Made by a program: the position numbers and the translations under genes
NCBI GenBank assembly: GCA_010909165.1
Contig: MU008196.1
Span: forward strand, 310,001 to 374,000
Reading direction: 5' to 3'
DNA length: 64,000 bases
Source: Anthoceros angustus
Taxonomy: Eukaryota; Plantae; Anthocerotophyta
The notes under the pieces: model-generated
Told to the model about the DNA's origin: nothing
Database searches by the model: none
The model's input: only the letters and a program-made list of their open reading frames with translations
Shown: piece after piece, positions 1-64,000 of the stretch
Numbering within the stretch: position 1 is the first letter of the stretch
Layout: each line of letters begins with the position of its first letter

Positions 1-1321
1 AGGTGTTTCAACTTATTATATTTACGGAAGTCACATGGGAGCTAATTGGGAGAGTGTTTAGGTGGTGCACCCTACGCGAGCAAGGTGTAGGGTGGTAGTG
101 GAGCATGGGGTAGCACTCCATGCAGAGGGAGTGCACTACGCGGAGCAAGTGTAGAGCGGTGGCGGCCTACGAGAATGGAGAAGGTGTAGGGTGGTCTATG
201 GACGTAGGGCATGGCACTCCCTACTATAGGCATGGCGGTTCACGGAACCGCCTTCCACCCCTCCGCGCCAACGCCGCGGGAATTCATCCAACGGCTATGG
301 TTGCAGGGGGTAAGGAACGCGCAATGCGCGCATGGAGGCGCTCGCGGCAAGCCGCTGCCGCGGCCATTTTACACGCTGGCCACAAGGCCCAGTGCTGGTG
401 GCATAAGATTGGCCGCCACACAAGACTTGAGGAGAGTGCAGCGGCCAATCTCTTACAAATTGCTTGCAACCAGGAAATTGCTAAGAAACTCCCCTCCGAC
501 CGCAACTGGAGAAGGGCAGCCGGAGGTTCCCATTTGGAGGGCGCCGCCGATGATGGTGCCGCTATAAATTGGCCGGTCCCAAGTGTGATGCAGATGATTG
601 GAGAAATCGCCGATGGAAAGATTCCTGCAGTCGGTGGAGCCATGCTGATGCTCGATGGAGTGGTCAATGGAACCAAACTGAAGCTGATGGGAATGAAAGG
701 AGCCAATCAGTTGCTCAAAAATTATCAAGAGGATGCAGGACTCCGCCGCCATCGCCGGTGTATACGCCATCTGGTCCTGTGTGTATGCCCATTCATGTTT
801 ATCTCTCCTCCTCAGACTCGGAGAATGATGATCCTACAGAGAATAGAAGATCCAGCTCCCCATGTTGTAGAAATAAGCAGACGATAAAGGCTAATTGTGA
901 GGCACCAGTAGATGAAGCCGGGAGGGCCTACTGCGAAGGAAGCCCATCTTGGCAGGCACGTGTGGTGCGCAGAGATATCTTGGCAGATGCTGAATACACC
1001 GAAGAAATGGCCAAATATACAGCTAGTATGATGTCCTAGATATATTCTGATTGATGTCCAAATATCAGCAAATAACTGAATGATGTCGGAAATAAATAGG
1101 ATGTTGGATGTGCAGGATATGAACAGAGGATGATGGAAATGGAAGCACATGAGAGGGTGGATAAAGGGAATCCAAGGGAAAATCATCATGATGAGAGTAA
1201 GAAGAAGTGGTAATTCGAATCTCAAAATTAAAGTTTTACGTGAAAACTAAAGCATGATTATTGTGATTAGGTAATGAGAAGTGCGTGGGCACTGGAGGGA
1301 TTAGACTAGCTGTCCCTAAGA

Positions 1322-1607
1322 TGATGATAATCAATAGCTCTTAGGCAGAAGAGATACAATACAAATGAATTAATTAAAGAGTAAAGTACAAGCCTTTATA
1401 TAGGCTAAGTGGTTGAGGTGGTTAGGTAGTTATAACAATATGTTGTTGTAACCACCAAGTTGTTGTCACCACCAAGTTTTTGTAACTACTAACAACTAAC
1501 TACCTAAAGCAACTAAATAGATAACTACCTAATGCCCTAGAAAATAAATTAATGTTTAAGTGATGTGGACCTAATGAATAGTGCCCTAAACTAGATATAT
1601 TTCATCA
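1322..1607 (-). repeat. Copia-1 3' LTR (286 bp)
   Basis: Direct repeat of 8937-9203; adjacent to PPT at 1608-1616 (GAGTGGGAG on minus). Confidence 0.95.
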
Positions 1608-1616
1608 CTCCCACTC
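1608..1616 (-). other. Copia-1 polypurine tract
   Basis: GAGTGGGAG immediately before the TG of the 3' LTR. Confidence 0.8.
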
Positions 1617-1770
1617 ACTATGAATGTAGGGGTGAACTCTAGCTTCAAAATGAGGTCTAAAACATCAATAGACTCCCACTTAATCTAAAGCTATTAGCTT
1701 AAAACCATAAACTAAAGCTAAAAAGGTGAAGATAATATACAAAACCTGTACAAAGTTTTTTCGTGCAGTG

Positions 1771-1877
1771 GTCCAACGGCGCTGGTACATAGAGCTCCAT
1801 CAAAACTCTGGAGTTAAGCGTCCGGTCCAACGGCGCTGGTACATAGAGCTCCATCAAAACTCTGGAGTTAAGCGTCC
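1771..1877. repeat. 54-bp perfect tandem duplication inside Copia-1, upstream of the antisense gene
   Basis: gtccaacggcgctggtacatagagctccatcaaaactctggagttaagcgtcc(g) twice. Confidence 0.9.
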
Positions 1878-2407
1878 CAAGCCCGGATCAGTATCGGGAT
1901 GGGGAACCTATATGTTTTGATAAATAAAAATCGGAGAAGCTGCTTATCCATCGAACCATCCCCTGCCACCCCATTGGTGGGTGCGAGGTGCACGGCCACC
2001 ACTGCCACCTACCTTGGTTCACGAGGCACGTGCCGCCAGGAAGCCACTTTCGGCTTCTCCCCGGCGGCGCGACTCTAAGACCTCCCCTCGCCGCTCTCCG
2101 ATTGCCCGTGCTCATCCTGCTGCGGTTGCGGTGTTGATCCTCCCCACCCTTGCGCGCCCGCGACTGTAGATTTATGGTACATATATTGCCCGCTAATCCG
2201 GTGTTATTTTTACAGCTGTTTCGCAGATTGCCGCCGCTGAGTGAAGGCGCTGTTGCCCTCCCCGTGCTGTGGACGGAAAATTGTTGTGAGAGTGGCACGA
2301 TATATCGCACAATGGAATAATAACGCCGCTATGCGCGCTATGCAGCTAAAAGAAGGAAAATAGCAGCGAGAACCGAGGCACTAAGCAAACAAGCTGCTCG
2401 TGCCCGC

Positions 2408-3531
2408 ATGTTGTGGTACCGTGATGCCTTGCTGAGAGGTGAAAATGTACCAAAAGAGGGTCCAGGTCGTAGCATAGAAGACCCAAATTTTGATGTGAAT
2501 TTTCTCCATATATGTGCAAAATCTGCTAACATGGTTGAAAATATGGCCGATGAAGAGGAGGACTTGATAGTGCAAGCCCATTTGAAGGATGCCGAAGTTG
2601 TCATCAAGCAAGTCGATAAAGTTGAAAAAACTGGTAAGTAAATAAAAACCTTAAAATGATGGCATAATATGCATGGTGGCATAAAATACTAATTGTTGGT
2701 GTTGATGCAGATAATCCGAGTCGGCAATTATCTCCCACTATTGCCAAAGGTGGAAAATCAACAAGTGAAAGCTCTGGAGCCGTGTCTTCAGAGTGTCCTG
2801 GATATGATGACTTCAACATAGAAGAAGATAGTGCTTCAGAGGAGTCGTAGGGCTCCATGAAGCAAGACGTAGCCCCCCAGCAGGCTGTGTGTGAGGGCAG
2901 CCCGAGCTGGAGGTCTCATCCTAGTGAATATAGCCACATTGAGGATGTGGTGGCTGTCAAGGCAGAGCCAGTGGTAGCAATAGGGAAGAATGGAGAGGAA
3001 AAGAGTGAGTAGGAAAAGGGGGTAGGAGTACCTATATATATGTAAGCTAAAGCTAACATTTTTCCCAATAAAAATCTACTTCTATGTTTCAGATGTAGAT
3101 AAATGTGTAGGCACAAGCCATGTGAGATTTGCCCTACCACTGCATGCGACTCAAGAGGGAGCAAGTAAGAAAAGAAAAATACCTATGTCCTACCTACCGG
3201 CTGGGAATCTATTTAAGGCTACCTACTTGGTACTTCCTGGAGGGAAAGATGACCATGAAATCCCCATGGAATATATGTGTGAGAGAAAAGGAATAAAAAT
3301 GATGTGGTTAGGTGCATCTACATGTGAAGAATATGAAGGACATACGAAGCACCTTTATAGTGAGTGACCTAACTACTTAAGTAATATTATTACATCATTT
3401 TCATCACTTAACCTATGGGGTTTATTGTAGGATCCTTTTGGGCATTAGAGAGAGAGGCTAAGGAGTACTGTGAAGACTACTTAGAATTAGAAGAGGAAAT
3501 AGCAATGCTAGACAAGCTTTGTGGATTATAG
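2408..3531 (+). pseudogene. Copia-1 antisense spliced accessory gene (295 aa from ATG 2408; may extend to about 2222). Exons 2408-2633, 2711-3004, 3093-3359, 3431-3531; one in-frame TAG at 2848-2850
   Basis: Three phase-1 GT-AG introns (77, 88, 71 bp; donors GTAAGT, GTGAGT, GTGAGT). Spliced length 888 nt. Stop lies 30 bp from the pol stop, tail to tail. Homologous to the Copia-0 gene. Confidence 0.8.
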
Positions 3532-3561
3532 AACTCTAGTTACTTCCACTTGCTAACTAGC

Positions 3562-6500
3562 TTAGTTGGCTTTGACCTCTTGTATACCTAACATTTTCAT
3601 ATGTTTTAAATGTAAATCTCTCCCTAATGACTTGGTTAATAGATCTGCTGGATTATCTTGGGTTGGAATATATTTAATATTTACGGTTTTATTTTCTAAC
3701 ATTTCGCGTATATAATGGTACTCTACTACTATATGTTTGGTTCTGGAGTGGAAAACAGGGTTTCTAGCTAAGGCTATAGCACCCTGACTATCACTATAGA
3801 GAGGTGTGGGCCCATCTTGAGGGTGGTTCAATTCACTCAAAGCTAATCTACTCCAGACTATGTCTTTGGAGACGGAGGTTAGGACCCTATACTCTGATTC
3901 AGTGCTGGACAAAGCAATAGTTGGTTGTTTCTTACTTGACCATGATATGGGTGCTCCTAGCAGCCGCGGGAGCTTTAATTCATCGATCTGGATCTCCCGC
4001 GATAGCATCGATAGTAATTGTAGCTTAGATATGCCGGGTACATGTTTATACATCAATCCAGTGTGCATAGTCCCTTTTAAATATCTGAATATCCTTTTGA
4101 CACATTGCCAATGTTGTTTGTCAGGGTTCTCCAGAAATTGGGAGACTGCACTAACTTCAAAAGATATGTCAGGTCTTGTGAAGTTGCTTAAATATATTAA
4201 AGTACCTACAAGATGTCAGATGGTACGACCGACATTCTGCTTTTTTCTGCGTTTTACATATGTGAGCCTGGTGCCACTAGGAAATGGTGTGGCTGCTAGC
4301 TTAGCATCTTCTAGTCCAAATTTGGATAGACTTTCCTTGATGTACTTCGTCTGAGTTAAGGAAATGCTCTTATTACCTCTATCCCTTGTAATATTAACTC
4401 CAAGAGCATAAGTAAGATCTCCAAGATCAGTCATTTCATAATGACTTCTTAACCATGCCTTGATTTCAGCTAAATGGGAGAGTGAGGATGATGCTAAAAA
4501 TAAGTCATCCACATATAATAAGAGGTAAATTGTGTATTGTTTGGTCTTTGAAATATACATGCTTGCATCAGCTTTGCTTTGCACAAAACCATATGTTGTA
4601 AGTTTGTCATGTATATCATTGTTCCATTCTTTGCCAGACTGTTTTAGGCCATACATGCCTTTTATTAGCCTACACACCAAATCTTCTTTACCTTTGACTT
4701 CATAACCCTCAGGTTGTCTCATATATTTCTTCTTGTATCCGACCATGCAGATAAGCAGTCTTTACATCCATCATATGGAGATGTAAATGATGTTGAGCAG
4801 ATAAGGCAATGATCATTCTGAGGGAAGCAAATTTTGCTACTGGAGCATAGGTAGCCCAGGGGATATAATCTAAACCTGGTATTTGGGTAAACCTTCTAGC
4901 TACTAGTCTTGCCTTATATCTTTCAATGGAACCATCACCCTTACGTTTGATTTTAAATACCCATTTACTTCCAACTATTTTTCTCCCTTTGGGTGGTTTA
5001 ACTAATTCCCATGTAGAATTTTCTACTAGAGAGTTATATCAATCTACAATACCTTCCACACAAGTCTTCCTGGAGAGTAAAGTGTTCTTGCTTTAAGGTT
5101 AGCGTCGGGATCAACTCATGGGCTTTGTATACAATTTTGATAATATGAAGTAATGGGAGAAATAGGATCATCAGAAGTAACTAGATATCCAAGGGGTGGT
5201 TCCTTCCATCCAGCAGGTCCTGCAACAGTAGGTCTAGTTCTCCAATTGTACCTTGCAGCAGGTTGTTGAATATTTTCCACGTCACCACTCTATGAGCCGG
5301 TTCTAACAGGAAACTGGGCCTCATCTTCGTGCCTCGCCGAAGTTTATCTCATGTCAAGGCCTAAGCTCATCCTCAAAGGGAATGCGATATTGGCCACGAA
5401 TTTCAACATTATCATTAAGGTGATATTCATCTTCAAGATGTATAGGTTCTTGTATGTCGCGATCCTGGTCCGGATCTGGTGTAATTGGTCGTCTTGGGAT
5501 ATATTCTAACTCCTCCTCCTCCGGCAAAATAGGTTCAACTAGAGGAACTTGCATAGGAGGAGGTGGATGAATAATGACAAAATCCGCCATGAAAGGAAGG
5601 CCCGATGCTCGTGCCGAGGAGCATCGTGAGGTAAATAAGTCGAGCGCATCAAGGGGAAAGAGTATGGGACTCATGGAAAGTCACGCTCCTGGCATAGATG
5701 AGCTTCCTGGTAGAAGGGTCGAATAATTTATATCCTTTAATACCTTCGCAGCCAATGAAATTTTATTTTGGGATCCAGCTGGCGTTGTACTTTAGGAATA
5801 AACATATGTTGTGGGATCCAAAATCAAGATGATCAATAGAAGGCTTTCTACCAGTGAATGCTTCATAGGGGGTCATCCCATGGACTGTACAAGGGTGCGG
5901 CATTAATGAGATGTGGCTCAACATGGTTTCAAATTTAATAACTTTGGATAGTTGGCTTGTAAGTAAACAACCAAAGGACTTTTGAAGGCGAATATTCTCA
6001 AGTACGCCCATTTTGTCGAGGAGTGTACATCGTGAATTGCTTATACCTTCAGCAAGGCAAAATCAGCAAATTGGATGTAAACTCAGCTCCATTGTTCGAG
6101 CGCAGAGTTTTGAGTTTTATCTCGTAAGTCTCTCGCCCACATCATATACCCTTGAAAATGAGAAAGCTTGGCTTTTATGATTTAAGGATGTGTGAGGACA
6201 AATCGAGAGTAATCATCTATGAAGGTTAAGAACACTGCGATCCACTAAATGAAGGATATGCGTATATGGACCACAAATCAGATGAACCAACTCTAGGGGT
6301 GCCTTAGCCCGATGTGGAGATGGATTATGAAAAGGGGCTTGATGTCGTTTAGTGATGACGCAAGCTTCACACCATGAAAGAGGTTCCATTTTAGGTAGAC
6401 ATGGTGTTCTATAATAATTCCCTTTAGACATTTGGAACAGCTTTTGGCTATTAGGATGACCTATACGGCAATGCCAAAGCATAGTATTGGAGGAGGTGAC

Positions 6501-8729
6501 AGAATGATGGGTAGCTACATTGATGAGATGTACGGGACCCACTTGACTTTAAAGTTATAGACTTCATCTAGTGTACCGGTTGTGGACAGTGGAATCTATT
6601 GGTAATGTAAGAAAGAAGACACAGATCTGCTTGAAGAATAATTTGCATACTATGTTCTGAACATAGGTTAGCGGCGACACTAAGTTTTTACACATGGATG
6701 GTACATGAAGGACATGGGAAAGAGTAAGAACATGTCCTGTGGAGCATCTTAATACCACGGAACCTACACCCGAGATAGTGAGGTTATGATCATCGCCTAG
6801 GAGGACTGTTTGATGTCCTTTTGCTGGCGAATAAGACTCAAAAGAGTTTATATCGTGGCAGATATGGGATGTGGCGCCGCTGTCTAAGTACCATGACTGG
6901 TTTGAGGGCTTGGATGATGCCAAGCAGACAGTCAACGCCGATGGTGTTGCTGGAGAATGCTTCTTCACCGCAACATGTGCTCCAGGGTGGCCTCCTTCTT
7001 AGGCTCACCGTTCTTCTTTTTCCAGCAGTCCTTCTCCACATGATTTGTCATTCTGCACCAATTACATATAACTCCACTCTTCTTGTTGCCTCTGACAGGT
7101 GTAAATGAAGAGTTTAATCCTCTAGGAGGATATTGAACAGGATTCGGTCTTGGAGTGAAAGGTACGTTACCGCGGCCACGGCCACGTCCTTTGCCTCTAC
7201 CTCGTCCTGTAAACATCACCTGCTGTCTGGTGGATCGGGGATTCTCATTACGCCGGCTAGCGTCCTCCTCAATAATGGCTGCTATTAATTCACTAACGCT
7301 GATATCCAGCGTTGTCGAGCCAGTCAATTTCTTATGTTTCTGAGCGGCTCTAAGGACAGCATTTTGTGTTGTCACGAAGGGCCGATAGGAGGTGGCAAGG
7401 TAGCAAGGAGAGCAATAAAAGTCTGCTTCTCAGTCAGCTTTTCTTCAGAAGATGCTTCAAAATTATTTTTAGCAACGCGGAAAGCACTTAAATGATGATC
7501 AATGGAATCAGTCTCCTTCATCTTCATAGTATAAAGGTGACATGTGGCAGTTAATAAACTCATACCATCTTTAGAAGCATAAAGTTGGGCAAGACGTTCC
7601 CACATTTCGGCAGAGGTGTCTGCTTGAGCAACTTGTCGTACCATCTCCGGGGTAAGGCCATTCATCAAGACGTCTCGTGCTCTCCGATCTTTATTTTCCC
7701 AATCTTCTATTGCGTCTTGGTCCCAATGGAACATGTTTCGATTCCGCTGATGATGTCCCACAAGTCATGGCTACGCAGGACTCCTTGGGCGCGTTCTTGC
7801 CATACATCATATCCTTTTCCATTGAATCTATCTTTGTCTTTGAAGTTGTGACCTTGAATCACTTGTAATTTGGATTCATGCCTCTTTTTAGCTTTTTCTT
7901 TCTCATTCTGTTTAAAATTCTCCCACTCTTCTTGCCGTTAGATTGTTGTTCCATTAGCCATTTGGCCTTTTGAGCTTCCAAAAATCTGGTCTTTGCGGCG
8001 GCAAGTTCATCCGCATCGAAATCCTCCGATCCCACCATGGCTGGTGAGTTTATTGATGCAGATTACGCCGTAGCTGGCACGCCGATTTCTTGCTTTGTTT
8101 AGCGGAGAAGAGGCGCGAACAGGCACAGCATTTCTTCAAAATGGGATAATCTGCATCGTCATCAGAATCTGCAGACTTACAATCGAATGAGGGAACACCT
8201 TTGCTACTAGAAAGGTCTTTAAGACGATCAGTAATGATGTTAATCTGTTGGGTATTGTAAATCAATTTCTCATTAGTAGCAGTGTGATTAAGTCTAAGTT
8301 CTGCTCTAATGGAGTCAATGGATTGCTGTTGGTGCTGAAATAAGACGTCCGTTGGTAATTCACCAACCCCAACACAATCTTCGCAAAGAGCCTCCACTTC
8401 AGCTGCAGATGATTTGGATTAGGAAAGAAGATGTTAGCCTTATTGTCTATGTACTTAGAAATAGCGGATTCTATAGCACTGTATTGAAGAAGGCTAAATG
8501 AAGTTAGGAGATCTTTGCGAGCATAAATTATATTATTTACTCTATCTCCAGACTTAGACAAGAGGGCTTCTATGAGACAACATACTTGTTCTTCAACAAC
8601 ATCAATTTGTGGAGAGTTGAGATCAAAATCCTCTTGAATGAAGGATGATTTGTGTTGTTGTTGTCTCTTCTTCTTTGAAGCCTTGTTCTTCTTCTTAAAT
8701 TCTTGTCTGCTTGGATTGAAGAAATCCAT
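3562..8729 (-). pseudogene. Copia-1 gag-pol polyprotein, frameshifted, with a probable long Gag N-terminal extension
   Basis: DRFNGKGYDVW (Gag N-terminus), UBN2-like AEMWERLAQLY, knuckle CNWCRMTNHVEKDC, protease WYLDSGATSHIC, LWHCRIGHPN, RT LYGLKQ-type motif (MYGLKQSG) and LLLYVDDL, RNase H. Confidence 0.92.
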
Positions 8730-8922
8730 GGAGGGCAGACAAGAGATCGATACACATAAAGTGCATCCTTACAACTTTATGCAAGTCGAAGGTCGATTGC
8801 CGCTCAAAGCAAGTTCTCCACGCTGCATGATCTTCAAATGAAAAGCTGAAGTCGCAAATGCATTGATGAGAGAAGTGCCTTGAGCATAGGCAAGCAAAGA
8901 TGCTCAATCACGAAGAGCTACC

Positions 8923-8936
8923 ATGCTATGATACCA
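8923..8936 (-). other. Copia-1 primer-binding site (tRNA-iMet type)
   Basis: Minus strand TGGTATCATAGC directly after the LTR, versus canonical TGGTATCAGAGC. Confidence 0.88.
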
Positions 8937-9203
8937 TGATGATAATCAATAGCTCTTAGGCAGAAGAGATACGATACAAATGAATTAATCAAAGAGTAAA
9001 GTATAAGGCTAAGTGGTTGAGGTGGTCATAAAAATATGTTGTTGTAACCACCAAGTTGTTGTAACTACCAAGTTGTTGTAACTACTAACAACTAACTACC
9101 TAAAGCAACTAAATAGATAACTACCTAATGCCCTAGATGATAAAATAATGTTTAAGTGATGTGGCCCTTATGAATAGTGCCCTAAACTAGATATATTTCA
9201 TCA
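8937..9203 (-). repeat. Copia-1 5' LTR (267 bp)
   Basis: Direct repeat of 1322-1607 with two small deletions and several substitutions; followed on minus by the PBS. Confidence 0.95.
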
Positions 9204-9511
9204 TAAGAGACCTAAAAGTGCTAGAAAGGACAAGTATGACATACCCGAGGTAGTATTGCCAACAGCCAGACTAATTGAAAATGTGTACCTAATCTGTCCT
9301 GGGATATAGAGAATGCAGATACCCCGGAAGAATATGTATGCCAGGAAACAGGGATCCATATGGTGTGGATTGGTTATGAGCCATGTAAGGAGTATAAGGG
9401 CCATGTGAAGCACACATATTGTGAGTATGAAACAAAACTAAAAGTTAGTAAAAAGTATGTGAATTTCTAAAACTTAAATACTAAGAAATTGATCAGGTTC
9501 AATGTGGGCAC

Positions 9512-10147
9512 TCAGCGAGGAAGAGAGGACATATGCAGAAGATTCTCTAGAGATAGATAATGAACTGAATTATTTAGACAAAATACTGGACTTCTAGAAA
9601 AATGAAGGTAGATTAAGGATGATTTGGGCTTGATGTCTAAGACCCCTAAACTCTTCATATGCTTGCTATGTAAATCTCTTCCTAAAGACTTAGTTAACAA
9701 ATCAGCTGAGTTTTCCTGAGTTTGTATATAATTAATATCTATGGTTTTGTTTTCTAACATTTCTCTTATGTAATGGTACTCGACTGCTATGTGTTTGGTC
9801 CTGGAGTGAAAAACAGGGTTCCTAGCTAATGCTATTGCTCCTTGAGTATCACTAAACAGGGTAGTAGGCTCTTGTTGCGGATGGTTTAACTCACTCAAAG
9901 CTAACCTGCACCATACAATATCCTTAGCTATTGAGGTTAGTACCCTATACTCTGACTCGGTACTGGACAGGGCAATAGTGGGTTGTTTCTTACTTGACCA
10001 TGAGATAGGGGCCTTGGCGAGTAGGAGTTCATAACCTGATACTGATCTTCTTATATCAGGATCCCCAGCATAGTCGGCATCAGCATATGCCGTTAATATT
10101 GGTTTCTTTATACTTGGTGTATGTTGATAAACTAATCCTGTATTCAT
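9512..10147 (-). pseudogene. Copia-0 RT C-terminus/RNase H fragment
   Basis: Motifs AYADADYAGDPDIRRSVSGY, APISWSSKKQPTIALSSTESEY, NPVFHSRTKHI and ADLLTKSL, typical of Ty1/copia RNase H. Confidence 0.92.
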
Positions 10148-11060
10148 CGTACCGCTCCCATCCTCCTGAGTCCTTCGCTTTGTGTGCAGGAATTTCGTGC
10201 CGGCTGCAAGCCAACGCAGTGTCTGGTAGAGAGGGAGAACGCGGCGGTCGGAGTGTTGGGCGGAGGGCTTGGTCTTTGCAGGCGCCCCTGCCAGGGCTTG
10301 CTTGCTCCCTGCAAGTGCCTAAACGAATTACTCCCCTTGTGAATGGTTGCTGTGTGAATTTTTTTGCTTTGAGTGTGTGGCAATGCTCAAGGAACTCTCA
10401 GGTGAGGCTCGCAGAAAGACTCCACTGGAGGTTTCATACGGTACAAACTCCTATAACAGCAAGCCCAAGGAAGAACTCGTTAATTCCGGACGGACCCAGG
10501 CGGTTGTGCGTAGGCGAGTTGGAATTAATGAGCCAGCAATTGATGTTACTGACAGGAGGAGATTGTGGAGGAAAGAAGGTTAGATGAGTAGAGAAGAGGA
10601 GGGCGTTGTTGATTGAGAGAGTTGTGAGGAGAATTAGAGTGTAGGAAAAACGGAAGGCCACAGGCAAAGCCTAAGGGACGAATCCCAAATCTGCAGTAAG
10701 AGGGCGCTCCCTGTGTGGAGAGGAGTGGTCTTAGGAATAAGGACAAAATTGCGGTGTGGGGTCAGGGGGTCCCTGGGCGCCCGTGATAGACGCCTTGCTG
10801 TTAAGACGTGACCTGCAATCGTGTGGTGTCGTTGTAGGTTGAGGCTTGGTGAATTTAAGAAGCAGTACAGGCGATGTAGCTGCTATAGAGGGAGCGTGAG
10901 AGGGCGCCTTGCTTGCTTAGAAGGTTGAGGTAGTGTGCGCGTGATTGATTTCTCAAGATCGGCGTTCCACAAGTCTCATGGGGCCGAAACCCAGCGTCTG
11001 AAGCGGCGTGGGATAAGTGTGGCGCTAGAGGTGCATCTCGGAAGCCGGGATCCTCCCACA
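10148..11060 (+). mobile_element. R-U5 portion of a B/A-type Gypsy LTR, followed by PBS
   Basis: Homologous to the last about 900 bp of the LTRs at 26894-27791, 39842-40750 and (inverted) 11280-12091; ends CCTCCCACA followed by TTTTTGGCGC. Confidence 0.85.
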
Positions 11061-11213
11061 TTTTTGGCGCGCCGTTGCGGGCATCTCGGAAGCCCGGGAT
11101 CCTCCCACATTTTTGGCGCCGTTCTTGGGGAGCATCTCGAAGCCGGGATCTCGCCTCCACATTTTTGGCGCCCGTTCTTGCGGGCATCTCGAAGCCCGGG
11201 ATCTGCCTCCCCA
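11033..11213 (+). repeat. Tandem array of 3.5 units (about 50 bp) of LTR end plus PBS
   Basis: Unit gcatctcg(g)aagcc(c)gggatc..c(c)tcc(c)aca-tttttggcgc(c)cgtt..gggg, starting at 11033, 11081, 11132 and 11184. Confidence 0.9.
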
Positions 11214-12329
11214 CGAGGCTTCCCCTCACACTTGTCCACACTATCACTTCGTCGTTGGGTTTAGGTCCCATGAGACTTGTGTGGGGAGGCGGATCCGGGG
11301 CTAGATGCACCCTCGCCACACTTATAATCGTTTAAATGCGTTGGGTTTCGTCCCATGAGACTTGTGGAGCAGTCGAATCTTGAGAAATCCGTCACTACGC
11401 ACTACACACTACCTCGGCCTTCTAAACAAGCAAGGCGCCCTCTCACGCTCCCTCTACAGCTCGCCGCCCGTCTTGCCCGTAAACTCACCTCAACCTAGCG
11501 ACACCACACAATTGCAGTTCGTCTTAACAAGGTGTCTATCACGGGCGCCAGGGGACCCCACGACCCACACGCAACCGTCCCTACTCCTAAGACACTCTTC
11601 TCCACACGGGGCACTTTTGGGATTCGTCCCTTAGGCTCTGGCCTTAGTTTTCCTACACTCTAATCCTCCTCACAACTCTCTCAATCAACAACGCCTCTTC
11701 TTCTCTACTCATCTACCTTCCTTCCTCCACAATCTCCTACTCTAACACCAATTCTGGCTCATTAATTCCAACTCGCCCTTCACGGCTGCACAGGGTCCGT
11801 CAGGAAGTGAGTTCTTCCTTGGGCGGTTGCTATGTGGTTTTTGCAGACAGCGAGAACCTCCGAGTCTTTCCTGCAGTCTACCCTCAAGCCGAGAGTTCCT
11901 TGAGCATCGCCACACACTCAAAGCAAAACAATTCCACGCAACCATTCACAAGGGGCGGCTAGCGGCGCACAAAGAGCAAGCCCTCCGCACTCCGACGCGT
12001 TCTCCCTCTCTACGGACCTGCGTTGGCTTGCGGTAGGCCGAAATTCCTGCACACAAAGTGAAGGACTCGGGAGGATGGGAGGCGCAAGACACGATAATTT
12101 TACTTCACAAGCTCCCTCCTTTTATAGGAGGTCCTCACATCTGACCTCCCACAGGCGCCTCACAGCCTTGCCTCACTCCTTATTTTAGTGTATCCTATTG
12201 TCGGACTTTAAGTTCGACATCCAAGCATCTTGGGTAAAATTCTATTCTAGCAAATTCACCTATGTGAGCCTTAATGGCTCTGTCAACATTCCTATCTAGC
12301 TAGTCAACACACTCTCTGGTGACAAGCAT

Positions 12330-14907
12330 TAATGCTGTCCTCCTCTAAAGAAAAGTCTTCCCAAGTGGCATCTTGCCCCATGTCTTCAAGCTAATTTAAG
12401 GACTTCTTATGAATCCCTTCCTTATCTTGATGCCTATCTTGAGTTCCTTCCTCCAATAAAATAGCCGGGCTCTCTTAGCCGGCTCATCCTCGACTTCTCC
12501 TCTTCCTCTCACTTGTGGAGCAAGTGAGCTCCTTACTCCTGCACCCATGTTGGGAGGTTGGTCTTCTCCTTGTGATTCTTGCTCCATTCACGCAAGATCA
12601 ACCCCTCTTCCTTCTTTCTGCAAGGGCCAAGGTACTCGCCTCCCGTCAAATCCATGCTAGCACCTTTGAATCCCGGCTTCTTCCGGCCCTCCTACCATGG
12701 TAGGACCTTCTCCTACGGTAGGAACTCCTCCTCCTCTACAGTAGGAGTTCCTACCAGTCTTCTTCCTTACCCCTTCACAGGTGATTCTCTCCACACGGCT
12801 TCTCGCTTCTTCTTCTCCACAGTGCGAAGTTTCTTCACCCTGCTTGGGACACTCCAAGTCTAAGGCTTCCGGTTGGACTTGCATGAGGGCCTCCCTATCA
12901 TCGTCATGAGGTCCCAACATCCTCCTTTCAGCAAGTCGCAACAACTCGTTAGTGGCCTTGAGCACCTTGTTGTGAAGATGGGCTGCAAATCGTTGTTGTG
13001 CCATCTCCAATTCTTCGTAATCCTCAAGCCATACTCCATGCTCACACTTGCTTTTGTAAGCATCTCGCTCCAAGGCCAGCTCACCGGTCTTGACATGGAG
13101 AGCCACATTCTCCGTCCTCTCATTACGGTTGGCGGATCAATCTCTTGTAGGGCATAATCAGCCCGAAATCTCTCCCTCACCGCCAACATATCTTGCAACC
13201 GCCTCATGGCCTTTCTCCTTTGCCATTTCTTCCTCCAACTCCCTATCCTCCTAGGGAGTTGTGCATTCTCCGTTCTTTGGACTTCTCGTTCCATTTCCAA
13301 TCTTTGGACAAAATGTGTCCGTTCTTCCAGCTCTTCTTCCTTCAATTCCAGCCTCGTGGATTTCTCCCAGCTCCTTTTCCATGTCACTAATCTTCACACT
13401 GTGTGGCTATGACCCGCTCATGTGCGCCTACTTGCCTTGTCTTGTCCTCATTTTCTTTGATTGCTCTCGTCTTGACCTTTCCTCCATTAGCAGCACTTGC
13501 TTGTCTTCCGCCTTCTTTTCCATGTCGCACCATGTGAGCAAGTTGCTCCACCTTCTCCTCGAGCTGCCAATTGCTTGGTAAGAGCCTTGTTCTCCGAATA
13601 TGATGGTTTGTTTCACAGCCTTGTCTCAAGACTCTTTCCAAGTGCTCCACTTGAGCTTCCATCCTCATAACATCCTCCACCGCTGGGTTTCCGCTCGCCT
13701 ACGCAATTTCCCTTGCTTGGTAGGTCCTTGTCTTCTCGCCTCCGTCTTCAAGAATTCAACTCTCCTCTTGGCGGCTCCTATGTCTACCTTCTTGAACATC
13801 TCCCCTATGCACATCTCCTCCAACATGTCTAAGTCTCCTTTCTTACCTCCGGAGACTCAAGGCCTTTGCCTTGCTCATGGGATCTTACATCCCTTGCTTC
13901 CCTATGATGAGCTCCCGCTCATCACTTGGTAGCAACTCCTCCCGTGACTCCATCCGCCGCCCACCTAGCAGGGGCGGTTGCCTTCTTATCTCCTCTTGGG
14001 AGCTTCCAAACCGTGACTTCCTTTCCCTCCTACCGTGGTAGGAGGTGCTCCAGTAGGACTACTTCCTACCGTGGTAGGACTAATTCCCGTAGGCCTTGTC
14101 ATGAGGACGAAGGGGTCCCAAACCACGTGGGAACACCTCCCACCTCGCGGGATTCACCGCCATGGTAGGATCTATCCTACCTTCCATCTCCGCATCCTCA
14201 GCGGTCCAAACTTCAAATCCCCTACAACTTCTCCTTGCAAGTCCTCCTGCACATCCTCGGCCTATCTTTCTGAGGATTCCTTCCGGCAATAATGTCGGTG
14301 GTGCTGCCGGCACCTCCTTTAGCTGCAAGCACTCCCTGTCCCTCTCACAGGCGTAAGTACACAATGTTAAAGGGATGCTTGGAATCATCCAACTCCTTAC
14401 TTGTGAGTAGCCCCTACTTCCCACAAATGCACTAGATAAGTGCTAAGATAGCACCTTGGGACATCTTCATCCGGCGTTGGGTTTCGCAACTTCTCCGTGG
14501 TAGGTGTATGCTTCATACATGATGAGCCCCAATCCGGCTCCTTGAGTGATCTTCCATAGAAAATGGAGGAAGGTAGTCTTGAAATATGACACCCTTGGAT
14601 TGCTCACCAAGCCCAAAACAATTCTTGTGAACAATCTCCACTTGGGCTCCAAGATTTGGTCGTCATAACCGTTCTTGGACTTAGCCTTCATGCCCCTTGC
14701 ATAAGTGTAAGGGCTCCCTTGGGAAGATCCACCGTTGATGCACGCTTGCCTCACTCGTTCCTTCCATCAACGTGATTCCGCTATCCTCGCTATCCGCCGC
14801 CATATACGTATGCTCCTTACATCCAACACCGTGGATCCGTCCGTGCGTTCTATCCGGTAAGGCAGCCAATTCCTCTTCTGCAAATTAGCAAAACACTCTA
14901 TCAATTC
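12330..14907 (-). pseudogene. LTR-B U3-encoded ORF, C-terminal part (conserved domain plus coiled coil); N-terminal parts at 21562-22222 and 40756-41110
   Basis: EPKWRLFTRIVLGLVSNPRVSYFKTTFLHFLWKI and AHLHNKVLKATNELLRLAERRMLGPHDDD, both homologous to the Gypsy-A LTR ORF. Confidence 0.75.
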
Positions 14908-15160
14908 AAGGAATAATTATTGTTTATGTGTTGACTCATGCTAGGGTTATGTTACCTTAGTTTAGTTAACCTATCGATGTGTAAACTAGGTCTAGTCACC
15001 TAGTACCCTTTCGGTAGGGTTGTGACTCTTACAGTGGGCGTAACACTTGGTATCTTAATTAGGTTGTTTTAAGCATAAGCAAGTTACTCTTTTATTTGAT
15101 CTTTCAATTCAATCAATAATGTAATTGTGTTTTATTAATTCAATTCACATAAAATCTTCA
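14908..15160 (+). repeat. Copia-2 5' LTR (terminal TG missing)
   Basis: Matches 21301-21556 apart from the initial TG and a few substitutions; ends AAATCTTCA before the PBS. Confidence 0.92.
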
Positions 15161-16090
15161 TGGTATCGGGCAGGATAGATGGAGATGCATCTAGTATGCA
15201 CACAAATTTTCTGCATTAGAAGATGTGCAGAAAGATGTGTTTTATTATTGTTTTGAATAATAACATGTTCTTGAAAAGGAACTTTTAAAGAAACATCAAG
15301 AAATGAATTTTGTGTTGTTTTCTTTAAAAATCTATACAAATTCTTGCTGCATTAGGTAGCCATTCTAGCGTGCATTCATTGAATTGCTCCTTGAGCAATT
15401 GCAATGAACATACACTAGAAACTGCCCAATGGGCAAAATTATATATAGAAAAATACAAAAGAAATATAAGATGCATTTTACACTTATAAAACACAAATCC
15501 TGTTACGGTGGCCAATTTAGATGCGCACGGGGTCGCAACACTCGTCATCCTAGGCAAAATAGGTCAAGAATTGTGATGGGCACACAATTGCTTCGGTTAC
15601 ATTCGCATCCAATGGAGCCAACAAAACCAAAATAGACCTATGCAAATTGCTGATCCGAGAGACGCATTTAATACTATTGTGGAATTTCTCTATCCTCAAG
15701 AGCGAGTCGTGTTTACTCTTCCTCCAAGAAATCCACTAAATTTGCAGTGCGTGTACAAAGAGCTTTTGATGGAAACAGGCAGCCCGTGGTTTCATCACAA
15801 CTCTGCCACAAACACAGTGTCGGCATAATTAATCGAAGCAAATAACAGGATAGTGATGATGACGCACACAAATTAATGGACACTTGTCTGACAGCGTTGA
15901 CTTACAGATCGAAGGAGCAAGTTGCACACTTGGACTACAAGCTGGTTATCTTTGTTGAAGCCCGAGATGCTCAAAAATCCTGTTCGTCACGTAAACAAAG
16001 TAAGACAAATCGTGAGCTTTAGCTCACTTAACTCGTGTCCATCTTGCTCCACGTATGCCTACAATAGGTTCGAGATGAGGAGCTCCAAAA

Positions 16091-19000
16091 TTGCGCTACG
16101 AGGAGGATCGGGATCAAAACACCGCCGAATCAACAAGCGTTATGAGCGGTGTGTCCGATCGTGACGGTTTTGGGGATATATTCAATACTGAATTTGAACA
16201 CGAGGTCGAACAACAAGCCATATGGCCGCCTCAACTCCAAACTATGGAGGTAATGAATCCTTCAAGGAGAAGGATCGGTTCAATGGCAATGACTTTGACA
16301 TATGGCGATCCGGATGGAGGGCGTCCTCGAAATGAGGGGCTCAAACATGCAACCGGAAAGGTAGTGAAACCACGAGGATCTTGGGAGAAGAAGAATGGTT
16401 AGCTAAGGATAGCGGAGCCAAGTACCTCATTCGCGGTGGCAAGAAATGTTGAGGCGCAGTGTGGAAACTTCAGCCGAAATCATGAATCGTCTAAAGGAAC
16501 TCTCGCAGCGAACATGGTCGGTCTGACACTTTAAGAAATTTCGAACTTGAGAATGAAGGATGGGGACTCGGTGGAGAAGCACGTGAGTACCTTTAGGACC
16601 CTAGCCTCCCGGCAGTGCCTCTAAAGTTGCCATCAAGGATGATGAGATGGTGATGAGGCTCCTTCTTTCGCTTCACAGTCTTGGTCACACTTCGTGACCT
16701 CCCACACAAGCTCGAGACACAAGCTGCTAGAAGCAAGGCATAGAGATGCACGAGATGTCATTCTCACAACTTGTGAGTTCCATGCGCAAGAAGAGGCAAG
16801 CAGAACTAATCACAAGAAAGCGAGAAACAACTACACCTCAAATCAAGGGCGAGGAGGCAAGAAATCCTTCTCCAAAGGAGGTGGTGGAAATCCTTCCAAG
16901 GGAGGTAGCTCGGATCCTCATCCGGGAAGAAGACTAAGCGGCACCAACGTGCAAGCTGGACATTGGGAAAAGAGTGTCGCAAAAGCAAGCTGGAATTCCT
17001 CAAGGAGGGCACCATACGCCAATGTTGTGGTAAAGAAGGCTAATACCCCATCAGCTCTTACAGTTGGGACTAGGGAGTTGCTAGTCCATTCTTCTTCCAC
17101 TTGCCTTTCGCCAAAGCTAATCGAAACCAATAGATGAATGGTATTTAGATACGTGCTCGCACACATACGCTTTGATAGAAATGCTTTCAAAACATATAGG
17201 TCTTTTCCAGATCAAGATGTTTACCTTGGGGACAGTCTCTAGTCTCACAGTCGTGTACGATTGAGTTGCTAGTTCCTCAGGATCACACTCATGTTGTTAG
17301 AAGTCTACTATGTGCGAAATGACTAGAAACCTTATTTCGAGGATTGAATCAGATAACAACATCCGTTGTTTTCACTAGGGCAGTTAGAATCATAGATGCT
17401 ATTGACCCTAGAAAGGTCCTTGCACATGGGTCTTGGACCACGATCATTCCGTCTCCATTTGCAGTGGAATAGCGAGTCCCACGACAAGATGTCTCCCTTG
17501 CATCGCACAACAAACAACAAAGTCTAAGTTGTGGCATGCACGCTTGGTCACCCTCACATGGCAAAGCTGCAAAATTGGGTGGTGACTGTATAAAGATGGA
17601 CCTATTGGCCCTTTGAGCCATACCTTTATGTGAGGCTTGTGTGTTGTCGAAGAAACACCAAGCTGCCTTCAAGAACAAAGCACCTCATCGTGCCGATGAT
17701 CTCCTTGAGCTTGTACATCGACCTATGTGGACCCTTATCTCAAGCGTCCATAGGAGGTGGACGTTATTTTCTAACGTTCTGATGACAAGAGCGTTGTCAC
17801 CACCTATATCCTGAAGAACAAAAGCGAATGTTTCTCCTACTTCAAGGAATACATCAAATTGAGCGTTGGACAGAAAACACTCAAGACCACGAGATCGATA
17901 ATGGCGGGAATTTACATCTAATGAATTCCAGTTACGTAAAGATGAAGGCATTGGGCCAACTCACCGTTGTATACACTCCACAGAATGGAGTGGCGGGCGC
18001 TTGAACCTCACATTGCGGAGATGGTCTCCTCATTGTTACATGATGCTCATTTGCCACTACCCCTTGAGGCTTTGATGACTTCAACTTTTCTCGAGCAGGT
18101 TACCCTGCAGCTTGAAGGCAAAACTCCTTATGAGGCTACAGGTGAAGCCCTCTATTCAACACTTGAGGACCTTGGTGTCTATATGCCTTCATCCCTAAGC
18201 GAAGCGATAAGGTCGGATAAGTCACAAGGCTTATCTTTGGGGTATCTGAGGGATTAAAGCTTACAAGCTATATGATGTCCCTACCAATAGAGTCATCTAT
18301 GCTCGAGTGTTACATTTGATGAAACAAGTACTTGGGCGTCGGTGAGCACACCCATGTTCCCACACGAAGGGTGAGGAAACCTTTGAACTCTCTCACTATG
18401 ACTGACGGATCATGGCACTCTTGCTCATACTCCACTGTTGAGGAACATGCTCCTGAGGAGGGGCAATCAGCGATGTTAGGGAGAAGAACAACAACTGACA
18501 TTCAACGAAATGCCGCCGGATCTACAGGATCACATTCCTCAACCGTATAGCGATCGATGATGCAACGGTGATGCGATCGGATGCTTGGCGAGGAATTAGA
18601 GGAAGTTAATGATGTACTTCTGCGATGAGCGAGCCTACTCGGCGTTACCTACGTGAGCGTCGACCTCCGACTACTATCATGCACCCGACTTGATTACCTC
18701 TTCTCATGTGAAGGCTTATGCCGCCACAGATTAGATCCCATAGAGCCACGCTCTTATGAGGAAGCTCTCGGCCGATCACAAGGAATGGAGAAAGGCAATC
18801 CGATCGAATATGATTCTCTTATCGAGAATGGAACTTGGGAACTAGCAAAGTTGCCCAAGGCGAAACTGTGTCATGTAAATGGGTCTTTAAATTGAAGGTC
18901 AAGGCGGATGGATCGTTTGATAGATACAAGGCAGTTAGTTGCTAGAGGTTTCACACAAATTCCGGTTTAGATTACCTCGAAACCTTTGCTCCGTCAAGCT

Positions 19001-20208
19001 TGCTACTTTTCGGACCATGTGTGCGATTGCTCGACAAGGACTACGAGAGGATGTTTGATGTGAAGACGCTTTCTTGCATGGAATCCTTGATACGAGATCT
19101 ACATGCCCACCACAGTTATGAGGTTAACGGCAAGGAGGATTATGCTTGCAAACTAATTAAGTGCCTCTATGGACTTAAGCGATCAATGAAATGGAATCGC
19201 CGGACAAGGAGTTGCGAGCTCTAGGTTTTACAAAAGTAAGTGACAAGACTTATACGTATACATCAAGAATGATGTGTTACTTAGTTGTTTATGTCGATGA
19301 CCTCATCCTTGCAAACACTGGACTTTATCTCTTCGATCACGAATCTGTTGGCACAAAAATTCAAGATGTCAGACCTTGGACATTTGCAAAGTTGCTTAGG
19401 AATACACATTCAGCGCAACAGAGAAAAAAGGATCCTTACCATGACTCAGCCCCGATATCTGTTGGAAAGTGCAGAGCATTTAGGACTCAAAGATGCCAAA
19501 CCTGCTGCAACACCTCTTCCAAGTGGTCTCAAGTTGAGCAAAGATATGTCGATTACACGGTCAGGAAGGACGATATGAGAAATGTGCCATACGAGGCAAG
19601 GTGTGGGCAAACTCATATATGCTGCCAATACAACGACCCGGAGGTAGCGTACTCGACAAGTGCTCATCCATATCTCGAAAACCTGGGCACATTGGACTTG
19701 TGTTAAGAGGGTTTTCCGGATCGAAAGGCACACCAACAGGTATTGTGTATACTCACAAAGATGGTGTGGCAGACCTCGGCGTACACCGATTCGATTATGC
19801 AGTGACATAGATACGAGGAGGTCGGTTGAGTTATGTGGTGAGCTATCTTTGGAGGACCTATTTGTTGGTCAAGCAAAAAGCAACCAGTTGCACTCTCAAG
19901 CAGGCGAATATGAGTACTTACTGCGGCAAGGAGGTTATTTGGCTAAAGCTGCTTTGAGCTTGGCATTGAGTTGCTTGCACAAAAATTAGAACCGACAACC
20001 AAGGGTCAATTTCGCTAGCTGAAAATCCGTCTTCCACTCGGGACAAAGCATGTGGCGTTGGAATACCATGGATTAGAGAGCTACTAGCTGCAAGCACAAT
20101 ATCTGGAATACATAGCAACACAAGAAAACCCGGTGACATTTTCACAAAGGCTCTAGGCGGGATCTACATGAGAAGCATGTAAAGTTTTTAGGCCTAGGTG
20201 ACTCCTAG
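16091..20208 (+). pseudogene. Copia-2 gag-pol, heavily frameshifted
   Basis: KDRFNGNDFDIW, LRMKDGDSVEKH, EWYLDT, LWHARLGHP, CKLIKCLYGLK, LVVYVDDLIL, KMSDLG; RNase H remnant ending GLGDS*. Confidence 0.88.
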
Positions 20209-21300
20209 TCCCTAGGTAGTAGTGCATAAAGTCAAGTCATTCTGGCAGCATTCTAGCTATGGCCACCGAAAGAAGAGCATTCTCGTCGGTGTAGTCGTTG
20301 AAGTTTGTCTCATCACGAGACTTCAAAGAATAGGAATCCCCATCGGACTCGATTCTCCAGCGTGACTCTCCTCCTCATCTTGAAGGATCGGCTGCTATAG
20401 GAGCGGTGGTTTTTCCTCCACTCTCTCCTTGCACGGCACGAAATCCTCTTGATTGGAGGCTCGATTCTTCTTCCAGGCGTATGTTGGATCCTGCCACGGA
20501 CAGTGGGAGCTTAGTGTAGCATCTCACATGCACAAGAAAAGATTGCAACAGTATTGAAGCGGGATCTTACTATAAGTCTTGACCACATGAAATGGGTAAG
20601 CCAGTTCGACCTTGACACGTCTCATCACGGCTTTGGTCGCCCACATAAACCACAGACCACGGAGGGCTGCCGGATGCTTGATGGAGCCATAAGAGACGAT
20701 CTGTGTCTCCTTGAGCAGTGCAGCTTAGGAAAGCTAGGCTCTTCACGAGGTTAGTCTCATTCTCGAAAAGCCGAAATCGGGATTAACGGCATGGGCCTTT
20801 ACTCTTGTCGCTTTGGAGTGCGGATGAGGCGTTGCGAGCCCGCCCATGGGCTCACTTGGCTGGCGTGGCTCGCCTTGCTAGGACCTCCTTGGTCGTGCCT
20901 CGCGGCCTTCCACGAGGCGATTACCTTTTGGTACCCTGCGGTGGAGTGCTCACATCGTGAGGAACAGCTTGTTCTAGTTGTAAAGACCTTGCGGTCCCTA
21001 ATGATTTCTACGCTTGGCTTGGAGTCTCGGATCTGAGGCGAAGACATGATGCTCCCTTCTCGCACTCCTTAGCCACAGGATACAATGAGAACTACACTCA
21101 AGCACGTATGCTATTGTTGAGTAAGCGGCACCTGTGAGACCACTTCACATGGGTGTCTCCATGCTTTTATTCGCCAAGGGGCGTAAGCTCGTCTATGGTA
21201 CTCGCGTAGCAACTAGGGCGTATGATGCGCCGGACAAGCAGTCAAGGGGACAAGGAACCCACGAAGAGAAGACGTACAAGTCATGATCAACAAGTGGGAG

Positions 21301-21556
21301 TGAAGGAATAATTATTGTTTATGTGTTGACTCATGCTAGGGTTATGTTACCTTAGTTTAGTTAACCTATCGATGTGTAAACTAGGTCTAGTCACCTAGTA
21401 CCCTTTCGGTAGGGTTGTGACTCTTACGAGTAGACGTAACACTTGGTATCTTAATTAGGTTGTTTAAAGCATAAGCAAGTTACTCTTTTATTTGATCTTT
21501 CAATTCAATCGATAATGTAATTGTGTTTTATTAATTCAATTCACATAAAATCTTCA
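21301..21556 (+). repeat. Copia-2 3' LTR
   Basis: TGAAGG...TCTTCA, preceded by the PPT and followed by the TSD. Confidence 0.93.
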
Positions 21557-22513
21557 AATTCAAGGTTGGTGTAAGACCAATGTCGCCCATACACCCACTC
21601 TAACTGAATATTCTCCTCTGCTGCCCAAGGTCGAAAGTCTGAAAGGTCTCTAGAGGATAGCTGGCCGCATAGCACGTAAATAATGGCATGTCAAATTTCC
21701 ACCTCCGGTCCGATCCTCCGCCTTAGACCTCTTGCCCGCTCTGCGCCACCTCCTTGGTGGACGCTCCTTCCTTGGCTACCTCCTTGCCCTTGGTCATGGT
21801 AGGCTTGGTCATGGCCTCCTTGGTTAGTACTTGCACGAAATTGAAGAAAGTGATGCCTCACACTCGCAAAAACGCCAGACTTCTATCCTTGCAAACGTTT
21901 TCTCCTCCTCGTGATTTGCTCGCTCACTCAAAGGTCCTTTCCCTTGCTCTCCCCAATCCTTACACCTTGGCGTCCCAAAACCCCGATTTCTCCTGAAAGC
22001 TCACCAAAATTCCCCACGGGCTCTTACCTTGACAATTTAGGAGCCCTTCCTTCACGGTTTCCTAGCAATCTTGCCACGCTCCACCCTCCTAGGCACCCTC
22101 ACGAGCTTGGCAAGTGTTGGGTTGCGCCCCAACCTTCTTCTCCCTTCTCTTCTTCCTCAACTTCCTCCTGCTCTTTCTCTTGGGCGCCTGGCGGACTTCC
22201 ACCTCCTCGCTGAGCTCACGCCTGTGGAACGCAAAAGTTTGGGCAACCAGCCCAAAAGAGCCCGAAGACGAACAAGTTTGATTTTTTGGCTAAGACGATT
22301 GAAGAGGCATGCCGAAAACTTTTGAATCTTGAAAGCGGTTGTAGGATATTGTTAGGAAGGCAAAAGGATATCCCGGGAAGAAGCAGTCGAATGGCCCAGG
22401 CGAGCGGGAGGCGCGAAGGGCGGTAGGCGGACCGCCGTAAGCCACACTACAGTGGTGGCGGACTGGTGGTAGGCCAGATCTCGGACTAAAGGAAATTAGA
22501 ATAGGGATATCCA

Positions 22514-22521
22514 CTATATAT
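22514..22521 (+). promoter_or_regulatory. Candidate TATA box for the U3 ORF (also 36075-36082; equivalent TATA-like motifs near the start of LTRs C and G)
   Basis: CTATATAT about 290 bp from the LTR start, upstream of the ORF, in an AT-rich patch conserved between copies. Confidence 0.5.
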
Positions 22522-22628
22522 GCTCATCAATAAAGGATAAATATATTAGCAAGAGATTAATTAGGCAGGATAGGAAAATAGGTATTATAGATCGATTAGG
22601 ATTTTGTGAATGATGCACAAATCTAGGG

Positions 22629-25600
22629 TTGTGTGGCCGCCTGGCACATCCAAAGGCAAAGTGCGCTTTGGCGGTAACTTCCTTTCGAGCTAAGGCGAAC
22701 TCACTTCCCAAGAGACGAGGGCGGAGCGCAAAGAGCCGGAGGAGAAGGCCCATTGCGCGTCGCGACAACGAGAGGAAGGCGGCGAAGGAGAAGACCCTAG
22801 CGGGAAAGGAGAAAAGGAGGCGGCAAGCACGAGCGCTCGCAGAAGCTCTTGAATCGGAAAGAGACACATTGAAGGAGGCACGCGAGCGCGAGTTGGGGCG
22901 GAAGGCAAGGTGAAGGAGGCGAGAGTAGAAGGAGGAAAATCACCACACCGCGGCGGAGAAGAAATCAAGGGCGGCGGCCGAGGCTCAAGAGGCTAACGTG
23001 TGCTTGTGCCTCGGTCGAGTCGCTGCGACGAGAAAAGGAGTGTTTGGAGGTGAAGCTTGAGCACAACTGAAATTGGGAAGTAATCCTCTTTGCGAGGAGT
23101 AAGGAAGGTGCCATGCCTCGAGTGGAAAGGCAAGGGAAAGGAGCCGCTGCAAGGGCTCCTCCTCGAGAAGGAAAGGAAAGAAAAGCGGTGCCGGGAGAGG
23201 TGAACTTGTGATGCCCCAATTCACTTGCTTTGCGGGCAGCAACCCCGAGATTTGGTTGATTTTGGTGGAGGAGGAGAACATCCAACTAGGATGGGTGTAT
23301 GGCCGCCAATGGGCCTACACCAATTTGGAATTGATTGAGGAGTGTTACATCAACCTCCATCAATCGGGCGCCCTGCGCTCTAGGAAGGAATGCTAGAACG
23401 GATCCCATTGTTGGACCGTGAGAAGTATTCGACAGTGTATGGAAGACCGGAGGAAGAAAGCTCGGTGCTCTCCTCGAAAGGTTGAATGGAGGAAGAGGAC
23501 ATCCGACATCCCGCAGAGTTCCTTGACATGATGGATGGAGGAGTGAAGGCCCACGCCAAGAATGGCTGGAAGACCGAGAGCATCAAGGAGTCAAGTGGAG
23601 GCTCTTCGCAAAGATTGTGCTGGGGTTGGTAAATTACCAACGCACTCTTATTTCAAAGACCAACTTCCTCCAATTTTGTGGAAGATTTCCATGGGAGCCA
23701 AGCCGGATTGGGGACTATCATGTATGAAGCGTACATACACCATCGAGAGAAGCTCCTCAAGCCAAATTCGGTGGATGAGGAAGGACCAAGGCCTGCTATC
23801 TTAGCACCTATTTGGTGCATTTATGGGAAACCGAGGGACTCCTCACAAGCAAGGAGCTTGAAGATGCATGGCATCCCTTTGAGGTCATCCATCTCCAGTG
23901 AGGTTGGAAAGGCCTTTGCCTTTGCATTGCGCGAGGCGGTGGGAGGTCGACCTCCACAAAATGCTAGAGGCAAGAGGAGAAGGTTCGAGGCAACAAAGTT
24001 GCCGAGTGGGAATCCTTTCCCCAGCAAGCAAGGGAAGAAGAGAGCGGCCGAAGGCCGGATGGTGGTCTATGAGAGAAGGACCACGGGAGGGGTGACCCAG
24101 AGTGGGGAGTCCCCACCATCTCCTTTGTGCCTACGAGAGAGGCACCCGGCAGACTACCCGGTGGCGGTCTACCCAAGGGGGTGGGCAGCCTACCGTGGTA
24201 GGCGTCACCTACCATGGTAGGGCGAGACTACCAGTGGGGGAGCAGCCTACGCAGCACGCCCTCGTGGAAGGGAAGGAAGGAGAAACAGCAGCGCATGGGC
24301 GCCGAAACCATCTCCGCTGGGTGGGAGGCGGATGGAGCGTGAAGGGACCCGCGCGATGGCCCGAGAGGTGCGGAGAGCTGGAGATTTCCAGCAAGAAGAA
24401 AGAAGGGGTGGAATTAGGACCCCTAGGAGAATCTTGGGTGCTTGTGAAGCACTCACCGTGTGGATTTGAAGGGGCTAGAGAAACAGCCACCCTTGTGGGC
24501 ATGCCAAGAAGAAAGAAGGGGTGGAATTAGGACCCCTAGGAGAATTCTTTGGGTGCTTGTGAAGCACTCACCGTGTGGATTTGAAGGGGCTAGAGCGCCT
24601 TCCTTGTGGGCATGTCAAGAAGTGAAATCTCAAGACATGGCCGGGAAGGGGACCAAATGGCAATTGGAGGCCATGGAGTCCGACGAGAAGGCAGCCAAGG
24701 AAAAGGTCAGGAGAAGCTCCAGCGACCTTATGGATCAGTGGCGGAGAAGGTCTTGGAGGGAGGTTGGCTCAAACCAAGAAAGAGCCATCCGAGCAACCAC
24801 CCAACGAGACTCATGGAGAGGCAGGAGCATTTTGCCCAATTAGAGCAAGAGCGAAAGGGCAAAACAGAGGCTCTCGGAAGGGAGAAGGTAGCGGTCCAAG
24901 AATGGACGCAAGCAGTGATGGCTACAAGCCATCCATCCGGACATGAAGGAAGAGTTGAGAAGAGCCCGGTTTAGTTTGGAGAAGGTCTTGGAGGGAGGTT
25001 GTCAAGCGAAGAAAGAGCCATCCGAGCAACCAACGAGATTCATGGAGAAAAGGCGGAGGAGCATTTTGCCCAATTAGAGCAAGAGCGAAGGGCAAAACAG
25101 AGGCTCTCGGAAGGAGAAGGTAGCGGTCCAAAGAATGGACGCCAGAACAGTGATGGCTACAAGCCATCCATCCGGACATGAAGGAAGAGTTGAGAAGAGC
25201 CGGTTTAGTTTGGAAGAGCGCCAGCTGGAAATTCAAAACCAGAACTGAGGCGCGCGAGAAAGATGCTTGGCAAGCGGAGGGAAGGGCTTGCTCAATAGAG
25301 GACTTGGAAGGAAAAGGTCTCGGGAGGAGTACCACAAGAAAGTGGTACATAGAATCTTGGTAGTAAGGAAGCGAGGTTTTGGGCGATTATGCCCTTCAGC
25401 AAAATTGGCCAGCCTAAAGGAAGCAAGGGAGGAGAATGTGACCTCCATGTCAAGGTGGGGAATTGACCACCTCAAGGGACGCCTACAAAGGTAGGTGTGA
25501 AGATGGAGAGTGGCCACGGAGATTGATGATCTCCAAATGCAATATCATAGCTTGGGGCTCACCTCCACAATAGAATTTTGAAGGCCAACAATGAGATCTT

Positions 25601-26300
25601 GCGTTTGGCCAAGAGGAGGACATTGGGTCCTCATGATGATGATGAAGAAGGAGTGCGGCCGAGGCCTCCGATTTTGATGAGGCCATCGAAATGGACTCCG
25701 AGGAACTGAGGAGTCGAGGTCGGAGGCGAAGGGAGCGCCAAAGGTAGAAGGTGGCGCAGAGCAAGGAGGGGAAAGCCCACCCTCCTGGGGGGTCAACCTA
25801 CCACGGTGGGTGACCACCTACCACGTAGTCCGCGGACTACCGTGGTGGCCACACGCCGGTAGTCCCGGACTACCATGGTAGGTAGGCAGTGCCCGCTGAG
25901 GGGAGTCGGGGCCCGCGAGGCTGGGATGAAGGAGGGGAAAGCCCACCTCCGGGGTCAACCTACCACGGTGGGTGACCACCTACCACGTAGTCCGCGACTA
26001 CCGTGGTAGACCACACGCCAGTCGCCGGACTACCGGTAGTGCCGTGGGCGGAGGAGTCCAACGCAAGAAGGCCGAGGATGAAGGAGCCGGGGGGTCCGGT
26101 AGTATACCCCCTGGAGGAGCAGTTGGGGTGGTGGGAGAGACAACCCCACCGGAGGAGACTAAGGACGGGGTCCGACCCGTCGAGGAAGGGGGAGGGGTGA
26201 GAAGTTCCCTCGCCCCACGGATAAGGGAGGAGCCAGGGGGAGGAGACCAAGAAGGCCCGGAGAGTTACATGGTGGCGGTGGGAAGATTCTTTGCTCTATG
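22629..26300 (+). pseudogene. U3-encoded ORF in the Gypsy-A 5' LTR (roughly 1000 aa, many frameshifts): basic N-terminus, conserved central domain, coiled coil
   Basis: MPQFTCFAGSNP, ENIQLGWVYGRQWAYTNLELIEECYINL, WRLFAKIVLGLVNYQR, PDWGTIMYEAY and AHLHNRILKANNEILRLAKRRTLGPHDDD recovered across frames. Boundaries approximate. Confidence 0.75.
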
Positions 26301-26858
26301 ATAGGTATGGACAAACCAACAGGAAGAGCAAAGATCTCACCCGAGACATCACCGATGAGGAAGAAGAAGGAGATAGGTACGACTACCATGGTAGGTAGTC
26401 ACCTACCCGAGTCTGCCCGGACTACCGCGTAGGGTCGACAGGGCGGCGCGGAGTGGAAAAAGGCGCCTAGGTGCGCGAGGATGGAAGATACAGACTTTAG
26501 GCGCCGCCCCGCGGAGATGGAGGAAGGGGCAGATGGTACTTGCCCCACACATTAGGAAGCGACAAGATCCGGGAAGGGACAGAGCAAAAGGAGGGCGAGG
26601 AGCCAATCCCCAAGGGACATGTCACCACCCCAGATAAGACTAAGAATGGTCAATGACCATAAATGAGCTTTGGAACGGAAGGATAGGTGGTGTACGACAT
26701 CCTTCAAGGATGGTCTTAGGTGAAGTTACTAGAATAGAATTTACCAAGGATCGACAATAGACTTAGGTGCCGACATTAAAGTCTGTAGGAAATAATAGAA
26801 AATTGGAAAAGGTGACTGCAGAGGGTCACCCAAGGGAGGTTGTATGTGGAAGGCCTCC

Positions 26859-26864
26859 TATAAG
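26859..26864 (+). promoter_or_regulatory. Candidate main LTR TATA box (also 39806-39811; LTR-B about 12118-12125 minus; LTR-G about 47908-47913 minus)
   Basis: TATAAG/TATAAAAG located 845-945 bp from the LTR 3' end in all three families. Confidence 0.6.
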
Positions 26865-27667
26865 AGGAGGAGGATTTCACAAAGTAAAGTATCATGTCTT
26901 GCGCTTCCACGCTCGAGTCCTTTGCCATTACAGAGGAATTTCGTGGTGTGAGCCAACACAGTCGTAGAGAGGAAGTCGCGGTGGTCGGAGTGCTTGGTGG
27001 AGGACTTGCTCGCAAGTGCCTAAACGAGTTGCTCCCTTGTGAATGGTTCTGTGAAATTGCTTTGCTTTGGGTGTGTGGCAAATGCCCAGAACTCTCGGCT
27101 TGAGGGTAGACTACAGGAAAGACTCCGGAGGTTCTCATTGTCTGTGTCAAACTCATAGCAACCGCCCAAGGAAGAACTTGCTGGTGGAGGCGGACCCAGG
27201 CGGTTGTCAGTAAGGCGAAGAAACCAAGAAGCCCGAGGTTAGAACTAGGAGGAAGAGGATGAGGAGATGAGAAGATGAGTAGAGGATTAGAGGTGTAGGT
27301 GTTAGTGGAAGGCCACAGGCGAGCCTAAGGGACGAATCCCAAACTGCAAGTAAAGAGCTCCCGAGTGGAGAAGTGGTCTTAGAAGTAGGGACGAAATCGC
27401 GGTGTGAACTGGGGTCCCGGCGCCCGTGGTAGGCTCTTCTTCGGCGGACCCGCAATTGTGTTGTGTCGTTGTAGGTCAAGTTTGGTCTTAGAAGTAGGGA
27501 CGAAATCGCGTGTGAACTGGGGTCCCGGCGCCGTGGTAGGCTCCTTCCAGCGGACCCAATTGTTTTGTGTCGTTGTGGGTCGAGGTTGGCGATTTTCAAG
27601 CGGCAAGTGGTGCACGTGAGAGGGAGAGTAGGTGCCTTGCTTGGAGAGTTGTGGAAGGTAGCGATTG

Positions 27668-28966
27668 GTGACCACAAGGCCTCGAACTTTCACACAAGTC
27701 TCATGGGACGAAACCCAACGTCTGGGCGAGTGGGATAAGTGTGGCCGCTATAGTGGGAGGACCTGGGAGTGCCCGGATTCTCCCTACCACATTTTTGGCC
27801 GCGGGACTTGTTGTTGAAAGGTTGAAGTTTTGTGGTTTCCATCGCTAGTAGCATGCTTGAGAAGGGATGAGTCGACCATGTGTGAGAAGGAATTTCACGC
27901 CTTTAGTTGTCATAGGGGTGACTGGTTGAGACACTAAACGGGGTGTGATTTGCTTCCTTCTTAACACCTGTGGGTTGGAGGACATGAGGATGGTTGCAGA
28001 TGTCGGATAGGGGTCGATCTCGGGAGATACACGCGGAAGGTCACCACCGCCACCGCGAGATTTACGAGCTTACGAAGAAACCGCTAAGGGAAGAGACCGC
28101 TACGCCACTCGTGGGCGGGAGGAAGTAGAGACACGGCGCGGAGGAAGTCGCCGTGACAAGGCGGCGGAGGTGCGAACGGCAGGGGGAAAAAGGAAGAAGA
28201 GGCGAGATCACCCGAGAGGAAGGAGGTCGAGAAGAGAAGGTGTCCGTGGCGAGGAAGGGCGCTCCTCCGAGGTTAACCGCCGCGAACGCCCGCGACGCTT
28301 TGCTTCTCAAAGCGGTGACCACAAGGCCTCGAACTTTCACACAAGTCTCATGGGACGAAACCCAACGAGCGACGGGATAAGTGTGGCTATAGTGGGAGGA
28401 CCTGGGAGTGCCCGGATTCTCCCTACCACATTTTTGGCGCGCTGTCGGGACTTGTTGAAAGGTTGAAGTTTTGTGGTTTCCATCGCTAGGTCAGCATGCT
28501 TGAGAAGGGACCGAGGTCGACCATGTGTTGAGAAGGAAGATCACACCTTTAGTTGTCATAGGGGTGAATGGTTGAGACACTAGAGGGTGTGGTTTCCTTC
28601 TTAACACCGTGGGTTGGAGGACATGAGGATGGTTGCGGATGTCGATAGGGGTCGATCTCGGGAGATACACGCGAAGGTCACCACCGCCACCGCGAGATTT
28701 ACGAGCCACGAAGAAACCGCTAAGGGAAGAGACACCGCCGCCACTCGGAGGAAGTAGAGACACGAGACGGAGGAAGTCGCCGTGAAAGGCGACGGAGGTG
28801 CGGAACGATGCAGGGGAGAAGGAGGAGGAAGAGGCGAGATCACCGGCGAGAGAGGAAGGAGGTCGAGAAGAGAAGCCGTGGATTTAGGAAGGGTCGCGCC
28901 TCCGAGCACGAGTTACCGCTCACACCGCCGCGAACGCCCGCGACGCTTTGCTTCTCAAAGCGGTGA
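27668..28966 (+). repeat. Tandem duplication (about 650 bp) of LTR end, PBS and 5' leader
   Basis: 27668-28315 repeated as 28316-28966, junction at the shared GGTGAC. Confidence 0.8.
28431..28450 (+). other. Gypsy-A primer-binding site, tRNA-Asp-like (degenerate duplicate at 27792-27806)
   Basis: TTTTTGGCGCGCTGTCGGGA after the LTR end. Related copies give consensus TGGCGCCGTTGCCGGGGA, complementary to the plant tRNA-Asp 3' end (the Athila-type PBS). Confidence 0.65.
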
Positions 28967-29099
28967 CACCACCTCATCTTCCTGAAAGGCGGTGGCGACG
29001 AGGTCGCCGAGCGGGAGTTTCGTGCTTGGTCGGAGGATTTGGCGGAACGACTCGATCGAATCGCTGGTCGATTGATCTTTGGGACGAACTAGAGGGAGG

Positions 29100-31450
29100 T
29101 CGCTACTCCTCGAAGATTTTCGTGCTCAAGGATCCCGATTTGTTTCCTACCCCGGAGAGGAGTGTTGGTCCAGCGTGGACACTCCGAGCAACATGAGTGG
29201 AGTTGGTGGAGGAGGAGGACCAACTTCATAGTCGCCAGAATACGCCAAATTCGGCGAGAAGAAAAGGGAGATGATGCGGAGGTGTTCGTCAGGACTTTCG
29301 AGCACGTCTCCCACGCAAATTTAGAGGATGGAGTCGCCGAGCGCGCATCTTTCCGGACTGAGGGCATGCCCAATGGTATGGTCGCACATATAATTCAAGC
29401 CGATTGGGAAGCTCTTAAGGCCTTCTTGAATCGGTTCCGAGGGCTCACGCACACCACACTTTGGCCAAGTTGAGAACCCTCCAAGGAAGAAACGAGAGTC
29501 GTTGTTCGATTATGTGGAGAGGTTTTATGGATATCCGGATCGGGTTCAAATGTGCACCCGAGAGGCCGGAGATCCACCCACTGGTACTCACAAGAACAAG
29601 CGTTGGATTGGTTTGTGAGTGGCTTGTCACGAAAATGGAGGTACACTGCAGCGGGCGAAGGCGTTGGCGGGGGCCTCCGCTTAGCCGAGGAATGGGAGTC
29701 CCGGGAGAAGGAGGAAGAAGAGGCGAGTCATAAGAAGAGGAAAGGATCGAGGAGATCTCCTCGTCTTCTACCTCCTCCAGCTCGTCGCCTCTTCCTCATC
29801 GAAGTGAGGAGCGGAACTCAAGAAAGCTCCACATCGGATGAGGAATCGGAGAAGGCCTACGAACGAATGAGGAAGGACCGAGAAGGTCAAAACGACAAGA
29901 GGAGGCGGGGCGCGCATTGGAGAAGGAGAGGAAAGGGAAGACGGTCCGTCGGATGGAGAAGGGAGAAACGTCTGCCGGGGAGGAGGATTATTGGACAAGT
30001 GGAGGCTTTGACCAAGATTGACCGAGTTGGAGGTCAAGGCGTGAAGAATCAAGCTCCACGAAGATCTCCTTCACCGAGGCTTGGTGTATTGCTCGATCGT
30101 CATCAAACGGGACACACCAACCGAATGTATTGCACGCGACACGCGGTAAATCATGTGGAAACCGTATGCCGGGATTATTGGTATGTGGACGGGCGTACGG
30201 TACAAGCGGTCACTCGAAGTCGACCACCTCAATCAATGAGAGCGACTTACCAGCCGACTGCACCAGTCCCCTCAAGGTATGGCTCACGTCCGACATCGCC
30301 GGGACAATGGAGACCAGATCCGTCACAGCGACCGATGGCAATTCCACAGGGGTGCTGTTACAATTGCGGAGCCCCAGGACACTACTCGAACGAATGCCCA
30401 GAACCACGGAAGCAAGTAGGTTATGTACCCTTTTGCCAGGTATGTAAGGAATTGGGACATAAAATGGGGGACCCCAGATGCACGGGGGGCGAGTGACACC
30501 AGCCAGGGGTCGTTACCAGCTGGGCGGAGAGGCCGACAACACTCCGCATCACCGTGACCACAACACCGGTGTTGAAGGTGGAGGCGAGTATGATTCCCTC
30601 GAGGGATCGATGTGACAGACGCCGTGGAAGAGGAAGGGAAGACGGTCCGTCGGATGGAGAAGGGAGAAACGTCAGGAGGAGGGATTGCGGACAAGTGGAG
30701 GCTTTGACCAAGATTGACCGAGTTGGAGGTCAAGGCGTGAAGAATCAAGCTCCACGAAGATCTCCTTCGCCAGGGCGCTTGGTGTATTGCTCAATTTGTC
30801 ATCAAACGGGACACACCAACCGAATGTATTCGCACCGCACACGCGTAAATCATGTGGAAACCGTATGCCGGAGATTATTGGTATGGACGAGCACAGTGCA
30901 AGTCACCGGCCACCACCTCAATCAATGAGCGACTTACCAACCGACACACCCTCAAGGTATGGCTCACGTCCGACATCGCCAGACAATGGAGACCGATCCA
31001 TCGCACCGATGGCAATTCCAGGTGTTGTTACAATTGCGGAGCCCGTGACACTACTCGAATGCCCGTAACCACGGAAGCAAGTAGGTTATGTACCCTTTTG
31101 CTGGAATTGGGACATAAAATGGGGACCCCAGATGCACGGGTGACGCGAGTGACACCAGCGACACTGTGAGTCGACGACGAGCCAGCGGAAGAGGAGGCAC
31201 GACCCAACACCGAAACCGAATCACCACAACACCGGTGTTGAAGGTGGAGGCGGAGTACGATTCTCGAGGGATCCAGACGCCGTGATCGTGGAAGAGGATG
31301 AGGAGAAATAAGCGGATGAAAGGTTGATGGTGGCCGGTGTAACCACATCGGGCCGCGAGAAAAGGCGGATCGGAAAACGGCGATGAGGAAAGGAAGCGGA
31401 GGAAGGTGAGGATGACTCACCATGGCCTCGGGCCCCGTTCAGCGCCCGAG
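29100..31450 (+). pseudogene. Gypsy-A gag (frameshifted; about 690-bp internal duplication)
   Basis: DDAEVFVRTFEHVSHANLED, DWEALKAFLNRF, knuckles CYNCGAPGHYSNEC and CQVCKELGHKMGDPRC. Confidence 0.85.
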
Positions 31451-31849
31451 CAGAAGCCAGGAGGCGGGCACTACCGGCAGCACCCCAGATAGACCCGCAG
31501 ACTACCTCGGCGGGCGGGGCGAAGGACCAAAGGAGGAGGAACGAACGCTTCCTCCCGACATTAGTCGAAGTAGCGGCAATGCGGAAGATGAATTAAACAG
31601 CTCACCCGACAGAAGGGTCGCAGAGCCGAATTGATCCGGGTATGGGAACCCACCGATAGGAGGGTCATGGAATCGAAACTTTACCAATAAGGTCGGAGTC
31701 GACCGGTGTGCAAGCGGGAGGAAACTTTGTCGGATAAAATCTCCGCCGTTACTTGACCGCGAATTTGTGGTCAGTCTGAGACAGTTGCTTGCGGTAAGTC
31801 CAAGATCCCGCAAAATTGTGAAGGAGGCGATCAGGGGAATCCCTGAAGC

Positions 31850-34800
31850 AGTAGGAGGGAGAAATCGGCGGAGGTAAATGTGGTCGAACTCGTTGATTTA
31901 GGGGCACCCGAGATTGAGGTTGAGATTGCGGGGTGTTTGGTGCCCGACGTGCCATTAGATTCGGGATCAGGAGTCAACTTGATGACGGAGGAGACGGCTC
32001 ATCAACTCGGATTCACTGAGTTTCACCCGGCCCGAGTATTTTTACGGATGGCCGACCAGACAAGGAGAAAGCCACTGGGGGTGCTGAGGAACGTGCCCAC
32101 TGTAATTGGGGGACTCACCTTCCATCTTACCTACATTGTGATGCGACCGGTTTCAGATTTAGGCTATAAGGTTTTGATAGGTAGGCCTTGGTTGTATGGT
32201 ACTGCGTGTGTTTTTGATTTTGGTCGTAGTGGCATCACCTTCAAGTCCGAGAACGGACTGCGGCGATTGCTTTTGTGTCATGGAGTAAGGCTCCTTATGA
32301 GGGGAGTGCAACCCATCACGGGGTACACCTCGTAGCACGGGGTAAGCTCCTCGGGCTCGAGCATATCGGGGTCCCTCTGAGGTCGCCAAATAAAGAGTGA
32401 TTTGGTGTATACTGCTTACATATAGAGGAAGCCATAGAGGAGTCTGAGGATGAGGCCCATAGAGAAGGAGTAGCCTTTTGGAAGGGCAGGGCTTATGAGC
32501 GAGACTTTCCGGAAGAGGGATCCGGAACCAGTATAGGCAGCAGTCCAGAAGGAACATATGTAGATCCCGATGCGGTAGAAGACCTAGAGTTAGAACCTAG
32601 CAAGGTAGTCAAGATTTCTAAGTACCTAGGCGGATAGAAGATGAGTTTCAGAGGGTCCTTAGAGAATATGTTGATGTGTTTGCCTTCAAGATTACCGACA
32701 TGACAGATACCGGAAGAACGGGATACATCGAATAGATTTGAAGGAGGGCAAGACTCACGGATCAAGCAATACTGAATCCCAAGTATTCCATGGTTGTTAA
32801 GGATCATCGACCAATACTTGGAGGTGGGTGATTTATCCGGTGCTCACCGGTGAGTGGGTCGCCCCATCGTGATTGTACCAAAGCGGCAGGAAAGGTTCGG
32901 GTGTGTCAGAGAAACTCAACGAGGCAACGAAGAAGGATCATCACCCTTTACCTTTCATGGACAAATACACGATGGTGGCCATGTGGATTCTTGGATGGTA
33001 TTCGGTACAATCAAATTTCGCTAAGGAGGATCAGGACAAAACAACGTTCACGACGGATTGGGGAACTTATGCCTATTCGAAGCTCCCTTTCGGCTTGTGC
33101 AATGCCCCGGCCACTTTCCAGCGGGTAGTGAACGCGATCTTCCGAGACTTTCTGAGGAAGTTCATGGAGGTATTCCTAGATGATTTCTGTGTATTTGGGA
33201 GAAGGAACTTGCATTTAGACCATTTGAGGCAATGCTTTAAATGCAGAGTCGAACATGAAACTTCATCCGTGAAGTGTTATTTTGGCATGACGGAGGGCAT
33301 TCTATTAGCACATCGAGTTTCACGAGGATTGCGGTAGATAAAGAGAAGGTAGCTGATACGAGATGGACGCACCCGCAAAGGCGCAGCTTTTGTAGGGCTA
33401 GTGGGGTATTACAGAGGTTCATCAAGGATTTCGCCAAGAAGGCGGCCTTGTTGACACAATTAACCAAAAGGATACACCCTTCGAATGGACGACGCGACAG
33501 AGGCTTTCGCAGTTGAAGGACTTGGTGAGCGCACCAACTTTACAACCGCCGGATTGGGAAGCCGTTTCATGTATACGTGGATGTGTCCGCCCGCTATTGG
33601 GACCGTCTTCGAAGATGAGAAGAAACGGATCATCCGATTTTCTATGCGGTAGACAACTCACGGATCGAAAAGAACTACTCAACCACGGAGCGGGAGGGTC
33701 TTGGTATCATTTACTCGTAAGAAGTTTAGACACTATCCGCTTGCAAGGTGACGCTTCATGTCATTTTGCGTTGAAGTATCTTGTCAACAAGCGATTTGTC
33801 GGAAGGATCGGATGGGTATTCTGCAAGAGTTTGACTATGACGAGAAGGAGGAAGCAACATCGAATGCTGATTTCATTTCTCAAGACCGGAGAGCGACTTG
33901 AGCCACGGATGATCGATTTCGAGGAGTTGGTTACCATGACCCAAGTCAAGGGAAGGAGGTGAGCATGTTGTCGAAGGCCTAAGAATTGATCAGCAAACCT
34001 TGCCCGAGAGGCCAAGAGCAAGAAGGAGCGTTGTGCAGAAAAAGCAGCAGGACAATTTAAATCCGAGGGGAGAGGATGGCGCCAGCATGGGCGCAAGGAG
34101 GAGGCTGAATGCTCCTCAAGGGTGAGCAGCGGAGGCTGCAAGTGGAGGCCACACGTTGGCAAAAGGAAGCAGAGCGGACATGAGGCAGTTTTGAAGCGAG
34201 GATGGAAGCCGAGGCGCCATGAGGGCGAGGAGGAGACGCCCAGTGGGCAGAGGCGAGGAAGGAGATCCCATGACAAGTTTAGAAAATTGCGGAGGAGTTG
34301 CAGATGTGGGCAATCCTCAAAATGACCATGGAGGTGCAACAAGTCGAGGAGGTCGCCATGGAGCACGAGATGGACCCAGACACGGTTGGGCGGCAGGACG
34401 AAATCAACAATGAAGGAAGAACATGCGACGACGTTGAGGAACGCAAGATGGGGAAGGGAAGCCGTGGCCGAGGATGGATACACGCCATCGGAGCCATTAA
34501 CGAACGTCCTAGGAGGAGGAGACACACCGGAAGGAGAAGATTAGACCGCGAGGGGCGTTCATGCCCGAGGTATTTGTTGAGCGGTGAAGTACGTAAATTC
34601 TCGGAGCATGGCATCATGCCGGATGGGTTGTCAAGGAAGGCGGTCTTTCTCCATAAAGCCCCCTCATCGGAAGGTGTCCCAAACTTGGGCGACGAAAGAT
34701 CCGACTGTCTCGGCTAAGGAGGCCTCGTCACGAGGCGTTACATGCGTAAGAGGCGGTGGACACTATTCGTGCAGTGACCGTTAAGAAGATTTTGAATGCG

Positions 34801-35768
34801 GGTTTTGGTGGCTACGATGCAAAAGGATGTGTGGGAGTTCACCCGAGGTGTGATGCGTGTCGAGGGTTGGGCGGCCTACGTTGTCGACACAATGGCCTCT
34901 TACCTACATCCCGCGCTCCCTGGAGAAGTGGGGAATCGATTTCAGAGGGGCCGATCAAACCACCAACGCAATGGACGAGGAAGCGGTACATTTTGGTGGC
35001 TACGGATTATTGTACAAAGATGGTGGAAGCAAGCAAGGAAGGACGACGCTGCGTAGCCAAGTTTCTATTCGAGAACATCATAACGTATGGATGTCCTTTA
35101 GAGTTGGTCACCGGGGACACATTTCCTCAACTCGGTCGTTGAATCACTGACCACCTACTTCAACATTCGGCATCGAAAGACGACCCCCTACAACCCCAAA
35201 GCGAATGGATTAACGGAGAAGACGAATGGGTTGCTACGCACAATCCTCACCAAGGTGACTGTGACACACATGTATGATTGGGATGCTAAGTTGCATTCGG
35301 CATTGTGGGCTTACAGGACCGGAAAAGGTAACCACCAAAAGACCCTTATTATCTAACGATGGCATGTCACCGTGATGCCGTGGAATTTGAAGTACCCACC
35401 TCTGAATCATGGAGGACGAGATGACCGTAGAGGATAGCGTAGTTAGACTAGAATCATTCATAGAGCAGGAGAACGTAGGGAGGATGCTTTAGAAGAAACC
35501 AATGATTCGTGAACTCGTAAAAGGCGGCATGATGGGAGGTTGAGGAAGCAAGAGGCTATCGTGGACGGGATTTGGTTCTTCTATATGATAGTCGGTACCT
35601 AGACTTTCCAGGAAGCTTAGGCTAAGGTGGATGGGACCTTACGAGGTGGTCGCAGATACGAGAATGGATCCTGCAACTCCGGGTCTGGGCGGCATCACCG
35701 AGTCAATGGGTGGAAGGTCAAGAAGTACCTCCACCGAGTACTGTTGTTTGCGAGGACGCAAACAGTGA
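31850..35768 (+). pseudogene. Gypsy-A pol: protease, RT, RNase H, integrase
   Basis: LDSGSGVNLM...VLIGRPWL (PR); KTTFTTDWGTYAYSKLPFGLCNAPATFQR and VFLDDF (RT); LQEFD (RH); EKWGIDF and GPY/F region (INT). Confidence 0.92.
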
Positions 35769-35777
35769 GGTGGGGAG
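35767..35777 (+). other. Gypsy-A polypurine tract
   Basis: GAGGTGGGGAG-TA-TGTGG; the same junction GAGGAGGGGAG-TA-TGTGG occurs in element B' at 52372. Confidence 0.8.
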
Positions 35778-35779
35778 TA

Positions 35780-38700
35780 TGTGGAACGAAAGTTTGGGCA
35801 ACCAGCCCAAAAAGAAAACGAACAAGTTTGATTTTTTTGGCTAAGACGATTGAAGAGGAGCATGCGAAATTTTCAATCTTGAAGCTGGAGTTGTAGGATA
35901 TTGTTAGGAAGGCGAAAAGGATATCCCGGGGGAAAACGGTCATGACCCAGGCGAGCGGAGGCGGCAAAAAGGCGGTAGGGCAGACTACGCCGTGGTCGCC
36001 ACCACCACGAGTGGGGCGGACTACCGTGGTAGTACAGATCTCGGCTAAAGGAAATTAGAATAGGGGGATATCCACTATATATGCTCATCAATAGGGAATA
36101 AATATATTAGCGAGATTAATTAGGCGATAGGAAAATAGGTATTATAGATTAGGATTTTGGAATGATGAACAATCTAGGGTTGTGTGGCCGTGGCATCCAA
36201 AGGCAAAGTGCGGTTTGGGCGCGCCAACTTCCTTCGAGCTAAGCGAACTCACCCAAGAGGCGGGGCGAGAGCTGGAGCGCAAGGTGAAGGAGGAAGGCGC
36301 CGAGGCGCCCGCGAGCAGAGGAAGGCGGAGGAAAAGAGACCCCTAGCGGGAAAGGAATGCTAGAGGCAAGAGGAGAAGAAATCAAGGGAAGAGACACATT
36401 GAAGGAGCGCGCGAGGCGAGTTGGAGGCCGGCGCAAGTGAAGGGAGGCGAGTAGAAGGAGGTCGCGACCACTGGTGGCTGGAAGAAGAAATCAAGGGAAG
36501 GCGGCGGGGGCTCAAGAGCTAACGTGTGCTCAGTGGGTGAGAGAAGGAGTGTTTGGAGGTGAAGCTTGAGCACCAATTGGGAAGTAATCCTCTTTGCTAA
36601 GCGAGGAGTAAGGAAGGTGCCATGCCTCGAGTGGGGAAAGGCAAGGGAAGGAGCCGCTGCAAGGGCTCTCCTCGCGAGAGGAAAGGAAAGAAGGAGGGCG
36701 CCCGGGGGAGGTGAACTTGTGATGCCCCAATTCACTTGCTTTGCTCAACCCCGAGATTTGGTTGATTTTCGGGGTGAGGAGGACATCCAACTAGGATGGG
36801 TGTATGGCCGCCAATGGGCCTACACCAATTTGGAATTGATTGAGGAGTGTTACATCAACCTCCATCAATCGAGCCGCCCTGCCGCAGGAAAGGAATGCTA
36901 GCGGATCCCATTGTGTAGAAGCCGGTGTATGGAAGACCGGAGGAAGCTCGGAATTGCTCTCCTCGAAAGGTCGAATGGGGAAGAGGACATCGACATCCCG
37001 CAGAGTTCCTTGACATGATGGATGGAGGAGTGAAGGCCCACGCCAAGAATGGGTGGAAGACCGAGAGCATCAAGGAGGAGTGGAGGCTCTTCGCAAAGAT
37101 TGTGCTGGGGTTGGTAAATTACCAACGCACTCTTATTTCAACCAACTTCCTCCAATTTTGTGGAAGATTTCCATGGGAGCCAAGCCGGATTGGGGACTAT
37201 CATGTATGAAGCGTACATCCACCATCGAGAAGCTCCTCAAGCCAAATTCGTGGATGAGGAAGGCCAAGGCCATGCTATCTTAGCACCTATTTGGTGCATT
37301 TATGGGAAACCGAGGGACTCCTCACAAGCAAGGAGCTTGAAGATGCATGGCATCCCTTTGAGGTCATCCATCTCCACCGAGGTTGGAAAGGCCTTTGCCT
37401 TTTGCATTGCGAAGACGGTGGGAGGTCGACCTCCACAAAATGCTAGAGCAAGAGGAGAAGGTTCGAGGCAACAAAGTTGCGGAGTGGGAATCCTTTCCTG
37501 GGAAGCAAGCAAGGAAGAGGAGCAAGAAGCGGCCGAGAAGGCCGATGGTGGTCTATGAGAGAAGGACCACAGGAGGGGTGACCCAGGGAGGGGGAGTCCC
37601 CACCATCTCCTTTGTGCCTACGAGAGGCACCGACAGACTACCTGAGGAGGCGGTCTACCCAAGGGGTGGGCACCGTGGTAGGCGTCGGCCTACCATGGTA
37701 GGTAGGCGGACTACCGTGGTAGGCGGACTACCGTGGCGGGCACCCCACGCCGCAAAACCCTGGGGCGGGGAAGGAAAAGCAGCGCCGCGGCGGCGCCCAC
37801 CACCATCTCCGCTGGGTGGGAGGCGGATGGAGCGACAGTGAAGGGACCGCGCCCATGGCCCGAGAGGTGCGAGAGATTTCCAGAAGAAAGAAGGGGTGGA
37901 ATTAGGACCCCTAGGAGAATTCTGGTGCTTGTGAAGCACTCAGTGTGGATTTGAAGGCTAGCAGCCTCCTTGTGGGCATGCCAAGAAGTGAAATCTCAAG
38001 ACATGGCCGGGAAGGCAGGACCTAAATGGCAATTGGAGGCCATGGAGTCCGAGCAAGCGGAAAAGGTGGAGAAGCTCCAAGCGACCTTATGGATCGCGGA
38101 GAAGGTCTTGAGGGAGGTTGGCTCAAGAAGAAAGAGCCATCCGAGCAACCAGGACTCATGGAGGCGGAAGGAGCATTTTGCCCAATTAGAGCAAGAGCGA
38201 AAGGCAAAAAGAGGCTCTCGGAAGGAGAAGGTAGCGTCCAAATGGACGCTGAGCAGTGATGGCTACGCAAGCCATCAAAATCCGGACATGAAGGAAGAGT
38301 TGAGAAGGACCGTTTAGTTTGGAAGAGAAGCGCCGAGCTGGAAATTCAAAACCAGAACTCAGGAGAGAGAGAAAGATGCTTGGCAAGCGGAGAGGAAGGG
38401 CTTGCTCAATAGAGGACTTGGAAGGAAAAGGTCTCCGAGGAGGAGCCACAAGAAGGTGGTGCATAGAATCTTGGTAGTAAGGAAGCGAGGTTTTGGATTA
38501 TGCCCTTGAGCAAAATTGGCCCTAAAGGAAGCAAGGAGGAGAATGTGACCCTCCATGTCAAGGTGGGGAATTGACCACCTCAAGGGACGCCTACAAAGGT
38601 AGGTGTGAAGATGGAGAGTGGCCCACGAGATTGATGATCTCCAAATGCAATATCATAGCTTGGGGCTCACCTCCACAATAGAATTTTGAAGGCCAACAAT

Positions 38701-40750
38701 GAGATCTTGCGTTTGGCCAAGAGGAGGACATTGGGTCCTCATGATGATGACAGAAGGAGCTGCAAGTGCAGCCAGGCCTCCGATTTTGATGAGGCCATCG
38801 GTGAAATGGACTCGAGGAATCGAGGAGTCGGGAGGCGAAGGAGCCGTGGCGCCAAAGGTAGAAGGTGGCGCGAGAGCAAGGAGGGGAAAGCCCACCTCCG
38901 GGGTCAACCTACCACGGTGGGTGACCACCTACCACGGTAGTCCGCCGGACTACGTGGTGAGCTTCTGTGCCGTGATGCGCGGGGTGGGCAGTGCCGTGGG
39001 CGTGAGGCTGAGAGTCGGGCCGAGGCTGAAGAGCCGGGGTCCGGTGGTATACCCCTGGAGGCTGGGGTGGTGGGAGACAACCCCACCGGAGGAGACTAAG
39101 GGGGTCCAGGAGGTCGAGGAAGGGGAGGGGTGAGAAGTTCCCTCGCCACCGGATAAGGGAGGAGCCGGGGCCGAGGAGGAGACCAACGCAAGAAGGCCCG
39201 GAGAGTTAGGCATCGGTGGGCGATGGGGATGAAGATTCTTTAAAATGCTATGGTAGGTATGGACAAACCAAACAGCAAGAGCAAAAAGATCTCACCCGAA
39301 ACCTCACACCGAGAGGAAGGAGAAGGTGCGGACTACCATGGTAGTCACTACCGATGATCGCGGACTACGCGGTAGGGTGATGAAGCGCGACAGGGCGGAG
39401 AAAAGGCGCCTAGGTGCGGAGAGCGCGGTGATGGAAGATGGCAGACTTTAGGCGCCGCCGAGATGGAGGAAGGGCAGATGGTACTTGCCCACACATTAGG
39501 AAGGCGGATCCGGGAAGGGCAAGAGCAAAAGGAGGCGAGGGAGCCAATCCCAAGGGACATGTCACCACCCAAGATAAGACTAAGAATGGTCAATGACCAT
39601 AAATGAGCTTGGGGAAGAGGATGAGGAAGGAGGTGTGGTGACATCCTTCAAGGATGGTCTTAGGTGAAGTTACTAGAATAGAATTTACCAAGGATCGGAC
39701 AATAGACTTAGGTGCCGGACATTAAATGGCGGTAGGAAATAATAGAAAATTGGAAAAGGTGACTGCAGAGGGTCACCCAAGGGAGGTTGTATGTGGAAGG
39801 CCTCCTATAAGAGGAGGAGGATTTCACAAAGTAAAGTATCATGTCTTGCGCCCACTCATCGAGTCCTTTGCCATTACAGAGGAATTTCGTCTGTGAGCCA
39901 ACACAGTGTAGAGAGGAAGTCGCGGTGGTCGGAGTGCTTGGTGGAGGACTTGCTCACGCAAGTGCCTAAACGAGTTGCTCCCTTGTGAATGGTTCTTTGT
40001 GAAATTGCTTTGCTTTGGGTGTGTGGCAAATGCCCAGAACTCTCGGCTTGAGGGTAGACTACGGGGAAAGACTCCTGGAGGTTCTCTCGTGTCAAACTCA
40101 TAGCAACCGCCCAAGGAAGAACTTGTGGAGGCGGACCCAGTGCCGTAAGGGGCAGTCGAAACCGATGGCCGGCGAGGTTAGACTAGGAGGAAGAGGATGA
40201 GGAGATGAGAAGATGAGTAGAGGATTAGAGGTGTAGGTGTTAGTGGAAGGCCACAGGCGAGCCTAAGGGCCGAATCCCAAATGCAAGTAAAGGCGCTCCA
40301 CAGGTGGAGAAGTTGGTCTTAAGTAGGGACGAAATCGCGGTGTGAACGGGGGTCCACAGGCGCCGTGGTAGGCTCCTTCTGAGGCGGGACACAATTGTGT
40401 TGTGTCGTTGTAGGTCGAGTTTGGTCTTAAGTAGGGACGAAATCGCGGTGTGAACGGGGGTCCACAGGCGCCGTGGTAGGCTCCTTCTGAGGCGGGACCC
40501 GCATTGTTTTGTGTCGTTGTGGGTCGAGGTTGGCGATTTTCGAGCGTGCAAGTGGTGCACTGTGAGAGGGAGAGTAGTGGGCGCCTTGCTTGTTGAGAAG
40601 GTGAGAGTTGGGAAGGTAGCGATTGGTGACCTGAGGCCTCGAACTTTCACACAAGTCTCATGGGGGCCGAAACCCAGCGTCTGACGGCGATTGGGATAAG
40701 TGTGGCGCTATAGTGGGAGGACACGGGAGTGCCCAGTTCTCCCTACCACA
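35780..40750 (+). repeat. Gypsy-A 3' LTR (4971 bp)
   Basis: Begins TGTGGAACG two bases after the purine tract GAGGTGGGGAG that follows the integrase end; ends CCCTACCACA plus TSD. Confidence 0.9.
36190..39250 (+). pseudogene. U3-encoded ORF in the Gypsy-A 3' LTR (second copy)
   Basis: Same motifs as the 5' LTR copy (ORFs 36566, 36925, 37160, 37970, 38686). Boundaries approximate. Confidence 0.75.
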
Positions 40751-41915
40751 ACGCCTTCTTCTTCACCTTGCCACAAGACACGGCCTTGCACCTTCCCAAG
40801 CACCAACTCACTGTTATGATTTGAAGCGAAATTCTCCTCCAAGTTCCTCACGAGTCCTTACACTTGTGTCTCCGATTTGGGAGCTTTTCCTTCACAATTT
40901 CCTCGCAATCACGCCCCACCTTCCTATCGCTCCCGCAAAGTTAGGGAGGTGTGGTTTGCCCTGCACCTCGTTTCCCTTCCTCTTTCTCTTTCTTCTGCAC
41001 CTCCTCTTGGCGTCCTGCTGCCTTTTCTCCTCGGTTGCCCAACTTGCGCCCTTCCTCTTCAGCTTAGCATGGGCGTGTGTACGGCGCGTTGCTGTATGGG
41101 GGCCTTGGGAAGCTTGAGATGTGGTGGCGCCTTCCTGCAGTGAGGTTGTCTTGTTGAGTTTTTGAGATATGGCCTCCTGCAGGCACCTGCAGCCACTTTT
41201 ATAAGTCACCCAAGGGTTAGAAAAGTAACTACCATTCTATCCTGCCCTTGGATGTGTGCCACGTGGCCCCTTTCTCACCGTTGATGTTAGTTTCCTAATT
41301 CCCTTATACTAAAATACCATTTTTCCCTATTTTCCTAATTTCTATTTGTTGGAAATTAGCCTCTAATTTCTTAATTACCTATCTTGGCCTATTTATCTAG
41401 TCCACTAAAAGACCCTATATATAGCAAGCCTATCCTGCCTAAAACATAAGCTACCTTCCTTAGCAACCTATCTCCTACCGTGGTAGGACATCCTACCATG
41501 GTAGGCGTTTTCCTTTCTCCTACCACGGTAGGAGTTACTCCTCTGTGGTAGGATACCTTCCTACCCTCTCCTACCATGGTAGGAACTATTCCCTACGGTA
41601 GGTGATCAAAACACTAGCGGGGTCATTCTCCTACGTGGTAGGATCTCTCCTACCCTCGTCTACCATGGTAGGAGTTTCTCTCGGTGGTAGGACACCTCCT
41701 ACCACTCATGTAGGTTACCTTTTCTCCTCACAGGTCGTTTTGACCCGTTTCTTTTCCTGCATATCCTCTTTGCCTTCCGACATGGTCCTACAACTCCGCT
41801 CAAAAGAGCAAAAATTTCCTTGCATATCTTCACCAAACCATTTCTAGCAAAAGAGTGTGGGCCCGTTTCAAAACGAACTCATTTAAGCTAGTTGCCCAAA
41901 CTTTTGCGTTCCACA

Positions 41916-42671
41916 GCTCGTCACTCTCCACGTCCTCGGCGTCTCTCGCGATTCTTCTCCTCGGGTCTTTAAACTCAACCCACAGCTAGGGTTCGCTCCT
42001 TCCTCCTCAGCTCGCGCACCTAGCTTCCCTTGCTGTGATTTAGTGGTGGCGATGGCGAGGCGATGTGCTCTCCTCTCCTCCTCTTCCTCTTACCCACCGC
42101 TCTTGTGAAAGCGCCTCGGTGAAGAGTGGTGGCACTGCACTTTGCCCTCCTTGGATCTTGCCACCGGAGGCTACTCTCACTAGATTTGATTCACCTTTCT
42201 AAAATACCTACTCTACCTAAATTGCCTATTTCCCAATCCTATTTTACTACCTAATGAATTACCTTCTAATTAATCCTATTTTACTACCTAATGAATTACC
42301 TTCTAATTAATCCTATTTGTTTATCTCCCTATTGGTGAGCATATATAGTGGATATCTCCCTATCCTAATTTTCCCTTTAGCCAGTTTCGTCAACATCGCG
42401 GTGTGCCCGCCTACCGTGGTAGTCGCTCTTCCTTTCAGCCCTAGGGGCGTGGTGGCACCACGCGGTGTCCTGACCGCCCTTCGGAGCCCATACGCACTGA
42501 GAAGTCTTTGACCCGTTTCTTTTCCGTGATGTCCCTCGCCTTTCTACCCATATCCCTCTACGGATCCAAGGTCTTCAAAATTCCCAACATATCCTCTTCA
42601 ACTGGGTTTTCGACCAAAAAAATCGTGTCTTCTTGGCTCTTTTGGTCTAGCCCAAACTTTTGCATTCCACA
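41916..42671 (-). mobile_element. LTR 'C': 5' (U3 start) fragment of an A-like giant LTR, interrupted by LTR-B
   Basis: Minus strand begins TGTGGAATGC(AAAAG); contains the A-type ATATCCACTATATATGCTCA block. Confidence 0.75.
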
Positions 42672-43528
42672 CTGCAGTTGCTCCCTTGTGAATGGTTATT
42701 TGATTACTGCTTTGGGTGTGTGGCGATGCCCAAGGAACTCTTGGCTTGAGGGTAGACTACAGGAAAGACTCCTGGAGGTTCTCGCTATATGGTGCAAACT
42801 CATAGCAACTTGCCCAAGGAAGAACTTGCTGCTTAGCAAGCGGAGCATTGTCTAAGAGCGAGCTAGGGCGATGAGCTTGAAAATTCCCAACATATCCCTC
42901 TTCAACCGTTTTCAGCCAAAAAAAATCAGGGTCGTTCTTCTTTTGGCTCTTTTGGTCTAGCTGCCCAAACTTTTGCATTCCACACTCTGCAGGTTGCTCC
43001 CCTTGTGAATGGTTGCTGTGAAATTGCTTTGCTTTGGGTGTGTGGCGATGCCCAAGGAACTCTTGGCTTGAGGGTAGACTACAGGGAAAGACTCCCTGGA
43101 GGTTCTCGCTATATGGTGCAAACTCATAGCAACCTGCCCAAGGAAGAACTTGCTAGCTTGTAGGCAGACCCCAGGCAGTTGTGCCGTAAGGGCGAGCTAG
43201 GGCCAGTGAGCTTGAAAATTCCCAACATATCCCTCTTCAACCGTTTTCAGTCAAAAAAAATCAGGGTCGTTCTTCTTTTGGCTCTTTTGGGCTAGCTGCC
43301 CAAACTTTTGCATTCCACACTCTGCAGTTGCTCCCTTGTGAATGGTTGCGTGAAATTGCTTTGCTTTGGGTGTGTGTGCCCAAGGAACTCTCGGCTTGAG
43401 GGTAGACTACAGGAAAGACTCCACAGAGGTTCTGTTGTCGTGCAAACTCATGCTTGCCCAAGGAAGAACTTGCTAGCTTGTAGGCGGTGGGAGTTGTGCC
43501 GTAAGGCGAGCTAGGCAGTGAGCTTGAA
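42573..43528. repeat. Three tandem copies (300-335 bp) of the junction between LTR-C start and LTR-D R region
   Basis: LTR terminus ...TTCCACA at 42671, 42984 and 43319, each followed by ctgcag(g)ttgctccc...; unit junction at cttgaa/cttcaa. Confidence 0.85.
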
Positions 43529-44539
43529 GTAAGGTTAGATTAGGAGGATGAGAAGTTGAGTTGAGGTGAGTGTTGAGGAGAATGTGAGTCAATGTGGGAG
43601 TAGGTAGAGATTAGGAGTGAAGAAGGCCCAAGTCGAGCCTAAGGGAGGGTCCCAAATCTCCACCAAACCGAGACTGGAAGCCTGGCCACATCCAAAAATC
43701 ACGGGGTGGAGAAGTTGCCGCGCCTAGTGAGGGTCCCTATGTGCGAAGTGATGGACCTACCCGGAGTAATTCCACGACCAGGATGTCGCTAGGTCTAGGA
43801 GGCGGAGATCCGAAGTGGAGTGGCGGAGGTGTCGTGGGCACGCCAAGATGGAGTTTTGTGGGTGCGCCCGTTGTAGTTGAGCGCCTAGACACGGAAGTTG
43901 GAGAGGCCTTGAACTAGGGCGAGATAACCAATGCTGCGCCATCGGTGCGACTCCCTACCGTGGTAGGATGCGCCCTGGCGCATGCTGGGGGTAGGGTGTC
44001 TCCTCCCATGTAGGAATGAGGGTGTTGGCCCACCAATGCATTAGATCTCCTACAACTCTCCTACAAGTGGTAGGAGGTAGGCCCTACAATTGTTGTTGTT
44101 GGTTAGAGGTCCCGAGTGGCATTGACGGAGCAGCGGCGCCGAGTTGGTGGTTGAGGATGTGCCAATTGTGGGAAGGCGATGGGAAAGGAATAGTGGAAGA
44201 TCACGGGGTGGTGAAGTCGCGTTGCAGCGTGGGGGTCCCGATGCGTAGCTCCGACCCACCGCCGTATGGTGTGGACCTATAGTCATAGGGTGTCGTTGTA
44301 GGTTTGGAAGCGGTGATTGGCCAGTACTCAGTGAGGCATGGTTGTTGTCTATGGAGTGAGTTGAGGTTGCTCGGTATGTGAGGAGCTTGGGTGTGAAGAG
44401 GTATATGGTTTGTGCCTTAGATCACGGTGACCTGACAAACAAGAGTCTCATGGGACGAAACCTATTGTACTTAGCGACAGTGGGATAAGTGTGGCCACTA
44501 GAGGGTGAATCTCGGAAGCCCCGGGGTTTTCCTCCCACA
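42672..44539 (+). mobile_element. LTR 'D': R-U5 part of a related giant LTR, with an extended U5
   Basis: Homology to R of LTR-A; conserved gtctcatgggacgaaac...gggataagtgtgg block at 44445-44492; ends CCTCCCACA. Confidence 0.75.
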
Positions 44540-45664
44540 CCTCTTGCAGCTGGGTCTCCGCTCGCCTACCCGCAATTTCCCTTGCTTGATAGGTTCTTGT
44601 CTTCTCTGCCTCCGTCTTCAAGAATTCAACTCTCCTCTTGGCGGCTCCTATGTCTACTTTGCTGAACATTTCCTCTATGCGCAGCATCTCTTCCAACACA
44701 TCCAAGTCTCCTCCCTTGCTCCTGGGAGACTCAAGGCCTTTGCCTTGCTCATGGGATCTTACATCCCTCAACTCCCTATGACGAGCTCCCCGCTCATCAC
44801 TCGGTGGGGCAACTCCTCTCACCATGACTCCATCTGCTTGCCCACCGAACGGAGACGGTTTCCTTCTTACCTCCCGCTTGGGAGCTTCCAAACCATGACT
44901 TCCTTTTTCTCCTACCGTGGTAGGAGTCCCTCCTACCATCGTAGGTCTGCCTCCTACCTTGGTAGGACTAGCTCCTACCACCGTAGGTTCTCTCATGAGA
45001 GGGCGGTAAGGATCCCACACCACTGTGGGCACACCTCCTACCCGCATAGGTGTGATTCCTACCGTGGTAGGAGTTGCTCCTACCATGGTAGGATCCATCC
45101 CTCCTTCCATATATGAACTCCACGACCCAAATCTCGGTCTTCCACGCATCTCCCGTCAAATCCTTCGGAGGATTCCTTCCAGTAGCATTCCGGGGATGGT
45201 ACTTTCTCCTTTTCTTCCTGTACCTCCTCTTGGCCCACACTCTTTTCTCCTCCGTTGCCCAACTTGTGGAGTGTGGATTCGTGTCCAGGGACACCGTGAG
45301 GTCCACATTCACCCTCAATGTCGTTGTAGGCTTAGGATTCGCTCCCAAGGGAATGGTTTGTGCCAAGAGACGCTAACTTCTATCGCTACTGTCCTTCACC
45401 TAAGTCAAGACTTACTTGCTATTACTCCACTTACCTATCTACTCAACCACTACTACCCCCCGACTGGTCTAGCTACCACAGCTCTTATTCCACGACCGCA
45501 AATCTCATTCCACGACCGCGGTGGCTCTCACCGGTAGTTGCTTCGACCACCGAGGTGGGTCCCACACCCAAACCCTAGCGACTTATTTCGGCCAAGACGC
45601 GCTGGATCTCGCCACGGGGCCCACTGTGCACGGATCCGGCTTTATTCTGCACTCCACACTTCAT

Positions 45665-45665
<1 letters not shown>

Positions 45666-45696
<31 letters not shown>
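45666..45696. repeat. (CA)15 microsatellite in the LTR-G R/U5 duplicate
   Basis: Direct reading. Confidence 0.95.
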
Positions 45697-45698
<2 letters not shown>

Positions 45699-47407
45699 TA
45701 CAAGGAACGCTCCCTTCAAGACTTTCCACCAGCACCGGTTTGGTTTCTTTTGGATTCACACAAATCTCCACTGCTAGTCTCTCAATTAGTTCCCTTCTCA
45801 ACCCCTCTCACACCTCGCATCGCGTACAGTGTTTAGTCACTCCTTCACCCAATCTTCTCCCTCTCTCTCTCTCTCCCTCAATTCGCCCGCAGGCTTCCAA
45901 CCATCCACTCAACACTTCTCTCTCAATTCGAACACAACTAGCAGGGACAAGTGTGAAGGAAAGAAGAACCCCGGCCACAGAGGCGAGCAAGCTCTGACCC
46001 GCGCCAATCCCTTGGTTTCCTCCTCCTTTGTCGGCCAAGATTGCTTTATCACCCCTCCTCCCCAACATGAGCAAGCTCGACCACCCCTAGGGCGTCTCGC
46101 GCACACCGCCTCCGCCACGTCTCCAACCAGCCACAGGCGTGGGGATCTCAACCAGAATTATCCGACGTGAGGGACCTAATGCCCTCTTATACATCGGTGG
46201 GGCACCACCGGATTTTAGGTCCTAAGATGGCTATCGCGAAGGGCGCCCACAATTCGGGCGATCCTAGGTCCGGCAAGATCCTAACCAAATTATCTTTAGG
46301 TTGCTACCACCTCGCCCCACGCTCTCGGCCTACCTCGACTTGGCCGTCGCCCCACGCCCTCCATTGCTGCCGCCACGAGCTCTCCCGCCACGCCGCTGTC
46401 ATGTGTTCTCCCACACTACTTCCACCTCACACCGCTGACGCCGAATTTGAGGTGTACCGCCTGGGCTTCGCATCTTCCGGCCTTTATTGAGGATTATTAC
46501 TGCTCCTCGTCCACCCAAGCTGGACCTCCTCCTCGCTCAACTCCTCCAAAGTCGCCTCCGCATAGGGAGCCAACCCCACACCCGGGCGCGGTGGTAGAAG
46601 TATGCACCGGGTCCTCACTTGCAGGTAGGCCCCGATCCCTCCTATTTCCACACGCACATGGACGGTGAGGTTAAGCACGCGTTCCATTCACATATAGACC
46701 GGGCACATAAGTTTCCTCATCCATGTGCCGAATATAATAGGACCCCTGCCGGTGAGGTGCTTACCCCTCCTCCCGTAGGCTACACCGTTGCTCGGCCTAT
46801 GTCCTCGCGAGGCGCCACGTCGCCCCGCCGCCCCGCCCCGCCCCGCCGGGTTGGTTGCGCCAATGTCGGTGGCGGTTTCGACTACGTAGTGGACTCCACG
46901 ACCCAAATCTCGGGTCTTCCTGCAACCTCCTCCTGCAAATCCTTCGGAGGGATTCCTTCCAGCAGTAGCATTCCAGATGGTACTTTCTCCTTTTCTTCCT
47001 GTACCTCCTCTTGGCGTCCTGCTGACTTTTCTCCTCCGTTGCCCAACTTGCTGTGGAGTGTGGATTCGTGTCCAGGGACACCGTGAGGTCCACATTCGCC
47101 CTCAATGTCGTTGTAGGCTTAGGATTCGCTCCCAAGGGAATGGTTTGTGCGAGGCGCTAACTTCTATCGCTCGACCTTCACCTAAGTCAAGACTTGCTAT
47201 TACTCCTCTTACCTATCTACACAACCACTACTACCCCGACTTGTCTAGCTACCACTCTTATTCCGGCCAAATCTCATTCCACGACGCGGTGGCTCTCAAG
47301 GTAGTTGCTTCGACCGAGGTGGGTCCCACACCCAAACCCTAGCGACTTATTTCGAGCGCAGGCGTCCACCACGCGCGGATCCGGCTTTATTCACTCCACA
47401 CTTCATG

Positions 47408-47434
47408 CACACACACACACACACACACACACAC
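47408..47434. repeat. (CA)13 microsatellite in LTR-G R/U5
   Basis: Direct reading. Confidence 0.95.
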
Positions 47435-48682
47435 TTTACAAGGGGCACATTTTTTGCAGCTTCCACAGACGGTTTGGTTTCTTTTGGATTCACACAAATC
47501 TCCTGCTAGCCTCTCAATTAGTTCCCTTCTCAACCCCTCTCACCATCGTCTGGGTGTTTAGTCACTCCTTCACCCAATCTTCTCCCTCTCTCTCTCTCCT
47601 CAATTCCCGCAGCTTCCATCCACTCAACACTTCGCAATTGAACACAACTAGCGGGGGACAAGTGTGAAGGAAAGAAGAACCCCAGGCGTCACGGCGTTAC
47701 GAGCAAGCTCGGACGCCCGCGCCAATCCCTTGGTTTCCTCCTCCTTTGTCAAGATTGCTTTATCACCCCTCCTCCCAGTGCAAGCTCTCGACCACCCCTA
47801 GGGCGTCTCGCGCACTGCGCCTCTCATCGATCGGACGTCTCCAACCAGCCACAGGCGTGGGGATCTCAACCGGGGAATTGCTCGGCGTGAGGGACCTAGT
47901 CGCCCCTCTTATACATGGTGGGGCACCACCGGATTTTAGGTCCTAAGATGGCTGCTCGCGAAGGGCGCCCACAATTCGGGCGATCCTAGGTCGATCGACA
48001 TCTAACCAAATTATCTTTAGGTTGCTACCACCTCACTCCTTCTCTGCGCTACCTCGACTTGGCCGCTCGTCCTCCATTCTTGCCACGAGCTCTCACCTTG
48101 CCGCTGGTCGGACGGGTTCTCCCACACTACTTCCACCTCCTCCTCTTGGCGTCTGAATTTGAGGTGTACCACCCTGGGCTTCGCATCTTCCGGCCTTTAT
48201 TGAGGATTATTCGGCTCCTCGTCCACCCAAGCTGGACCTCCTCCTCGCTCAACTCCTCCAAAGTCGCCTCCATAATAGGGAGCCAACCCCACAGGCGCGG
48301 TGGTAGAAGTATGCACCGGGTCCTCACTTGCGATGGGTAGGCCACAGTCCCTCCTATTTCCACACGCACATGGACGGTGAGGTTAAGCCGCGTTCTCCAT
48401 TCACATATAGACCGGGCACATAAGTTTCCTCATCCATGTGCCGTAATATAATAGGACCCCTGCTGCGGTGAGGTGCTTACCCCTCCTCCCGTAGGCTACA
48501 CCGTTGCTCGGCCTATGTCACGCCATGGCACGATCCATGCGCCGCACCTGCTTGGGTTGGTTGCGCCAATGTCGGTGGCGGTTTCGACTACTGTGATGGA
48601 CTCCACGGCCGTCGTTGATTCGACAAGCGGTGGGTGAGGTTTCGGCTACCTCGGTTCTTTGCTTCCGCTCGGTAGGCCTTCG

Positions 48683-51100
48683 CTACTCGATCGTGGTCAC
48701 GCTTCCCTTCCCTTTGTCCTTTCTGGCTCGGCCACGTGCCTCATCCCGCTCCCGTTTATACCGCTCCGCCAGCTTATGGGCCTTCTCCACTGAGGCCGCC
48801 TCCTGCTCCTGGGCTCGCAACAACTCCCCCTGCATCTCCTGGTTCGTCTCGTGGGCATCCTTAATTTGAGCCATGAGCGCTTCCTGCTGGCTCGTCATGG
48901 CCTGCAACTTCTCCTGGGCCCTGCACAAATCTTCTTGAATCTTGGCCCTTATTTCCTCTAGGTTCCGCTTGTCTTCCTCCAGTTGCTTGCGCTTGGCCTC
49001 TTCACAAACCCGGCCTTCACCACTTCCTCCCGCCCCGCACACCGAGCCGTGAGAGCTAAAGCCGCTTGATCCAACAACCGCTTGGGCCCGGATCATCGTG
49101 TGGGCCTCCGCAAGTCCACTTGTTGTGGCGGCCCGCGACGCCATCCCTCTGTCGAGAACTTTCCTCCCCAGAGGTGCACCCTCACCAATTCGGTTGCATC
49201 CACCTCTGTTGCCAGTGGAGTCCCCTTGAAAATCTCTTCCCATGCCGAGGAGGGTCCGCCTCGAGGTCGCCCTAAACCCTCGGAGTTGATTCATCATCCG
49301 CATCCAGTCGAAAATTGTCCTCGGATCGCGCCTCCTCTTACGCCACCTCCAACCGCCGCTTTCATTTTCAGAAGCGGCGCCTGCTGACCGTGACGCGCAT
49401 CCGCCTTCACCTTTTCACGATGCCGCCTTCACCCCGGTCTTCCTCCTTTGCTGGTGGGAATTTCCTTCTCCTCCTCCTCCTTGCCGCCACCGACTCCCGC
49501 CTATCCGATTTTTCCTCCTTGGGCTCCTCCGCCTTCCATTTCACCTCCCTAACCGGCTTCCACATGTGGAGGGAGGCTACAATCTCCACCGCGCAGCTAG
49601 CGTAAACATAAAGATGGACCGTAAATGGTGAGATTAGAGAGGCCGAGGCGAGGAAATCAAGTTCAACCTCTCTTCACACAACTTGTCGAGAGAATTCGCC
49701 TCAATCGATCTTCGCCTTGACCACTTCATGAAGGAACAAGAAGTGGTACAAATAATCCCGCTTCTTGTCAGGAAACATAGGAGCCACTGGCGGACCCATC
49801 AATCACACCTTAAATCCTCACAACCGCGTTCGCGACCACGCCCGCTTTAACGGGCGGTGCTGCTTTGCCGTGCTTCTTTTCTGGGCGGCTCCATCACCAA
49901 CCCGCCCGCCTCCTCTTCGCCCATACACCCTTCTAACCACAGTCCCAATCCTGCACCGCTCTAAATCCCCGTCATTTGTCCTGTGACGCGACACTCGCAC
50001 TCCCCCAGTTCATGTAATTCCACCGCTCTTCCATGAAACCCGGCTTGACTCCTTCACTCCTCCCCAGAACTTTCCAATGATCCATGTTCGGCCATTGGGC
50101 ACAATTCGGTGGTGACCTTGGGCGCCATCCCTCTCACGGTCTTCCTCCTTTTCTTTTGGAATTTCCTTCTCCTCCTCCAGGCCACTGCCACGACTCCCGG
50201 CTATCGATTTTTCCTCCTTGGGCTCCTCCGCCTTCCATTTCACCTCCCTAGCGGCTTCCACATGTGGAGGCTACAATCTCCACCTCGGGGCAGTTAGCGT
50301 AAACATAAAGATGGACGAAATGGTGAGATTAGAGAGGGCGAGGCGGAGGAAATCAAGTTCAACCTCTCTTCACACAACTTGTCGAGAGAATTCGCTAATC
50401 GATCTTCGCCCCTTGACCACTTCATGAAGGGCAAGTGGTCGGACAAATAATCACTTCTTGTCTGCGAAACATAGGAGCCACTGGCGGACCCATCAAGCTG
50501 TTGCCAAATCCCTCGTCAACCGGCCGTTGGGTTCTCGCCGCTTTAACGGGCGTGCTACTTCTTCTTGCTTCTTTTCTGGGCGGCTCCATCACCAACCGCC
50601 CGCCTCCTCCTTGCCGCCCATACCCTCCTAACGACTCCGGTCCCAATCCTGCGGCGCTCTAAATCCCCTTTGTTGTTGTCCTTGGTGGCGCGCACACTCT
50701 GCACAGTCCGAGTTCATGTAATTCCACCGCTCTTCCATGAAACCCGGCTTGACTCCTTCAGCTCCCATCGAACTTTCCAATGATCCATGTTCATTGCCAT
50801 TGGGCAAGCACAATTGTGGTGACCTTGGGCGCCATCCCTCTCACGGTCTTCACGGTCTCGCGCCACAAACCAACGCCACACTGGGGTCGGCCTGTGGTTC
50901 CTACCTCCTCGGCAAGGCGCGCTGCCGCGCCTTCCTCCTCTGCGTCGCGCCTCGCGATGTCACCGACGGGGTTCGAGCTCCTTCCCGCCGTCGTTGCGCC
51001 TCGCGCCTCCTCCTCCTTGCCGCCCGCCTCCTCCGCCTTCACCACTTCCTCCCGCCGCCCGCCCGCTGCGGCCGTTGTTTGAACGGGATTCGCATTTCCT
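48683..51100 (-). pseudogene. U3-encoded ORF of LTR-G (acidic/basic N-terminus, DW-type domain, coiled coil)
   Basis: Across frames: (W)VRQWLLCFADK, HEVVKAKID-GEFSRQVV-RE-ELDFL-SASLISPF-VHLYVYA, SLHMWKP-REVKWKAEEPK; 206-aa coiled-coil ORF at 48683-49303. Confidence 0.62.
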
Positions 51101-52383
51101 AGGGTTAAGTTTCCTGTGTTCCCCTACTCCTGCTCGACCTACGACCGCTTCCACATCCCAATCCACAACCCCACACTCATTCTCTGCGTCGGTCGACCCC
51201 AACTTATAGACTTGTCACATTCTAATTATTCCAAACCCCCTATCTCACATATATAGACTTTTTAGGGAACATTCCGAGTCCATGGGCCAAGGAACACCAA
51301 ATTCGGACCATTTATTTTCTAACTTAAAAATCAAAACAAGAAAGAATCCATAGGCCAAGGGCATTTCTTCTATAAATACCTCGCCTACTACCAACCCGAC
51401 TTATTTTCACACCACATCCCAAAAACAAAAAAACACTTGTGCCCCCAACAGGGGCGTCAAGTCGATCAGTCGGATCGTCACACTTGCGCCCTCCCTCTTC
51501 AGCGCAGCATGGGTGTGTGTACGGCGCGATGGTGTGTGGGGGTCTCCTTGAGCTCGCGATCGGGCGGCACCTTCCTGCGGTGAGTGCGTCTTCCACTTTC
51601 AAAGTTGGCTTCCTGCACACACACATGCAACGGCTTATGTATGACACCTGGGGTTAAGATGGGTAAATCCCACTCCCCTGCACCCTTGTATGTGTGCCAC
51701 GTGGCACCCTTCCCACCGTTGATGCTAGTTTCCTAATCCCCTTGTGCTAAAATACCATTTTCCCCTATTTCCTAATTTTTATTTGCTAAAAATTAGCCTC
51801 TAATTTCCTAATACCTATTTTGGCCTATTTATCTAGTCCACTAAAAGACCCTATATAGCAAGCCTATCACCTGCCTAAGACATAAGCTACCTTCCTTAGC
51901 AACCTATCTCCCTACTGGTAGGACACCCTCCTACCATGGTAGGAGTTTTTCCTCTTCTCCTACCATGGTAGGACTTACTCCTACGGCGGTAGGATACCTT
52001 CCTACCTGCTCCTACCATGGTAGGAGCCATTCCTACACTGGTAGGTGATCAGAACACTAGCAGGGTCATTCTCCTAAGTTGGTAGCATCTCTCCTACCCG
52101 CGTCTACCATGGTAGGAGTTTCTCCTGCGGTGGTAGGACACCTCCTGCCACTTATGTAGGTTACCTTTTCTCCTTGCCAAAAGGTCGTTTCGACCCATTT
52201 CTTTTTCCCTGCATATTTCCTCTGCCTTCCCAACAGGGTCCTACAACTCCAGCTCAAAAAGGAACAAAAAAGTTTCTTGCATGTCTCCACCAAACCATTT
52301 CTAGCAAAAGAATTTGGGCCTATTTCAAAACAAACTCACTTAAGCCAGTTGCCCAAACTTTTGCGTTCCACATACTCCCCTCC

Positions 52384-53300
52384 TCACCTGTTTGCATCCT
52401 CGCAAACAACAGATACCTCGGGCTGAATGTACTTCTTAACCTTCCACCCATTCACTCTAGTTGGTAGCAAATCTCCATCCACAACACGTAGTTGCACGGA
52501 TCCATTCTCATATACTGCCACCACCTCATAAGGTCCCATCCATCTCAACCTAAGCTGCCCTGGGAAGTCCATATAACGGCTATCATATAGAAGAACCAAA
52601 TCCCCGGCCATGATAGCTTCTTGCTTCCTCAACTACCCATCATGCCTATCCTTCCTAAGCTCCTGAATTCACTGGGTTTCTTCTAAAGCATCTTCCCTAC
52701 GCTCCTCTTGCTCTATGAAAGATTCTAGCCTAGCTACCTGGCTATCTTCTATCATGTATTCTTCCTCCATGATTCTATAGGTAGGTACTTCGAATTCCAC
52801 GGGCATCACAAGAGACATGCCATATGTTAAATAATGAGAGGTCTTCTTGGTTGTCACTTTCTCCGCTCTCCAAATTATGATGTTCTCGAAGAGAAACTTC
52901 GCCACTGTAGGTTCATCATCCTTCCTTGTTGCTCTTAGCCTCCATCATCTTTGTGCAATAGTCCGTAGCCACCAAGATATATTATTTCCTCGTCCATTTT
53001 GTGGGTGGCTTGATTGGACCCACAATGTCTAAGCCCCACTTCTCGAACGGTGCCAATAGCAGGTGTAAGTGAGAGGCCAATGTGTCGACAAAGTCGGCCT
53101 CCCAACCCGTTGGCATGCATCACACAATTCCGAACAAAATCCCACACATCTCCTTGCATCGTAGCCCACCAAAAGCCTGCATCCAAAATCTTCTTCATAG
53201 TAATTTGCATCGAGTAATGTCGTATCTCACCGTTCAACAAATAACGTGGACATGGGAGTCCTTCTCATTCTAACCTCCTCTTCCCATGCTCACCTCACCG
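52384..53300 (-). pseudogene. B' Gypsy integrase (core plus GPY/F)
   Basis: KKILDAGFWWATMQGDVWDFVRNC, AKFLFENII, GDLVLLYDSR...RWMGPYEV...VNGWKVKKY. Confidence 0.88.
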
Positions 53301-55754
53301 TTTCCCTCTAGCTTGTTCACCAGTGGATGTTTGTGCTATGACAAAACTAGCTTCTCACCGCGCCGATGTTGCATATTATACTGCAGTCGTGCACCTGCAT
53401 CTGGCATCATCGCCACCCCTTTATCTCCATGCTCCCTAGTCTCATGACTAGCCCCAGATCGTGCTCTAACAGCGATCTTCTCTCCATGCGTTTCACAGCA
53501 GCAATTTCCTGATCGACCGTGAATCGGTCGGCGCTTGCAATTCCACTGCAAGCACACCTTGAGGTGTGATTTCTCCACAATCCTCCTTCATACACGTCAC
53601 CATAGAGCCATCCTCACTCCTAGGCTCCAGCGCACACACCTCCTCAGCACACCATTTTTGTGTGCCACCTCTCCTTCCTCCAAATTGCGATTTCTTGGCA
53701 ATCTTTTCATCGATCCTTGCCACTATCGTGGGATCCACTTGCAACCCTCTTGACTGCTCACCCTTAAAGAGCACTCCTTGCCCTCCTTGTACACATGTTG
53801 TCACTTCTTTGCTTCATCTCGAACTCTTAGATTGACCTCCTGCAGCAAACCCTGCACAAAACCCCTTCCACGGACACTTGGCCCTTCTGCTTACAACACC
53901 TCTTGCTGCACAGCCTCAATCACACATGTACTTTGCCCACGTTCCTATCCTTCCAACCGTGCTACTGCTACCAACTCCTCGTCAGGAAATCGGTCATCAG
54001 CAGCCACAATCCGCTCACCAGTTTTCAGTCGAAAAATAAAGCCTGCATTCACATGCTCTTGCAACTTCTTAAACTCTTCCTACACCTCTACACTTAGAAA
54101 TCTTCGCTACCTTACCATATTCTAGCTCTAAGTTTTCTATGGCACATGGATCTACATGCGTTCCCTTGAACTCCTCCTTTCACTATTTCCCAAACATTTG
54201 TCAAGAAAGTTCATATCATAGGCCTTGCTTTTGCAGAAGGCTACATCCTTCTAGCAGCCGTGGTGGTACTCTCTCCAAGTAACCATAAATCCCCTCTACA
54301 TAATCATACAAAGACTCCCTCCTCTTCCTTCGCAGAGTCCTCAAGCCGACAGCGATGTGATGTGCATAGCTCAAACCACCAGGCGTTCAAAATATAGCTC
54401 TCAAATCATCCCAATGTAATGGTGGTGCAGCCCCATACATGCAACTATACCGCTGCTGGGCATGACCTCGAAGCACTCTAGGAAAATTTCGGAGACAATC
54501 CATGAGGCTTCCAAATTCGCATGAGACACATGTTCAAAGTTTGCACAAAAGCCTCAAAGATCTTCACCTCATTGCTTCTCCCCAAATCTCACATACTGCT
54601 GGCGGCTGTGGGGTGATTCACTCCCACCACCTCTACTTCCTCCACTCATGGTCGAGGGCGTCCACAAAACTGTGGGCACACCTCCCAACAAACTCCCTGC
54701 AATACTGGCAGTAAACAGATGCTGCCGGCAAGCGGGATGTAATGTACACAAACTTGGGCACACAAGCGCCTTAGTCCTCCTAACAAGCAAGGTTGAAAGG
54801 GCAGCAAGTTGGGCAATAATTCGATCAAGACCTTGCGAAAGCTCAGCCATTAGATCTCATACCCAACTTTTCCACTGCCAAATCTCACCCTCTTGCCTTC
54901 CTCCTCTTACGACGACAAACTCGAGCTAGAAGACCTTGATAATCCACGCTGAAAAAAGTCCTCCTCTTGCAGGAACGGAAGATGTACCTTGGAAATTACT
55001 AACCGCTGGCTCGGATTCTTGACCGTCACCCTTGATCAGCAAGTCCTCGGCAACGATTCCTTCCTCTCGCTATCCGTGAGCAAAACCTCCTCATGCTCTT
55101 AGACAACTGCCTCTTCTTCCTCAACGGAACCCTTGAAGATGTTAGCACATGTAGCTTCCTCTGCAAGAGCTCTCTCCTCCGCTCCTTCCTTTGCACATTG
55201 TCTGACACTAAGCTTTCTTCACGCACATGATTTCTCCGTTCTCACAATCCTTTTGCGAGACAAAAGCGATCTCCTCTCAACTCTTGCACAAAAATTACTC
55301 CCTCCCCTCCCCTAACTAGACATTTGCAAGCACGCTCATGCCCCTTCAAGACACGGTTGTCCAAAAAAACAAACGGCTTCTTGCATGTACTGTCCTTGTT
55401 ACGGAAGCCACACAAATCTCACAACTTAGAAGGCGTGGAGCCCCTTCTTCATAACGCGTGGGTATCAGGACACTGGGGTTTCATCATAAACACACGTTCC
55501 ACCCCTATGCAAGGTTTCCTCAACACACACTGCAATCTAGGCAATGAAATTCTTCCAACTTCATGACCATTTCAACAGCAAGTCCCCGGAAAAATATCAT
55601 CTTGACTCTCTAGAAAGATAGATAGATTCTATCCAATCTAGAATTAATATCTTTATAGAACATATGGATTTATTTAATTATCATATTATATGGAGAGTCT
55701 TTATGTAGAAAAAAAAAGAGATGGAAAAACCACCATCTAAATCGAAAAAAAAAA

Positions 55755-55978
55755 GAGTTGTGTTCCCCCCACTTCTTCGGAATCTCTTTCATGTCCATTA
55801 CCTTGAAGGTGAACACCTCACTGAATTCTCCCAACAATTGCTTTAGTCTATCCCTTATGGTGGGCTGCATTCCCTTCTTAAATTTGAGGCACTTTCCAAG
55901 CCTCACCTCCATACCCTCCATGTCACCCGGGTTAACAGCCTCTTGTTCCTGAGTCCGAACTGCGTCCAAAGCCCTCAT
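55755..55978 (-). pseudogene. Isolated Gypsy pol fragment (region just before RT)
   Basis: RDRLKQLLGEFSEVFTFKVMDMKEIPKKWGEH resembles the LL.E(Y/F).DVFA....D..GI.....EH segment preceding Gypsy RT. Confidence 0.65.
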
Positions 55979-56039
55979 CTTCCATTCTTGGGTCGTCTTG
56001 CCGCATCCCCCACTCTCGTGGCAGACTCCTTGCTGCTAA

Positions 56040-56200
56040 GGCATGACCTGCAATTGTGTTGTGTCGTTGTAGGTCGAGGATTGGTGAATTTTCAGAGCAG
56101 TGCAGGTGGTGCAGCTGCTGTGAGGGGAAGAGTAGTGGCGCCTTGCTTGTTGAGGAGGCTGAGGTAGTGTGTAGCTGTAGGCAGTGATTGATTTCCCAAG
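56040..56200 (+). mobile_element. Short R-U5 fragment of the giant-LTR family
   Basis: Matches 10800-10965 (gtgtcgttgtagg...gtgattgatttc.caagatc). Confidence 0.75.
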
Positions 56201-57747
56201 ATCCGACCGTTTAAACTATTTTGTTGCTTTATCTTATTTTTATTCAAAAGAATCTAATACCTATTTCTAAAATAAAAATTAAAAATATTTTGATTTCTTT
56301 TGGAAGGCTCTAATTAGAAAACAGCCTTTAAGAGATTTTCAAAATGAAATTGACCCATTTTGATAGGTTATTAAAATAAATTCAAATTAATTATAAATAA
56401 AATTCTCTTATGAGAAGACTTGTGCAGCTGGTCCGCCAGCGAAAGTATGCCCACATATGCCAAAACACCTTTCAAGTTCCCCCTCCCCTCTTCATCCTTG
56501 GACCACCGCAATTCCTCCTCGAGGATGCATTCTTTGACCACCACAAATCAGTGCACTCTGTGCTCACAAAACAAGAACTAGGCAGCCTACTCCACTCCGT
56601 GCTCCAGCAAGATGCTGTCAGGCGAGCATGTCAACCAAAAGAAGGGATGAGGATAGGGAACGGGGAGGCAAGCGAAAGAGAAGAGAGAACTTGAACGGGA
56701 AAGTCGTACTCGGTGACCAGTGAGGGTAAGTTTTTATTAAGGAAAGAGGAGATGAGTGAACCCATCTACTAAAAGGGCATCAAAGAGAGACCCCAAGGGT
56801 CACAGTGAAGAAGGAGTAACTAAGCTCCATGTCTAAAGTTACCTGACTAGTCAAGGCACCAAACCAGGAGTTTAATGGACTCCACGTGGAGTCTTCTACC
56901 ACAGAGCGGCTCCGTTTTTTGAAGTCACTAGGTCCCACCCATCGCTATGGACATGACTGCTTAGGTGGCGGTCATTACTTTCGGAATGACCACTCTCAAA
57001 TATGAGCATGCGAATGTGTGTCCCAATCCGTGCTGCCATTATCGGACCCAATATGTAGAGTGATAGGCGAAGCCATTAAAGAATATCTTTATTTATTTAC
57101 CTTTAAAATAGTATAATATGAGGATTGAATATCCTAATTAGAAACCCACCTCATTCTATTTAATACCCGTCCCTTCAACCCTTCTTGTGTTGTTCTGTGG
57201 TCCCTTATGTGTGTTCCGCTTTTGAATGTTTTGGGTTTTACTTTGGTTATGAGTGAACTGTGGTCTCTGATGTGTGTTCTGTTTTTGAAGTTCTTAGGTT
57301 TTATTTTGGTCCAAGCATTCTGTACCTTAGATCAGTACTTATAGATAGGGTTGTAGAAGGAGTGGATGCCCTTGGTGCAAGTAGCTTAGGCACACCATGG
57401 TACAAGTTGTTAGGTACTAAGTCCATGAATGGAAAATTCCGTCCGAGTGAACTATAATAGACAGTCCTCTACTCTTTTGTGCTTTTGAAGGTTATAGATT
57501 TTATTTTCGATATAGTTTAGATTTTATTTTCCTTTTTCGTTTCCAGGTATAGAATTGGGGGCGCATGGGAAAACAAATCTGCATAGGTGGCATATATAGG
57601 TGCTCCGTAGTTGGGGTGTATCCTCGAGAAAGCTAATCTGAAGACCTAGGTGGCATAGATAGGTTCTGGGTAGTGCAGGTGCCTCTGCAGTTGGAGCTTC
57701 AATTTTTGGGCCTTTGGCAAAGTTGGCTGAGGACACTCACAGCTGTC

Positions 57748-60236
57748 ATGGCAAAGTCTTTCGCCACCATGGCTGCTCGCGGGTGCGTCTGTAATGTCGC
57801 TGGCAAGAGCTGCGATACCCTCCGTCCCTCTGCCGCGCTGCGCCCGTCGTCACGCTCCTTATCCTCGGCTGCTGCGGTGGGAAGCTTCCACGCTCTCGTT
57901 GCAAACATTGATTCCACTTCCTGGAGGTCTCGTAAGCTCCATAATCTACACATCCGAGCAGTCTCCGACTCACAAAGTGCCAGCGGGGACAGTTGCCTCG
58001 ATCCAGATGCCGGGAGGGTACTTGAGTTAGAATTTATCGACTGTTGCCAGTCCTTCATGCTGTGGTAATGGGAGTTGGTGATTGTTGTGCTTACCATGTC
58101 TTTCGAACTTGCAGAGCGTGTTGGGGATTATATTGGGGAGGTGCCGGAACGCGACTGTATCCCTGACTAAGAAGCGAGCAAAGCCAGCAGTTCCTCTTGG
58201 GGCAAATTATCGTTTGATAGATATTCCGGTCAGCAACTGCATCAACAGCAATATTCAGAAAATTTATGTCCTCACGCAATTCAACTCAGCTTCTCTTAAT
58301 CGGCACTTATCGCGCGCCTATGCGAGTAACATGGGCGGCTACAAGAACGAGGGCTTCGTCGAGGTCCTAGCAGCTCAACAGAGTCCCGAAAACCCCAATT
58401 GGTTTCAGGTAAACTGTTGCTGCTGCCCTTTTGCTTTCAACGTGTAGTGGTGTTCGCAACCACATGTACAACGTTGGTGGCTTGTGTGACCGCAGGGAAC
58501 AGCAGATGCGGTCAGACAATATTTGTGGCTTTTCGAGGAGCAGCAAGTTTTAGAGTTCTTGGTATTGGCAGGGGACCATTTATACCGCATGGACTATCAG
58601 AAATTTATTCAAGTACATCGGGAGACTAATGCGGACATTACGGTCGCAGCTTTGCCAATGGACGAGAAGCGTGCAACGGCGTTTGGTCTGATGAAGATAG
58701 ATGATCAGGGACGTATTATTGAGTTTGCAGAGAAGCCCAAAGGCGACGCGCTCTCCGCAATGAAGGTCCAATCTTTCCCTTTGTACTTGTGGAGGTTGGA
58801 GACTTTTGAGCGTAAAGCAGCTAGCTGACAGTGGCCTCAGTTTAACAGGTGGATACTACAGTACTGGGTTTGGATGGGGAGCGAGCGAAAGAGTTGCCCT
58901 ATATAGCAAGCATGGGTATTTATGTCGTGAGCAAAGAAGCCATGATAAAACTCTTGCGAAATGACTTTCCAGAAGCTAATGATTTTGGAAGTGAAGTTAT
59001 TCCTGGTGCAACTCGGATAGGGATGAAGGTATGCTGTTAATCCATACTTGACCAGCTCCAAGTTACTGGAGAAAATGTTTGCCAAGCAATGCACAGTGAG
59101 GTGGTAAAGGTTGTTTTAGTCTTTGGGTGCTGATTTTTTGTAGGTCCAAGCATATCTCTATGATGGTTACTGGGAAGACATTGGGACCATTGAGGCGTTC
59201 TACAACGCAAACTTAGGCATTACGAAGAAACCAATTCCTGACTTCAGGTCTCTTATCCCCACCCATGTTTTTGCGCTTTGGGCATCTTCACGCTGGTACT
59301 TTGACTTGAGTGCGCTGCTGACTGGTTATTCCCGTTAGCAGTTTCTATGACAGATCTGCCCCTATCTACACTCTTGCCCGATTCTTGCCTCCGTCCAAGA
59401 TGCTAGATGCTGATGTCACTGACAGCGTAATTGGCGGCTGTGTCATTAAGGTCCGGAGTTCTCACTTGTAATGTTGATGAATGTAGTGGGGACAGATTGA
59501 ACTTAAATTGTAATCCAAAACAAATGATGTGGTGGATCCAGGAGTTGCGTTGTTCGGTTGCTGATACTTGTGTATTGCAGAATTGTAAGATACATCACTC
59601 TGTCGTGGGCCTACGGTCCTGGGTTGGAGAAGGAGCCTTTATAGAAGATGCCCTCCTTATGGGTGCTGACTACTATGAGGTAATTAACACTCTTTCAGAC
59701 TTGAGTCTTGGTGCCCATCCTTTTTAACATTTCTGCTGGTTGTGTTGGTCTAACATGTTCTATGCCCTTTGTCCCTCTGTTCTTGATAGTATGTTGACGA
59801 GCGCATCTTGTCTGACCTTTTTTTTTCTGCTTCTACAGACAGATGGGCAGCGTCAAGAGCTGTTAGCTGCAGGAGGCATTCCAATTGGAATAGGTCGGAA
59901 TTCCATCATCAAGAGGGCTATAATTGACAAGAATGCCCGCATTGGAGAGAATGTGAAGGTACGTCTTTGTTATCCCTTGTTTTGCGTTTTTGTGCGTCAG
60001 TTCAAGGATGAGAATATTATTTTTAATTAATGTAAAAAAGTTTTAATAGGTTTTGTTACAGCGTAATATGGGAAGACTACTTGACTGATGTCTGGTGGCG
60101 TATTTGATATGGTTTCCAGATTGTAAATAAGGATGACGTACAAGAGGCAGCGAGGGAGACGGATGGGTACTTCATAAAGGGTGGGATTGTCACGATCATA
60201 AAGGATGCAATTGTTCCAAACAACACGATTATCTAA
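57748..60236 (+). CDS. APS1: ADP-glucose pyrophosphorylase small subunit, plastid-targeted. Exons 57748-58017, 58115-58408, 58496-58765, 58849-59028, 59144-59247, 59342-59450, 59581-59679, 59839-59958, 60120-60236
   Basis: [42 protein letters not shown]|[54 protein letters not shown]; nine exons with GT-AG introns. Compensating homopolymer deletions at 58136-58165 read as sequencing errors. Confidence 0.95.
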
Positions 60237-60885
60237 AGAACAGCGTTTGAAGGACGTTGGTGTTGCACTATGGCCCAGACACGAGGTGGATGGGCTTCCG
60301 TAGACTAAAAGCTTGAAGAGAGAATCAGACCGTCTCTATTAAATGCAGAAGTGATTCCTGCCGGCTTGTTTCGATGTCCTAGCTTTGTGTACCGACTTCG
60401 GATTGTGTCACTTATGAGGAAACACTAAGTTGAGCCTGAACTTCGGTGGGCCATGGATACCAAATATGGAATGGCATCGCGGGTGCTCTTTTCCCCAGTA
60501 GATTGTCTCTCCATAGCAATGTCACCGTCTTGGCATTCATTGCTTCTGTTACTACCGTGGTGCCGTTCTCTTGTCGCCTGAGATCGTCGTTGTGGGTCGA
60601 TCCGTCGGCCGTCCAATCTTGGATAATTCACTGAGTTGTTTCTTTGTGCGCGATCTGTCATCTCTGCGAGTCACCGCCAGCGGGTAAGCATGCCAGTCTC
60701 AACGCTGTCTTTCGCCAATTCATGGAGGTGCCACTGGTCTCTTGATCCGATGTTGCACTCTTCTGAGCGTGTTGCGGATGTGATTGCCACCCGCTTCTAA
60801 GCTTCTGACACTGGGGATCGGCATGCGTGATCGATCAGTCCGTGCCCTGCCTCAGTGTGGATCAGTGGATTTCTGCAGTCTGGTG

Positions 60886-63800
60886 ATGGGTGTTTCGATG
60901 AAGGATGTCGACCCTGCCTTCCAAGGCGTTGGCTTAAAGGCGTATCCTCTCAACCTCTTCGGGCGTCTGTAGCTGGAATAGTGACTGACAAATATAGGGG
61001 CAAATCAGTAATTTACAATTTCTTTTCTCATTCTTTTGGTCACATGGAACTTCAGCAGGCTCCTCAGTGGTCTGCTTGTATCGTGCCCTGTGCTAGCAAT
61101 AATTAGACCAGAATCTGTTTTCAAAGTAATATGGGAAGTCTTAATTTCTGATGGATAAAGAGGTATGGAGATATGGCGCATCGAAACTTTCCGCCCTATC
61201 CTGTTACCCAGAAGTGAACATGGCAAGTTTTACTCTGGAGACTCCTATATCGTGTTGCGGTAATGATCCAGTGAATTCTTCTGCTCGTCGTTGTTGGCTA
61301 CTGTGCATGACACTTTCCTTTACCTGCAGGCAAGTACCTTGAAGAGTGGAGCCCTACACTTTGATGTCCATTTCTGGCTGGGGAAAGGCACGAGTCAGGT
61401 GACTTAACCTTACCAGTCGGGTTGTAGAGTTGTATGCCTCTGTAGATTGCAGTAGGCTCTCCGGTGAGCTAAGCCAAATCCATAACCAGCCTCAGCGGTG
61501 ATTTAGGATGAGGCTGGTGTGGCTGCTATGAAGACAGTGGAACTCGATGCAGCGCTTGGTGGGCGTGCTGTTCAGTATAGAGAAGTTGAAGGCCAGGAAA
61601 CAGACTTGTTTTTGTCCTACTTCAAGCCATGTATTATCCCCCTAAAAGGAGGAGTGTCCTCAGGTTTTAAGAAAGTTGAGACAGAGGAATACAAACCCTG
61701 CCTCTTTTATGCAAAGGTCGAGATGCAGCGTGAAGCAGGCAAGTTACGTTGTGGGTCAGACGTGTCTCTTGTCCTTTTGGTCGCTTACGCTCAGGATACT
61801 AGTGTTGACATGTGTATGCATTGTGCAGGTGCCCTTTGCTCGCTCTTCCTTAAATCATAGTGATGTATTCATCCTCGACACAAACAGTAAGCTATTTCAA
61901 TTTAATGGTCAGTCATCCACCATCCAAGAAAGAGTCAAGGCTCTGGAAGTTGTGCAATATATCAAGGACACTAAACATGATGGCAAGTGTGAGGTGGTCA
62001 TAATAGGTATGTGATCTTGTTTGAAATGTGGGGGAAGTGTTGCTTGCCTCCTCGTCTCCTCATGTGGCGTCGTCATAAATGTTGACTGTGTGCAGATGAT
62101 GGTATGCTCGGAGTTGAAGCAGACACGGGCCAGTTTTGGGTGCTTTTTGGAGGCTTTGCACCTCTCACAAAGAAGAGAGATGCGGAAGATGATGATGTGG
62201 TAGAAGCTGCCACAGTGAAACTACTGTGGTATTCTTCAACCCCAACGTAGGAAGAAGATATTTTTTTGTGCTGAATTTTATTCAAGAGAAGTCTGGAGTC
62301 TCCACTTCTTTGCAAACTAGCGTGGGCTGACATTGGTGCCATGTCGAATGGAATGAGAAAAGTATCTCAGCAGGACACGAAGAAGAGATTCAGGCTACAG
62401 CTTTGACAAGAGAAATGTTGACAACTGACAAGTGCTACCTTCTAGATTGTGGAATTGAAGTTTATGTGTGGACTGGGAGGAACACTTCTCTCAATGACAG
62501 GAAAGCTGCTTCTGTACAAGCCGAGGCAAGCATTTTCAGAGTTTGCTCTGTACATTCCATCTGATTCACGAAGATTGAGCTGATGGGAGTGTATGTATGG
62601 TAGAGATTGATTACAAGCCAGAAAAGGCCAGGATACACCCAGATTACAAAAGTCATGGAGGGTTTTGAAACACCTATGTTTAGGTCCAACTTTGACAACT
62701 GGCCACTTAGTGCCACAAGAGCAGTATCTGAAGATGGGAGAGGCAAAATTGCAGGTTCTATCACTTTTCAGTATCTAACTTCTGGTTGTCCCTTACTTCT
62801 TTTTCAAATAGTCAACACTATGTTGCTTCACCCATTTAGCATGATGACGGGTTTGTTTCAACTGTGTTGGCAGCCTTGCTGAAGCAGCAAGGCGTCAACG
62901 TAAATGGCATTCGTGGAGGAGTTGTAGGAGATCCTTCACTTCTACTTGACAGTAATGGAAATTTGGAGGTGTGCACTGCTTCACCTGTATCAAACTTAAC
63001 ACTGCTTGTATTCGCAGTCCTTCTCTTCCTGTGTTGTAGGATATTTTAATGTAGGGAATGCGACTGAACTATGTTCGGACCTCAGGAGAGATGTGCTCAA
63101 ACTGATCGTCCATTCTGCAAACTTCAAATAGTTAGGAATTGAGGATCAGTTTCATTGTATATGTGAACTGCCTTTGCACGGAGGTAAGCAGATACTTTCT
63201 AAATGAATACTTTCTTTTGTCAGATCTGGCAGGTCATCAATACCTCAAAAATTTCTGTCCCCACAGAAGAATTTGGGAAGTTTTACTCTGGCCATTGCTA
63301 CATTGTGGTGTACAGCTTTCCAGGCCCAGATCGAAAGAACAATGTTGTCATTTGGTTATGGTTTGGACAACATAGCTTGCCGGTGCGGCTGACTACTTGA
63401 GCTTGGCTTCAGCCCTGAAGGTTTTTAGGACAGAGATGGTCAAGAGGCCGCTTCTTCAGCACCATTTTCTTCTATACTCCTTATACCCGGCTGGCTTCCT
63501 GCAGACCGACCAAAGTATTGCTGCAGATTTCTGCAGCGAGATTTCAAGCAGAGTGAAAGGCCCTGTTCAGGTTGAGGTTTTCTGTCTGTGGTCATCTTAA
63601 AACCTGACTTGCTGAGACTCAGTTTTGGTGGATTCCTCCGTGTACAGAACCTCAATCTCCCACATCACTTTCCTTGCAGGGTCGCATACACCAAGGAAAG
63701 GAACCTGCATACTTTAGTGCTTTGTTCAGATCCATGATTGTATTGGAGGTTCGTCTGCTGGTTATATTATCTTGGGCCGTCTCTAGGTTTGTGTTGAATG

Positions 63801-64000
63801 TAAGGAGATCTACCGTCAGGATGCATATTTTTCTTTAAGTTCTTTGTGTTCTTCCTGTAGGCTGCACATAGTGCTGATACTTTAATCCCAAATTCTGGAA
63901 ACGAAGGATAGGGTGACCTCAACAGATCACTGGGTCACCTTACTTCGAGTACAACAAACAGGGCCCTGGAGCATGCAGGCCATGCAAGTTGATGCGGTAC
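60886..64000 (+). CDS. VLN: Villin (gelsolin-family actin-binding protein), 5' part; continues past the window end
   Basis: [19 protein letters not shown]|[91 protein letters not shown]; short GT-AG introns. Confidence 0.93.

What the first reader, a model, noticed from the sequence alone, without database searches (positions are those of the whole stretch)
22223..40750. Gypsy element whose giant (5-5.6 kb) LTRs each encode a large protein in U3
Seen: the terminal repeats run TGTGG...CCACA over 5569 and 4971 bp. They are bounded by a perfect 5-bp TSD (ACGCC), with the PPT directly before the 3' copy and the PBS directly after the 5' copy. Each contains a roughly 1000-codon (frameshifted) ORF. 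There is one TATA-like motif about 290 bp from the LTR start and a second about 930 bp from the LTR end, so the ORF falls in U3. Homologous ORFs lie inside LTR-B (5.45 kb net) and, more distantly, solo LTR-G. Protein blocks are conserved despite DNA divergence (A: ENIQLGWVYGRQWAYTNLELIEEC, AHLHNRILKANNEILRLAKRRTLGPHDDD; B: ENIQLEWVYGRHWSYTNLELI-EC, AHLHNKVLKATNELLRLAERRMLGPHDDD). Known: plant Athila/Tat/Ogre extra ORFs normally lie between LTR and gag or between pol and PPT; coding U3 regions are familiar from retroviruses (MMTV sag, HIV nef). Inference: this lineage moved its accessory gene into the LTR, so each insertion carries two copies and each solo LTR leaves a self-contained gene. The central domain loosely resembles the Athila-ORF2/'putative plant transposon protein' pattern (unverified).
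Basis: partly seen in the sequence, partly recalled or inferred. Interest (0 to 1): 0.9.

Follow-up and report, generated by a model that had tools for sequence, protein, structure and literature searches.

The report
Retrotransposon carries gene inside its LTRs
A plant jumping gene (a Gypsy retrotransposon) has unusually long end repeats of about 5,000 bases that each hold an extra protein-coding gene kept under purifying selection, so every new copy and every leftover single repeat would carry this gene, whose protein likely helps regulate the element.

Summary
The core observation holds. 22223-40750 is one Ty3/Gypsy insertion: 5569- and 4971-bp LTRs, perfect 5-bp target duplication, Athila-type PBS, PPT right after integrase. 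A short-read contig joins the two flanks without the element. Each LTR holds a broken frame of roughly 900-1250 codons. Against the relative in LTR-B it is codon-constrained on the sense strand (pN/pS 0.25-0.30, null 0.64-0.66, 0 of 200 shuffles; integrase 0.28; non-coding controls null-like), so it is a real gene. The breaks look mostly like assembly errors. One 4405-nt contig from a run guessed to be RNA spans the B gene between the two TATA boxes (weak hint).

Not confirmed: U3 placement (inferred), homology of LTR-G (not significant), and the Athila-ORF2 resemblance (no hit in Pfam, Atlas, PDB or 1.84 billion proteins, using fragments).

New here: a 12-bp palindrome occurs 35 times (0.22 expected), 33 in these LTRs and none in gag-pol. 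RT groups with liverwort elements.

Verdict: new variant, an Athila-like accessory gene inside the LTR. Function inferred. This scan noted LTR-borne ORFs twice before, in other genomes (unchecked).

The parts
22218..22222 (+). left target-site duplication ACGCC
22223..27791 (+). 5' LTR of element A (5569 bp as assembled; includes local duplications absent from the 3' LTR)
22515..22522 (+). TATA box 1 (likely promoter of the LTR gene); AATAAA follows at 22529
   Evidence: function inferred
22610..26656 (+). LTR-borne accessory gene, 5' copy, frameshifted as assembled; start from first ATG behind TATA1, 3' end uncertain (conserved part ends about 25650)
23190..23900 (+). conserved central domain (about 230 codons), codon-constrained against LTR-B
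25450..25650 (+). conserved C-terminal block behind a charged, coiled-coil-like region
   Evidence: coil likeness only from sub-threshold hits
26859..26865 (+). TATA box 2 (likely promoter of the genomic RNA; the R/U5-like part behind it is conserved between A and B)
   Evidence: function inferred
27796..27810 (+). PBS, tRNA-Asp/Asn (Athila) type after a 4-T spacer; error-damaged, clearer in the duplicate at about 28435 and at 11056-11170
27792..35779 (+). internal region: gag zinc knuckle (about 30353), protease (about 31900-32250), RT/RH (about 32830-33880), integrase (34750-35730); two local duplications of about 650-700 bp
35767..35779 (+). polypurine tract directly after integrase
35780..40750 (+). 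3' LTR of element A (4971 bp); TATA1 36076, gene about 36162-39596, TATA2 39806
40751..40755 (+). right target-site duplication ACGCC
40751..41915 (-). LTR-B1, 5' part (same 22-nt terminus as A; TATA at 41423 and 41203; palindrome cluster 41475-41671); element A is inserted in it
21557..22222 (-). LTR-B1, middle part with the start of the conserved domain
11260..14907 (-). LTR-B1, 3' part: rest of the gene, TATA2 at 12126, R/U5-like end (far end scrambled, no TSD found)
51482..52372 (-). 5' part of the 3' LTR of a second element (B2), directly behind its own integrase and PPT; resumes with B-gene sequence at 45100-44549
24190..26394 (.). clusters of the 12-bp palindrome CTACC(RY)GGTAG in the low-complexity linker and tail of the gene; matching clusters in A3', B1, B2 and near the LTR starts

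Best explanation
This is a non-chromovirus, Athila-like Gypsy retrotransposon whose roughly 5-kb LTRs each contain a codon-constrained accessory gene, likely lying in U3 and likely encoding a nuclear regulator of the element. SHOWN: boundaries, gag-pol order, PPT directly behind integrase in two elements (A, B2), the gene in both LTRs of A and in LTR-B, purifying selection, palindrome clusters confined to LTR-type sequence. INFERRED step 1 (about 0.7): TATA2 starts the genomic RNA, and TATA1 starts a separate mRNA for the LTR gene that uses the LTR's own 3' end. The gene is then U3, is copied from the 3' end into both LTRs at each reverse transcription, and survives in solo LTRs. INFERRED step 2 (about 0.6): it arose when a forward accessory ORF behind pol, the usual Athila position, came to lie downstream of the PPT in use. 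INFERRED step 3 (about 0.4): the protein (helical core, basic motifs, coiled-coil-like stretch, no membrane segment) works in the nucleus in trans on the element. The most likely target is the palindrome arrays in its own LTRs, bound to keep them active (about 0.15 for this specific form).
For: Boundaries. Domains. Selection: mismatches between A and B are 3-periodic in all 5 coding comparisons (p 0.017, 0.037, 0.016, 0.0005, 0.001; the A5' and A3' comparisons are not independent) and in 0 of 3 controls (p 0.80, 0.68, 0.85). Sense pN/pS is 0.25 and 0.30 against null 0.64 and 0.66 (0 of 200 shuffles each), antisense 0.95 and 0.85, integrase positive control 0.28, three non-coding controls not below null (121, 159, 153 of 200). 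Breaks as errors: A5'/A3' differences are indel-dominated with no transition excess, unlike B1/B2 (56 transitions, 33 transversions). The X3 contig has 198 gaps against 106 other letters and 186 more letters over 2807 nt; 7 of the 12 indels shown are also in a second run, X2. Promoters. The X3 contig ends about 30 nt behind TATA2, and its other end projects to about 41406, just behind TATA1 of B (extrapolated). No hydrophobic 19-mer reaches 1.6 in 147 pieces. Palindrome: 35 matches against 0.22 expected. Nuclear localisation and an own promoter are reported for other plant aORFs (PMC7264820).
Against: No intact copy was seen; openness of the whole frame is not shown. X3 is only guessed to be RNA, contigs cannot show starts, ends or strand, and no silent-stretch or spliced-gene control was laid. 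The only AATAAA in the A LTRs is behind TATA1, which fits a short U3 with the gene in U5. No relic PPT or PBS above chance. No homolog or fold supports any function. The palindrome is the core of a 21-bp minisatellite, so copies are not independent, and tandem arrays are common in large non-chromoviruses (PMC6317226). Many copies lie inside the coding frame, unlike VANC targets (section headings of PMC5735166). Selection was measured on about 500 alignable nt only and shows constraint since A and B split, not present-day function.
Confidence: 0.7

Rival explanations
1. The gene is real and inside the LTR, but in R/U5: TATA1 starts the genomic RNA, U3 is only about 320 bp, and the gene is a 5' ORF (like ORF0 of Retrosat2 or the Ogre 5' ORF) that ended up ahead of the PBS. 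TATA2 would drive a subgenomic gag-pol RNA.
For: AATAAA and an AT-rich stretch directly behind TATA1 in both A LTRs, none near their 3' ends. 5' aORFs are known in plant Gypsy elements.
Against: DNA behind TATA2 is strongly conserved between A and B (394) while DNA behind TATA1 is barely above random (43 against 23-34). X3 contig break about 30 nt behind TATA2 (weak). It would need a minus strong-stop DNA of about 5 kb (textbook mechanism, recalled). No relic LTR-end/PBS inside the LTR.
Confidence: 0.18
2. The gene was functional in an ancestor but is now decayed cargo; the frameshifts are real and the palindrome arrays are neutral minisatellites.
For: Every copy in the window is broken. B1 is split by two insertions and B2 lacks the core domain. 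Selection is measured only between families.
Against: gag-pol is broken just as densely. The differences are error-like, and two independent runs agree against the window at shared indels. An uninterrupted B-type 4405-nt contig exists.
Confidence: 0.08
3. The true LTR is only the last 0.9 kb, and the 5-kb repeat is a tandem or nested arrangement of elements, or an assembly duplication.
For: The assembly shows many local duplications.
Against: TSD around the 5-kb unit, empty-site contig, PPT before the 5-kb start in two elements and the same terminus in A, B1 and B2, no short repeat at the element's start.
Confidence: 0.03

Closest known systems
Athila clade of non-chromovirus Ty3/Gypsy (REXdb; PMC6317226 passages, section 9 and two supplements seen; ATHILAfinder preprint passages)
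   Same: 5-bp TSD, tRNA-Asp/Asn-type PBS behind an AT-rich spacer, no chromodomain, large size, a forward extra ORF downstream of pol, LTRs up to about 5 kb known in non-chromoviruses.
   Different: The extra ORF lies downstream of the PPT, inside the LTR, and so is present twice. No match to ATHILA ORF-1 (PF03078) or Transposase_32 (PF20167) in fragments. RT groups with liverwort rows, apart from seed-plant rows.
Plant aORFs: Grande gene23, Retand/RIRE2 3' ORFs, Retrosat2 ORF0, Tekay 5' aORF (PMC7264820 parts 1-2 of 3; PMC3485330 passages; PMC11728184 passages)
   Same: Family-wide extra gene without homologs, under selection; own promoter and nuclear localisation reported for gene23; coiled-coil or SMC-like stretches.
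   Different: All are described in the internal region, upstream of gag or between pol and the 3' LTR, not in the LTR.
Retroviral genes in U3
   Same: Coding sequence in the LTR, duplicated at each round of reverse transcription.
   Different: Those ORFs are about 200-320 codons, start outside or at the edge of the LTR and rely mainly on spliced RNA (recalled). Here the whole gene of about 1000 codons, with its own TATA box, is inside the LTR.
VANC anti-silencing proteins of VANDAL DNA transposons (PMC5735166 abstract and outline; PMC13547354 passages)
   Same: Functional analogy only: a TE-encoded accessory protein with a coiled coil, and short motifs amplified as tandem repeats in the same element.
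   Different: No sequence or structural link shown; different TE class; the motif here lies partly in coding sequence; binding untested.
Phygy and Selgy (moss and Selaginella non-chromoviruses)
   Same: Non-chromovirus lineages of non-seed plants without aRH.
   Different: They have 4-bp TSDs, tRNA-Trp or tRNA-Ala PBS, 4.4-10 kb size and no eORF.

Membership tests
Ty3/Gypsy LTR retrotransposon | LTRs with TG..CA, TSD, PBS, PPT, and domain order gag-PR-RT-RH-INT | tested here: met
Athila (REXdb) | 5-bp TSD | tested here: met
   ACGCC; clade table
Athila (REXdb) | PBS for tRNA-Asp/Asn behind a short AT-rich spacer | tested here: met
   five LTR-end/PBS junctions in the window, all with a 4-T spacer and indel-damaged versions of the published motif; compared by eye
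Athila (REXdb) | no chromodomain | tested here: met
   integrase match runs to residue 1452 of 1454 of a Riccia relative and ends about 40 nt before the PPT
Athila (REXdb) | no additional RNase H (aRH), which separates it from Tat | tested here: inconclusive
   RH-INT linker about 575 nt longer than in Riccia relatives; no Pfam or tblastn hit there, but the region is frameshifted
Athila (REXdb) | RT/RH/INT fall in the Athila clade of the reference tree | tested here: inconclusive
   quick 81-row tree without REXdb labels: window RT on a long branch among liverwort rows, split from seed-plant rows at support 99; reference FASTA could not be read
Athila (REXdb) | extra forward ORF in the internal region between pol and PPT | tested here: not met
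   no room between integrase and PPT; the ORF is inside the LTR
ATHILA ORF-1 / Transposase_32 protein families | Pfam PF03078 or PF20167 match | tested here: inconclusive
   no hit to either in 101 stop-free pieces at E<=1; pieces hold only short in-frame stretches
Phygy / Selgy | 4-bp TSD, tRNA-Trp or tRNA-Ala PBS, compact size without eORF | tested here: not met
Env-like aORF | transmembrane segment | tested here: not met
   no 19-residue window reached hydropathy 1.6 in 147 pieces; a segment split by a frameshift could be missed
VANC-like anti-silencing factor | sequence-specific binding to motifs in the own element and loss of methylation there | not testable with these tools
   candidate motif arrays exist; no binding or methylation data
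Gene in U3 | genomic RNA starts downstream of the ORF and ends in R | tested here: inconclusive
   indirect only

The most novel reading that the evidence does not exclude
The LTR is a self-contained regulatory cassette. It encodes a sequence-specific DNA-binding protein of an undescribed family that recognises the 12-bp palindrome arrayed in the same LTR and counters host silencing, so every solo LTR remains a trans-activator of the whole family: a VANC-like system in an LTR retrotransposon.
Probability: 0.13. Interest if true: 0.9.

Novelty: new variant of a known kind. Interest (0 to 1): 0.62.

Why it matters
Plant LTRs are treated as non-coding, and solo-LTR formation as the step that disarms an element. 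A selected gene of about 1000 codons wholly inside the LTR means each insertion carries two copies, and recombination to a solo LTR would leave a complete gene with its promoter. Annotation pipelines that cap LTR length or scan only the internal region would miss it. The function of plant retrotransposon accessory ORFs is an open question (PMC7264820; ATHILAfinder preprint). This case pairs such a gene with a specific candidate DNA motif, which makes one hypothesis directly testable by a binding assay.

Tried and rejected
No whole genome is held, so no copy census or TSD survey was possible.

Homolog searches, all with fragments of about 100 aa that are only partly in frame. Word-seeded search, longer proteins only: 0 of 75 candidates and 0 of 7997 with a 3-row alignment. 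Full phmmer of 1.84 billion representatives gave 3 hits, all repeat proteins whose score is summed from 3-8 weak stretches; rejected. ESM Atlas: no usable hit for the core piece, and only scores of 0.84 or less for the C-terminal piece. PDB sequences: 0. Metagenome scans: 0 of 117 and 2 of 194, both 20-residue pattern-seeded matches among stops; rejected. Viral contigs: 0. These blanks are weak evidence.

AlphaFold of the core piece gave pLDDT 48.5 (three helices suggested), too low for a fold search, which was not run.

A PPT-like sequence before TATA2 looked like a relic LTR start but was no better than chance (81-163 of 200 shuffles); rejected. G-ORF homology was not significant.

No run holding LTR A is on record as RNA (no RNA holder listed), and X3 covered A only in scraps; neither is evidence. 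Depth figures were not used as copy number. The LTR pair cannot be dated because the differences are error-like. The careful tree did not finish; the quick tree was used, with 32 of 112 qualifying rows dropped by keeping only 10 Tanacetum rows.

Literature: searches listed no paper whose title or abstract start describes an ORF inside a plant LTR. The library lacks most subscription papers, Steinbauerova 2011 was not read, and the REXdb element table and FASTA were too large to read; these may bear on novelty and on classification.
Full report
OBSERVATION. Self-BLAST shows the two terminal repeats at 22223-27791 and 35780-40750, aligning end to end at 83-89% including gaps, flanked by ACGCC on both sides. 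Both begin TGTGG and end CCACA. A PBS follows the 5' copy after four T, and a polypurine tract precedes the 3' copy. The internal 8 kb encodes a zinc knuckle, protease, RT and integrase (Pfam, 57 pieces). tblastn with five long relatives gives the Gypsy order and puts the end of integrase about 40 nt before the PPT. In run X1 a 201-nt contig joins 22208 to 40754, which is the target sequence without the element. The target is itself an LTR (B1), so the contig may come from another B copy, but it fixes both ends. A second element on the minus strand (B2) repeats the layout: integrase, PPT, then an LTR with the same terminus at 52372. The first kilobase of the LTR has no counterpart near its end. 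The 5-kb unit is therefore the LTR.

QUALITY OF THE SEQUENCE. The two LTRs differ by 191 mismatches without transition excess (86:105) and 311 gap events, 165 of them single-base. B1 against B2 shows ordinary divergence (56:33). A 4405-nt contig of run X3 aligns to 12092-14898 with 106 other letters, 198 gaps and 186 more letters than the window. Seven of the 12 indels shown are also in run X2 (195 more rows not shown). Laying on element A listed over 600 indel places. gag-pol is as fragmented as the LTR gene. I read most breaks and the local duplications as assembly error (inference). The element cannot be dated, and no intact frame was seen.

IS IT A GENE? Two tests did not assume a frame beforehand. 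First, mismatches between A and B inside gap-free blocks are spaced in multiples of three in 5 of 5 coding comparisons (p 0.0005-0.037) and 0 of 3 non-coding controls. Second, with the same best-frame rule for data and shuffles, sense pN/pS is 0.25 and 0.30 (dN/dS about 0.09 and 0.13) against null 0.64 and 0.66, 0 of 200 shuffles each. Antisense is 0.95 and 0.85, integrase gives 0.28, and the three controls match their nulls. The tests rest on 475-502 nt, and A5' and A3' are not independent. The gene is as constrained as integrase. From the first ATG about 95 nt behind TATA1 to the end of the conserved block is about 900-950 codons; with the low-complexity tail it may reach about 1250 (estimate). 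Layout as read from the frames: charged N-terminus, conserved core of about 230 residues (helical in a poor model), basic motifs, low-complexity linker, coiled-coil-like stretch, conserved C-terminal block, acidic tail; no membrane segment.

WHERE IN THE LTR? TATA boxes lie at +292/+296 and about 930-945 nt before the end in A, with counterparts in B. The 600 nt behind TATA2 are conserved between A and B (score 394); those behind TATA1 are barely (43; random 23-34). The X3 contig begins at 12092, about 30 nt behind TATA2 of B, and bridges the 6.6-kb insertion in B1. X3 is only guessed to be RNA and contigs cannot show transcript ends, so this is a weak hint of a transcription unit between the two promoters. 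Against U3: the only AATAAA in the A LTRs lies just behind TATA1. I put U3 at about 0.7 and R/U5 at about 0.2.

The palindrome CTACC(RY)GGTAG occurs 35 times with up to one mismatch, 0.22 expected. 33 of 35 lie in the A, B1 and B2 LTRs and 2 in a stretch of LTR fragments; none lie in gag-pol, the nested insertion, G or the host genes. They cluster near the LTR start, in the linker and in the tail, most often 21 bp apart. They are minisatellite units, so the count overstates independence. Their retention at several places in two families makes them candidate binding sites. VANC proteins bind motifs that amplify as tandem repeats (PMC5735166, abstract and outline); this is an analogy, not evidence.

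RELATIVES. The RT piece is closest to Riccia and Marchantia proteins (55-64% identity). In a quick tree it sits, on a long branch, among liverwort rows and apart from seed-plant rows (support 99). Host genes with small introns (ADP-glucose pyrophosphorylase and gelsolin domains) fit a land plant, probably a non-seed plant (inference). By the REXdb table, TSD, PBS type and lack of a chromodomain fit Athila and exclude Phygy and Selgy. Absence of aRH and the clade itself are not settled, so I call it Athila-like. The LTR protein found no credible relative in Pfam, two word-seeded searches, 1.84 billion representatives, the Atlas, PDB or metagenomes, all with short, partly out-of-frame fragments. 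Homology of G is at most a motif-level impression.

MECHANISM. Shown: a selected gene sits between the PPT-defined start and the PBS-defined end of the LTR. It follows from textbook reverse transcription that it is copied into both LTRs, and from solo-LTR recombination that one whole copy would stay behind. Inferred: TATA1 drives its mRNA and TATA2 the genomic RNA; it descends from a forward ORF behind pol that came to lie downstream of the active PPT (no relic found); the protein is a nuclear accessory factor acting on the element, most likely through the palindrome arrays.

COMPARISON AND NOVELTY. Reviews place plant aORFs in the internal region (PMC7264820; PMC11728184; PMC3485330). REXdb notes LTRs up to about 5 kb and eORFs up- or downstream of pol, without saying in the passages seen that any lie in LTRs. 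Seven searches listed no description of a plant LTR-internal gene, within a library that lacks most subscription papers; two REXdb supplements could not be read. Retroviral U3 genes are the known parallel (recalled). This scan noted LTR-borne ORFs in two other genomes (unchecked), which suggests that the arrangement recurs. Verdict: real, a new variant of the aORF-bearing Gypsy element; interest 0.62, up to 0.9 if the protein-palindrome link holds.

Noticed in passing
window 14908-21556: 6.6-kb insertion with 253-bp direct repeats (98% identical) splitting the core domain of the B1 gene; class not established (two pieces gave no Pfam hit). Element A is inserted in the same LTR, so these LTRs are nested in each other.
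   Followed up: partly
window 8328-8411 (-): A stretch of about 28 codons of the A-type core domain (75-83% identical) lies isolated in the 5' part of a Copia element (RVT_2 at 4216-4761); possibly a captured fragment.
   Followed up: no
window 45100-51480 (-): Element G interrupts the B2 LTR; it has a TATA 205 nt from its start and a broken ORF with a long coiled-coil-like piece (48686-49414). Homology to the A/B gene not significant. Contains 700- and 1780-bp local duplications.
   Followed up: partly
window 42573-43528: Three tandem units of about 330 bp, each an inverted LTR start fused to a piece of the R/U5-like region; a satellite derived from the LTR or an artefact.
   Followed up: no
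window 10155-11260: Inverted B-type LTR end facing B1, followed by three tandem 50-bp copies of the LTR-end/PBS junction.
   Followed up: no
window 33880-34750: RH-integrase linker about 575 nt longer than in Riccia relatives, purine-rich, no recognisable domain.
   Followed up: partly
window 57600-64000 (+): Host genes with small introns: ADP-glucose pyrophosphorylase (NTP_transferase and LbH_GLGC domains) and a gelsolin-repeat, villin-like gene (gene names recalled from the domains).
   Followed up: partly
window A versus B comparisons: Synonymous divergence of the LTR gene between A and B1 (dS about 2) is far above that of integrase between A and B2 (0.57) and of R/U5 blocks (about 0.3); may mean module exchange between families or that B1 and B2 differ in descent.
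   Followed up: no
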